A stretch of DNA of 64,000 nt, from NCBI RefSeq assembly GCF_001194135.2, contig NC_068997.1, forward strand, positions 6,066,379-6,130,378, read 5' to 3'. The translations under genes were made by a program, and so were the position numbers. Under the pieces are notes generated by a model that had not been told where the DNA came from, made no database searches, and saw only the letters and a program-made list of their open reading frames with translations. Shown here piece after piece: positions 1 through 64,000 of this stretch (its first letter is position 1; each line of letters opens with the position of its first letter). Source of the stretch: Octopus bimaculoides. Its lineage: Eukaryota.

Positions 1-225
1 CATATATGTCGTATGTATGTCAATATGCATGTATATATGTGTCTATGTATGTGTGTATGTATGTATGTATGTATGTATGTATGTGTACGAACGTGTGTAC
101 ATATATATGTTTGCATGGATGTATGTAACTTTGTATGTACGTACATATAAATATGCGCGTATGAATGTCCGAATGTATGAATGCGTGTGTTTGTGCGTGC
201 GTAAATATGTATGTATGTAACATGT
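1..225. repeat. Degenerate (TATG)n/(TG)n microsatellite
   Basis: Runs of tatg/tgtg read directly; the overlapping ORFs are low-complexity artefacts. Confidence 0.9.
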
Positions 226-999
226 AATCCATTACAACCCATTGAATGGTTAGGCTGTAGGCTGTTAAATCGACAACTCTACCAAGCCTTGGGAGGGAGG
301 TTTTCGCTTGCCACGCTGCATGATGAAAAACAAAACTTATCTAAGGGTGGATGAACTCAGTCGAGTCCATATCATCTAACAGCTGGGTGTGAGAGAGACC
401 CCCTCCTAGTCTTTGTTTAGATAGAAGTAATCTCACCTTCGACTTCGTTTGCATCCAGTGATGTAGACTGGTTCTTGATTTTGGTCAAATGAATATGTTG
501 TTCAGAAAGTGTGATTAGCCCAGTGCAAGACATTTAATCACTTTCAAAAGCTTCGGGCACATGTGCTGTTTGATTTTTAACATTTCTAGTAACATCTCTA
601 CCACGTGTTGCTTAATATTGCTGTGTCGAGAAAGGCAAAACATCCAATGAAAAAATCCATGATGGAATGACGGTGTGCGCCAGTGTGGGTGGTAACTCTT
701 TGAACTCGTATTGCAGGAGGCACTCATTGTTGCCATATTTGTGCAACAGAGTGTAGGTCCTTAGCAGGACTGAAAATTCCTATCCGTACTGCTTATGTTT
801 AAGACAAAAATCAAACAATGTTATTGTTCGAAATCGAGTTGTAGCCATCATTTACCTACCTGCCTGCCTTCCTGCCTGTTAGTCTGTTTGTCGGTCTGTC
901 TGTTTGTCTGTCTGTCTGTGCAACCATTAATCCGGGCACCTTTTTTCTCCCCGTTTTTTCCCCCTCTCTCTCTATCTGTTTTCTCTCCTCATTCCTTTC

Positions 1000-1060
1000 C
1001 TTAGAAGAGCGTAGTCTCAAAACGTCAAAGACTTCTTCCATTTTCCCTTAGTACCAAAGT
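1000..1060 (+). repeat. Degenerate copy of the hammerhead-like repeat motif also at 39270-39330
   Basis: GAAGAGCGTAGTCTCAAAACGTCAAAGACTT here vs GAAGAGCGTAGCTCGAAACGTCAAAGACTT at 39278; core degraded. Confidence 0.6.
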
Positions 1061-1129
1061 AATATACCTTGTTTGTTGTTCTCTCACCCGTCTCTCTCTT
1101 TTGATTTTTGTCTTTTGTATAGTTTTGCA

Positions 1130-1130
<1 letters not shown>

Positions 1131-1191
<61 letters not shown>

Positions 1192-1210
1192 GTCTGTCTG
1201 TCTGTCTGTC
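1131..1210. repeat. (TCTA)n-(TCTG)n compound microsatellite
   Basis: Read directly; a similar compound array lies at ~4180-4265. Confidence 0.9.
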
Positions 1211-2113
1211 TTTTTCTCCTCTCTTAAATGCATATATGTATGTGTGTGCGCGTGCGTGCAAGTGTGTATGTGTGTGTATACACACCATACACATATACAT
1301 ATATATCACACATTCTTATAAAAGCAACTGTGGCGTTTAGTAACAGAATGTCGTAAGCACCATCCTGGCCATTTTCGAAGTTAGTGTATCGTTTTCTTTG
1401 TCTCGACGTCGAGAAACCGAAAAATTTGGGAGGAAGAACCGGTGAGGCTTGCAATAAGGTCGAAAATCCGGCTGAAAAAATTGTACCTTGACGCTGTTGA
1501 CACGACGCTCGCTCACCCAAACTCGGACCAGAGAGTTTAGTAGCACATCATCGTAAGCACACTCACACACAATCAGTAACTTTGGTGTGGTCCCTGTATC
1601 ATTTTTCGAGTGTTATGGCTCATTTTCTAATATTCTTCGTTACCATCGTAACGATAATGGGCTATTACCTTACTATCTTGTCTTACTTACCTCTTAAATA
1701 TACTTACCTTGGTATATTAAAACAGAAACAATACCTTGGGTGAGGGTCTCTGTATGCTTTTTGCTAGGTATTATAGCTAAAATATGCAATGCGATACACC
1801 GTTTCATTGTACCCATTTATTCTACAAAATGAGAAAGACGCAGTCATTGTTTAATCTTTCAGATGCAAACATAAATATATAATTTTACATCGGTGAAATG
1901 GTTAGAGGAGGTCTTCACGGTCATTTTAAGACCAAAACTAGCTTCCTAACTACATTCCTTGTCGATATATCGTATTCTGAATGTCGCGAAACTTTGTCAT
2001 TTTCTCGGTTTTTAAGTTGTGGCACTTACGCGGTCTGTTACTAAACGTTTCAATTGAAAGAAAAGAAATTACAAGGATAGAACTATAAAGACAACACCAC
2101 CACCACCACCACC

Positions 2114-2144
<31 letters not shown>

Positions 2145-2172
2145 TCAACAACACCGACTAGATCATATTTAC

Positions 2173-2301
2173 ATGTTAGAAGTCCACAGTCATGTCCAGT
2201 ATAATTGTTGGAACATTCGCAGTAATTTGAAGTTGTTAAACACCTTCCATTCTTGGCACACGATACTCCCCAACGTCTACAATCAAAGTCGACTTTCTGA
2301 G
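2173..2301 (-). CDS. Internal coding exon encoding one EGF-like domain (probable secreted EGF/EGF-ZP family protein)
   Basis: Acceptor tctttctcttgtccttcttcttttgcag and donor gtaaat; 129 nt, phase 1-1; translates (x)QKVDFDCRRWGVSCAKNGRCLTTSNYCECSNNYTGHDCGLLT with six Cys and the EGF signature C-x-C-x5-G-x2-C. Confidence 0.8.
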
Positions 2302-2455
2302 CTGCAAAAGAAGAAGGACAAGAGAAAGATGATTACAACAAATGTTATTTATTTCATATGTAAAATCATTATTGTAAGACAGACAAATAGATAAATAAAC
2401 ACAAGACACGCATAATGAAATAATAACGAATGCGTAAGTGGTTGGAGGGAGAGTT

Positions 2456-2655
2456 GCTAGTCACAGTGATGGTTAGCAGGGTTAATCACAATAGTAGTGG
2501 CAGGGTGGGGCTGCTAGTTACAATGGCATTGCAAGAGGGAGATGCTAGTTTTAACGGTAACAGCAGGAATGCTAGTCACAATAGTGGTAGCAGGAAGAGA
2601 TGCTAGTCACAATGGTGGTAGCAGGAAGAGATGCTAGTTACTATGGTGGTAGAAG
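2456..2655. repeat. ~31-bp minisatellite, about 7 diverged units (consensus GCTAGTCACAATGGTGGTAGCAGGAAGAGAT)
   Basis: GCTAGT recurs at ~27-31 nt spacing; the units at 2571-2632 are nearly identical; no unique spacers. Confidence 0.8.
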
Positions 2656-4180
2656 TGAATTCGTCTCCCAAACTTTAAGACGCTTTAAAAAAATTATAAA
2701 CAGAAAAACGACAAACAAATAGGACCGCAAACAATTACATTTTAACAAGTAATGTGTGGGGGGATAAGAGAGCAGCTCTTTACTGGAGAAATTGATACAA
2801 GAAAAATAGTGGAGGAAAACGATGTGCATTTGAAAGGGAAGCTGGAGGAAGCCCTGACCGATGCGAAGCACGATGAATATTCCATCTAACTGGATAGGCC
2901 ATGTGGAAGAATATGTTTATCCTTCCGGACCGAAGGTGGGGCAAGAAGATAGACAGAGCTGGGATGTCAATACATCAACCCTCAGAGTTGTGCCATGGTA
3001 GATGGGAAGATAAGGCGAGGAGAGAAGCAAAGCTAGGGTATCTCACACACCAGCCCACAGACTTGTGCTGTAACAGATCGAAAGATAAGGCGAAGATCTA
3101 GTCGCATCGCAGTAGATGGGGAAAAATCGTGAGGAGATACTGACGTTGACTGTTGGTTGTTATTTCTACGACAGTATGGGTAGGTGGTGAGATCAGGGCT
3201 GATTGGCGATAATATATGATAAGGTGGGGGTCCGCATGAACATTTGTGTCTTAGTGAGGTTCAAAGAACACGAGGCTATTTCGAAATTGTATTGCAGGAG
3301 CAGAAACGAAGTCAATTTGACTGGCGGTATAGAGCAGAAGGCGTAGTTGCTACACATGCGGAAGTAAAAGCCACATGAGGGTTTTCTGCTTAGAAGTGGA
3401 ACAACGATGCAAAGAGGGAACAGTCTATAAGTAAAGGCAGCACAACAACAACAAACTCCAGAAGGAAGAGCAAGGCTGCTGTCATTGCTGTTTCCACAAT
3501 ATCGTTGGTCGTAGCTTTGAGGATAGCTAGAAAGGAAACGAAGAAAAGTAGAATGGCATGGTTTTCAGTGCTAGCAGCATCAGGTGCCAGGAAGTAGGGG
3601 GCCCGGAAAGGTGTAAATGGGGGAAAATCTCAAGAACTGTAAATACGTGGGGTAATATAGAAAGAATGGTCCTAATCTAAAACATACAGTTTACTGATAA
3701 TCTTCACAGAAGGGCAAAAGTACGCCTACATGGTTGTGTGGGTCAGTAATGGAATTCATGGTTGTGAGGGTGAGTAGCGAGAAATTGGTGCAGATACTGA
3801 ATGAATTGAAAAAGTGCAACAGAAAAGTTATATTCATTAAAGTCGAGATTGGCAAGGATTACACCCAGCATAAAAATTATAGACGTTTGTTGAAAACCAC
3901 ACCAGAAATTAATCAACAGCTCAAGAAAGTTACTCAGAAGATGTAGGAGATTTCAGAGTAAGGCTCAAACCGAACATAGTTAGGTTCAGAGAAGCCTATT
4001 TGTAAAAGGGAAACCAAAGCGGAAAATGGTCGGGTGCCATATGGTACCCTGATTCAACCATGCTAGCAGGTTTGGCACTTGTGCGTGTGTGGGGCGGGGT
4101 GAGTTGCCCATATTTGTTTTGTATACAAAATTTTTAACCAGTCTTGATATATTATATGACAGTTCTCCTACACTACTTGA

Positions 4181-4233
<53 letters not shown>

Positions 4234-4310
4234 GTCTGTCTATCTGTCTGTCTGTCTGTCTGTCTATGTGTGCGTATGTATGTGTGTGTGCGTGCGTGCG
4301 CGTGTATATA

Positions 4311-5598
4311 CGACGGAGTGCCCAAAAGTAACCGGAAACACTCTCTATGGAACAAGCCAGTTGTAGTTCAGACTTCCGCCGCTAGAAACCACTTGAAGTG
4401 ACTCTCAGGCATAAGTGTGCCGACCGGCATCTACTAGTGAGGTCGTACTGCTACGTGGTGTGCCATTGTTTTGTAGTGCTTCTCCCTTGTTCGTCAATTT
4501 TTGCGATGGCTGAAACGAAGGAACAACGTTCTTCCGTAAAATTTTGTTTCCTGCTGGGGAAAAAGGGCGGCCGAAACAGTTGTCATGCTTCAAATAGCTT
4601 AGAAGGACGCTGCCATGATCAAAACACAAGTTTGCGAGTGGTTTCCACGCTTAAAGAATCGTCATTTGTTGCTCGAAGACCAATCTCGTTCACGGTGACC
4701 GTCGACCTCCCGAACGAATGAAAACATCCCGAAAATTCATGAACTGATCCTGGAGGATCATCGCCGAACAATTGACGAACTTGTTGATATGATTGGTATG
4801 TCCTGGAGCTCCTCCCAACAAATTTTGCGCGAGGAATTGTGACTGAAAAGAGTTGCAGCAAAATTTGTGCCTTGCTTGCTCACAGAAGATCCAAAGCAGT
4901 CACGACTGAATGTGTGTTGTGAACTGAAAGAACAGTTGGAAGTTGATCCGGATCTTTTTTCGAAGCTGGTGCTACAATCCGGAAACGAAGCAGCAATCAA
5001 GTCAATGGAAGCATTCAATGACACTACGCCTTTAAAAAGCGCGTCAAGTGAAGCCCAATGTCAAGACGATGCTGATTTGCTTCATGGATGCGAAAGGAAT
5101 TGTCCACACAGAATTTGTTCCTCTTGGCCAAACATTTTACCTGGAAGTTCTGAAGCGTCTGCGAGACGCAGTGAGACGAAAACGCTCCAATCTGTGGTAA
5201 AGTGGATAGTAGTGGTTTCATCACGACAATGCGCTTGTGCACACCGCCTTGAGTGTGAGATAGTTATTGACCAAAAATGGCATGACCCCGTTTGCTCACC
5301 CTCTCTATTCACCCGATATTGCTCCCTGCTACTTTTTTATTCCCCTGAATGAAAAAAAGTCCTTAAAGGAAAACGTTTTGCAGATGTGGAAGAGGTGAAG
5401 AAAAAAAAAAAGACAGAGGCGTTAAAAGGTATCACTTCGCAAAAGTTCCAGCACTACTTCGAACAGTGCAAAACGCGTCTGGACTGATGCATTTCTTCAA
5501 ATGGAGAATGTTTTAAAGGTGATAAAAGTGTAAACGTGTAAAAGTAAGTAAATAAAATGATATTGCAAAATTTTGATTTCTTTTGGGCACCACCTCGT
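4311..5598 (+). mobile_element. Full-length but decayed mariner transposon
   Basis: Imperfect TIRs (ACGACGGAGTGCCCAAAAG / revcomp ACGAGGTGGTGCCCAAAAG) in TA context, ~1.29 kb; frameshifted transposase pieces MAETKEQRSSVKFCFLLGK, KRVAAKFVPCLLT, HPLYSPDIAPC, KGKRFADVEEVK. Confidence 0.9.
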
Positions 5599-6698
5599 GT
5601 ATATGTGTGTGTGTGTGTGCGTGTGTGTGTGTGATTGAATACACACGCGCGTGCATACACATTCGCGCATGTGCGCGTACGCACATATATCCAATGTTAT
5701 GTGATTCTTTCATTTATATTACACGTAATTTATGTATGCATGTCTGTGACCAAGAAAGAAAAGGTTATTATTATTACTGAGTGATCAGCACACTCCATGA
5801 AAGGGACTCGCAGGTACAAATACAAATGGCTGCCCAGCTGACAAGGGTACATCAGGAACATGCATCACAACCGCGTGTGCAACATGATGATCTCATATCA
5901 AGATAAACAGCGCATGATCTTGCAAGTGGGGCTCAGTCAGAATTTTTTTCGGATCGAATAGCCTATCCTAGGTCGTTTAAGGATGATGAACGAGACACTC
6001 ATGTTTCCAGAATTAAGAGCAGAAGTCATGAGAACCACTGCACCGTACTTCATCATCATCATCACTGGATGTTACCGAGACAAAGTTTTGCAGAGAAGTT
6101 TTCCGTCTTGTGTGCGGATTATCTTCGAACAGGGGAGGTCAGCAGCTTCCCCTTGCTGGTTTGGCATCTACAGACTAGACTAGTTTCAGGGTGTTGCCCC
6201 TTGTCAATGCAGAGCAGCCGAATCCAGCAGACGTCGCTACTGACTATCTGTAGGAAGGTTATTTATCTAATTTCAGTGGAATACATCCACTGGTTTTCAG
6301 AAATAGAGATATTAATATTTCTAAGTCTCTCTAAAGGAGACTACGGCAGCGGTACTGGATATTAATAATTATCGCCAAGCCAACATGAAACTAGTCTAGT
6401 CTGCAGATGCCAAACAAGAAGTACTGCATGTCGTTTCCAAATTTCTAGAAACATACATACATAACACCAAATATATATGCATACATACATACATACATAC
6501 ATACATAACATCAAATATATACCCATACACATACACACACACATGTATACACAAATATATATAATTGTACATCTATAATGTGTGTATAATAAATAGTTTG
6601 ATTTGGCTCTACGAAGCATAATGTTTCGCAGGCTTCTAGCAGAAACATAGCTCGTTCAAGTTCAGATTACCTAATGGAGGAATATACATCGGCACTGG

Positions 6699-6750
<52 letters not shown>

Positions 6751-6828
6751 GTATGTATGTACATACATACATACATATAGGTATTGTACACACACATATC
6801 CATACATACATACGTACATACATATATA

Positions 6829-7968
6829 TACATGGTGCAGTGAATAATTGTTGTCTAAATTACACAAAAATGAAAATAACACTGACATCTCATTTTAACA
6901 GATATATTAACCAAAATTACGTAAAAATATCTTGAAATACTAAAGAGTAAATTTATTCAATAAAACCGCCATTGGCTTCAACCACGGCCTCCAGGCGACT
7001 TTGGAATCTCCTGTAGCTCTTCTGGACGGTCTCCTTGTTTAAGTTGGTGAACGTTGCTATAATTCTTGCCTACAGTTCATCTTTGGTGTTACAAGGAGTT
7101 TTGTTGGTCTCTCGCTCAACTATGGCACACACATAATAATCAGCGGGGTTGCAGTCTGGGGAGTTAGGTAGCCTGATGTTAGGGGTGACGTGGTCACGGA
7201 AATTGTCTGATAGCCATGACTGGGGACTCCTGCTTGTGAGGCATGGTGCAGAGTCCTGTTGCCAGACATAGGGTCTTCCAGCAGCCACCCTCTTGACCCA
7301 GGGAAGCACTAATCCTTCCAGGCACACGATGTAGGCCTCCATGTCGAGTGTGAGGCTGTGAAGGAAGATGAATGGAGGCATAATGTTGCCATTAGTAGTG
7401 ATCACTCCAAACACCATGATGTTGATTGGATGTTTGATTTTTATCACTCTCGGTACATGTTTTGAGGATATGGTAAGCCAACGGTTGTTCTGTGTGTTCA
7501 CCATCTAAGCCTAGCAGACATTTTTCTCGTCTGAGAAAAACCAAAGCATGTTTGGTTGGAGGGAATGCTTGAGTTTTTTCAAAAGCTTCCTAGCGCGTTC
7601 TTTCCTCTTGTCTTTGATGGCTTGGGATAAAAAATTGGCCCTTCTTTCTCATCTTGCATGAGGAATACCGAATGTCTTCATGCACTACCTGCCTGATAAG
7701 AAACTCTCATGTCCCTGGCGATGGACCTGATTGACTTGGAGGAATTGTTGTCAATCATGGCCTGGATCTCACCAACAAATCCAGGAGTTCTTTTCTTATT
7801 AGAACAATCAGAGTGAGTTTTCCGAGTTGCCGTACCTTCGTAATAACCATTAGACTCATCCAACTGTTTCTGAATCCTTTGCATTGTCTTCAGATTGACA
7901 CCTATGTTCGTATTACAGTTTCCGGCGTGAATGCCAAGCAGTACTGCATGTCGTTTCCAAATTTCTAG
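6829..7968 (-). mobile_element. DD37D/maT-type Tc1/mariner transposon, 5'-truncated and frameshifted
   Basis: ORF 7070-7504 has VWQQDSAPC and PNSPDCNPADYYV; N-terminal HTH piece in ORF 7678-7974; terminal region near 6829. Confidence 0.85.
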
Positions 7969-8037
7969 AAACATACATACATAACATCAAATATATATGC
8001 ATACATACATACATAACATCAAATATATACCCATACA

Positions 8038-8087
<50 letters not shown>

Positions 8088-8206
8088 TGCACAAATATAT
8101 ATTATTGTACATCTATAATGTGTGTATGATAAATATACATACAAATATGTATTTATATGCATATATTAACATCCTATACATACATACATTCATACATACA
8201 TACATG

Positions 8207-9185
8207 ATAGTAACATCGATCATCAAAGCAGTTTATCATAGACCAATAGCTGGATTACTACCTCCCACTTTGAAGGGTATGTATTTGCAATCCAGGAACA
8301 GGAAATATCAACTACATATCTGATGCACAAAAGAGATAGAGATGCAGGGAAAACCATAAAATGTGACAACCGATGCAAACTTTGTGGAGTTCACACTGAA
8401 GATATGCATATCATAAGCAGTTGTCCGAAAATGTCATCACGGTATTATCTGCCGATGAGACATGATGTTATAGCTAGGACACTATATAATGAAATCCTTC
8501 GGAAGGATAGCCCCCGAAGATAAAGAAATGAGAAATCACAATATGGTGGAAGCCATAACCACTCATAATAAAAATGAGTACTGGTGGAATGTCCCAGTGA
8601 AAACCTCAATAAAATGTAAACACAACAGGCCTGATATAATGATTTGGGATAGAGAAAAGAAAGTGTGCACAGTTGAGGAAATTAGCTACCCAATGGATGT
8701 TAACATAAAGCTGAAGATCAGTAAAAAAGAGAACACCAATGCTGAACTATTGAGAAATCTGCAGTTACTCTATCCAGATTACAAGTTCAAGTTTATACTT
8801 GTAAATATTGGTACACCGAGATATGTAACACACTACCTAAATACCAATCTTGAGAAATTAGGCTTCTCAAAACCAGAAAGGAGACTGCTAATTCGAAGAC
8901 TACAGATCCAATCCGTCACTGGAACTGTAAAAATCTGTAAAACTCTCCGGAAGTTTATCATTTAAATATATACAAGCATGTTTAGATATGCAACTATATT
9001 CATGAGAATACATACATAAAACATACAAATCTTCACATGCATACATACATACAAACATAATACATACATACATACATACATGCATACAAACAAACAAAAA
9101 TATCGTGTTGTTGATGTTGAAATTCCAATGAAGGAGTTCTTTCTCTATTGGGAAGAAATCTTGAAATAAACTGAATAATGATATA
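8207..9185 (+). mobile_element. 5'-truncated R4/Dong-type non-LTR retrotransposon (restriction-like endonuclease end)
   Basis: EGYVFAIQEQEIST, CCHC knuckle CKLC..HIISSC, RHDVIA, KHNRPDIMIWD..EISYPMDVNI (PD-D/ExK nuclease); stop at 8965; 3' end GAATAATGA followed by (TACA)n. Confidence 0.85.
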
Positions 9186-9229
9186 CATACATACATACAT
9201 GCACATATACAAATTCACACACGAATATA

Positions 9230-9260
<31 letters not shown>

Positions 9261-9570
9261 TTGTTCTTTCTCGAGCCATGCCTGGCTCATAAGGGCCGGT
9301 TTCCCGGTTTCATTGGCCTATGGGTTCCCCACCTGAACGGGACGCCGGTCTGTCGCAGGTGAGCTGCTAGATGCAGGAGGAAAGAGTGAGAGAAAGTTGT
9401 TGCCAAAGAGTCAGCAGAAGTTCGCCATTACCTTCTGCTGGAGCCGCGTGGAGCCGCGTGGAGCCTAGGTGTTTCGCTCATAAACACACACGTCACCCGG
9501 TCTGAGATTCGAAGCTGCGATTCCTTGACCGCGAGTCCGCTGCTGTAACCACTAGGCCATGTGCCTCCAC
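9261..9570 (-). mobile_element. tRNA-derived SINE (family C of this window)
   Basis: Head GGAGGCACATGGCCTAGTGGTTACAGCAGCGGACTCGCGG with A/B-box-like motifs; homologous to 63003-63303. Confidence 0.8.
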
Positions 9571-10159
9571 ACATATATATAGGATCTTAGCTATCAGTCC
9601 AGTGCGCAGGTGCTCGCGGCTGGGGATGACCCAAATAATTCGAAACTGTGTCAATCGCGCGATCCTGTTATTTGCTGGAGGGTAGTAGGGGTTCGGTCCC
9701 CCTGCTAGCGATATATCATATAAAGAGGGTGCAGAGCTTTGCACTGATAACCAGCTGGCGGAGAATCTGCCTGGGGTTAAGTTAGTAGTAACATTCAACT
9801 GCCACTTTGTTGTGGGAATTCGCTTTACTGTTTATATATATATATCTGTGTGTGTATGTGTCCATAAAACATACGTACACACCTGTGTACATACAAGTGT
9901 GTTTGTATGCTTTATCCCACCTTAGAGCAATGTTGTTAATCATTCTTTTACGTCAGAAATATATTAGAATTCTTTAGATACTTACTTTTAATGTTCCCCC
10001 ACTCATCCTTCCTCCTCTTCTCCTTCTTTTCCCTTCCCACCTCCCTCGTTCTCACCTTCTTTTTCTCTTCCATTGTAACATCTAGTTTAGTCACGTAATA
10101 TTCTCAATAAGCGCGCGCACACACACATACATATGTATACCTATATCACTGTGTGTATG

Positions 10160-10278
10160 TATGTCTCTCTCTCTGTGTCTCTCTCTCTGTGTCTCTCTCT
10201 CTGTGTCTCTCTCTCTGTGTCTCTCTCTCTGTGTCTCTCTCTCTGTGTCTCTCTCTCTGTGTCTCTCTCTCTGTGTCT
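10160..10278. repeat. 14-bp tandem repeat (TCTCTCTCTGTGTC)n running into an assembly gap
   Basis: About 8 near-exact units before the N-run. Confidence 0.9.
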
Positions 10279-10774
10279 NNNNNNNNNNNNNNNNNNNNNN
10301 NNNNNNNNNNNNNNNNNNNNNNNNNNNNNNNNNNNNNNNNNNNNNNNNNNNNNNNNNNNNNNNNNNNNNNNNNNNNNNNNNNNNNNNNNNNNNNNNNNNN
10401 NNNNNNNNNNNNNNNNNNNNNNNNNNNNNNNNNNNNNNNNNNNNNNNNNNNNNNNNNNNNNNNNNNNNNNNNNNNNNNNNNNNNNNNNNNNNNNNNNNNN
10501 NNNNNNNNNNNNNNNNNNNNNNNNNNNNNNNNNNNNNNNNNNNNNNNNNNNNNNNNNNNNNNNNNNNNNNNNNNNNNNNNNNNNNNNNNNNNNNNNNNNN
10601 NNNNNNNNNNNNNNNNNNNNNNNNNNNNNNNNNNNNNNNNNNNNNNNNNNNNNNNNNNATACGTAAATACACTCATATATACATATATATGTGTGCGTGT
10701 GTGTGTGTGAATGTGTGTGTGAGTACAATGTATTTGTGTGTATATAAATATATAATAAATATTTTAGTATATAT

Positions 10775-10826
<52 letters not shown>

Positions 10827-11150
10827 AATACATACATACATGTATTCACACATATATCACGATGTGTGTGTGTGTGAATGATGAATGGAGTAATTGTTAT
10901 TACATTTATTCCATGGTTTACAGTAATTTGAATAACGTGTGTGGAGTGACAAGTTAAATATCATGTATGAAGGCATAAATGAAAACAATGGTATAGTCGT
11001 GTCCATTATATAATGCATGTTACATAATGACTATCACAGTCATTTAGTTATAACCGAATGAACGAATATAATACAATTGCAAATTGGTTATTTCACTTAT
11101 GTAGAAAAAATATCTTATATCTTATTTGTCAAAGTTTGAAAAATAAGATA

Positions 11151-11220
11151 TTATCTTAACGCTTTACGGGGAAGAGAAAGTGCCTCAACGTTTCAGACGT
11201 CACTGCTTCATCAGAAGAAA
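11151..11220 (-). ncRNA. Hammerhead-ribozyme-like motif (type I topology), probably Penelope-associated
   Basis: UCUU-CUGAUGA-agcagugacgucu-GAAA-CGUU...AGCGU-U-AAGA: core intact, stem I 4 bp, stem III 5 bp, GUU triplet; stem II weak. Confidence 0.5.
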
Positions 11221-11312
11221 GAAAGAGAGCATAGAGTGTAAAGAGAAAGAGAGATAGTCCGAGAAAGAAAACTAGCGAAGGTTAGAAACCAAGTGGGAAT
11301 GCTGTTCTATGG

Positions 11313-11346
<34 letters not shown>

Positions 11347-12189
11347 TGTATGTATGTNNNNNNNNNNATGTATGTATGTATGTATGTATGTATGTATGTA
11401 TGTATGTATGTACGTCCATGACAAAAATCGCAAACTGCAGCATACACGTGATCACAAAAACACAAATTTCGCAACTTGCGAAGTAAACACAGCGATGTCA
11501 TTGGGTACACTGCTACTTGAAGGTCTCTGCTAGCACTCACAGCGCACGCAACCGTGTACTGTCATCTGTTGGCGCGCTACAGAGCTAGTTAGGGAACTTT
11601 TTTATACCACCTTGTAGATACAAGATACAGAAGATTTTGAGTTATACAGTAGTTACTCCGAGTTTTAAAGAGACGAAAGTTCTCGAGCGATAGAAATAGA
11701 AAAGAGAAATGATGCTTAAATTCAACTTACAAAAAATGGGTGTTATTTCTAATAATATTGTAATAAAATCCCTTTGAATAACAGACAAAGTTTCGGTATT
11801 GAGAGTACTTCTTAAATAATTCTATAGATATATATGAATAAACATATACAGCACTTATCAGGAGTATCAAGTATAGGTCAGGAATATAAAAAGCCAACAA
11901 TCACTCGCGAACGAGTATATCTTGGTATCATGTATAATATATACGCTTCTATTTTATAAAAATATTGGTTATAGAGTATCAGTTTGTAAAAAAAATAAGC
12001 CGAGGAGTATCAGTCTGTAAAAAGATAAGTCAAAGATTATCGATATATGCGATATATACGAATACAGGTGAAGACGTGTCAATATATAAGAATATAGGCT
12101 AGGAGTGTCGATGTTAAGGTATATAGATCAAGGGTATCGAGGTATAAGAATATAGGTCGGGTGTATCGATATATATGAAACGAAATCAG

Positions 12190-12600
12190 GAGTAAAGAGG
12201 CTGGGCTTGCATTTGAAATTAGTGTTCGTGAGTCCTTGACCATGCTGGTGTATAAGGGTGGTGAGGTTTTTGAGAGTTTTTGTTGTTTATAGTTGGTGAT
12301 AATTTCATAGAAAGAGTTGTCGTTTAGTAAGGAGAGTGCTAGGTGTTTGTAAAAATCTGTGTCCATTAGGACTACAGTACTACATTTGTCAGCTTCTTTG
12401 ATAGTAAGGCTTTTGTCCTGTTGTAAGTATCTTAGGTTTCTCCATTCTTTGCTATTAAAGTTTGATTTGACCTTGGTTTTGGGCGGGGTAAAAGGGAAAC
12501 TCTGGATGTGGTTGCAAAAATCGTCCAGTGCTTTATTTCTTCCTTTGGAACTACTATATCGGATAGACGAGCCTCCCTTTGCGTAGAAGAGTAGCAGTCC
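12190..12600 (-). mobile_element. Penelope-like element (PLE) reverse transcriptase N-terminal fragment
   Basis: SNFNSKEWRNLRYLQQDKSLTIKEADKCSTVVLMDTDFY..L.D...Y matches the PLE 'L..D..I.IK.ADKG..VV.MD' block; continues by frameshift to NFKCKPSLF. Confidence 0.75.
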
Positions 12601-12789
12601 ATAAAGAACAAATAAATCTCCCTCAACACCGCCAAATTCCACTCAGTGGCCACATAGACTCTTGCGCCAGAAACAAAAACCCTAAATTCCTTATATTCCC
12701 TTTCTATCAATGTAAAGACCGAATCTCTACACAAGAAAGAATCAACAAGGAGAATTTTTTCATAGAGAAATTCCAACCACTTCTTAACA

Positions 12790-14088
12790 CACACTATCCA
12801 AATTTCTATATCTGTTAACAGTGCTTCTCAGGTAGACAAACTGATCAACTACACCAAGTCGTTTACCATACACATAGATATTTAGTTCCCTATACTGCTT
12901 ACCAGGGGCAGGTTGGTACATGACAACAGTTTTCTTGAGACTGACTGTCAATCCTAAGGCAGTGCAAGCATCAGAGAATGCATTCAAAATGTGTTGCATA
13001 TTAATTTCTGTGTGTGTTACTAGCTCACAATCATCTGCATACAGAAGGTTTCTTATGATAGAGGTAAATACCTTTGTTTTTACCGCAAAGCGTCTGATAT
13101 TAGATATGCTGCCAGCGGTTCGATAATGGATGTAAACACCATATCTGCAATTTCTGAACGCAATACAGAAAACCATCGCAAGATATGTGGCAAATAGGGT
13201 CGGTGCCAGAATATCACCCTGTTTCATTCCATTTTTTTATTGAGATGGGCTCCGACATTTTACCTCTAACATTAACCCTACCCTCCATGTCTTCATGAAA
13301 AGACCTAACCAAAGCAAGGAACTTTTCAGGACAACCAAGTTTCAGGAGGACTTTCCACAGTGCATTTCTATTAACGGTATCAAAAGCTTTTGTCAGATCG
13401 ACAAAAACCTGATATAACTCCAGACCCTGTTCCACACACTTCTCCTGAAGCTGTCTAGCTGAGAAGATCATATCAGTAGTGCCGCGTCCCACACGAAAGC
13501 CAGATTGACTTTCTGGAAGAACACAATCTGCAACGTGTTTCTGCAGACGATCCAAAAGTATCCTGTATGAAACCTTTCCTATGACAGAAAGCAATGATAT
13601 TCCCCTATAGTTACCACAATCATTCCTGTTGCCTTTTCCCTTATATAAGACCACGATTATTGTATCTCTCCAGTCCTCAGGTAAAGATTCACTATCCCAT
13701 ATCCTGCCAAACAAGGAGTAAAGTTGCTGTTGAAGTTTCTCACCGCCATGCTGTAACAACTCCGCATGTATACCATCCATACCCAGAGACCTCCCATTAT
13801 TCATCCTTGAGACAGACACCGCAACTTCTTCCAACATTGGTGGTTCCGTGAGAGCCGCCTTCACAGGTAACCCAGGGATGAAAGTTCATCAAAGTATTCT
13901 CGCCACCTTCGCAGAATTCCTTGTGAATCACGAAGAAGTTCTTTACCATCCCTGCTACGAAGTGGTGTCATCAGAAAAGAAGTCGGTCCATAAAACTCTC
14001 GCAAGAGACCATATAACAGCTTTGTGTTATTGGAATTCGATGCCGCCTGTATCTCATCGGCCTTCTTACTCCACCAGGTATCCCTCAT
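12790..14088 (-). mobile_element. RTE-clade LINE fragment with a nearly complete RT domain
   Basis: ESQSGFRVGRGTTDMIFSARQLQEKC, FVDLTKAFDTV, KQGDILAPTLF, YADD, FVYL; two frameshifts (A-run at ~13225 and ~13860); truncated at both ends. Confidence 0.92.
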
Positions 14089-15156
14089 TGACAGTTATTT
14101 CTTCAAAGCTATAATGGAAGTGACAAAGGAGCATATTCGGCATATTTTGCTTTATAACTTCAATAACGCAACGGAAAGTGTAAGGAATATAAATGCAGGA
14201 TATGGGGATCGGACAATAAGCGTAAGCCAGTGTCAATGGTGGTTCCAGAAATTCCGAGCCGGAAACTACAGCCTAGAAGACGAGCCTCGTCCTGGAAGAG
14301 CTGCAGAGCGCGACGAGGACGTCCTGCAAACCCTGGTGGAACAAAATCCCATCGTAACTATTGAGGAATTAGCAGAGAAGCTTGGATTTGGTCATTCAAC
14401 CATTCATCAACACCTGCGTGCAATCGGAAAAGTCAGCAAATTGGGTCAGTGGGTTCCTCACAAACTTTCCAACTCTAATCGCGTGCAGAGAGTGAATGTG
14501 TGCTCTTCTTTGCTGTTACGTCTCACGAATGAACCTTTTTTTCGACTGAATAGTGACTGGTGACCAGAAATGGGTTCTCTATAAAAATACCAGGCGCTGA
14601 AGACAGTGTATAGGGAACGGAGAAACAGCGGCACCCCAGGCTAAAGAAGGTCTTCACCCACATAAGGTTTTGTTATCTGTTTGGTGGGATATGAAAGATT
14701 TAGTTCACTTTGAACTTTTAAACCCAAACCAAACGTCAAAAAAGATCAACTGCGAGCAGCATGAGCGCAAGAAGAAAAACGCCCATCTTTGGTTTGAAGA
14801 CGAAAGATGTTTTTCCATCAAGATGATGCTCAGTTACATACAGCGAAGATGACATTCCTACCATATTCACGGGACATTGCCCCATCTGATTATCATTTAT
14901 TCCGCAGTCTTCAAAATCATTTGGACGGAAAAAATATGAATTCTGTAGACGAGGTCAGAACATTATTGGGGGAGTATTTTTCGTCACTGACAAATGAATT
15001 TTGGAAGAGGGGCCTTGCAAGTCTACCAGATAGATAGAAGAGCATTGTAGAATATGAAAAAGAGTATATTTTAGATTAAAAAAGAACTTAATTTATCATA
15101 ATTTTGAAAAATAAAATAAATATAAAAAAACGCATTATTTATAGGATGACCCAGTA
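14089..15156 (+). mobile_element. Mariner transposon lacking its 5' TIR, decayed
   Basis: MEVTKEHIRHILLY..., GQWVPHKL, LSVWWD, HQDDA, PYSRDIAPSDYHLF; 3' TIR (revcomp TACTGGGTCATCCTATAAATAATGCG) ends at ~15156. Confidence 0.9.
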
Positions 15157-15629
15157 TACATTACGCATACAAGCATGTATACATATATACATACATTCAC
15201 GCAAACGCCCAAACACACACACGATAGCACACGAGACCGGTCGCAACAGCAGGTACCTGACAGCGATGCCTGAGTCGGACTGACTAATAATTTCTTGTCA
15301 TCTTTTTTTTTTCTTGATGATTTAGGTTTAACTTAAAACTGCTTTAATCTTCTTGCTGTTAGCTTTGTTCATCTATGGGGTTAATGCGTGAAGATTTACA
15401 AGTGCATAGGGTGATGGGCAAGAATGTAGAGCACTGAGGATTATGTGTGTGTGTGTACGTGTGTGAGTTCGCGCGCGCACACACACACACTGAGTCAGAG
15501 TCTAAATAAACTTATGAAAATTAGGCTTTTATTTTATGTTGTAATTGATGTCGTCGATGGGGAAAATCCAACAAAAACAAGAATGTATAAACAGATAACC
15601 TGTATATAGTTTAGAGAAATCTAGATAGG

Positions 15630-15775
15630 TACAGGCGTGGCTGTGTGGTAAGATGGTTGCTTCCTAAATACGTGGTTCTGGTTCAGTTCCACTGCGAGGC
15701 ACCTTGACCAAGTGTCTTCTACTAAGGCTTCGGGCCGACTAAAGCCTTGTGAGTAGATAGGGTAGACGGAAACAG
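15630..15775 (+). mobile_element. tRNA-derived SINE (family B), 5' part
   Basis: GGCGTGGCTGTGTGGTAAG...GGTTCAGTTCCACTGC head; homologous to 60900-61345. Confidence 0.8.
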
Positions 15776-17143
15776 ATTCAAAATAACCTCCCCCTCGCTT
15801 CCACCTGAACTCTAACTAAAAAACAGTTCACATTAAGCCAAGCTGGTTGAAGGACCCTGAACGAAGCTGCACACTAAATTATGCCCGGTTGCATATGCAA
15901 CTGCTCATACCCTGGTCTGTGGAAACACGCGTAGGTCTCCGTAACCATAAAAATGTGGTGTATGACGTTGTAAAATAGAAGGAAATAAATTTCGAGGGTA
16001 TACCAGTCTTTCGCTTGCAACAGCCGGTTCTTTTGATCAAACTATCGTATCTCCAGCTGCTTCAAATGCTAAGATATCAAAAATTGTCAAAGTGTAGTAC
16101 AACGGTTTTGCTATGGAATGGTGAAACCATTTTTTCGTTTTCTGAAAAATCAACGTTTTGGACTTACGACATTTTTACATAACAGCAACGATATATATAT
16201 CTATATATATATATGCAGGCTAATACAAGACCCACATTAAACTCCTCACTCGTATCACGATCGAACCAAGAGTTTAACTATGGTCTGTCCTTAGCACTTA
16301 CTTAGCATTACCTGCTACTCTTTGGGTCTTCTAGATACCAATACCATTTATATATAACGTATGTATGTATGTATGTATGTATGTATGTATGTATGTATGT
16401 ATGTATGTATATGTATATATATATATATATATATATANNNNNNNNNNNNNNNNNNNNNNNNNNNNNNNNNNNNNNNNNNNNNNNNNNNNNNNNNNNNNNN
16501 NNNNNNNNNNNNNNNNNNNNNNNNNNNNNNNNNNNNNNNNNNNNNNNNNNNNNNNNNNNNNNNNNNNNNNNNNNNNNNNNNNNNNNNNNNNNNNNNNNNN
16601 NNNNNNNNNNNNNNNNNNNNNNNNNNNNNNNNNNNNNNNNNNNNNNNNNNNNNNNNNNNNNNNNNNNNNNNNNNNNNNNNNNNNNNNNNNNNNNNNNNNN
16701 NNNNNNNNNNNNNNNNNNNNNNNNNNNNNNNNNNNNNNNNNNNNNNNNNNNNNNNNNNNNNNNNNNNNNNNNNNNNNNNNNNNNNNNNNNNNNNNNNNNN
16801 NNNNNNNNNNNNNNNNNNNNNNNNNNNNNNNNNNNNNNNNNNNNNNNNNNNNNNNNNNNNNNNNNNNNNNNNNNNNNNNNNNNNNNNNNNNNNNNNNNNN
16901 NNNNNNNNNNNNNNNNNNNNNNNNNNNNNNNNNNNNNNNNNNNNNNNNNNNNNNNNNNNNNNNNNNNNNNNNNNNNNNNNNNNNNNNNNNNNNNNNNNNN
17001 NNNNNNNNNNNNNNNNNNNNNNNNNNNNNNNNNNNNNNNNNNNNNNNNNNNNNNNNNNNNNNNNNNNNNNNNNNNNNNNNNNNNNNNNNNNNNNNNNNNN
17101 NNNNNNNNNNNNNNNNNNNNNNNNNNNNNNNNNNNNNNNNNNN

Positions 17144-17206
<63 letters not shown>

Positions 17207-17542
17207 CCCATTTTCTGCGCTTAGTCGATCAATTTCAGTTTCCTAAAGACGAATTCCTTCAGTACACCCTCTACTGACCTTCATTCCCCGCGTCTATTCT
17301 ATCCTGTCTTAGAAGAAACCAATACAATAATCCATTAGAACTTAATGAGACAGACAGATTGATTCACCAGCTGACATACCAAAATAACAATAGAATCTTT
17401 AACAATGAGTGACATACCAATATTAAGTGATTCTAATACAGAAGTGAACTTTAAAATGTAAGTAATTTATAGACGGACATCATCATTGCAGTGATATCCT
17501 CTGCGTATTTAATACGCACCGCGTTAAAAAAACAGAAATTAC

Positions 17543-17594
17543 CTTGTATTTCGCCAATACAAGTCAGTATGATACAAACTTCGAAAATATATAA
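17543..17594 (-). CDS. Candidate signal-peptide exon for the EGF gene (alternative 1)
   Basis: LYIFEVCIILTCIGEIQ+G with a strong phase-1 donor AAG|gtaatt; joined to exon 2301 it reads IQA-QKVDF; acceptor weak, no ATG. Confidence 0.25.
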
Positions 17595-17615
17595 CTACCA
17601 ATATATGTACTCGAG

Positions 17616-17652
<37 letters not shown>

Positions 17653-18489
17653 CGTACATATGTGCATAGATATATATACATACATGCGTGTATGTATATA
17701 TATAAACAAATAGTGAATGAGTATATGCATATATACGTACAGGTATGTGCATACCGACATCCACCTGTATGTATAGGTGCATATCTGGGTACAGGACATT
17801 GCAAACAAACATAGACGGGAAAACACACGAGCCACATAGAGAACATTCTACTTCATCAGCTACCCACGTTTTAACACCGGCGTTTCGACGAGCTTCGGGC
17901 AGGACGCATCGTTAAAACGGCTCATACCTGTGTGTGTATGTATGTATATATAAACTTTAGGCTAATTCAAGCATGTTGGGACATATTTCAACTTCTAGAA
18001 GCAAATTCACTGCAGTTTCTATAAATGACACCTATTGAATCAGAAACTCGTGTCTATGACTGTTCCCTTGCCCCCAAACAATAAGCCTGTCCTTTTTTTT
18101 AGTGGCATATCATCTTTAGAGAATTCTTGATTCGTGAGGTTATCATCCGTTCTCATAAAGATTTGTTGTCAAATGCGATTTGGTAATTGTGACACATCTT
18201 CCAGACGGAGAGAGAATTTTAATAAATCAAGAATTACGCCGTATGCTAATTGATATACCTATATTTGTCTATGTTGTTTACGTATTGGCATCTTTTAGTT
18301 ATTTCTTTTAGCTGACTTTTGTTTAATATATATTTGTGCGTGCGCGCGTTTAAAACACATATACATATATGTATATTTATGTATGTAGATAGGTAAGTAC
18401 TATATGTTTGAATATTTATATGTGTGTGTGTGTGTGTATATGCATATCTTCTATCTATCTATCAATCTAGCAGTCTATCTGTCTGTCTG

Positions 18490-18598
18490 TCTTCTTCTTC
18501 TTCTTCTTCTTCTTCTTCTTCTTCTTCTTCTTCTTCTTCTTCTTCTTCTTCTTCTTCTTCTTCTTCTTCTTCTTTCTCTCTCTCTCTCTCTCTCTCTT
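18490..18598. repeat. (CTT)n-(CT)n microsatellite
   Basis: Read directly. Confidence 0.9.
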
Positions 18599-18603
18599 TA
18601 TAT

Positions 18604-19277
18604 ATATACTTTGGGTATGGTAGATGAGTTCAGCAAAAATTTAGATTCAGATGAATATGATACTTAAGTTGAGGCACCAGAATTTAGTACGGTATTATCC
18701 ATACAATTTCGAAGTAAGGTGATTAAAATCAAAATAAGCAACAAGGATATCCAGAGGTAACGCAGTACGATCGTATCATGCAACTCCATTTAATTGAATA
18801 ATGCATTCATTACATCAATTTAAAATGCAGAGCAATCCTCAGCTGCACAAAGACATAGAATTTAATTAAATTAGAACAGAAGGACACCTTAATATAATTA
18901 TACCTAAAATCTCTAGGAAGTTAAGGAGATAGGCAAAGAACATGTTGCCCCTACTTCAGCAGAGAAGTTACTAAATTATCAAGAAGACTCTGCCTATCAC
19001 TGATTTTATTTGTTTTTATGGGGTAAGTTTTAACTTATAGACTAGTTTATCAAATCCTTGTATATCTAAGGTTGAGAGAATAAAGGGCAGTATATGTTAG
19101 GGGTAGGGCTGAGAGAGCAGACATAAATCATTATTGGTATAGTCATAAAAACCTTTGTGCAGCTGAGGATTGCTCTGCATTTCAAATTGATGTAATGATT
19201 GCATTGTTCTATTAAATGGCGTTGCATGAAACGGTCGTACTGCATTACCTCTTGATATCCTTGTTGCATATTTTGAT
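18604..19277. mobile_element. Foldback/MITE with ~125-bp inverted arms
   Basis: 18728-18852 is the reverse complement of 19153-19277 at roughly 90% identity; the right arm runs into a gap. Confidence 0.8.
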
Positions 19278-19324
19278 ANNNNNNNNNNNNNNNNNNNNNN
19301 NNNNNNNNNNNNNNNNNNNNNNNN

Positions 19325-19560
19325 ATGGGGGCGTATGGCTTAGGGTGCTGCATTTATCATTGTAAGAGCATGGTTTCAATCCCTGAACCGGCTGATGAGT
19401 TGTGTCCTTGAGCATAACTCTTCATTTCTTGTTGCTCCAGTCCAATCAACTGGCAAAAATGAGTAATCCTGCGACGGACCGGCGTCCCATCCAGTGGGGA
19501 TTCAATATTCTACAGAATCCTGGAAACCGGCCATATGAGCCTATGGCTCGGGAACGACCT
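19325..19560 (+). mobile_element. tRNA-derived SINE related to family C
   Basis: tRNA-like head plus GGACCGGCGTCCCATCCAG core and GAAACCGGCC..ATGAGCC 3' block shared with 9261-9570 and 63003-63303. Confidence 0.7.
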
Positions 19561-19635
19561 TTGACCCTTTTTTTGACTATGTATATGTGCATAGTACTTT
19601 ATTGTCAACATTCGAAGATATCTGGTTGACAAAGA

Positions 19636-19850
19636 TGACGAGCTGGCAGAATAGTTAGCACGCCGGGCGAAATGCTTAGCGGTATTTCGTCTGTCTTTAA
19701 GTTATGAGTTCGAATTCCGCTGAAGTCGACTTTGACTTTCATCCTTCCGGGATCGATAAATTAAGTACCAGTTGCGTACTGAGGTCAAGCTAATCGATTG
19801 GCCCCCTATCCCAAAATTTCGGACCTTGTGCTTAGAGTAGAAAAGGATAT
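19636..19850 (+). mobile_element. SINE family A
   Basis: GAGCTGGCAGAATAGTTAGC...GAGTTCGAATTCCGC...AGTAGAAAAGGA; many copies in the window. Confidence 0.85.
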
Positions 19851-20344
19851 TCATGTTGACAGACATCATAAAAAAGAGTTAAGTTTCTTTAGATCCAGAG
19901 AATGCATTCTAGCTAGGATTTCCCTTTCATTTATGTTTCTAAATGTGTTGGGAAAGGCATGAGTGCCACACAGTCCCATTTCCTTATCCTTGAAGTCGGT
20001 GAATTTTTTGCCTTAAACACTTGAGGCTTACTAAACATTTACCATCTCTGTCAAGCTGTCGATCTATCAATTTGTTCATCCATCCAACCAGCCAGCCATC
20101 AAATCATTCAGCTATGCAACCATTTATCTAACCATCCATCCATGTAGCCATTGATCGCTCTATCGCTCGAACGATTCACCCTCCCTCTTTCCATCCATCC
20201 TCCACCCATCCTCAGAAGGGCTAAATACCACCATAAATATGAACAATTCTGGACGTACTGCACAGACAGACTGTACGGATAACTTCATGAACCAGTGACC
20301 GCAGAAGACAGTGCACTTTTAATGGCATAAAATAGATATAAAGC

Positions 20345-20510
20345 ACCAGATAACGAAATAAGAGAATAACGGGAAAACAGAACAACGGGATAACGGAAAA
20401 ATGGAATAACGGAACAACAGAACAACAAAATTACAAAATAACAGAATTACCAAATAACTAAATGAATTAAAGGACTAAAGAATTAAAGACATTAAAGAAT
20501 GAAACCAAAT
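20345..20510. repeat. Degenerate ~8-bp tandem repeat (GAATAACG-like grading into GAATTAAA)
   Basis: aataacgg/aacaacag/aattaaag units recur at ~8 nt period. Confidence 0.6.
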
Positions 20511-21171
20511 TATTGCGAAGAGATAGCTACTTACAGTAAATCAACGTCATCATAAGAAGGGGCTGTATATATTCCAGTAGATACATCGTTAAGGACAAAT
20601 GTTGGAGGTTAAATTTTATTGGTACCTGATGCTCCAGCACTGTTTGATTTTAGCGCAATGCGCCTCTCTTTAAAACGGGGAGGAATGGGCTCTTCAAAGA
20701 CAAATTAGAGAAGGGACAAAAGTACCTCCTTGTCGGTGATAGCTTGAACCTGTTTGAAAGGGAAAAAAGGCGGAGCGTGGTCCTTTCGGTGGGTCGACTT
20801 AGATGTCGTAGGTAAGGAAGGTTTTTTCGTTTTAATTATAGCTGTAATGTCAGTGATATAGGGATAATAAAACTCTCTCTCTCTCTGTCACACACACACA
20901 CACACGACCATATATATTTATATCACTACACACGCACACGTACGTACGCACGCATATACGTATGTGTGTACGTACGCATGTATGTATGTNNNNNNNNNNT
21001 ATGTGTGTACGTACGCATGTATGTATGTATGTATGTGTGTGTGTATGTATGTATGTATGTATGTATGTGTGTGTGTATGTGTGTTTGTGTAAATATACTT
21101 GCATACCGAAACACAGACATATTCGTACATACATAAATACATGCATGCAAACATGCATGCATGTGTGTGTG

Positions 21172-21213
<42 letters not shown>

Positions 21214-21291
21214 NNNNNNNNNNNNNNNNNNNNNNNNNNNNNNNNNNNATATATATATGAATATGTGTACGTGTGTTTGTGCGTGCGTGTG

Positions 21292-21352
<61 letters not shown>

Positions 21353-21424
21353 GAGCGTGTGTGATGAAATGATAGACACAAAGGGCTGCCATGATCCGAT
21401 GTGTCACGCTAGTAAAGCATTTAC

Positions 21425-21482
21425 GTGAGATTTCTCCACACGCACAGCAAATTACTGCAAGATTAAGAAATATAATGAACAC
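21425..21482 (-). CDS. Candidate signal-peptide exon for the EGF gene (alternative 2)
   Basis: VFIIFLNLAVICCACGEIS+C with phase-1 donor gtaaat; possible acceptor cccag|TG; the upstream in-frame ATG is blocked by TAA. Confidence 0.3.
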
Positions 21483-22185
21483 TGGGTGTGATTAATTCGA
21501 CATACTTGCTCTTGTGGCTGTTGTTCTTGTTGTTGTTATGGCTGTTGCAGTTGTTTTTGTTGTGCCAATTATCGTTGTTGCTGTTGTTGATTTATACTTT
21601 ATGGGTTTCAGCAAAGATTTAAGGACTGAGTCATGACATAAAATCAGATTAATGCGGTTCACGTTCGGTTGTACAGCTGCAAAAACGACATGTGTTGGAA
21701 ATAAAGTGGGCGAGAAGAAACCTCCAGAGAATTGACGATATGTTAGAAAATGGTTGAGCCATGGTGGCGTAGGTAGCTCTTAACTCTGGAGGTCTAACAG
21801 CCATTGTAGTAGAAATAGAAGAGGAAAGGTGAAGAAAATATGTGTCTTTGTGAGCTATAGCAGTGTGGTTCTCATAGTGACCAATACTAGGCATCCATTC
21901 CATCCACTCCCCCACTGTACAATATTCTTTTACTTGTTTTAGTCATTAAGTTGCGGTCATGCGGAGGCACCGCCTCGAAGAATTTCTAATCGAAAGAATC
22001 GATCACACCCATTATCATTTTTTAAAAGCCTGGTACATATTCTATTGTTATCTTTTGCCGAACCACNNNNNNNNNNNNNNNNNNNNNNNNNNNNNNNNNN
22101 NNNNNNNNNNNNNNNNNNNNNNNNNNNNNNNNNNNNNNNNNNNNNNNNNNNNNNNNNNNNNNNNNNNNNNNNNNNNNNNNNNNNN

Positions 22186-22220
<35 letters not shown>

Positions 22221-22239
22221 TTATACTTTTTTTTGTTTC

Positions 22240-22465
22240 AGTCATTAGACTTGAAGAATTCTTAATAGAATGAATCACATTACTATTTTTTAAGCCTGGT
22301 ACTTATTCTATAGGTAATTTTTGCCGAACCGCTAAGTTACGGGGGTCGTAAACACACTAATACCAGTTGTCAAGCGGTGGCGGGAGACAAACATACATAC
22401 ACACTTGTGTATATATACGACAGGCTGCTTTCAGTTTCGTCTACCAAATCCACTCACAAGACCCC
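22240..22465 (-). mobile_element. SINE family B, partial (a second partial copy at ~21935-22066)
   Basis: GCCTGGTACTTATTCTAT..TTGCCGAACCGCTAAGTTAC block. Confidence 0.75.
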
Positions 22466-23050
22466 AAGGAGTTCGTTTCTAACAAAAATACAAAGCTCCG
22501 TCATTGGAAAACAATGCCACATTTTAAATCTGAGAAAAGTCTTGCAGAGTTTTACTGTTCCACTTACAGATTGCAAGTTGGTTGGTTGATTTCTTTTCCT
22601 GAAGAATCCAAGCTTATCCAGATTGACAGTTAAGCCTTTACATACAAAATCAGATGCTCCAATTATTATTGGTATAAATATAAATTTGTAATCCGGATTT
22701 AGAAGCTTGGAGATTTTGAAGTAGTTGTCCATAGTTATCTTCTTTCTCTTTGATTTTCAAGGAGATATTCACATCAGCAGGACAGCTGACTCCCATGACG
22801 GTACATACCTTCTCTTGTTTATCTCAAACATCAGTATCCGGCTTGTTTTGCTTACTCTTGACAGATGTTTTGACGGGACCGTTCCACCAGTATTCCTTGT
22901 GCTGACATTTGTGTACATTTTCAATAACAAGGGGAGATGTTCGTGGGTCAGAAGGCAGTAACAAAAGAGGCCTGAACAAACCTCTTGCTGAATATATATA
23001 AAGTTTAGCAATTGAAGTAGGTCAACGAAAAACAAAGCATTGACCTTTCC
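22466..23050 (-). mobile_element. Diverged R4/Dong-type LINE 3' fragment
   Basis: HKEYWWNGPVKTSVKSKQNKPD..VSCPADVNISLKIKEKEDNY..PIIIGA..LQSVSGTVKLCKTFLRF, with stops and frameshifts. Confidence 0.75.
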
Positions 23051-23235
23051 ACGACCAGAGTAGGTCTCAGAGGTTAATTCATCCTAATTAATCTCCAAGT
23101 GCAGAGAGGGGAAAAGAAATGATTATCTGACAATCATGAAAAATGTGGATTCGGTTTCGAATCTTCTCAGCTGCTGTAGCTGGTCCTTAAAAGTGTGTAT
23201 ATGAATAATTTTATTGTATGCCCTGACGCATATTA

Positions 23236-23236
23236 T

Positions 23237-23322
<86 letters not shown>
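23236..23322. repeat. (CAT)n-(TAT)n microsatellite
   Basis: Read directly. Confidence 0.9.
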
Positions 23323-23324
<2 letters not shown>

Positions 23325-23584
23325 CTGCATCTTTGTTACAGTCACTTGCCGAGACACATCTAGCATCCTGGGACGAGTGAAGGATAAGAGATGTGACAGA
23401 AAGCTTGCGGAGGGGAGGTAGTGAAATATCTTCATGTAATGCAACACAAATATTTAAATGGATAGGGTTTTTCTAAGGTTGTGGGCAGTACTTGTCAGCA
23501 TAATTTTTTTATTTCTCTGAGACATGGTTCTCCTGTGATTTTATCACGATGTTTCTGACATCTCTTTTTTTTTTTTTATCATGT

Positions 23585-23922
23585 AGTCGACTTTGCCTTT
23601 CATCCTTTCGAGACCGATAAAATAAATATCAGTTGAGTATTCGACTAACCCCCTCCACCAAGTTTCAGGCCTTGTGCCTATAGTAGAAAGGATTATTATT
23701 ATTATTAAGGCGGCGAGCTGGCAGAATCATTAGCACGCTGGACGAAATGCCTAGCGGCATTTCGTCCGTCTTTGCGTTCTGAGTTCAAATTCTGCTGAGG
23801 TCGACTTTGCCTTTCATCCTTTCGGGGTTGATAAAATAAGTATCAGTGGAGTACTGGGGTTGATGTAATCAACTAACACCCTCCCACAAAATTTCAGGTC
23901 TTGTACCTATAGTAGGAAGGAT
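23585..23922 (+). mobile_element. Two head-to-tail family A SINEs
   Basis: A partial copy ends AGTAGAAAGG+(ATT)n and is directly followed by a full copy ending AGTAGGAAGGA+(TTC)n. Confidence 0.85.
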
Positions 23923-24071
23923 TCTTCTTCTTCTTCTTCTTCTTCTTCTTCTTCTTCTTCTTCTTCTTTTTCTTCTCCTCCTCCTCCTCCTCCTCCTCCT
24001 CCTNNNNNNNNNNNNNNNNNNNNNNNNNNNNNNNNNNNNNNNNNNNNNNNNNNNNTCTTCTTCTTCTTCTT

Positions 24072-24168
<97 letters not shown>
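23923..24168. repeat. Compound (TTC)n/(CTC)n/(TTA)n microsatellite spanning a gap
   Basis: Read directly; forms the tail of the preceding SINE. Confidence 0.9.
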
Positions 24169-24169
<1 letters not shown>

Positions 24170-25989
24170 GCTTTTGAAATTTTTTGTATCCACCCGTTTT
24201 ATCTTGCGATGGAAAAATAAAATTTAGCTTTAGATATTTCTGTGTTTCATTTTCTAAATATCCGTTCACTTGTACGTTTCTTCAACGATATGGCCTTTTC
24301 TTCTGTCCTGCTCTCGCTATCCAGAATTTTAAAGATATTTCCGAAAAGTTGGTAAACAAGTATATGGATATAAGAAAATTGTCGAAAAGGAAAAATGAAA
24401 TAAATACTGACGCTTAAACAAGTAGACCTATGCATTTTCACTATACAGAAAAGAAATGACAATTTCACAAATTGTGTTGAGAAACATGCAAACATGTTGA
24501 ATATGGGTCAACTCAAAAAAGGATGGATTCTGGAGAGGCACCAGTATGTCAGGAAATCAACCGACTCCTTGCCTGAAGAGTTTATTCAAGAAAGGGCAAA
24601 AGAAAAAGTGATAGGTTTGCACGTAGAAAAACAAAGTGGTTTTCAATGTGCCTTCAAAATTAAGAGTTGAAGGAGGTTCTGAATTAAATAGCAAAACGTT
24701 TGTTAACATTGTAAAATAAAAAGAAGCTACTCGATTTGAGCCAGCTCAAGGAAAATGAAAATCCGTATGGTAGGTATGTAACAAAAGGCAGTACATCCTT
24801 GCCTGACAAATTTATCAAGAAAAGAGCAAAGAGAAATAAATCGCCTCATTCTCATCACCAGGAGCCGATGAAAACATAGATCACTACGCAACCGAGGTGG
24901 GAATGTAGCTCCTTTTAAAGTAGAGTACTGTTCAGAAGTCACATTCAGCTGTGACATCCTATCGTCTTATGACGATGTAGAGGTGTCGAAAAACGGATAA
25001 GGCAGAGAAACTACTAAAAAAAACGGTACAAAAAGGAGTGAACTTAGACAGAAAGCAGGCAAAAGTCTGGATGTCCCTCATTAAGGAGGCTAAACCTCTA
25101 TGAGGTGTTGGGCATTTTACTGAAAAGAAAACACTACTTGATCTTATACCGGCTCTGATAAAAGACGAACAGTAGGGCATACTGTGCTGATTAGTGAAGA
25201 ACGGGCCATGACTATCATTCTTATTTAAAAACCAAGAAAATTATTAACAGTCTTCTAGCAGTGAAAAAGGCTTTAGGATACTTCACAGATTGGCTAGGGA
25301 GATAGTTGCTTACGGGAAGTTTGCAAATCCAGTTTCCGGAAGTGATTGAAGAAAAAGGTGTCTGATCCTACCCAGGTGGCGGATTATCATTCGTATGTAA
25401 CAAGCTAGATGTCCCTTATTTGTATTTCTTCCTTTATTTATATTTCTTTATTTGTATCAAATTTTTAATAGGGCTTAAAATATATTTTTCATTACGTTTT
25501 CATCACACGCCACCACTTCATGTATGAATATCTCCACTACGTCATGTAACCCTTTTATTTTTGTGACACGCTTTGTATTAAATAAATAAGCCCTGTTGGC
25601 AAATAAAAGAAATGATTATCATCATCGTCATCGTCATCATCATCATCATCATCATCATTATCATTATCATCATCATTACCATCATCATCTTAATTTTGTT
25701 GTTTGGCCTCGAAGTTTCCCACGGTCCTTAATGTTAATGTCTGGGAATTATGAAAGGCGAGAAAAAAAAGGAAGACGATATTACATACAAACACATACAT
25801 GCAGACATACTCTCTCTCTCTCCTTCTCTCTCTCTATCTCACACACACACACACACATACGCACACACATACACACATATACACAAATACATATATACGT
25901 GCATACACAACTGGTTTTAATCTTCCCATTCGTAAAGAAATTAAATTCTTTCCTTTTTAGAGGCTTACTGAGCTGAGCTGAATTACGTT

Positions 25990-26012
25990 GTATTACTCAA
26001 CATGATAATCAT

Positions 26013-26096
<84 letters not shown>

Positions 26097-26590
26097 GCAC
26101 GCACGCACGCACTCACACAAACATACACACACGCGCGTGCACGCACAGACATACACACAGGTGCACCTGTACACATATATGTGCACATCTATATGCATAC
26201 ATATGCACATACATATATATGTACACATGTATATACATGCATGTAAGCATGCACATAGATGCGCACATACATGTATATATATATATATATCTATATCTAT
26301 ACACACAAGTAGAAATACATGTACACATATACATACATGCTTACGTACACGCGCATGCATGCAGGCATTCACACTCGCACACACACACGTGCGCGCACAC
26401 ACACACACATAAAGGCATATACACACATGCGCATACAAACATATGCACATATACAGAAGCACGCGCTCACACATACACACATGCATGAACTCACACACAC
26501 ATGTGTATACACTCATACGCACAAACATGTACACAGATATGTACATATATACACACATTTATGCACATACACTCATACATGCACATACAT
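25990..26590. repeat. Long degenerate (CA)n/(TA)n/(CG)-mixed alternating purine-pyrimidine tract
   Basis: Pure (CA)n decaying into cryptic dinucleotide repeats; overlapping ORFs are artefacts. Confidence 0.85.
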
Positions 26591-26736
26591 TCTTCTTCCG
26601 GTTGACCATCAAAATCCGATTATGCCATCCACTCCCAAAAAGATGACATTTTTTGATGACTAAACAATCCTATCGTAGACCACCAATTTCTGTTGCAAGT
26701 AGTGTGTTTATATGCGATGTATATGTGATGTGTGTG

Positions 26737-26783
<47 letters not shown>

Positions 26784-26787
26784 GTAA

Positions 26788-27026
26788 CTAGCAAAGGCAC
26801 CCGGCGTTGCCCGGGAATGAAATTGTTGCTTATATACTGGAAGAAGAAAAGCAAAATATACTGTATAGAAATTTGAGGACATTCTGTAGATGGACTCTCA
26901 GATGAATGATGGCTGGGCGCCTCTCATGAATGGGAAAATTGAAGATGCGCCAAAAAGCCTCATTGGTACTTGGAAACTTTTACAAAAATTAAAATGGGGA
27001 ATAAATGAAAAAAAATGATTTACGTG
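26788..27026 (-). mobile_element. Helitron 3' terminus
   Basis: Minus strand CCCGG-GCAACG-CCGGG hairpin, then an 8-nt spacer, CTAG and a T target base; the element runs into a gap. Confidence 0.7.
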
Positions 27027-28216
27027 NNNNNNNNNNNNNNNNNNNNNNNNNNNNNNNNNNNNNNNNNNNNNNNNNNNNNNNNNNNNNNNNNNNNNNNNNN
27101 NNNNNNNNNNNNNNNNNNNNNNNNNNNNNNNNNNNNNNNNNNNNNNNNNNNNNNNNNNNNNNNNNNNNNNNNNNNNNNNNNNNNNNNNNNNNNNNNNNNN
27201 NNNNNNNNNNNNNNNNNNNNNNNNNNNNNNNNNNNNNNNNNNNNNNNNNNNNNNNNNNNNNNNNNNNNNNNNNNNNNNNNNNNNNNNNNNNNNNNNNNNN
27301 NNNNNNNNNNNNNNNNNNNNNNNNNNNNNNNNNNNNNNNNNNNNNNNNNNNNNNNNNNNNNNNNNNNNNNNNNNNNNNNNNNNNNNNNNNNNNNNNNNNN
27401 NNNNNNNNNNNNNNNNNNNNNNNNNNNNNNNNNNNNNNNNNNNNNNNNNNNNNNNNNNNNNNNNNNNNNNNNNNNNNNNNNNNNNNNNGTACATGCATAA
27501 ATATGCATACATCTTTGTGTGTGAGTGTGTGTGTATGAGAGAGAGAGAGAGAGAGAGAGTAAATACTACATACACACCGCTCTCTCACTCTGTCTCACAC
27601 ACACACACACGCACACACGCACACATACACACGCACACATACATACACACGCACACATACATCCAAAAATGATGGACGCATATGACAACACACCCCTTGA
27701 CTCACTCACACTCTGTCTCTTATAAACACACACATACATAAATGTATACAAACATATTTACAAAGACACACGTGTGTATGCGTGCGCGCGTGTGTATGCG
27801 TGCGCGCGTGTGTTGCGTGTGAGAGAGAGAGAGAGAGGGGTTGAGAGAGAATATTGCGAAGAATGAATGAAATTAACATGAAATGAAAAAGTCGTATAAA
27901 TAAAAGCTCTTGTACGGAATGTTTAAAGTTGTGGACTTAGTAAATATTTCGAACATTTTTTTAAAGAAGTGAATCATAAATATGAAAAGCCTGACATTTA
28001 TCCGAGGTCAAATTATTCATGCATCACAAGTATGGAAGCATTTGTTGAAGTCGATTTCACGTGAAAAGCGAATACACAGACATCTCTGTTTTATATATTA
28101 GAAGATGTATATGTGATTTACATATATTTGATTACTGAGAACATGCAGATGTGGTTCACAAGGACACAGTTTAGATTATAACCCCTTCTGTACACTATGT
28201 ATATTTGATGTATATG

Positions 28217-28265
<49 letters not shown>

Positions 28266-28754
28266 NNNNNNNNNNNNNNNNNNNNNNNNNNNNNNNNNNN
28301 NNNNNNNNNNNNNNNNNNNNNNNNNNNNNNNNNNNNNNNNNNNNNNNNNNNNNNNNNNNNNNNNNNNNNNNNNNNNNNNNNNNNNNNNNNNNNNNNNNNN
28401 NNNNNNNNNNNNNNNNNNNNNNNNNNNNNNNNNNNNNNNNNNNNNNNNNNNNNNNNNNNNNNNNNNNNNNNNNNNNNNNNNNNNNNNNNNNNNNNNNNNN
28501 NNNNNNNNNNNNNNNNNNNNNNNNNNNNNNNNNNNNNNNNNNNNNNNNNNNNNNNNNNNNNNNNNNNNNNNNNNNNNNNNNNNNNNNNNNNNNNNNNNNN
28601 NNNNNNNNNNNNNNNNNNNNNNNNNNNNNNNNNNNNNNNNNNNNNNNNNNNNNNNNNNNNNNNNNNNNNNNNNNNNNNNNNNNNNNNNNNNNNNNNNNNN
28701 NNNNNNNNNNNNNNNNNNNNNNNNNNNNNNNNNNNNNNNNNNNNNNNNNNNATT

Positions 28755-28966
28755 ATAGTTAAAATTAGTTAAAGTAGGGTACCAACGGCCGTTTCTGGGA
28801 GTTCATTGCGGAAAAAAATAAAAAGATATAATACCCATTATTTGGCAATTCCTCCCGAAGAAGGAGGAATTACCAGATAATGGGTATTATATCCCTTTAT
28901 TTTTTTTCCCTGCAATGAACCCCCAAAAACAGCCGTTGGTACCCTACTTTAAGTAATTTTTACTAT
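28755..28966. mobile_element. 212-bp near-perfect palindromic (foldback) element
   Basis: ~100-bp arms at roughly 90% identity around a 7-nt loop CGAAGAA (28856-28862). Confidence 0.85.
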
Positions 28967-28999
28967 CACACTCAAGTCAGGTAATTGTCAACATGCACT

Positions 29000-30110
29000 A
29001 GAGGTAGACCATGTGGAAGTGCTCCAAAAACTTTCTATGGCGACTGTAGGTCACCCAAGTTTCGCAGGTTTAGGGGAGGGTGGTGATACAGACCATTTGA
29101 TATACGGCGTCCTTTGTAAAAGAAGGAAGACCTTTATATAGTTAAAAACTTCTGTACCTAAATCTCTCAAAAGTAGTCGATATGTGTTTAGTGCAGTCTT
29201 AAATGTCGTCTTCATTATTGCTATCCAAAGTGATAATACTCTCCAAATATTTAAACGATGATAGTCCTGATAGCTGTGCCTTTCCATCAGTAAAAACAAG
29301 TTGACTGCGTAGGACATTGACTGTCCATTAGCAGATCACATCTGTTTTTATGGTGTTGACTGTGCCAGCTTCTTCCTGTTTAATGTTCTCACAGCTTCAG
29401 CATTGTATGGGTCAAAAGGGCATTATCGTATTTACATAATAGCTCTAGAACCCGCCCTCTGCAATGCTAGACCCACCTGATGTTAAGATATTGTCGCTTT
29501 GTCTGAAGTAGATTACTAGACCGCTACTATCTTCAGTTTCATGGTGGAGAAGCCTGCTCGCACGTAGGAAAAATATGTTTAAGAACACTAGTGCTAATAC
29601 ATATCCTGTCTCACTCCTTTGTGTACAAGGAAGAGCTCGGACCTTTGTCCCCCTATCGATCCAAGCAGTCAACCCATTGCAGAACAAGTGGAAGATGTTT
29701 AATTTGTTGAGACACCAAACCTAAGGAGGACATTACACTTGGACACTTTTGGAAGTGTCAAATACTTCGCAGAGGTCGAGAAAGACCATAAATAAGTCCT
29801 GATGTTGCTCCTGACACTTTTCTTCAAGTTACCAGGCTGTGAAGATCATGTTCTTCTTTTTCCTAAATCCACATTGCGCCACAGTAAGTACTGACTCTGT
29901 GATACTGCTTCTGTTGTTTAGGAAGCAGCAACTTAGAAACAAAAGAAAGAAAGGACGTGGTTCTTATTGTGGCCTGTTGTGACATCAGCTCAGTCCATCA
30001 GCCATTAGAGGAGAAGTCAACAAGATTAATTTGATGATATCTCTAACCCAACGCTTAAAGACATATGCACAAAGTAACTTTGGCCACTGACACTAGCAGA
30101 AGGCTGGGAG
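29000..30110 (-). mobile_element. Old, degraded RTE-clade LINE RT fragment
   Basis: QCGFRKKKNMIFTAW*LEEKCQEQHQDLFMVFLDLCEVFDT, ETGYVLALVFLNIF, LLLVSVAKV; many stops. Confidence 0.7.
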
Positions 30111-30242
30111 AGGGGAACGCAATAGGTAATACGTACCACAGAAAACGAGTTGATAGACGAAAATGGAGAATAAAATCCGGTCCATGGTACACATTAATGA
30201 ACTTATGTATAGGCATAGTCATACACGTGCACACACACGCAT

Positions 30243-30288
<46 letters not shown>

Positions 30289-30782
30289 NNNNNNNNNNNN
30301 NNNNNNNNNNNNNNNNNNNNNNNNNNNNNNNNNNNNNNNNNNNNNNNNNNNNNNNNNNNNNNNNNNNNNNNNNNNNNNNNNNNNNNNNNNNNNNNNNNNN
30401 NNNNNNNNNNNNNNNNNNNNNNNNNNNNNNNNNNNNNNNNNNNNNNNNNNNNNNNNNNNNNNNNNNNNNNNNNNNNNNNNNNNNNNNNNNNNNNNNNNNN
30501 NNNNNNNNNNNNNNNNNNNNNNNNNNNNNNNNNNNNNNNNNNNNNNNNNNNNNNNNNNNNNNNNNNNNNNNNNNNNNNNNNNNNNNNNNNNNNNNNNNNN
30601 NNNNNNNNNNNNNNNNNNNNNNNNNNNNNNNNNNNNNNNNNNNNNNNNNNNNNNNNNNNNNNNNNNNNNNNNNNNNNNNNNNNNNNNNNNNNNNNNNNNN
30701 NNNNNNNNNNNNNNNNNNNNNNNNNNNNNNNNNNNNNNNNNNNNNNNNNNNNNNNNNNNNNNNNNNNNNNNNNNNNNNNNNN

Positions 30783-30784
30783 TG

Positions 30785-30826
<42 letters not shown>

Positions 30827-31015
30827 CTTTCTACTATAAGCACAAGGCCTGAAATTTTGGGGCAGGGGATTAGTCAATTGCATCGACCCCAGTGTTTCGC
30901 TGGTACTTAATTTATCGACCCCGAAAGGATGAAAAGTAAAGTCGGCCTCGGCGGAATGTGAACTCAGAACGTAAAGAAGGACGAAATGCTGGAAAGCATT
31001 TTGTCCGACGCAGTA
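30783..31015 (-). mobile_element. SINE family A with a (GTA)n tail
   Basis: Minus strand ends AGTAGAAAGGA+(GTA)n; a second family A copy on + at ~31215-31430. Confidence 0.8.
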
Positions 31016-31888
31016 AAGATTTTGATTTTAGCACAAGGACAGCAATTTTGGGTGAGAGAATTAGTTAATTACATCAATCCAGTACTTTACTAGTACTTTA
31101 TCTTAAAGTCAACATCAGCTACAATTTGAAGTCGCATGGCAGTTTTAATATAGTTTCTCTGTATTTTCATGTTGTATCCCTATTTGTGTCTCTATACTAT
31201 GTGTCAGAATTGTGTCCCAGCAAGGTGGCGTGCTAGTAGAATCGTCACATGTCGGACAAAATGCTTAGTGGTATTTCTTCCGGCTCCTTACGTTCTGAGT
31301 TCAAATGCCGCCGAAATTGACTTTTCCCTTCATCTTCTCTGAGTCGATAAAATAAGTATCGGTTGGGCACATGCAATCGACTTCCTCCTTCTCCTCAAAA
31401 TTACCGGCCTCGTGCTAAAATTTGAATGAAAAACAGTCAGAAAGAAATTCTGTGTCCTTGTGCTTTTTCTCTATATTGAGACTTCATGTTATACATTTAT
31501 CCTACCACTTCACGTTGTGTTTCACACACTACAAAAAAAAATTAAGTATTTTAGCAGTATTTTAACTATATGATAATCATGCAGAAGATATTTTGTGGAA
31601 AATTTCTTGTCATTGTTATAACTTGCCTTATCATTGAATTATTTTCACGTAAACTATTTATTCTTCGACTCATTCTGTAGTCTGTTTGTTGTGCGAAGAC
31701 AATGTTTCATCGATGAGGTCTTCTAAGATTTAAACAATAGCAGAATTGTCTGTATAACTACCAAACGTCAGGTACACTACTTTATCTCTTCTAGCTATCT
31801 CTATTTAAATTTTGACCAATTGAAAAATCGGAGTTCTTTCCCTTAAGTCTTTTTCTGTATTCTAATGACGATTCTTATTACAATTTAC

Positions 31889-32521
31889 GGATCTATTTTA
31901 AAACGGGGGAGCCAGTTTTCATTTATGTTTTATGTAGTGTTTTTGGTACGGAAAGACTTTCAAACTTCGTATACTTATCTATTTTGTGTTATAGAACAGA
32001 AAAATATTTTTGTATTCGAATTTATTTCATGTAAAAAATTGTCTTATTTCGATAATTTCTACTAATCACTGACGTCTATTCAGTTGAAAACAGTTAGCGC
32101 TGTAACGCTGTATATCGTATTAATCCCCTAACCCTAACTAGACTGTTAACCGTAACCCTAACTCTAGAATCCGAACTCTAAAATTGTTACACACATAGAC
32201 ACGCACAGCGTAATTTATTATATAAACAATATATGCGTATAAATTACGATTAAACCGGATGAAATATGTCACAGGGAATAACATTTTTATGACCGCCCAG
32301 CAGTAACTCTATTGAGCTGAATAGACGTCAGTGATTGGTTGAAATTACAGAAATACGACAACTTTAACATGGAATAACTTGCGAATTCCTTTTTTTTTTG
32401 TTAAGAAGACTAAGAGTAAAAGATGTTTTATATGACACATTCTACCAGTGTCCCAAGTTTCAAAGTGTTTCGTTAGTGTTTCGTTAAGAAAATACTGGCG
32501 CCCCCGTTTTAAAATAGATCC
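31889..32521. mobile_element. 633-bp MITE with long degenerate TIRs and an 8-bp TSD (Merlin-like termini)
   Basis: GGATCTATTTTAAAACGGGGG(A/C)GCCAG termini, TSD CAATTTAC at 31881-31888 and 32522-32529, inner 18-bp IR TCACTGACGTCTATTCAG, central CCCTAA units. Confidence 0.8.
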
Positions 32522-32645
32522 CAATTTACAAGTATGATAGACTGAATTTACACCTATATGAAGAATTTTAGATGTTTTTTTTTATATATACGTGACTCGG
32601 AAGCCAGCTCCTTAACCACACAGCTACACTTGCACCTGTTTAACA

Positions 32646-32770
32646 CTAGCAGTAATACCCGTCGTTGATCGGGTAGTTACTTTTACTGTTTCTCATGCAG
32701 AGAAGCTAGAAAAAATGGGTATACTATATAGAAGAATAGCTTTACGGAATCCAGGTAGCTGCGATGGTCA
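32646..32770 (-). mobile_element. Second Helitron 3' terminus
   Basis: Minus strand TACCCG-ATCAACGA-CGGGTA hairpin, TTACTG, CTAG, then T; the 5' extent is uncertain. Confidence 0.6.
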
Positions 32771-32784
32771 TAATGAAAAAGGAT

Positions 32785-33062
32785 CACTCCGTCGGTTTCG
32801 ACGACGAGGGTCTCAGCTGATACGATCAATGGAACACCCTGCTCATGAAATTAACGTGCAAGTGATTGAGCAATCCACAGACACATGTACCCCTAACGTA
32901 GTTCTCATGGAGACTCAGCGTGACACATAGCGTGACAAGGCCGACCCTTTGAAATACAGGTACTACTCATTTTTGCCAGCTGAGTGAACTGGAGCAATGT
33001 GAAATAAAGTGTCTTGCTCAAGAACACAACGCGTCGCCGGGAATCGAACTCACGACCTTACG
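32785..33062 (-). mobile_element. tRNA-derived SINE (family C-related, different 3' half)
   Basis: Minus strand GGTCGTGAGTTCGATTCCCGG B-box-like motif, then GTGTTCTTGAGCAAGACACTTTATTTCAC. Confidence 0.7.
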
Positions 33063-33329
33063 TGAGTCTTAACCAGATGACATCGCTCGATCTTCAGGTT
33101 ATGAAGTCCAAGATCATGGTGTGGTAATGTAGGATTTTGTAATCTTGGAAGGACCTGTGAGGTCTGTCTCGATAGGGGTAATCAATCAATAGTAATCTAA
33201 TACTGCGTCTTTACATTAGTTGCACCAGACCACGAATTTGTGGGACCATAAGGTTGGGAAGAGGGTATATCGTAATAGGCAAGATCTGTCCTCAGTGAAG
33301 ATTATTGATCCAAGGTACGTGAATAGGTG

Positions 33330-33758
33330 TGTAGTGACGTCATTTGGCGCCAAAATACAGTCGCCATTACTGCGTTTTCATCCACGCATGCGCAGGGAAT
33401 AGTTCCGGAAGGAACACGGGAAGAGTCCCATGCGCATGCGTGGAATTCAACATCTAAACATTCCCGCTTTTTTCATTCTCTTTTCTCGCCGGCCGGCGAA
33501 GAGGTAACACAGGTCCAACAGAGCTCTCTCACATGAGCGTGGTCGTATCAAGCTGTCTCTCCAACATTCCAACTCTGGGGACAGCTCACAACAACATTCC
33601 GGCGTCTCAGCAACCATGCCTGTTTTCCGCCATGAATAAATATTGTTATGTTTCTGGTTTAGAGACTGCGTTATCCGTTCTTAAATTTTTCCTTAAAGTT
33701 TGATGTGAGGAATTAGTTATTTAACCTAAAGGTTGAATAAAGAAAGATATTTCTTACA
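33330..33758. mobile_element. Solo LTR (probably Gypsy-type), 429 bp
   Basis: TGTA...TACA ends, 4-bp TSD GGTG on both sides, internal AATAAA; removing it restores an old LINE frame (STHLFTYLGSII) on the minus strand. Confidence 0.75.
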
Positions 33759-34444
33759 GGTGTGTAGATGGTGAATTTTCAAACTCACCTCGGATGGAAT
33801 TTGAACTCACATCGCAGCTTTAATAGTCTCCCCTATCCCTGCGCCTACCCACCATTTATGCAGAATAATTGTTGGCGCTGGGTGGATATCAAGTTGAACA
33901 CGGGTTTCTATCCCCCAGGAAATGTACTCTTGTCACAACAACAGCATTAACATTAATAGCAACAAAAGCAACAAAACCATTATTACGTCGTGTCCATTAT
34001 ATATATTTTATTATGATTTTGGGTATTTTTTCGTTCTTGTTTTAATCTTTCTTTTTAAAACCCTGTTTATTTTGCACCTTTTTTAAAATTTTGTGGTCAT
34101 TAACCCCTTATCTAATTCACTGCAATAGGGGACAATTATCCCTCTTTTTGTTTTGTTCAAGCTCAAGGCTATAGAAGGCTATACAAAACAAAATATAATC
34201 TGAAAATAGCGGTTAAAATCCTGCATTAAAATCCTCACAATAACAAACACAAAGACAATAATGATAAGAAGAGAAAAAGACTGTGGATGAGGTGTATGAA
34301 GAGAATTAAGGGAAAAGGAAGCTAATGATCATAGGCGAAAAACGAAATTCAAGAAAGATAGAAAGGGATGAGAGACGAAACGAAAAGAAATAGATTTAAC
34401 AATTATTTAATAAAAATCAATATTTATGTCTGTCTGTCTGTATG

Positions 34445-36455
34445 TCATTATTCAGTTTTATTTCAAGATTTCTTGCCAATTGAGAAAGAGCCGGTCTCTA
34501 ACTTAGATCCAAGGTTCCTTCATTGGAATTTCAACATCAACAGGGTATGTATGCATGCATATATGTATGTATGTATACGCGCAGATTTTATGTTTGTTTT
34601 ATGTATGTCTTCTCATGCATATACTTGCATATCTAGACATGCTCATCTATACTTAAATGATAAACTTCTGGAAAGGTTTCTGCAGGTTTCTTAATAGTTC
34701 AGCCTAGGTATTCTCCTTTTCACTGATCTCAGCTTTATGTTAACATCCACTGGGCCGCTGATTTCCACAACTGTACGCAATTTCTCTTCTCTATCCCAAA
34801 TCATTATATCAGGTCTATTGAGTTTACATTTTATTGAGGTTTTCACTGGGACATTCCACCAGTACTCCTTTTTATTATGAGTGGCTATGGCTTCCACCAT
34901 ACTGTGATTTCTCATTTTTTTATCCTCGGGCTTATCCTTCCGAAGGATTTCATTATATAGTGTCCTAGCTACAGCATCTTGTCTCATTGGTTCATAATAC
35001 TGTGATGACATTTTTGAACAACAGTTTATGATGTGGGTGATATCTTCCACAAAGTCTGCATCAGTTGTCACATTTTATTGCTTCTCCTGCATTTCTGTTC
35101 CTTTTGTGCATCAGATATTTGGTTGATATTTCCTGTTCCTGGATTGCAAACGTATATCGTTCGAAGTGGGAGATAGCAATCTGGTTGTTAGTTCATGATA
35201 AACAGCTTTGGCTGTCAATGTTACTATCATCTCGGAGCTTTCTACTAACATATCCATGCATGGTCTTCCACTCATATTTGCTCATCTTTCATCTAATGAT
35301 ATGTTGCGGTAGGGTTGTGCCAGACAAGAAATGCTGTTCAAGTAGCTGTCTTCCAAGTCTTATGATGTTACCAGCCTCATCTGTGCAAACTTGGTCAGGG
35401 ATGAACATCGACACTTGATGGCTAAAAGATGCTGCCGAAGGGATATGATACGACATTCAATGGCAATTTGGATCGATGTTAAGCCTCTGCCGCCTTGTTT
35501 TCGTTTTATGTAGGGACAGTCTATGTTACTGTTGATGTGAAAATTATGTGTGCTGGTTAGTATCTTCCGGGTTTTCACATCAATGGCTCGGATCTCATCA
35601 AGCATCCAATCAAGCAGCCCAAATGTTGGTATGGCACTGCAAACACATTGCGGGCCACTGTTTTATTGAATGCAGAGAGTTCCGAGGTTCAAATTTTCTT
35701 TATTCGGCTGTAATATTCTTTAGTGAGACGTGTTTTGTTACAGATACCATTGTAAGATATGTTTTCATCCACTCCTAGATACTTGTAACATTTCTCATTA
35801 GATATATGGGAAACAATTAAGTCATTGATGGAGATGTTGCTAGTTTGGTTTACAGTTTTCCCTCTTTCACAAACATATAGCAACATTTCTCCTGACCAAA
35901 TTCCAGTCCTATAACTTTTGAGAATGTTGTAACCAGGTCAAGACTATTTTTCATCTCATGCATATTCTTTGGATATAGTTTCAAATCATCCACGAAGAAA
36001 GTGTGTAATTTTAGTATTTCCGTTTCCTTGTGAACCAGTGAGATATCTTTTCTGACTTCCTTAATATGAACGACAAGGGGTTTACAGAAAGTATAAACAA
36101 CATCACAGAGAGACTGCGATATTATATTCTATCAGTGATAATACAGTGACTCCTTGTGTTTAATTTCAAGATGGTGGCCCACGATGAAGTTAGATCAGTT
36201 ATGGCTTTGATTATGCTTACTGGGACTTAAGCAAGTTGAAGGGCTTCTAGAAACCATGAGTGGGAAACAGAGTTAATGACTTTCTTGTAGTTTAACCACA
36301 TTGAAACTAGGTTCCTTCTATGCTCTCGCACTTCTGACATTACAGTTTTGTTTATTAACGATTGCTCGGCTCATCCCCAGACTCCTTTCTTCCCAACCGC
36401 TTACTCTGCTGTAATGACGTTATTGCTTTCACAATTGTCTTGGAGGAAGAGGTTT
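34445..36455 (-). mobile_element. R4/Dong-type LINE, ~2 kb, RT + zinc knuckle + RLE, decayed
   Basis: KKGVWG*AEQSLINK, WLNYKKVINSVSHSW, SLSVMLFIL, FVDDLKLY, YKYLGV, QGGRGL, HIINCC, KLNRPDIMIWD; the 3' end matches the 8207-9185 copy. Confidence 0.88.
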
Positions 36456-37179
36456 AAACATGTTGTACAGTGGCGGCTCATATATAGGCACTGTGGAACT
36501 GCAGCACCCCTTGTTTCCACTCGATATTACCGATAACATTCAATATAATGAGTCCCTTTTTCTTTAATTCTTTCTTTATATTTGTACATTAAATAACCCT
36601 TAAACTTAATGTCAGAAGCCATCCCCTAGTTTACGAAAAAATACAAAAATCCTTGTACAGAACTGTGCGTTTCACAGTTCTAGCGACGCGGCGTTTGGCT
36701 GTTGTGCGCATGCTCACATGTCCGAGATAGGAAGCTGCACACTAGGGACAGAGAGAGAGAGAGAGAGAGAGAGCACTGTGGTTCACGCAGTGCCGACCCT
36801 GGTGTGCTGGTGAAAAGTAATGTTTCTTTTTGACTCCGCGTGTGTTGTTGTGTTGTGCTTAAAAACGTGTTTATATTCTTGAATGTGATAAAGTATAGAA
36901 TTAGATTATTATCCTGCTTCCAGCTTCAGTGGTGCTGCCAAGATTTGAAAAACAGGGCAAATTTGTCCCCTTATTTTGTAATTTAGGGGGGATTTTTGAA
37001 AAACAAGGGGAATTTGTGGCGGTGTTCAGTGAACAAATTAAACACACTACCCGGCAGTGACTAAAACACGAAGCGATCAAGTTAATGCATAAATTTTTTC
37101 TTTATATGTTTGTTTCCTTTTACACAATATTAAAACAACGGCTAAAAATTTTCTGAAGCAGCAACCCCACTAATTTTAT

Positions 37180-37425
37180 CTACCCACCAACATCGCTTGA
37201 CAACTGATACTGGTGTGTTTATGCCCCATAATCTAGCGGTTCGGCAAAAGAGACTGATAGAATAAGTACTAGGCTTACAAAGAATAAGANNNNNNNNNNA
37301 AAAGAGACTGATAGAATAAGTACTAGGCTTACAAAGAATAAGACCTGGGGTCGATTTGCTCGACTAAAGGCGGTGCTCCAGCATGGCCGCAGTCAAATGA
37401 CTGGAACAAGTAAAGGAGTAAAGGA
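37180..37425 (+). mobile_element. SINE family B, 3' half
   Basis: CATCGCTTGACAAC..GGTTCGGCAAAAGAGAC..GGCGGTGCTCCAGCATGGCCGCAGTC block. Confidence 0.8.
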
Positions 37426-37471
37426 ATATATATATATACACACATACATACATGTACATATATGTATATAC

Positions 37472-37523
<52 letters not shown>

Positions 37524-37533
37524 NNNNNNNNNN

Positions 37534-37566
<33 letters not shown>

Positions 37567-37953
37567 TACAATAGAAAATCTCAGAAAATATGATGGCGCT
37601 CGGTCATACATGCACATTTGCTAGTATCGTCGAATTTGCAACAGGAATATCATACTGATGAGGTAATGAAGAGTTTTTCCTTCTAAACCAGAAACATGTA
37701 TATGATTAACTGTGGCTAGTTTAGTTTGTTATTTTTCTTCTTGTTTTGCCTATGTGAGTTGCAGGTAACTGTTATCTGTTGGAGTTTCAGCATTTTAGCT
37801 GCTATTTCTGAACTTCGGTATGTGGTGAAGCAACTTGTTGCTGATCCCTTAATTTTGTTTATATATATATATATATATACACACATATATATAATATATA
37901 TGATGTATATATTTGTACACACGTACGTACATAGATACATACATACATCCATA

Positions 37954-38312
37954 GGTACTTTTTGGTTATCTCCCCCCCCTTTAAAAAAACTGGCTTATCT
38001 CCCCACTAAAAGATCGAGTTAAAGTGGCGACAACAGATTGGGTTAAAAGACTTTAAATTCAATACTTCAACAGATTGTGACGTTTGGCCTCCCCAATAGT
38101 ATGATTTGTCATAAAAATATTATTAGATTCAGTAAGATATTTAATTTTTTTCAGTTTTCATGTTTATTAACTTTTTCATTTTTTTGTTTTGTTTTATTGC
38201 AGCTTAAACAGTTTTCTCAGTTGAAGGAGATAACCAAAAGTACCGATATTTCTCGTAAAATGGAGAGAAATAAGTCAATTTTTTAATGGTGGTGAAATAA
38301 CTAAAAAGTACC
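37954..38312. mobile_element. MITE with ~55-bp degenerate TIRs inserted in a (CATA)n array
   Basis: GGTACTTTTTGGTTATCTC left vs revcomp GGTACTTTTTAGTTATTTC right; an extra internal TIR copy at ~38227-38244; CATA on both flanks. Confidence 0.7.
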
Positions 38313-38659
38313 CATACATACATACATACATGCATACATACATACATACATGCATACATACATACATACATACATATTGGACTCTTCCGTCGAAGACGAT
38401 GTATGAGCGTTCAGCTTGCCCAACAACCGGCACAAATGATTTGCTTAAAATGATCAAATGTTCGTGCCGCACATTAACTCACTTTCCTCATCAAATCGAC
38501 GTTGTCTGTACAGATGCGCTTTGTACCACGCATCAAATGTCGAAGTGATCGCAGAGCAACATGAAATGAAGTGTAATGCCCAAGAACACAACACACCACC
38601 CGGTCTAGGAATTGAAACTACGATCTCGCCTTCGTAGATACAATGTTCTATCCATTAGG

Positions 38660-39020
38660 TTTTACTTGTTTCAATCATTACACAGTGACCATGCCGGGGC
38701 ACCGCCTTGAGTTTTAGTCGAACGAATCGACCTCTGTACTTATTTTTTAAGTTTCGTAGTTATTCTATGGTCTCTTTTGCCGAACAGCTAAGCTATGGGG
38801 ACCGTTTGTCAAGCGGTGGCGGGGGAGAAACACAGACAGACACACACGCGCGCGCGCACGACCGGTTTCTTGCAGTTTCCGTCTACCAAATCTGCTCACA
38901 AGGCTTTGATCAGCCCGAGGCTATAGTAGTAGACACTAACCTAAGGTACCATGCAGTGGGACGGAACCCGGAACCGTATGGTTGGGAAACAAACCTGTTA
39001 CCACACACCCACGCCTGCGC
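38660..39020 (-). mobile_element. SINE family B, near full length
   Basis: Both head and 3' blocks are recognisable on the minus strand. Confidence 0.8.
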
Positions 39021-39125
39021 CTATGGTGCCTATTATATATACACAAGTCAGTGAACAAATAAATAAATAAAAAATGTAATACTCAACTCATTTGATAGGA
39101 ATAATATATGTTTGATAGCATTTTA

Positions 39126-39199
39126 ACTCAACTCTGCATGATTAAAGTTTCGTGAGCACATAGGACACGCCACGGAACTTTAATCATGTGAAACTGAGT
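39126..39199. other. 74-nt stem-loop with 29-nt arms
   Basis: ACTCAACTCTGCATGATTAAAGTTTCGTG / CACGGAACTTTAATCATGTGAAACTGAGT, 16-nt loop; 20 contiguous pairs including 3 G-U. Confidence 0.75.
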
Positions 39200-39269
39200 C
39201 AAGATCGCTGACCACTACATTTATATATTTTTTTCTCCTGGTTTCTCTTCTTATTTCTTTCTGTGTTCC

Positions 39270-39330
39270 TTTCAGTTGAAGAGCGTAGCTCGAAACGTCA
39301 AAGACTTTCTCTATTCCCGAGCGTTAAACT
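39270..39330 (+). repeat. Degenerate hammerhead-like repeat motif
   Basis: TTT-CAGTTGA-A-GAG-CGTAG-CTC-GAAACGT...GCGT-T-AAA: stems II and III formable, two core mismatches. Confidence 0.45.
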
Positions 39331-39653
39331 AATACATCCATTTGTTGTTTACACCACCTGTTGTTTTTTCGTAAATTCTCTCTTATTAAAGATGTATATA
39401 TATATGTATGTATGTATGTTTCTTTTTTAATCCTTTGAATTCTTCCCCAAAGCAGAGGTTGGTTTATCTAACAAAGAAACAAAGCTTCATGGCTGTAATT
39501 AAGATGACAGTAACACTAAAGAGTTACATGTTAAACTTTAGAAAAGTCTTGCATACTTTAACTGTTTATTATCTCTCTATCCATCTGTCTGTGTGTCCAT
39601 CCATCTATTTTTGTGTAGGTCAGTGTTGTATTAGTTTGTAGCCCAAGGCGTAG

Positions 39654-40037
39654 GCCCTTGACATGTTTACACAAATCAGTAAAATATCTCTCCTAAACTG
39701 ATGAAAATGAGGTCACAATTACACAAATCTTTCTTCAAAGTTTTTGAGAATTCATTAGTAAAACCAGATACTTACAATGGTTGTATTGAATAAGCTTGAA
39801 CAGGTGTAAAAGTGAATAGTGGTGTTGGTATGGCGATAAGTAAAATAGTACCTCAGGCCCCGGGATACTATTTACAGGAATACCAACACATTTACACCTG
39901 TTACGGCTTAAACGATACAGCCGTTGCAAATATCTTAATGATATCTCAAAGGTTTCAGTACAGATTTGAGCAATTGTGACCTCGTTTCATTAGTTTAGGA
40001 GAGATATTTCTGTGATTTATGTAAACGTGTCAAGGGC
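39654..40037. mobile_element. 384-bp fully palindromic MITE
   Basis: Outer ~77 bp arms roughly 85% identical (GCCCTTGACA..CAAATCT); degenerate symmetry continues to the centre at ~39860. Confidence 0.85.
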
Positions 40038-40426
40038 TCGCATTACACATATACTTAGTGAAATGTTCTACCTTGGATTCATTATACACACATACACACA
40101 CATTGCGTGTGAAGATAATACAGATAAAGAGCTGAAGGGAGAGTAAATGTATGTATGTATGTACATGCAATACTTTGTTTTTGCCTTCCATTTGTTTCTC
40201 ACACTCTTATACAATCGATTGTGTGCACTCATAATAAGTAGGAAAGTGTGAGTGTGTGCGCAATTCTTTTTATCTCTTTCACTTTCTTACATTCTCTAAT
40301 TCACACACACACAATATTTCATGCCGAAATGCACACACACACACACACACATTATACGTGGGTGGATGAAGACAAACAGAAAGACTGACACAGAGATCAT
40401 AGATAGATAGACAGACAGATAAGGTG

Positions 40427-40500
40427 ACGGCAGGGCCGAATCTACCATTAGGCGAACTAGGCCACCGCCTAGGGCGGCAACATCTAGGGGGCGACAAAAT
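40427..40500 (+). mobile_element. hAT-type MITE terminus
   Basis: CAGGGCCGAATCT..TAGGC..CGCCTAGGGCGGCA terminal motif; partner end not found. Confidence 0.45.
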
Positions 40501-41397
40501 CTGGGAATGTCTTGGGAAATGCTGACTTAGGAGAGAAAGAGTTTAAGAAATTTATAATTATAAAGTGATAATTTTGTTGTTATAATAGAAAATTCACTTA
40601 TCAAATCATCAGCAATTAGTTAGTAAAGTTTGATAAAGATTTCAGTTACACATACACTTCCGAAATACAATGTTCCCGCTAAGGCTTCGGCCCGCTGCGC
40701 AGCCTAGTTGTTTGAAAATTACCGCCCGGTTTAATTTGAGCCCCCCCCCCCCCGAAAACAATTGAATTTCGAAATTTAACATAATATGTGTATATTTTTA
40801 CAATCGTTGTTAAAATATTCAAAAGAATGTATAATATACTTAACAGTTGTAATAAATTGTATAATGGCGAATTGGTTTGCCGGCGAGCTGACTCTATCCC
40901 TATATGGTATATACATTAGTAACGTGCTAATGTTTCGGCAAAAAATAAAAAGCAGGATCGGTTAGGCATCAGCAAAATTTTTATATCGTAGTTTTGGTAC
41001 GTGTGGACAGCGGGGGTTTTTTTGGTGGGGTGGGGAGAATTTTTCTTACGAATTTAATCACGGGAGAAGCCAAGAAGTTTTTTTCCATGGGCATATCCCA
41101 TTAGGATTTTTAGCTCCTTTTTCACTTAATATCAATCATATGATCGATAATTATTTAATAAATATTTATATTAAATTCTTATATAATTTTTGCTTCAAGA
41201 AACCATTTAAATTCTATGAGTAAGGCTTGTCAAATTTGAGTAATGTACTCAGTTATATTGAACTAGACTTAAACTGTTTTTGTAATCTATATTATAAAAT
41301 AGAATTGTGTACATATATTTATACATATATACATACACACACACACATATATATATATACACATACATACATATATATATACATACATAATATAATA

Positions 41398-41430
<33 letters not shown>

Positions 41431-41491
41431 GCATATATACATACGTACATTACATACTTACATCTATACGTATATATATATATATATATAC

Positions 41492-41526
<35 letters not shown>

Positions 41527-42109
41527 TATGTGGGCACAGGGCGTCACAAAACGTGTACAACAACAAAAATACGAAGTACGAGTACATGGAATATGAACTA
41601 TTTTTTTTTGAATAGCGAAAGACACAAATGGAAAACAAAACAAAAAAAACATAAAGAACGACCCGTCATCAGTTGTTGGCTGTTTTTCTACTCACGTATT
41701 TCGAGCATTTAACAACAATATACGCTTTCGATGTTGCTCCTGCAAAGCAAATTTGATAAAATTTGGGATTTTGCGGAGGGCCAAAATTGGTAACACAAAC
41801 AAGACAGTGAAAACAAACAGTTAGGGCTGCTAAGCCTAAATGAGGTTGTGGTGGCGAACGCGTTAATCAAGCTTGGACAGAAGACAGACAAGAACACGTC
41901 TTTCTTGTTCCAGCTACAATGAAGAGAAAGAAACACAAGTTAGAAGAAAGAAAGATGGCCGATGGTCACGTGGGAGCCATGTGAGCAAGGGAAGAGGAGT
42001 GAAGGAGAGAGAGTGACAGAGTAATAGGGTAGAATAGTGGGAGAAGAGGAGGTAAAAGAATAAGAGAGAGAAAGACAGAAAAACGAAAGAGTTAAAAGAT
42101 CATATAGAG

Positions 42110-42249
42110 TGCTATTGCTCTCTTTTGCCAAATTCTATTGCTCTCTTTGCCAAATCGCTAAGTTACGATGTCGTAAACCACCAGCATCGGTTGTCAAGCG
42201 ATGGTGGGGGAGACAAGCACAGACATACAAATACATACACGCGCGTGCG

Positions 42250-42284
<35 letters not shown>

Positions 42285-42610
42285 TGACACGTAAAAGCAC
42301 CCACTACACTCTCTGAGTGGTTGGCGTTAGGAAGGGCATCCAGCTGTAGAAACTCTGCCAAATCAGACTGGAGCCTGGTGTTGCCATCCGGTTTCACCAG
42401 TCCTCAGTCAAATCGTCCAACCCATGCTAGCTTGGAAAGCGGACGTTAAACAATGATGATGATATATACAACGGGCTTCTTTCAGTTTCCATCTACCAAA
42501 TCCATTCACAAGGCTCTGGTCGACCTGAGGCTGTAGTAGAAGACACTTGCCGATGTTGCCACGCAGTGGAACTAAACCCAGAACTATGTGGTTGGGAAAT
42601 AAGCTTGCTG
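42110..42610. mobile_element. Family B SINE (-) split by a family D SINE (+, ~42290-42462)
   Basis: Family B halves at ~42110-42240 and ~42470-42610 flank GGCGTTAGGAAGGGCATCCAGCTGTAG...GGACGTTAAAC(GAT)n. Confidence 0.75.
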
Positions 42611-42611
42611 T

Positions 42612-43194
42612 AGTTGGACCAAAATGAAGCACCGAAAACCATCCCCAAACCCGAGTTCTTCAAAAAGAAGGTTATAGTGACTGTTTGGTGGTGTACTGCT
42701 GGACTCAGCCACTATAACTTCTTAAAACCCGGAAAAACAATTACTGAAGAAACATATTGCCAAAATGAATGAAAAACTGCTATTCTTCCGTCCCAGACTG
42801 GTCAATAGAAGAGAGTCAATCATTCTTCCTGACAATGCTCGACCATACTAATGACGCTCCAGAAGTTGAGGGAACTTGGCTACGAAGTTCTTCCCCACCC
42901 AGCTTATTCCCCAGACCTTTCTCCTATGGACCACCACTTTTTCAAGCACCTTGATGGTTTTCTGCGAGAGAAGGAGTTCAAATATCAAACCAATGCTGAA
43001 AGTGCGTTCAAAGAGTTCACCAGCACCAGAACTCCAGATTTTTATGTTAACGGAATAAAAAAACTTCTAACTCATTGGCAAAAATGTGTTGATTGTTATG
43101 GTACTTATTTTGATGAATAACATTTCCACATTGTTGAAATGTATTGTGATGAATTTTACATTTGAAAACGTTGCTTACTTTTTACACAGCCTGA
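42612..43194 (+). mobile_element. Mariner 3' fragment
   Basis: KKVIVTVWWCTAG, HPAYSPDLSPMDHHFFKHL..WQKCVDCYGTYFDE; 3' TIR ends at ~43194. Confidence 0.88.
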
Positions 43195-43231
43195 TATATA
43201 CATATATACAAACATACACATATATACACAC

Positions 43232-43264
<33 letters not shown>

Positions 43265-43364
43265 AAGAGCTGTAGAATCTTGCATGCATTAATTTCACCT
43301 CTACTTATTAATAACTAGTGTTTCTTTCCAGGTAAACTGACATCTGACTGACATGGCTGCTATA

Positions 43365-44372
43365 TTGGAGGATGACGCTCCAGCTTTATCAACAGTGCAA
43401 AAGTAGGCAGTTGAATTTAGTAGGGTAAAGGAGTGTCTAGAAGATGACTCGAGGTCTGGATGTCCTGCAACTGCCACCACCGGGAAAACATTGATTGTGT
43501 TCACTATATGGTGATGGATGACAGGTGACTGACTAAAACTCAAATAGCCAATACAATTAGCATATCTCATGAGAGGGTTGAGAATATTCTGCACAATGAA
43601 CTAGGCATGACAAAGGTAAGGTTTCTGCTTAGATATTTGATTAAAAGCACACCAGGTTGATCACATCATGGGGAAAATCTGATGTTGTTTGAGGCAGATT
43701 CAGCAGATTTCCTTGAGTGTTTCCTAATCCAGGATGAGTGTTGGCTTCATCACTTTGAGCTAGAAACAAAAAGACAATCCATGCAGGGGAAACACCCCTC
43801 CTCCTTGCTCCAAAGAAGGCCAAGTTCATTTCATCTACAAGGAAGGTGATGACCTCTGTTCTTTGGGATGCAAAAAGCATTGTATTTATTGACTATTTTC
43901 AAAAGGGCTATATCATCAATGAAGAGTACAATGCCAATTTGCTGAGGCAGTTACAAAAGACTATCAAGACCAAACACCCAGAAAAATTGATGAAAGGGTC
44001 TTGTTTCATCAGGATAATGCTCCAACACACAAAACCATTTCAATGGCTACTGTGCATGACTGGCTTTGAACTGATTAATCATCCTCCCTATTCTCCAGAT
44101 TTGACTCCATCAGACTATCATCTATTCCCCAACATGAAAAAACACTTGGCTGGGAGCCAATATCGCAATTATGATGATGTCATATCTGTTGTTGATGACT
44201 TTTTCCACCAACAGGATGAAAGCTTCTTCACCAATGGGATGCAAGCACTGCAACACCGATGGAAGAAGTGTGTGGACTGCAAGGGGGATTATGGTGAAAA
44301 ATAAACCTCATTTGGTCACATTCCATGGGAGCATCTTGATCAGCCTATGAACTTTTCAGCTGACTCTCGCAT
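43365..44372 (+). mobile_element. Mariner transposon, 5'-truncated and decayed
   Basis: LEDDSRSGCP, MTSVLWDAKSIVFIDY, HPPYSPDLTPSDYHLFPNMKKHL, WKKCVDCKGDY; 3' TIR region at 44340-44372. Confidence 0.88.
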
Positions 44373-44394
44373 GTATATATGTATGTATGTATAT

Positions 44395-44945
44395 CAGGTC
44401 ACTTATGAGGCTCTCATAAGTGCTACTGGTAACATGTAATCCAGTACAACCTGTTGCATGGTCGAGTTGCCGGCAACTAAACTGGCACCCCCACCAGGCT
44501 ACCCTGGTGAGGAGGGTTGCTAGAAACCCAGCAGGATTAAAAACAAGACCTATTGAAAGCTCGGATGGACCTAGTGCAGGCTCAACGGCTATCTAGCAAT
44601 AGCACAGGTACGCAGAAATTCTGGGATGGTGTCCGGTGTGCTGAAAGACCACTGGGAGTGAGGCGCCCCTCAGCTTTTGTTGAAGCATGTCTCTAGAAGG
44701 TCACTCTGATATAAAACCAAATATGCAGGGAATGGCATGGGACATTTTGGGGATCTTTGGTTTGTGTTAGAGATCACGGTGCTCCCACATCCCTGAGCCT
44801 GCGACTTATATTGGTACCAGACATCTTGCTCCGGCTTGTCTCTGGATAATGTCAATAAAGTGGAGAGGGTCTATGAGGTGATGTGCCAGCCTCATTGGGC
44901 CTAAAACTCTGCACAGGCATTGCCGAATTCTGCTCAATATGTGCG
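44395..44945. other. Unassigned hairpin-rich element, possibly a LINE 5' UTR
   Basis: Perfect stems at 44400-44422, 44465-44478 and CACCAGG/CCTGGTG; GC content above background; no ORF. Confidence 0.3.
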
Positions 44946-46116
44946 TTACCCCCCCCCCCNNNNNNNNNNNNNNTATATATTTATTTTATTTTTGCTCATT
45001 AGCCACCAATGGAGCCGCAAATGCAAAATATAAGTTAGTCCTAGAGTGCACAATGTTCCTGAAGGTTGGCAATGGTCTTCTTCGGTCACAAGTGGATGGC
45101 CATTATTATGTATGTATGTATGTATGTATGTATGCATGCAATGTTATGGTACGTTTGAGTTAACCAATGATATATATATTAGTATTGACTAAGTGGTGTG
45201 TGCATGTGTGTGTGTTGAAGATTGAAAATCTCACAATAACAGTAATATTAGAATAAGTTTCTAATTGAGATTTTTTTTAAATTTCAATATAGACATTTTA
45301 GTAGAAACAGTCTTTAGGCAGTTTGTTATATTAAAAGTGTTAAATCGGAAAAGGCCACAAATTTATGCAGGATGAAGAAAAAAATTAAATGAAATTTGGC
45401 AATTTTTATGCATTTCAAGTGCAAAAGCAAGAACAGCAATGTTCGAATGAAATAATTTTTTCAACAAAGAATCAGCCTTGGTAATAGATAACTCATTATT
45501 AATAAATGATGAGCTATTGAAATCGTCAAACTATTAACTCTCTTCCTTCTTTCTTAGACATATATCCCAATATTCATAGGAGAAATTATATTACATCCAA
45601 TTTAACTGCAGTATATTACTGGTACTTATTTTAACAACATCCTCTTGTACAGAAACTGGAAAGATTGAAACCTATCTCATGGTTGACCCCAAAATGTGAG
45701 GATGTATGAAACTAAATGTTGCACTTCAGTCAGACACTGTATGTACAAATTCTGTAAACTCCTATTTTGGTATCCATATAAGGCAATACATGTTTGTGTG
45801 GTTATACACACACACACACACACACACACATATACTTATGTGTGCGTGTATGTGTATCATACAGGTCAAAACAAATTTGTATTTATCTAATTCTATTTAA
45901 ATTACATTTTAATTGCTTTAAACTTTTAATGGAATTAATGAACGACTATAATAAATTTAACAAAGATAATTATGTTGTTTTGGTTTGGAGATTTAATGAT
46001 TAAAATTAAATGTAAATATATTTAAAAAATATTCTTTTAGGTTATTTCCATTAAGTCTTTTCTTTACCTAAATTTCGTTTGTTGCAATCGTTCTTGTTGT
46101 TGTTCCCAGAAGTTGT

Positions 46117-46151
46117 AAAATAAACATTTATTATTATTATTATTTTTATTA
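46117..46151 (-). terminator. Candidate PEPCK polyadenylation signals (two AATAAA)
   Basis: TTTATT on + at ~46146-46151 and ~46117-46122, 80-120 nt after the stop; real site unknown. Confidence 0.4.
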
Positions 46152-46233
46152 TTACAAATAAATCCCAATGTGATTTTTGCGAGGGTAGGGAATGGTTTAA
46201 AAAAAATAGGAATTTGTTATTTTTTTTTTCTTT

Positions 46234-46691
46234 TTAAAGAGTCTTGTTGATTCTCTCTTCCAGATTGTCGATTTCTTTCCAAATTGTGTCTGGAACATCA
46301 TCATTGATTTGGCGGAACAGATATTTACGAGTGTCTTTCACCTCACCTTCCCAGAACTCTTTGGTCAAGTTGAAAATGGCTTCCATGTCTATAGAAGCAG
46401 GCAAACCATCCATCTTGATGCTTCCAGGTGTTGGAAGGTACCCAATTGCTGAAGAAACAGCACAGTCCTCTTGGTTTATTCTACGCAATATCCAGTCCAA
46501 GACACGGCAATTTTCACCAAAACCTGGCCACATAAACTTCCCTTCCTTGTTCTTACGGAACCAGTTGACATGGAAAACCTTTGGCAGTGTTACGCCTGGC
46601 TGATTCATTGACAACCAGTGCTGGAGATATTTACCAAAATTGTACCCAAAGAATGGACGCATAGCAAAGGGGTCGTTCATGATGACTTTGC
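46234..46691 (-). CDS. PEPCK: PEPCK (GTP), last coding exon
   Basis: tttcag|GC AAA; KVIMNDPFAMRPFFGYNFGKY..FHVNWFRK..WPGFGENCRVLDWI..TAA at 46234; 458 nt. Confidence 0.97.
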
Positions 46692-46990
46692 CTGAAACAA
46701 GAAAAATGGTTGAGAATGAATTGGAATAATTTAAATACATTAAGGATGATGGTGGAGGGGGTGCAGTGATGGTGCCGATGATGGTAGAGATGATGATGGT
46801 GGTTGTAGTGATGAAGGTGTTGGTAGTGGTTATGTTGGGGGTAAATGCAGTGATATTGTTGTTGGTGGCAGTGGTAGTGTAAGTGATGATGATGATAATG
46901 AGGATGAAAGAAATGGTTAACAAATCAATTGATTAATTGTCAAATTAGTGGTAATGATAATGAAGATGATGGTGAATGAATATTACCAAC

Positions 46991-47086
46991 CTTTATGTTC
47001 GGCTGCTGCAGTGGCTTCTGATCGCATTGATGCACCAATCATGACTCCATGTTCCCAATTGAAGGCTTCGTACACTAAAGGTACCC
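46991..47086 (-). CDS. PEPCK: PEPCK coding exon (lid/omega loop)
   Basis: acag|GG GTA; [33 protein letters not shown]; donor gttggt; 96 nt, phase 1-1. Confidence 0.96.
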
Positions 47087-47444
47087 CTGTACAATGGAAA
47101 AGAAACAGAACAAACTGAATGAAATTCAGTCTGAAGTGTAGAGTCCACTGAAAGACACAGGAGAAGGGCAAGGTAATGAATCTGGAAATGGTTGTTGTAG
47201 AAGGAATGAGTTCCACATGGTTCTATTAGAAGGGGAATGGTAATTTAAGACAGCCTCATTCGCCACTGAAAGGCTAAATTCATGTGATGATTATTATTGT
47301 GAGAAGAGTGGTCTATTGGTGTCACTAGATGGGCCTAGTTTTAAGAAGTGTTTGTAGGCCAGAAAATAACAGCTGAGAGAGAGGGAGAGAGACAAGGACA
47401 CCCCTCCTTGGTGTTCAGGTAACACTAAATCAATGGGTCTCCAT

Positions 47445-47950
47445 TATTGACCCTGAAAGGAAGAAAGGCAAAATTGCCCTTGGCAGAATTTGAACTCAGA
47501 ATGTAAAGACAGATGAAATGCTGCTAGGCATTTTGCCCAGCATGCTAATGATTCTGCCAGCTCACTGCCTTAACAATCCTTTCTACTGGAAGCCCAAGAC
47601 CTCAAATTTGGGGGAAGGGATTAAGTCAATTACATCGACTCCAGTGCATAACTGGTACTAATTTAATCGATCTCGAAAGATGACAATGGTGGAATTTGAA
47701 CTCATCACCGCCTTAATAACAACAACAATCCTTTCTACTAAAGGCATAAGGCCTGAAATTTTGGGGGAGGGGACTAGTCAATTACATTGACTTTAGAGTT
47801 TCACTGGCATTTAATTTATTAACCCCAAAAGGATGAAAGGCAAAATTGACCTAGGTGGAATTTGAACTCAGAACATAGTGATGAATGAAATACTGCAAAG
47901 CATTTTGCCCGACATGCTAATGATTCTACCAGCTTGCCACCTTCATCATC

Positions 47951-47991
<41 letters not shown>

Positions 47992-48200
47992 CCTTTCTAC
48001 TAAAGGCACAAGGTCTGAAATTTGTGGGGAGGGGACTAGTCGATTACATCGACCCCAGTGCTCAGCTGCTACTTATTTCATCGACCCCGAAAGGATGAAA
48101 GACAAAATCGACCTCGGCAGAATTGGAACACAGAATGTAAAGACGGACAAAATACTGCTAAGCATTTCGCCCAGTGTCCTAACGCTTCTGCCAGCTCGAA
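47445..48200 (-). mobile_element. Head-to-tail array of four family A SINEs in a PEPCK intron
   Basis: Each unit ends AGTAGAAAGGA plus a triplet tail and is followed directly by the next head AAGG(C/T)GG/AAGGCAG. Confidence 0.85.
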
Positions 48201-48336
48201 TAATAATATTGCTAATAATTGTTAAGTTAGCAAGCAGAATCATGCATCATTGGAATGTTGGAAAACATGCCTTGTAGCATTTCTTTAAACCTTTTACATT
48301 CTCAGTTCATATTTTACTGAGGTCAACTTTAAATTT

Positions 48337-48601
48337 CAATTTTTAAACTTTTCCTTATAAAATATTTTAAAAATATCTTTTTATCTTTTACTTGGTTTAG
48401 TCATCGGACTGCAACCATGCTAGGACACTGTCCTGAAGGGTTTAGTTGATAACTTGGACTCAGTACTTATTTTTAAAACCTGGTACTTATTTTATTGGTC
48501 TCTTTTCTAAAACTGTTAAGTTACCAACACTTATCGAGCAGTGGTGGGAGACAAACACACATATATGACAGGCTTCCTTCAGTTTCAGACAACCAAATCC
48601 A
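48337..48601. repeat. Local direct duplication, copy 1 (SINE B piece plus flank)
   Basis: Near-identical to 50029-50294, including the AT-rich flank and shared internal deletions. Confidence 0.85.
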
Positions 48602-49585
48602 GAGTTGATGAAATAAGTACCTGACAAATACTGGATTCAGTTTGGTCAACAGTATCTTTTCAAACACATACCGCCTCATACCTTACATTAGAAATCATGA
48701 TGATTATTATTAGCAATGTCATGGCTGTGGCAGACTAAGTCTTTGAATAAGCTTGTGTCACATAGCTGGAAATAATATCTTCCACATCTTCCTTTAACTC
48801 TAGTTTAGCCTTATCTACTTAGATATAGGTCTGCAATTAACTCTAGGACTCATAAGGCTAGAGCTTAATCTAGTTAGCTTAGTTTTCATGACATGTAAGT
48901 GACTGAGATTACAACACACTCTGCTGAATGAGATGACAGTCTGTTGCAGGATTAACAGCACAGTGGACTGAAAATGTGAAATGATGCATTTTGCTGAAGA
49001 GCACGTTCTGTTTGGTTCAGTAATCAAAACCACAATCTTAGTAGGATACCCAAACCACCAGGCCTTATAGAGAAAATGAAATGAAAAGAATGTCATGAAG
49101 ATATTGCGAGTGAGAGGTGTTAAGTGGCCAGATAAGTGAACATAATCATCAAAATTTGAAGAATTTAGTGAAGTGCTGGTGGTGAAATTTTGTAAAAGTC
49201 AACACAATAAAAGCAAAAAATGAGAAAATAGGTGCATTATGAGCCACAATTGGCTGTGACGTTCAAGTACTGGGCCACTGACCACATGGTTATAAGTTCA
49301 AATCTTACTATAGGTCCCAACTCTGCTCCTTGGTTGGTCAAAGCACATAACTGCTTGTTCCTAAGTGGACCAAGAATGTCTATGTGGTTGTCTGACCTGC
49401 TAGAAATGGCAGCCAAATCTCTATTAAATCACATTGCTATAGTTCTAAAAAAAGGTAAAGTTATTTTGAACAATGTGGTCTAGGAACTGTAGGTGGACAG
49501 GATAGTCACAACTGGAATGTCTCTGATCATGAGTCAGCTGATTAAGGTTGACCAGTGGTGTTGTTAAACAGCAACACCACTGCTT

Positions 49586-49765
49586 GCTCTGTTCAGTATG
49601 GTTCTGATAGCAACCACTACACATTGCAGAGTGCAGTAAAATCCTGATAGCAATCGCATGTTGCAAAGTGAAGTACTGTTCTGATAGTGACTATTGCAGG
49701 TTGCAAGTGCAGCATAGTCCTGATATAGCAATTACTGCAGGTCACAGAGTGCAGTATGACTCTCA
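49586..49765. repeat. Degenerate ~38-40-bp minisatellite (4-5 units)
   Basis: GCAGAGTGCAGTA...CTGATAGCAA motifs recur. Confidence 0.55.
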
Positions 49766-50028
49766 ACTAGGCAGAAGCATGGTGCATCTAGGACAAATCT
49801 GTGGGCTGTGCCTCATAATTCAACTGACTATTTATTTCACCTGGGGTTATACAACAAACACAGGGAGAGACATTCAGAGACAATCAATTGTTCCAACACA
49901 GGTTTCTTCAACCCCTGTGCCACAGCACATGTGTATGCTGTAAGCTTTTGTGGTGCATTACACTGTGTTGGTTAGTGTGTATTTCTTTGCAACAAAGTGC
50001 AATGCATGCACTCATCCTTGTTTTAGAA

Positions 50029-50294
50029 CAATTTTTAAAACTTTTCCTTATAAAATATTTTTAAAATATCTTTTTATCTTTTACTTGGTTTAGTCATCGG
50101 ACTGCAACCATGCTAGGACACTGTCCTGAAGGGTTTAGTTGATAACTTGGACTCAGTACTTATTTTTAAAACCTGGTACTTATTCTATTGGTCTCTTTTG
50201 TCAAACTGTTAAATTACCAACACTTATCAAGCAGTGGTGGGAGACAAACACACATATATGACAGGCTTCTTTCAGTTTCAGATAACCAAATCCA
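50029..50294. repeat. Local direct duplication, copy 2
   Basis: See 48337-48601; this copy continues into the SINE head to ~50400. Confidence 0.85.
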
Positions 50295-51644
50295 CTTTGA
50301 TTGGCCTGGGGCTATAGTAAGATAACATTTGTCCAAGGTGTCATGCAGTGGGACTGAACTCAGAGTCATGTGGTTGGCTAGTAAAATTCTTACCATATAG
50401 CTTTGTCTACACTTATAAAATATATATTGTTTTATAGAATACTTTATTTAAAACATTTTAATATACTTTCAAAAATAAAAAAAACATTTAAGGTGTCTCA
50501 TAAAACATGTAGTGCTGTATTTAGAGCGTTATAAATTCAAAACTGTTGCCTATTTCAGCTGCCTATTTCAGTCTATTTTGACCATATATATATATATATA
50601 TATATATATAAACGATGATGATGATGATGATGATATATATATATATATATTGGGTGTTCAGTGAAGGGCTTTATTTGGAATGATACGTTTTCCTAACAAA
50701 GACACATATATTTCTTTTCTATCCTTTTACTCTGTGCAAGAGTGGGTGAGTCAAGATGACAACTGGACATCAGTGACGCTGGCTGATGTAATGTCTGCAT
50801 GGGAGATAACTGCAGCTAAACTATTGAGATTTAATGTGAATGGAGGCTAGGTAGAGGGTTAGGTCGCTAAAAATAGTGCTACTGGTGGCTAAATGGCGGA
50901 TTGAAGAATTAGATCAAACCTGAGAGCTATGGACCCCCGAGATAGAAGAGCTGATACAGGAACAAGACAAAGCAATCTGAGTTAATACTTCGTCCAACCT
51001 AAGCATAGAGAAAAATATATATCAAAATGACAATGGTGATGATGATATGCCCCATTAGCTACTTTAAATTTATTTAAATTCAAGAAACCAAAATTCAAAT
51101 GTGTGTGTACTTACATACTCCATGATAGATTTTATAGGATATAAGGTGTGAATTCATTTAACTCATTAACAAATCAATTATCAATGTAAAGCAATTATAA
51201 AAATTTCTAAGACATTATAAATTTACAGAACAGAAGAATGAAATTATGCAAAGTTAATACCTTAATTAAAGATAAAATATAAGACGTTGGCCCATGGAGA
51301 TGGTTTCACAAGAGCTTCATTCACCTTGCCATGCATGCATGGGTCATATGGAACTTGCTGGTCATAGAAAAGTCTGCCTCAACATCTTCTGTCTGAACTG
51401 TGCAAGTGTGGAGAGGTGGCGTTAATGATCAGGAAAGATTTCTAACAGTGACATATGACCATGATAATAGCTTTTGAGTGGTGTTTATTTTATCAAACCC
51501 CTGAGAGGGTGAAAACAAGATTTATCTAGGTGAAACATGAACCAAGAACATAATTTTGTTGTATCTCAGGAGGGTCATTATTCCAATAATTAACACTTGC
51601 ACTGGTTTTATTTCAGGTTTTAATAATCTATTTGTCAAATAAGG

Positions 51645-52240
51645 GAGCAAGCTGGCAGAGTTGTTAGTATGCCTGGCAAAATGCTTAGTGGTATTTTGTC
51701 TGTTGCTATGTTCTGAGTTCAAATTCCGCCGAGGTCGATTTTGCCTTTCATCCTTTCAGAGTCGATGAAATAAGTACCAGTCAAGTGCTGAGGTTGATGT
51801 AATTGACAAGTCCCCTCCCCACAAATTTCAGGCCTTGTGCCTGTAGTAGAAAGGATTATTTATTTGTCAATTGGTTAACCATTTAACAAATTAACTGATT
51901 GATTGTTTGATTAATTGTTTAGTTAATCAATCAGTCAGTTATGTTTGTCAAAGTCCTTTCATGGCCATTTGCAGCCTTATCAATGACACTCTCTCTATTC
52001 CAGGTCTGCCTGTCTCTAAATATTAATTTCAAATTTTGGCACAAGGCCAGCAATTTACAGGGAGGGGGAAGTTGATTACTTCAACCTTAGCGCTCAACTG
52101 ATACTTATTTTATCAACCATGAAAGGAGAAAAGGCAAAGTCAACCTTGGAGAAATTTGAACTCAGAACATAAAGGTGGACAAAATACTGCTAAGCATTTT
52201 GCCTGGCATGCTAACAATTCTGCCAGCTCACCATCTTGCC
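51645..52240. mobile_element. Inverted pair of family A SINEs (+ 51645-51865, - 52040-52240)
   Basis: Same family in opposite orientations, ~175 nt apart. Confidence 0.8.
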
Positions 52241-52400
52241 TCTCTCTAAATACTGCAAGGTAGTTTGACATCCACTATACAGACACTGTAGATACTGTCA
52301 TTTCACTGCTGTTGCTAATTTACTGTCATGTCTTGTGAGCACTCAGATGGGTGATTGCTAACTTATTTAAAAACAACAGAATGATTTCCTATCAACTCAC

Positions 52401-52504
52401 CTTCAGGACGTCTGCCACCAAATATAATGGCATCAATAGGGACTCCTTCAGGACTTTCCCAAGCCTCATCCATGTTAGGACATTGGTTGGCTGGTGTACA
52501 GAAT
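52401..52504 (-). CDS. PEPCK: PEPCK coding exon (absent from the ORF track)
   Basis: ttttcag|A TTC TGT; [34 protein letters not shown]; donor gtgagt; 104 nt, phase 2-1. Confidence 0.96.
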
Positions 52505-54841
52505 CTGAAAATAATTCAAAAGACATTCTTATTAAGGTATAACTCAGGATATGAAAAAACTGATTTCATAGCCAAACATGACTTCATTGAAGATTGAAAA
52601 TGAATGACATCTCGTTGCTTGTATGACAGTAACATTTGTTTATAACTAGCACACGTGTGTGTGTGGCACTATTCTCTCAGCTGCTATAATTATATGAAGG
52701 AAGAACTACACATATCTCATCCCCATTTTTGTGCCGCCAGTTATCCCTCCCCTTGAAACCACTTTCTTTCACCTGTTGTCACGAATCTTGCATTCACACA
52801 CATCTACATACATATGGCTGTATAGCCATATCTATCTGCCAACTACTTCCCCTCTCTAATCATTATTGTTTAACATCCATTTTTCCATGCTTGCACGAGT
52901 TGAATGGATGCTCTTCCTGTCACCAACGCTCACCTGTTTCTGACACGTTTCAGAAGATAGACATTAAAGGACACTGCTTGTAAGATGGTGATACATGTAC
53001 CACACAACATCAAGTAAAGGAAACAGTAACACACACAAGCACACGTACAAATATATCTGATGCACCTCCTTCGGTTTCTGTTATGCTCAAGGCTTTGGCC
53101 AGCCTGGAGCTATAATAAAAGACACTTGTCTGAAAGTGTTGCAGAGTGGGACCAAGCCCTAAACCATGTGATTATGCAGTTGGGAAGAAAAGAACTAACC
53201 AGCTGTGAACCCAATTTTCTTCTTTTCTCTTTCCAATCGACATACACACACACCAACACAAAAAAACACACACTCACACACACACTTTCTCTCTCTCTCT
53301 CTCACTTTTCCTCACCCTCTCTTACTATCCTATATCTCTCTCTCTCCACCCCTACACACTCAATAAAACTATATAAAGAGACCCGCTAGAAAGTTTTCTC
53401 AAAACAATTTGAAAAACCTACACAACTAGGTGAAAAGCGCTTCATTTAATATGTGACATTAATAAAAATCTGTAAATGTACAAACATCCAGGTTTCTGAG
53501 TACCTTAATTAATTTTTTTCTATATATATATATATAAGTATGTTTGTGTGTCTGTGTTTGNNNNNNNNNNNNNNNNNNNNNNNNNNNNNNNNNNNNNNNN
53601 NNNNNNNNNNNNNNNNNNNNNNNNNNNNNNNNNNNNNNNNNNNNNNNNNNNNNNNNNNNNNNNNNNNNNNNNNNNNNNNNNNNNNNNNNNNNNNNNNNNN
53701 NNNNNNNNNNNNNNNNNNNNNNNNNNNNNNNNNNNNNNNNNNNNNNNNNNNNNNNNNNNNNNNNNNNNNNNNNNNNNNNNNNNNNNNNNNNNNNNNNNNN
53801 NNNNNNNNNNNNNNNNNNNNNNNNNNNNNNNNNNNNNNNNNNNNNNNNNNNNNNNNNNNNNNNNNNNNNNNNNNNNNNNNNNNNNNNNNNNNNNNNNNNN
53901 NNNNNNNNNNNNNNNNNNNNNNNNNNNNNNNNNNNNNNNNNNNNNNNNNNNNNNNNNNNNNNNNNNNNNNNNNNNNNNNNNNNNNNNNNNNNNNNNNNNN
54001 NNNNNNNNNNNNNNNNNNNNNNNNNNNNNNNNNNNNNNNNNNNNNNNNNNNNNNNNNNNNNNNNNNNNNNNNNNNNNNNNNNNNNNNNNNNNNNNNNNNN
54101 NNNNNNNNNNNNNNNNNNNNNNNNNNNNNNNNNNNNNNNNNNNNNNNNNNNNNNNNNNNNNNNNNNNNNNNNNNNNNNNNNNNNNNNNNNNNNNNNNNNN
54201 NNNNNNNNNNNNNNNNNNNNNNNNNNNNNNNNNNNNNNNNNNNNNNNNNNNNNNNNNNNNNNNNNNNNNNNNNNNNNNNNNNNNNNNNNNNNNNNNNNNA
54301 AAAAAAAAAAAAAAAAAAAAAAATACAGTTGCATAATCAAAATCTTGAGGCTACAAGATAATACAGGATAAATTCAAAACAATCTGAATAAATATTACAT
54401 TGGATAGAATCATCTGAATGCTAAAGGGTTGAAAGTGAACAAACAAAAGTGAGTTTTTGCCATCAAATTGCAGAGATAAATCATTTCATGAAAAGTATCA
54501 CACACACTACATTACATTTGTGACACTCTAGTATGCATTTTATGTTTATGTGTCAAGCAAAATACCCTTTTAAAGGTATTTTCACACACTACCTGGTAAG
54601 TCACTATCATCATTATCATCATCGTTGTAATGTTCACATTTCCATGATGCATGGATCACATGGAACTTGTTGAGGCAGATTTGTTATGGGCTGATGCTTT
54701 TTCTGTTACCAGCCCTCACCTGTTTCCAAGCAAAGTAATATATCCCCTTGTCTGGACATGTTTTCACAGAAGACTGGAAGTGAGGACACGGCTTGTATGA
54801 TGATACAATTTGTCTATAACTACCATAGTGTCAAGACAAGG

Positions 54842-54908
<67 letters not shown>

Positions 54909-54918
54909 NNNNNNNNNN

Positions 54919-54968
<50 letters not shown>

Positions 54969-54974
54969 CATAGA

Positions 54975-55200
54975 CGTGGCTGTGTGGTAAGAAGCTCGCT
55001 TCCCAACTTCATGGTTCAGGGTTCAGTCTCACTGCATGGCACCTTGGAGAAGTGTCTTCTATGTTGGAGTGCTTATGTCCCTGTAACTTAGCAGTTCAGC
55101 AAAAGAGACTGATAGAATAAGTATACCGGGTTTTAAAAAGTACTAGGATTAAAATTTCTTCAAGGTAGTGCCCCAGCATGGCCACAGTATAATGACTGGA
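54975..55200 (+). mobile_element. SINE family B with internal deletion
   Basis: Head CGTGGCTGTGTGGTAAGAAGCTCGCTTCCCAAC and 3' block present. Confidence 0.75.
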
Positions 55201-55472
55201 ATAATATATATGTAAAACACTACCTATAACAACTGGAGCCTCTAATGTGCACACTAGATCCACTAGAAATAGCAGCCAAATCACCTTCATAATGATCACA
55301 CCTAGCTATTTAACACAAATAAAGGGCACATTAGTTGATGCAGTTCTAAATATCCTGAATAAGACTGGATGGCTACACTTGGAATGCCTTTTGATTGCAG
55401 GCTTGCTCAATCAGGCTGACCTGGGGTTAAGCAACAACAACAACAATAAAATATTTCAAGCATTTTTTTCAC

Positions 55473-55677
55473 CTGGAATTTGGGTGAGCAGCTGTCCTCC
55501 CACTTTCAGGAGTCCAGTCTTTAATGCCAAGCCATGATGATATCTGCACATCTTTTGACATTTCCTCTTCCAGTCCTTCCCAGAAGAATCCTCCATCATT
55601 TGTTGATGCCACATTGGTGAAAATGGTGTTCTTCTCAATAGTCTTCATGGCATTAGGGTTGGTTTTGTAGGACGTAC
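55473..55677 (-). CDS. PEPCK: PEPCK coding exon
   Basis: ctctcag|GT ACG; [33 protein letters not shown]; donor gtgaaa; 205 nt, phase 1-2. Confidence 0.96.
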
Positions 55678-55689
55678 CTGAGAGATGGA

Positions 55690-56220
55690 CATGAAGTATA
55701 TGTAGTGCATGTGGTTTACAGAGACAGAGGGAGCGAGGGATAGACATGGTATAGGGTGGGGGGCACGAGGGTATACATGTGGAATAAGGCATTGGGGGTG
55801 AGGTCAGGAGTACGTGTCATAGAGCAAAGGGGGTGAGGGTGGTGAGGGATACATGTAGAGTAGGGGGGAGGAATACATGTAGTTTGAAAGATACAGAGAG
55901 CTGAGATACTTGTATCATATGTGGTACAGAGGTAGAGGGAGTGAGGAACATATGTAATACATGTGTCGTAGAGAGATAGGGTAGTGATGAGGTATACATA
56001 GATGTGATGTAGAGAGAGAGAGGAAGTATATGTGGAACATGTGATATAGCAAGGGTGGGTCATGAGCTACATGTTGAGAGATAAGGGTGATGAGAGTACA
56101 GTAGGAATACCTTATGATGTAGGGAGATAGAGGGAATGAAGAGATACATGTGATGTAGGGAGTAGTGAAGTACATGTATAGAGTTTGGGTGCAAAATGAG
56201 GTTGATGTGATGTAGAAGTT
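55690..56220. repeat. Degenerate purine-rich (+) repeat with recurring TACATGT motif
   Basis: ATACATGT/ACATGTAG recurs roughly every 25-40 nt in G/A-rich sequence. Confidence 0.6.
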
Positions 56221-57233
56221 CATGAAAAACAAAAATACAGAAATAAACCTCAACCTTTGACATGGTTGAACAAGCAATCGCAGCCAGTTGGGATTCACAG
56301 TATGGGCTGGATTATACATCCTTTCAATTGCTGAATACAAAATGTGGCTCTTGAGACCTCCATTTTGATGATTTCCCTGAGTCACCATCTCGCCCTTGCA
56401 TGCCAATTTGTTGCAAGGTTATCCATTTAGAGCTTAGTGGACTGGAGCAATGGGAAAATGAAATGTTTTTCTCAAGAACACAATGCACAGCTAGTCTGGG
56501 AATCAAAACCATTATCTTGCAATCACAAGTTGAACAACACTCTAACCACTGAGCCACATGCAAAGCAAACATAAATGATGAATTATGATCAAGAGAGTGT
56601 TCAAAGAATCTGGAATGCCTCTAACACATCACATAACTTGCTAGAAGTAGCAGTCAAACTTCGCTCAAATTATACCCAATCAAATTTTTAAAAATGAAAA
56701 TCCTTAGATAATGTTGTCATCATTGTCATCATCATTATCCTATGCCTGCTTTCATAATGATTTCCATCACAGCCTGAGTCATTTCTTATTAGCTGCTCCA
56801 AAAATTGGTACTTGTTTGTATCATTTGGTTTGGTTTCTACTGCTGGATGCCTTTCAATCACCAGTCATTTTACAGATGTACTGGGGGACATTTTGTCAGG
56901 GCACCAGCATTCAAGGAAACTTGCAACCCTACACTTTCTCTGCTCATTTGACAACCATGTTACAGTGTGTACTGAGTGTATTTTTCATGGCACTAGCATT
57001 GGAAAGCTTGTCTTGCTCAGTAATCAATCTAGAATAAACATGGCTGAGGAAGCTTTCCTCTGTGAGACCACCATAAGAGGAATGTGCCTCGATCACAGTA
57101 AAATCTAGAAAGAACTACATGATGTATAAGAACAGGATGATCCAACAGAAATCTTTGAGGATACAGGTCTGCTGAGTCTGAAGAACAACAAATGAAATAT
57201 AAGTAAAAGGAACAAAAAAGCTGTAAATTTAAC

Positions 57234-57447
57234 CTGGAGCAACTCCGAAAAATCCTGCCTCTGGATTAATAGCTCTAAGTTTCCCTTCACTGTCAAATTT
57301 CATCCAGGCTATATCATCACCAACACAGGTGATTTTATAACCAGGTAATGTGGGGTTCATCATTGCTAAATTAGTTTTGCCACAAGCACTTGGAAAGGCT
57401 GCTGCTACATATTTTTTCTCTCCTTTTGGATTTTCAATTCCTAAGAT
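57234..57447 (-). CDS. PEPCK: PEPCK coding exon (P-loop and metal site)
   Basis: cttcag|ATC; [51 protein letters not shown]; donor gttaaa; 214 nt, phase 0-1. Confidence 0.96.
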
Positions 57448-57884
57448 CTGAAGAGAAAGAAGAAAAAAAAAATTTAAAAAACACATTACACATACACAAA
57501 TTTAAATTAAAAACAAAAAAAAAGTAGTGCAAAAAAGGTCAAATGGAGTGCATATATGTCCCTTCTAACTACTGGAAATTGTTTTTGTTCAGTAACACAA
57601 CTGTAAGTATAATCTGAACATAAGAGCATGTGGTCAGTAGTCGTGCACCTGAAACCCTTCAGCACTTAAACAGGCCATATCTTGTCCAAATATTCTAACT
57701 GGTGACCCAGCATGGCAGCAGTCCAAAGATGAAAAGATATTTCCCTTAAACTGAACCTTACTGACTTAAATAATAACAGAAAAGATTGAATAATGCAGTC
57801 CAGGACATACTCCTGGACAGTGTGGTCATTTCAAATTGTCAGAAAATATTTGAACTAAACAGACAGTGAACATGTATGGAAATG

Positions 57885-59869
57885 CAAGTGTAGAAAAAAG
57901 TTGACCCAGAAGTGGACAAATCTTATGAATCATATAAAAAACCAGCATCCCGAGTATTCTACTACACAAGCAACTGGACAACCATCTTTATTGAGTTTTC
58001 TTTCACCGAGAAGTAGTTTGGTTAGTCGCTTGGCTTTAAATGTTTATGGTTGGATCAAGTGGGTATCTGTTGGTTTAAAACCATTTTCCTTTACCGAAGA
58101 CCCCTGACTCGTAAGTACACAAACTTACAAATGTGACCTTAAAGAAATACATGGAGAAACTTACTCAAGAAATAGAAAAGAAAATATCTGATGAACTTCC
58201 AAGTAAATTTTCATTAGTAATCAATGGTTGGACTAAGGGTTTGACACATTTCATTTGATTTTTCGCATCTTATTCGTGCAATTATCAAAATGACTATTGT
58301 ACTGTTTTGCTGGCATTTTCGTTAACGGTAAGTGAAACATCATTTGCTGCTTCTGATTATGTTGAATTTATAGAGTATGTGTTAAGTGTCTATAACAAAA
58401 ATTTAGAAAATGTAGCTATTACCTGAGATAATACTGTAGTGAACAAATCTATAGTGAATTTGTGTAGAATACCATTGATTGGATGTGCCTCATAAATTCT
58501 GTCTAGCTGTTTCTGCTTATCTCGACAAGCAGGAAGTTCCGCTTGAGAATATTAATGTTGATGGGTCAGCTAAAATCATTAAAACTAGTGGGTAAACTTC
58601 AGGGAAAAACACCTTTGCAACCTATACAAAGAAATAAAACCCGTTGGTCCAGTACTTATGACACAATTGAGAGGTACATCCAACTCAAGCCGTTTTTAGA
58701 CTCTTTTCAAGACAATCTAAAGCTGGAAATTACTATTTGTAAATCTCACAACATGAGATATTCAGCAACAGTACTTCAGAGTAAAGATTGTTGTATAGCC
58801 AGCTGGAGACGATGTCTCCTGTAACATTCGTCCTAAACCAGGACTGCCATGTTACATTGGCAAACAACCTTTACTCCAATCCATAGCTGGTTGATTATCT
58901 GTTGACTTCATGCAATCATAATGATCCGCACACTCTAAAAGACAATTTAGGAATGTTATACTCAATAACAGTCACCTTGCAAAGAACAGAAATAAATTTG
59001 GGAGATGCTCATATTCTTTTTGACGAAATTCTCACATTGTATCCTTATGAGGAGTTTAAAAGATATTTGCTTTCATTGGCAGCCATTGTGCACAGCCCAA
59101 ATTTTGAAAGTGAAGTTGTGAAAATTTTACAACAAGCAGAAGCAGAGCTAACTGTAGATGAAGTGGCTGATCTACATCAGCTGAAAGTGATCGTAGACAC
59201 ATTACAACAGTCTGGTTTACCCGTAGAAGATGATGATTTTGCTTCAATTTGTTTGAAAAAACACAAAAAAGATAAAATTTCAACTCCACAATATCTGAAC
59301 TGTAGATTTTTGTTACCAACATCCAACATCTTGGGACATTTCTTCAGCTCAGCAGGTTACGCTTTTAATGATTTTCAGCAATACTTAACATCAATGAATT
59401 TAGAAATGCAATTATTTCTGATAGTCAATCACACATTCTGGGATGAAGACCTAGTTTCATAAATCTGCAATCATTCATGACCTTTTGCTATATTAGAACA
59501 TTTTAATTGCGCTACTTGTTTGAGAAACTCTTTCAATTAAAGACCTTCAATTTATTTGCTTTTCAACTACTGTACAATGTAGAGTATACATGTTGTTTGT
59601 TACCTATTCTAAATCAATAAAACTGAACTTTGAACGCTTTCTGATAATAAAGATTTTTGAAACTTATAAAACGTGCCTTTTATTTTCTTATCATTTTGGC
59701 TCTTATCTAAACTGAAGCTAACACTGCAAAATATATGGTGTTTTTACATTCCTCAAAATATTTGACAATTAATTGCAATAACTGATTGGCCTGTATCCCA
59801 ATTAAAATCAATTGATTGCTAGGAAAATAATTGATTGGAGAAGTTCTAATCAACTATTTACAACTCCTG
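57885..59869 (+). mobile_element. hAT-family transposon remnant nested antisense in a PEPCK intron
   Basis: BED-finger end TNLMNHIKNQHPEY, FSLVINGWT, IGCASH, QRNKTRWSSTY, PTSNILGHFFS; terminal CAACTCCTG (revcomp CAGGAGTTG); many lesions. Confidence 0.8.
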
Positions 59870-60083
59870 TGTGTGCGTGCATGTGTGTGTGTGTTGTGTA
59901 TACAAACCATAGAAACACATACACACATACAAGCCACAACTATCCTCTATTATTTGCAGGATTATTGCATCCACATTCTCCAAATGATAGGAATGTAATT
60001 TGGAGGAGGTCTGGCTGCTATTTCTAGCAAATGTGTAAATTCCTCCATCATAAAACAAATTGATGTGAGTGACGCTTACTTAC

Positions 60084-60271
60084 CAACATGTGTTCTGCTA
60101 ACCAACCTTCGCGCCTGGCCATAATGGAGCCAAGTCGAAGGGCGAAACATTTCTTGCCCAGTAAGGAATTTCCTCCATAGCCACTTCCAAATGAACAAAT
60201 TTCATTTCTGTCTGGAATATGGGCAATTAAGGTCAGTTTGGGGTTACAAGGCCAATGGGACGGTGTGCTAG
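60084..60271 (-). CDS. PEPCK: PEPCK coding exon (absent from the ORF track)
   Basis: ctttcag|CT AGC; [62 protein letters not shown]; donor gtaagt; 188 nt, phase 1-0. Confidence 0.97.
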
Positions 60272-60899
60272 CTGAAAGAGAAAAGAATAAATAAATAAAT
60301 AAATAAATAAAGGATTGAGTGTTGAACAGTTTATAGTTGTGCTCATTTGAAGGGTTTCAAATAGGGAGATGACAATTAGTTTAGCACATTGCAGAGAAGG
60401 GAGGGTCACATCATAAAGTGGTCTGTTGAGTGGGAAACTAGTCACATCACAAGGTGGTTTGTCAAGGGGCAGCAATCATACTACAAGTGGTCAGTTTAGA
60501 CAGAGAGGAGGATGCCACATCAAGAAATAATCTGATGGGCAGGGCTACATTACAGGGTTGTGTCACATAATGACCAATTTAAGGGTCATTAAATAAGATT
60601 CATTTAGAAGGTAGACAATTTAAGGTGGACACACTGCAGTCACAAGTTTACTTCTTACAGTTATTTCTATAGATTTTCTATAGAAATTACAGCCAGCACT
60701 CATTTGTTGCAATGTTTTGTATTCGAGTATTGCCTATTGTAAACAACGAGATCAAAGATGAAAAATGGGTAATGGGTGTATATGCCATATTTCAGGAATT
60801 CTCGCTCCTTCATCAGCACCACATCCAATCCATACAAAATATTATAAGAAAACAATGCTGGCTATAATTACTATAGAAAATCTATAGAGAATCTATAGG

Positions 60900-61070
60900 C
60901 GTAGGAGTGGCTGTGTGGCAAGTAGCTTGCTTACAAACCACATGGTTCTGGGTTCAGTTCCACTGTGGAAGACCTTGGGCAAGTGTCTTCTAATATAGCC
61001 TCGGGCCGCCCAAAGCCTTGTGAGTGGATTTGCTAGATGGAAACTGAAAGAAGCCCGTCGTATATATGTG

Positions 61071-61131
<61 letters not shown>

Positions 61132-61345
61132 TTGTGTGCTTGTGTTTGTCCCCCACCAACATCGCTTGATAACCGATGCTGGTGTGTTTATGTCCCCGTA
61201 ACTTAGCAGTTTGGCAAAAGAGACCGATAGAATAAGTACTAGGCTTACAAAGAATAAGCCCTGGGTGTGATTTGCTCGACTAAAGGCGATGCTCCAGCAT
61301 GGCCACAGTCAAAAGACTGAAACAAGTGAAAGAGTAAAAGAGTAA
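60900..61345 (+). mobile_element. Full-length SINE family B with internal (TA)/(TG)n
   Basis: tRNA-like head, central microsatellite, 3' block ending GAAACAAGTGAAAGAGTAAAAGAGT. Confidence 0.88.
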
Positions 61346-61561
61346 AGATAACCATAACAAGTTATTTAATAGCACTGCTAACACATTAGAACACAGTATT
61401 GACTATAAAGAGTTTAATATACTTTGTAGAATATTATCGTTTAATAATGAAATACGGTGTTTCTCATTAATTATTCACCAGCTTAGAATGGGGTCTATTT
61501 TATTGTGGTCAGTAAGATGGTAGAATGGTTGCAGAAGAAGTAAAATTGAAGTATTCCTTAC

Positions 61562-61759
61562 CTGGAAGTGGTTGACCTACGGAATGTAAACATTTGACAA
61601 AACTGCCTGTTCCTAATGCATCAAGGGCTGCCTGGCCCATTCTGGTCATGATGCGCATGCTGGCTACGACATAGGCTGAATCTGTGAGTTCAATTCCAAT
61701 TTTGGATAATGGTCCACCTACTGCACCCATGCTGAATGGGATTACATACATGGTACGAC
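61562..61759 (-). CDS. PEPCK: PEPCK coding exon
   Basis: ctttcag|GT CGT ACC ATG; [44 protein letters not shown]; donor gtaagg; 198 nt, phase 1-1. Confidence 0.97.
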
Positions 61760-61889
61760 CTGAAAGAAGTCAATGGAAATTGGTTTGGAATAAACAGGAA
61801 ATAGAAAAGAAATTTTAAACACATATAACATTTGGGATTGTTTTGATTTGATACTAATTTTAAAACAAACTAAAATTTGGTGCAAAAGC

Positions 61890-62090
61890 AGAATTGTTTG
61901 AGTGTTGGACAAAATGCTTAGTGATAGTTCTGATGGTAGTTCTGACATAATGTTCTAAGTTCAAATTCCACCAAGGTAAATTTTGCCTTTCATCCTTTCA
62001 AAGTTGATAAAATAAAGTACCAAGTACTAGGGTCAATGTAAGTGACTTGCCCTTCCTCTCAAATTGCTAGTCTTGAGAGCAAAAATTATA
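61890..62090 (+). mobile_element. SINE family A, degraded
   Basis: AAATGCTTAG..GTTCAAATTCCACC..TTTGCCTTTCATCCTTTC blocks. Confidence 0.7.
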
Positions 62091-62539
62091 AAATGAGACA
62101 AAATTTTAAGACAAACTGTCAAGAATTGTGCCAAAGAATATAAGGTACAGTTTACTGAGAATATTCAGATAGTCACTACAAGAGGTAATTTCAGGAGTAT
62201 GTACAAAAGATATCAAGAGGACTTGGCCCAGTTTGAAGCAAGCCAGCCTCACTGGAGATGAAATTACAGATAAAAAAAATATCATTGGGAGAGATGTGTA
62301 GAACACTACTCCAATCTCTACTGTGAACAGAACACTGTCCATCTCAATAATTGACATCATTGTATTTTTGATGACTGTAGAGCCATTATTAAAAAAGTTA
62401 AGATCGATTATTAATTGTTGAGCTTCAGAAAAGATGTCTGGTAGTGACAGGGATCTCTTCTGATATAATCTAGTATTGTAGGACCATCTCATTGCCTTAT
62501 TGCTCACAATGCATGAAATCCTGTACATATACAGGCGTC

Positions 62540-62672
62540 TTTCAGTTTTCATCTGCTAAATCCATTCCCAAGACTTTGTTCAATCTCAGGCTATAGTAGA
62601 AGTAGTGTGGCCCAAGGTGCCACACAGTGGGACTGAGCCCGAAACCATGTGATTGGGAAGCAAACTTCAATC
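62540..62672 (-). mobile_element. SINE family B 5' part, ~25 nt from a PEPCK donor site
   Basis: Revcomp GCTTCCCAATCACATGGTTTCGGGCTCAGTCCCACTGTGTGGCACCTTGGG. Confidence 0.75.
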
Positions 62673-62696
62673 TCAATTACAAATACGGCAAGGTAC

Positions 62697-62881
62697 CTCG
62701 CATACATCCTGGGAATCTCATGTTAAGTTCGGTGTCCATGTCTTCCAGATCCATCCAGTAACCAAGTTGACCTTTGACTCCAGTTTTAGGAATCGGTATT
62801 GTGTCTCTTTGGGCTTCTGTTGCTATCACAGTACGTCTCTCTACACGGGCCACATCAGCAGGATCTGTCCGTGCCAGCCAA
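62697..62881 (-). CDS. PEPCK: PEPCK, most 5' coding exon in the window
   Basis: gtttcag|T TGG; [39 protein letters not shown]; donor gtacct; 185 nt, phase 2-1; upstream exon(s) not found in the window. Confidence 0.96.
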
Positions 62882-63002
62882 CTGAAACAAAAAAAAAAGC
62901 ACACATGCACACACACAAAAAGAAAAAATATAAATAACTAAATCATAAAATGTTGAAGAAAATATTCTTAGGGAAAATAAAAGACATCTATTATAATTCA
63001 TT

Positions 63003-63303
63003 GTGGAGGCGCAATGGTCCAGTGGTTAGGGCAGCGGACTCGCGGTTTCGATTCTCAGACCGGGCGTTGTGTGTGTTTATTGAGCGAAACACCTAAGCTC
63101 CACGAGGCTCCGGCAGGGGGTAGTGGCGACCCCTGTTGTACTCTTTCGCCCCAACTTTCTCTTACTCTTTCTTCCTGTTTCTTGAGTAACACTGCGATGG
63201 ACTGGCTGGCGTCCCGTCCAGCTGGGAGGGGGACACACACACATACGCCATAGAAACTGGGAAACCGGGCCCATGAGCCTGGCTAGGCTTTGAAAGGGCG
63301 ACG
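63003..63303 (+). mobile_element. tRNA-derived SINE family C
   Basis: Homologous to 9261-9570. Confidence 0.8.
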
Positions 63304-63734
63304 TTTTATTATAATTCATTGCTTTGGGTCTTTAAGTTTAGAATATTTGTGGTGTTATTATTGTTTAGTCTCTTGTCAGTATCGATGCAGCAGACTTATT
63401 ATTAAAGATGTTCTTTCCATGACCATCACAGACTACACTATTCCACCCCATTACTGTTAACTCCAGATCTATCCTGACAGACAAGACCTACGATAAAAGG
63501 TGCTCCAGCATTGACCAACCTGTATTATATTCAGACATGGTGCATTTAAGAAGACATTATCAAATATCTGTCTTTCTTTTTAAAGACAGAAGGTTATGGT
63601 TAAGAGACAGTATAACACCAACTCTTTGTTTCAGGTGCAGAAAACAGACATCAAACAACACCAGAAACTCTCTTTTTGTGTCAGGTACAAACCTTTAAGG
63701 GTATTACTGATACATACATTTTATATATATATAT

Positions 63735-64000
63735 ATCATCATCATCATCATCATCATCGTTTAACGTCCGCTTTCCATGCTAGCATGGGTTGGACGATTT
63801 GACTGAGGACTGGTGAAACCGGATGGCAACACCAGGTTCCAGTCTGATTTGGCAGAGTTTCTACAGCTGGATGTCCTTCCTAACGCCAACCACTCAGAGA
63901 GTATAGTGGGTGCTTTTATGTGTCACCCGCACGAAAACGGCCACGCTCGAAATGGTGTCTTTTATGTGCCACCCGCACAAGCCAGTCCAGGGGCACCGGC
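63735..64000 (-). mobile_element. SINE family D with (GAT)n tail
   Basis: Nearly identical, in reverse orientation, to 42290-42462. Confidence 0.8.

What the first reader, a model, noticed from the sequence alone, without database searches (positions are those of the whole stretch)
2173..2301. Hidden gene: EGF-domain exon resembling molluscan shell-matrix EGF(-ZP) proteins
Seen: a clean 129-nt phase 1-1 exon with a strong polypyrimidine acceptor, invisible in the ORF track, encoding FDCRRWGVSCAKNGRCLTTSNYCECSNNYTGHDCGLLT. Known: symmetric phase-1 exons are typical of EGF modules, and molluscan EGF-like/EGF-ZP shell-matrix proteins begin with signal peptide + (Y/F)DC...C-x-C...G-x-DC. Inference: this is the first EGF of such a protein, which would be notable in a nearly shell-less octopod. 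It would make most of 2.3-20 kb or more intronic.
Basis: partly seen in the sequence, partly recalled or inferred. Interest (0 to 1): 0.7.

Follow-up and report, generated by a model that had tools for sequence, protein, structure and literature searches.

The report
Octopus EGF-ZP gene, first EGF exon

Summary
Observation confirmed and interpretation supported, but the gene is already known.

- **The exon.** Window 2301..2173 (minus strand) is a 129-nt phase 1-1 exon with a polypyrimidine-AG acceptor and a GTAAAT donor. It encodes a six-cysteine EGF module.
- **The source.** The window is 100% identical to Octopus bimaculoides CM046617.1.
- **The gene.** An upstream exon at 20586..20535 encodes MYLLEYIQPLLMMTLIY. 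[quoted passage not shown] That protein has a signal-type N-terminus, two EGFs, a ZP module, an RKRR furin-type site and a transmembrane segment.
- **The rest of the gene.** Intron 1 is 18,233 nt.
- **Support for the exon.** Sepia esculenta larval cDNA contigs join the two exons at exactly these junctions. The Argonauta hians orthologue has identical exon boundaries. Substitutions are mostly synonymous.
- **Prior knowledge.** Published work names this gene's products (XP_014769935.1) as the octopus EGF-ZP shell-matrix homologue. A Nautilus shell-matrix protein has this gene as its best hit.
- **What was "hidden".** Only the 2015 UniProt model A0A0L8HS11 lacks exons 1-2.
- **Open.** The function in octopus is untested.

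The parts
2173..2301 (-). [quoted passage not shown]
   Evidence: 100% match to P0138; Sepia cDNA junctions fall exactly at both ends; Argonauta orthologous exon has the same boundaries
20535..20586 (-). Coding part of exon 1 (52 nt): ATG at 20586, MYLLEYIQPLLMMTLIY plus the first base of Ser18; donor T|GTAAGT; presumed signal peptide
   Evidence: tblastn 17/17 identity to P0121 and P0138; sequence read; T + CT of exon 2 gives TCT = Ser18; exact spliced translation reproduced
20587..20827 (-). 5' UTR / proximal promoter region conserved with the Argonauta locus. The part up to 20675 also aligns to the 5' UTR of the Sepia cDNA
   Evidence: blastn window 20528-20827 vs L001 10059-9765, 71.6% over 313 nt; L003 cDNA 340-470 vs window 20675-20545, 75%. 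The transcription start was not determined
2302..20534 (-). Intron 1 (18,233 nt), filled with microsatellites, assembly gaps, LINE reverse-transcriptase and mariner fragments. The orthologous intron in Argonauta hians is 5,682 nt
1..2172 (-). First 2,172 nt of intron 2. The next exon, an alternative 48-nt micro-exon, lies 5.7 kb beyond the left edge of the window
   Evidence: No further P0138/P0121 exon found in the window; exon map in L002

Best explanation
[quoted passage not shown] This is the cephalopod member of the molluscan EGFZP family. Exon 1 (20586..20535) supplies the start codon and a short hydrophobic leader. An 18.2-kb intron is removed, and the flagged exon adds the first EGF module. 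Nine more coding exons to the left of the window add an optional 16-residue linker, EGF2, a ZP module (ZP-N plus ZP-C), an RKRR furin-type site, one transmembrane helix and a short tail. Inferred mechanism, by analogy with other EGFZP and ZP proteins: it is a type I membrane protein on the apical face of a secretory epithelium. Its ZP module polymerises or binds other matrix proteins, and it can be shed by furin-type cleavage. The two N-terminal EGFs project outwards as disulfide-locked interaction modules. What is shown here: exon structure, identity with the annotated protein, domain content, conservation and purifying selection, and transcription and splicing of the orthologue in cuttlefish larvae. 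What is inferred: signal-peptide cleavage, membrane topology, furin shedding, matrix-scaffold role, and any link to the octopus stylet or another tissue.
For: The window is 100% identical to O. bimaculoides CM046617.1 over every non-gap block. P0138 (XP_014769934.1) is reproduced exactly by 11 exons with canonical AG/GT sites, and the first two are the window exons. An exhaustive HMMER search with the 42-aa peptide gave the A. hians orthologue at E=7.4e-20, aligned to residues 19-59 of the protein, right after the leader. Pfam on P0138 gives EGF_2 at 25.8 bits (cutoff 22.1) and VERL_C (ZP-C type) at 30.8 bits (cutoff 27.2). CUT_N (ZP-N type) scores 27.5 bits on the isolated region (cutoff 27). 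GRKRRD, 10 ZP-region cysteines and the TM segment are invariant or nearly so across Octopus, Argonauta and Sepia. In Sepia esculenta larval RNA-seq contigs, position 480|481 corresponds to window 20535|2301, and 609|610 runs from the exon 2 end into EGF2 (species). Against Argonauta there are 13 synonymous and 3 non-synonymous codon changes, with 13 of 18 differences at third positions. Literature: the EGFZP definition and a ZP pull-down of 8 shell-matrix proteins in Pinctada (PMC9290575); Nautilus shell-matrix contig_605 has this octopus gene as best hit at 2e-107; XP_014769935.1 is named as octopus EGF-ZP.
Against: No O. bimaculoides RNA reads were examined, so splicing in this species rests on the RefSeq models and on cross-species cDNA. 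The leader is short and was not scored with a signal-peptide predictor. The AlphaFold model was unusable (mean pLDDT 33), so the ZP fold rests on two Pfam hits close to their cutoffs. No non-cephalopod homologue passed E<=1e-3 in the indexed search, so homology to gastropod and bivalve EGFZP rests on published phylogeny, not on a test here. Nothing is known about function or tissue in octopus. The protein was absent from the argonaut eggcase matrix.
Confidence: 0.95

Rival explanations
1. The exon is a chance or decayed EGF-like open frame: a pseudo-exon, or a relic of a shell gene degenerating in a shell-less animal.
For: It is not listed as an ORF. It is surrounded by repeats and gaps. Octopods lack an external shell. 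The 2015 UniProt model omits it.
Against: The strict EGF pattern occurred in 0 of 200 simulated windows. All 11 exons are intact with canonical splice sites. The exon shows 13 synonymous versus 3 non-synonymous codon changes against Argonauta, and all six cysteines are conserved in four octopod species and a cuttlefish. The orthologue is spliced and expressed in Sepia.
Confidence: 0.01
2. The exon belongs to a different EGF-repeat protein (teneurin/tenascin, Notch/Delta type, or a soluble EGF-receptor ligand), not to an EGF-ZP protein.
For: The best Pfam model for the isolated exon is EGF_Teneurin. The best PDB sequence matches are Notch1 EGF repeats.
Against: These are generic EGF-fold matches at E about 1e-3 to 1e-5. 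The full protein has only two EGFs followed by a ZP module and a TM segment, and the window exons equal its residues 1-60. The C3-C4 loop is 7 residues, shorter than the 10-13 typical of ErbB ligands (general knowledge).
Confidence: 0.01
3. The gene is a true EGFZP orthologue, but in octopods it no longer has a biomineral role. Instead it acts as a general apical extracellular-matrix ZP protein of epithelia or embryos.
For: The protein is absent from the argonaut eggcase matrix although transcribed. It is strongly conserved in shell-less Octopus species. ZP proteins in general build non-mineral apical matrices (general knowledge; PMC9290575 discussion).
Against: The Nautilus orthologue is a proven shell-matrix component. 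The cuttlefish orthologue is expressed in larvae that are building a cuttlebone, though those were whole-animal libraries. Octopods keep chitinous stylets made by a shell-sac epithelium (general knowledge). No octopus tissue data were examined.
Confidence: 0.45

Closest known systems
[quoted passage not shown]
   Same: Identical. Window exons 1 and 2 translate to residues 1-60 of XP_014769934.1, and the window DNA is 100% identical to the encoding chromosome record.
   Different: Nothing differs. The finding is this gene. Only the older UniProt model A0A0L8HS11 (449 aa) lacks these two exons.
Nautilus pompilius shell-matrix EGF-ZP protein (contig_605; Setiamarga et al. 2021, PMC8700984)
   Same: Its best database hit is this octopus gene (E=2e-107). 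The paper reports the same signal peptide, EGF and ZP organisation.
   Different: The Nautilus protein was found by proteomics inside a mineralised shell. No such evidence exists for the octopus protein. The sequences were not compared here.
Molluscan EGFZP family: Lottia gigantea LUSP-17 and Pinctada fucata PfuEGFZP (Shimizu et al. 2022, PMC9290575)
   Same: Signal peptide, two tandem EGFs, one ZP domain, an RKRR/RRRR furin-type site and a C-terminal TM domain. The signal peptide and each EGF sit on their own exons. Cephalopod sequences (Obi, Ovu) are placed with EGFZP in the published tree.
   Different: The flanking genes differ: PEPCK and FBPase here, other genes in oysters and scallops. 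No tandem EGFL/EGFZP paralogues were seen in the 66-kb octopus locus. Sequence similarity outside cephalopods was too low for the indexed search.
Pteriomorph bivalve EGFL proteins (Gigasin-2, Pinctada EGFL1/2, 'EGF-like domain-containing protein 1/2')
   Same: N-terminal signal peptide plus two EGFs. These proteins are probably the source of the RefSeq product name.
   Different: EGFL proteins have lost the TM domain and have only a degenerate ZP-like region. The octopus protein keeps both, so it is of the ancestral EGFZP type, not EGFL.
Vertebrate EGF-plus-ZP proteins such as uromodulin
   Same: EGF modules N-terminal to a ZP module, a furin-type cleavage site, a membrane anchor, and polymerisation after shedding (general knowledge).
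   Different: Sequence similarity to PDB uromodulin was found only in the EGF part. The domain combination arose independently many times (PMC9290575).

Membership tests
Molluscan EGFZP (EGF-like and ZP domain-containing shell-matrix protein family, as defined in PMC9290575) | N-terminal signal peptide | tested here: inconclusive
   Exon 1 encodes MYLLEYIQPLLMMTLIY, followed by S|QKVD. It is hydrophobic and conserved in Octopus, Argonauta and Sepia. No signal-peptide predictor was available, and the n-region has no basic residue.
Molluscan EGFZP | Two tandem EGF-like domains directly after the leader | tested here: met
   EGF1 (the flagged exon): six Cys, EGF_Teneurin 24.9 bits against a cutoff of 24.3. 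EGF2 (residues 85-116 of P0138): EGF_2 25.8 bits against 22.1.
Molluscan EGFZP | One ZP module with conserved cysteines, C-terminal to the EGFs | tested here: met
   VERL_C (ZP-C type) 30.8-32.4 bits against a cutoff of 27.2. CUT_N (ZP-N type) 26.1 bits in the full protein and 27.5 bits on the isolated region, against a cutoff of 27. Ten cysteines at 125-374 are invariant in alignment A1. Structural confirmation failed (pLDDT 33), and PDB sequence search hit only the EGF parts.
Molluscan EGFZP | Furin-type site (RKRR/RRRR) between the ZP module and the TM domain | tested here: met
   G382-R-K-R-R-D387 is invariant in all 10 cephalopod sequences. Actual cleavage was not tested.
Molluscan EGFZP | Single C-terminal transmembrane domain | tested here: met
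   FITMITCLGAVVLVLLILCGVLIYLV is followed by RRKR. It is the only confident helix in the AF2 model (residues 431-467, pLDDT up to 72).
Molluscan EGFZP | Signal peptide, EGF1 and EGF2 each encoded by a separate exon | tested here: met
   Exons of 52, 129 and 132 nt, with an optional 48-nt exon between the EGF exons. Exons 2-4 are all phase 1-1. The Argonauta locus has the same layout. The comparison with P. fucata comes from the text of PMC9290575.
Molluscan EGFZP | Phylogenetic placement with proven shell-matrix EGFZP (LUSP-17, PfuEGFZP, Nautilus protein) | not testable with these tools
   No gastropod, bivalve or Nautilus sequence could be retrieved (one search returned cephalopods only; supplements not held). 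This rests on literature.
Shell-matrix protein in the strict sense (present in a biomineral matrix) | Protein detected in a mineralised or chitinous skeletal structure of this species, or expressed in its forming epithelium | not testable with these tools
   No octopus proteome or tissue expression data are available here. The protein was absent from the argonaut eggcase matrix.
Teneurin / tenascin-type EGF-repeat proteins (best Pfam label for the isolated exon) | Array of many EGF repeats with the teneurin or tenascin core domains | tested here: not met
   The protein has only two EGFs. EGF_TEN scores 16-19 bits against a cutoff of 65. The rest of the protein is a ZP module plus a TM segment.

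The most novel reading that the evidence does not exclude
The octopus EGFZP gene is kept under strong purifying selection for a role that does not need a calcified shell, for example building the chitinous stylet or another apical matrix. The 48-nt alternative micro-exon between the two EGFs, conserved from Octopus to Sepia, would then tune that role. If so, the ancestral job of this 'shell-matrix' family would be matrix scaffolding in general, not mineral control.
Probability: 0.4. Interest if true: 0.35.

Novelty: already known. Interest (0 to 1): 0.12.

Why it matters
The result shows that reading sequence alone can recover a short, isolated eukaryotic exon and assign it to the right family. 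The biology is not new: the gene is in RefSeq and has been discussed as the octopus EGF-ZP homologue. The practical residue is small. The UniProt entry A0A0L8HS11 has a wrong N-terminus, missing the leader and EGF1. The function of a conserved, intact shell-matrix-type gene in shell-less octopods also remains an open but already recognised question.

Tried and rejected
1. **Indexed homologue search with the 42-aa peptide.** It found nothing. A control with the last PEPCK exon gave at best 72% identity. I first took this to mean the database lacked cephalopods. That was wrong: the exhaustive search and a later indexed search returned the Argonauta and Octopus proteins. Searches were false negatives of the word index or its candidate cap.
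2. **Pfam scan of whole translated frames.** The plan to paste about 17,500 residues of filtered minus-strand ORFs became unnecessary and was dropped.
3. **Ab initio scan for a phase-1 signal-peptide exon.** Its top candidate was 18789..18705, MELHDTIVLRYLWISLLLILILITLLRN. This was superseded by the true exon 1 at 20586..20535.
4. **AlphaFold2 on the 10-sequence alignment.** It gave mean pLDDT 33, so no fold search was run.
5. **PDB profile search.** It matched only EGF domains.
6. **Supplements of PMC9290575.** They are not held, so the accession used for 'Obi' in that tree could not be checked.
7. **Literature search for octopus expression of this gene.** It returned only the Nautilus paper.

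Full report
**1. The observation.**
The feature lies on the minus strand. Reading the reverse complement gives a 22-nt pyrimidine-rich tract ending in ttttgcag. The exon follows at window 2301 to 2173 (129 nt), and then the donor gtaaat. In the phase-1 frame the exon encodes QKVDFDCRRWGVSCAKNGRCLTTSNYCECSNNYTGHDCGLLT.

The six cysteines are spaced C-x6-C-x5-C-x7-C-x-C-x8-C. The isolated peptide passes the Pfam gathering score for EGF_Teneurin (24.9 bits against 24.3, E=2.1e-5). Its best PDB sequence matches are Notch1 EGF repeats.

The exon is absent from the start-codon-based ORF list. Its 87-aa stop-to-stop frame, 2072..2332, has no ATG, GTG or TTG.

Chance does not explain it. In 200 first-order Markov simulations of the window, a loose EGF cysteine pattern appeared 0.125 times per window and a stricter one never appeared. 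The only other matches in the real window (26381-26449 and 20898-21017) are translated microsatellites.

**2. Finding the gene.**
The indexed homologue search with the peptide returned nothing. This later proved to be a false negative. The exhaustive HMMER search of 1.84 billion representatives returned one outstanding hit. It is P0121, 473 aa, E=7.4e-20, with the query aligned to residues 19-59. [quoted passage not shown]

tblastn of P0121 against the window found two matches. Residues 1-17 (MYLLEYIQPLLMMTLIY) lie at 20586..20536 with 17/17 identity. Residues 18-60 lie on the flagged exon with 39/43 identity. Nothing else in the window matched.

The sequence at 20.5 kb shows an ATG at 20586 and 17 codons. 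One extra T follows, and then a consensus GTAAGT donor. That T plus the CT that opens the flagged exon makes TCT, which is Ser18. Intron 1 is 2302..20534, or 18,233 nt.

**3. Source and annotation status.**
Searching with P0121 returned P0138. [quoted passage not shown] Its cluster holds further isoforms from O. bimaculoides, O. sinensis and O. vulgaris.

The first 60 residues of P0138 equal the conceptual splice of the two window exons. Its genomic locus is L002, from GCA_001194135.2 CM046617.1. L002 is 100% identical to the window over every block between assembly gaps, from window 1 to 30288, in reverse orientation. So the window is O. bimaculoides.

I reconstructed the full model in L002. 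Eleven coding exons of 52, 129, 48, 132, 206, 149, 143, 82, 172, 151 and 209 nt, all with AG/GT boundaries, translate exactly to P0138. Only the first two exons are inside the window. The third, a 48-nt micro-exon, lies 5.7 kb beyond the left edge. EGF2 lies 13.5 kb beyond it, and the ZP and TM exons lie further still.

The gene is therefore not hidden in current annotation. The one exception is the 2015 UniProt model A0A0L8HS11 (P0146, 449 aa). It lacks exons 1 and 2 and starts with a spurious MLF...KKKKRK segment just before the micro-exon.

**4. Evidence that the exon is used and constrained.**
The Argonauta locus (L001) has the same exon: acatccag|CC...CAT|gtaaatatgg, 129 nt, phase 1-1. 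Nucleotide alignment between the two species covers window 2164-2304 at 86.5% and stops within 3-9 nt of the splice sites. The rest of the intron does not align. Intron 1 is 5,682 nt in Argonauta against 18,233 nt here.

Within the exon there are 13 synonymous and 3 non-synonymous codon changes. Thirteen of the 18 in-frame differences fall at third codon positions.

A second cluster (P0139/P0148) comes from Logan assemblies of 90 sequencing runs, with contigs of 2.3-3.2 kb carrying an uninterrupted 460- or 476-aa ORF. The run accessions are whole-larva RNA-seq libraries of the cuttlefish Sepia esculenta.

In these cDNAs, position 480|481 corresponds exactly to window 20535|2301. Position 609|610 runs from the last base of the flagged exon into the EGF2 exon. 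Both isoforms, with and without the micro-exon, occur in Sepia as in Octopus. Splicing in O. bimaculoides itself was not checked with reads.

**5. What the protein is.**
Pfam hits on P0138:
- EGF_2 on EGF2: 25.8 bits, cutoff 22.1.
- VERL_C, a ZP-C type model, on residues 197-374: 30.8 bits, cutoff 27.2.
- CUT_N, a ZP-N type model, on residues 122-220: 26.1 bits in the full protein and 27.5 bits on the isolated region, cutoff 27.

The alignment of ten cephalopod sequences is 92% identical on average. It shows ten invariant cysteines in the ZP region, an invariant GRKRRD motif, and a hydrophobic segment followed by RRKR.

An AlphaFold2 run on this shallow alignment failed (mean pLDDT 33). Only the transmembrane helix was confident, so no fold search was made. 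A PDB profile search matched only EGF domains.

The architecture is leader, EGF, EGF, ZP, RKRR, TM. This is exactly the definition of EGFZP in Shimizu et al. 2022 (PMC9290575). That paper also reports that the signal peptide and the two EGFs occupy separate conserved exons, and that cephalopod sequences belong to the family.

**6. Comparison with the literature.**
- Setiamarga et al. 2021 (PMC8700984) list, among 47 proteomically identified Nautilus shell-matrix proteins, contig_605. [quoted passage not shown] They call EGF-ZP one of the proteins conserved among marine conchiferans.
- The argonaut eggcase preprint (10.1101/2021.07.10.451900) states that EGF-ZP is present in octopus genomes, [quoted passage not shown]. 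Both accessions are in the P0138 cluster. It also states that the protein is absent from the eggcase matrix.
- The argonaut genome paper notes that shell-matrix genes are retained in O. bimaculoides despite shell loss (PMC9635652).

**7. Mechanism.**
Shown here:
- gene structure;
- domain content;
- conservation and purifying selection;
- transcription and splicing of the orthologue.

Inferred from the family, and from general knowledge of ZP proteins:
- The leader directs secretion.
- The protein sits as a type I membrane protein on the apical side of a secretory epithelium.
- The ZP module polymerises or binds other matrix proteins. The Pinctada ZP domain pulled down eight shell-matrix proteins.
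- Furin-type cleavage at RKRR can release the ectodomain.
- The flagged exon supplies the outermost EGF module.

Whether the octopus protein serves the stylet, another apical matrix or both is unknown. I rate a non-mineral role at roughly 0.4-0.45.

**8. Verdict.**
The finding is an annotated, published gene, so novelty is "already known" and interest is low.

Noticed in passing
window 46237-62937, minus strand: Seven coding exons of a GTP-dependent phosphoenolpyruvate carboxykinase gene, at about 62.7-62.9, 61.5-61.75, 60.07-60.2, 57.25-57.45, 55.5-55.65, 47.0-47.1 and 46.24-46.6 kb (last exon). It is the upstream neighbour of the EGFZP gene on the same strand, and its 5' end runs off the right edge of the window.
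   Followed up: partly
L002 58619-66050 and L001 32640-40866 (outside the window, to its left): The downstream neighbour of EGFZP is a fructose-1,6-bisphosphatase gene on the opposite strand, in both O. bimaculoides and Argonauta hians. In Octopus the EGFZP gene therefore sits between two gluconeogenic enzyme genes, PEPCK and FBPase. This is probably a coincidence of synteny.
   Followed up: no
P0146 = UniProt A0A0L8HS11, compared with window exons 20586-20535 and 2301-2173: The 2015 O. bimaculoides gene model (449 aa) lacks the leader and EGF1 exons. It begins with a spurious MLF...TCKKKKRKIVVVIFSDV segment upstream of the micro-exon. That database entry has a wrong N-terminus.
   Followed up: yes
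L002 36307-36354 (5.7 kb left of the window): A 48-nt phase 1-1 alternative micro-exon (FSAHEPHMLMSEKSWS) lies between the two EGF exons. It is present or absent in isoforms of O. bimaculoides, O. sinensis and Sepia esculenta, with a further one-residue variant (YV versus F) at its acceptor. The alternative splicing is conserved between octopods and a cuttlefish.
   Followed up: partly
window 2302-20534 (intron 1): The intron is 3.2 times longer than in Argonauta (18.2 versus 5.7 kb). It is packed with transposon remains: LINE reverse-transcriptase ORFs at 12.0-13.9 kb (minus), mariner-type transposase fragments at 14.0-15.0 kb (plus) and 7.07-7.5 kb (minus), and many (TATG/CATA)-type microsatellites.
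   Followed up: no
window 2095-2129 and 2569-2652: A perfect (CAC)n microsatellite of 11.7 copies starts 44 nt downstream of the exon's donor. A 31-nt tandem repeat of 2.7 copies lies about 270 nt upstream of the acceptor.
   Followed up: no
window 42469-42581, 38861-38955, 60972-61060, 15678-15776, 22418-22460; L001 36882-36978, 29429-29541, 7583-7678: A repeat of roughly 100 nt occurs several times in the window and several times in the Argonauta locus, at 76-93% identity. It looks like a SINE-type element shared by octopods.
   Followed up: no
window, 16 runs of N (for example 10279-10658, 16438-17143, 27027-27488, 53561-54299): The assembly gaps are identical to those in CM046617.1. Sequence inside intron 1 and inside the PEPCK gene is incomplete.
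   Followed up: no
tool behaviour: The word-indexed homologue search missed exact or near-exact octopus proteins that are in its collection: the EGFZP exon and, apparently, octopus PEPCK. Its negative results for short or very widely conserved queries should not be trusted.
   Followed up: partly
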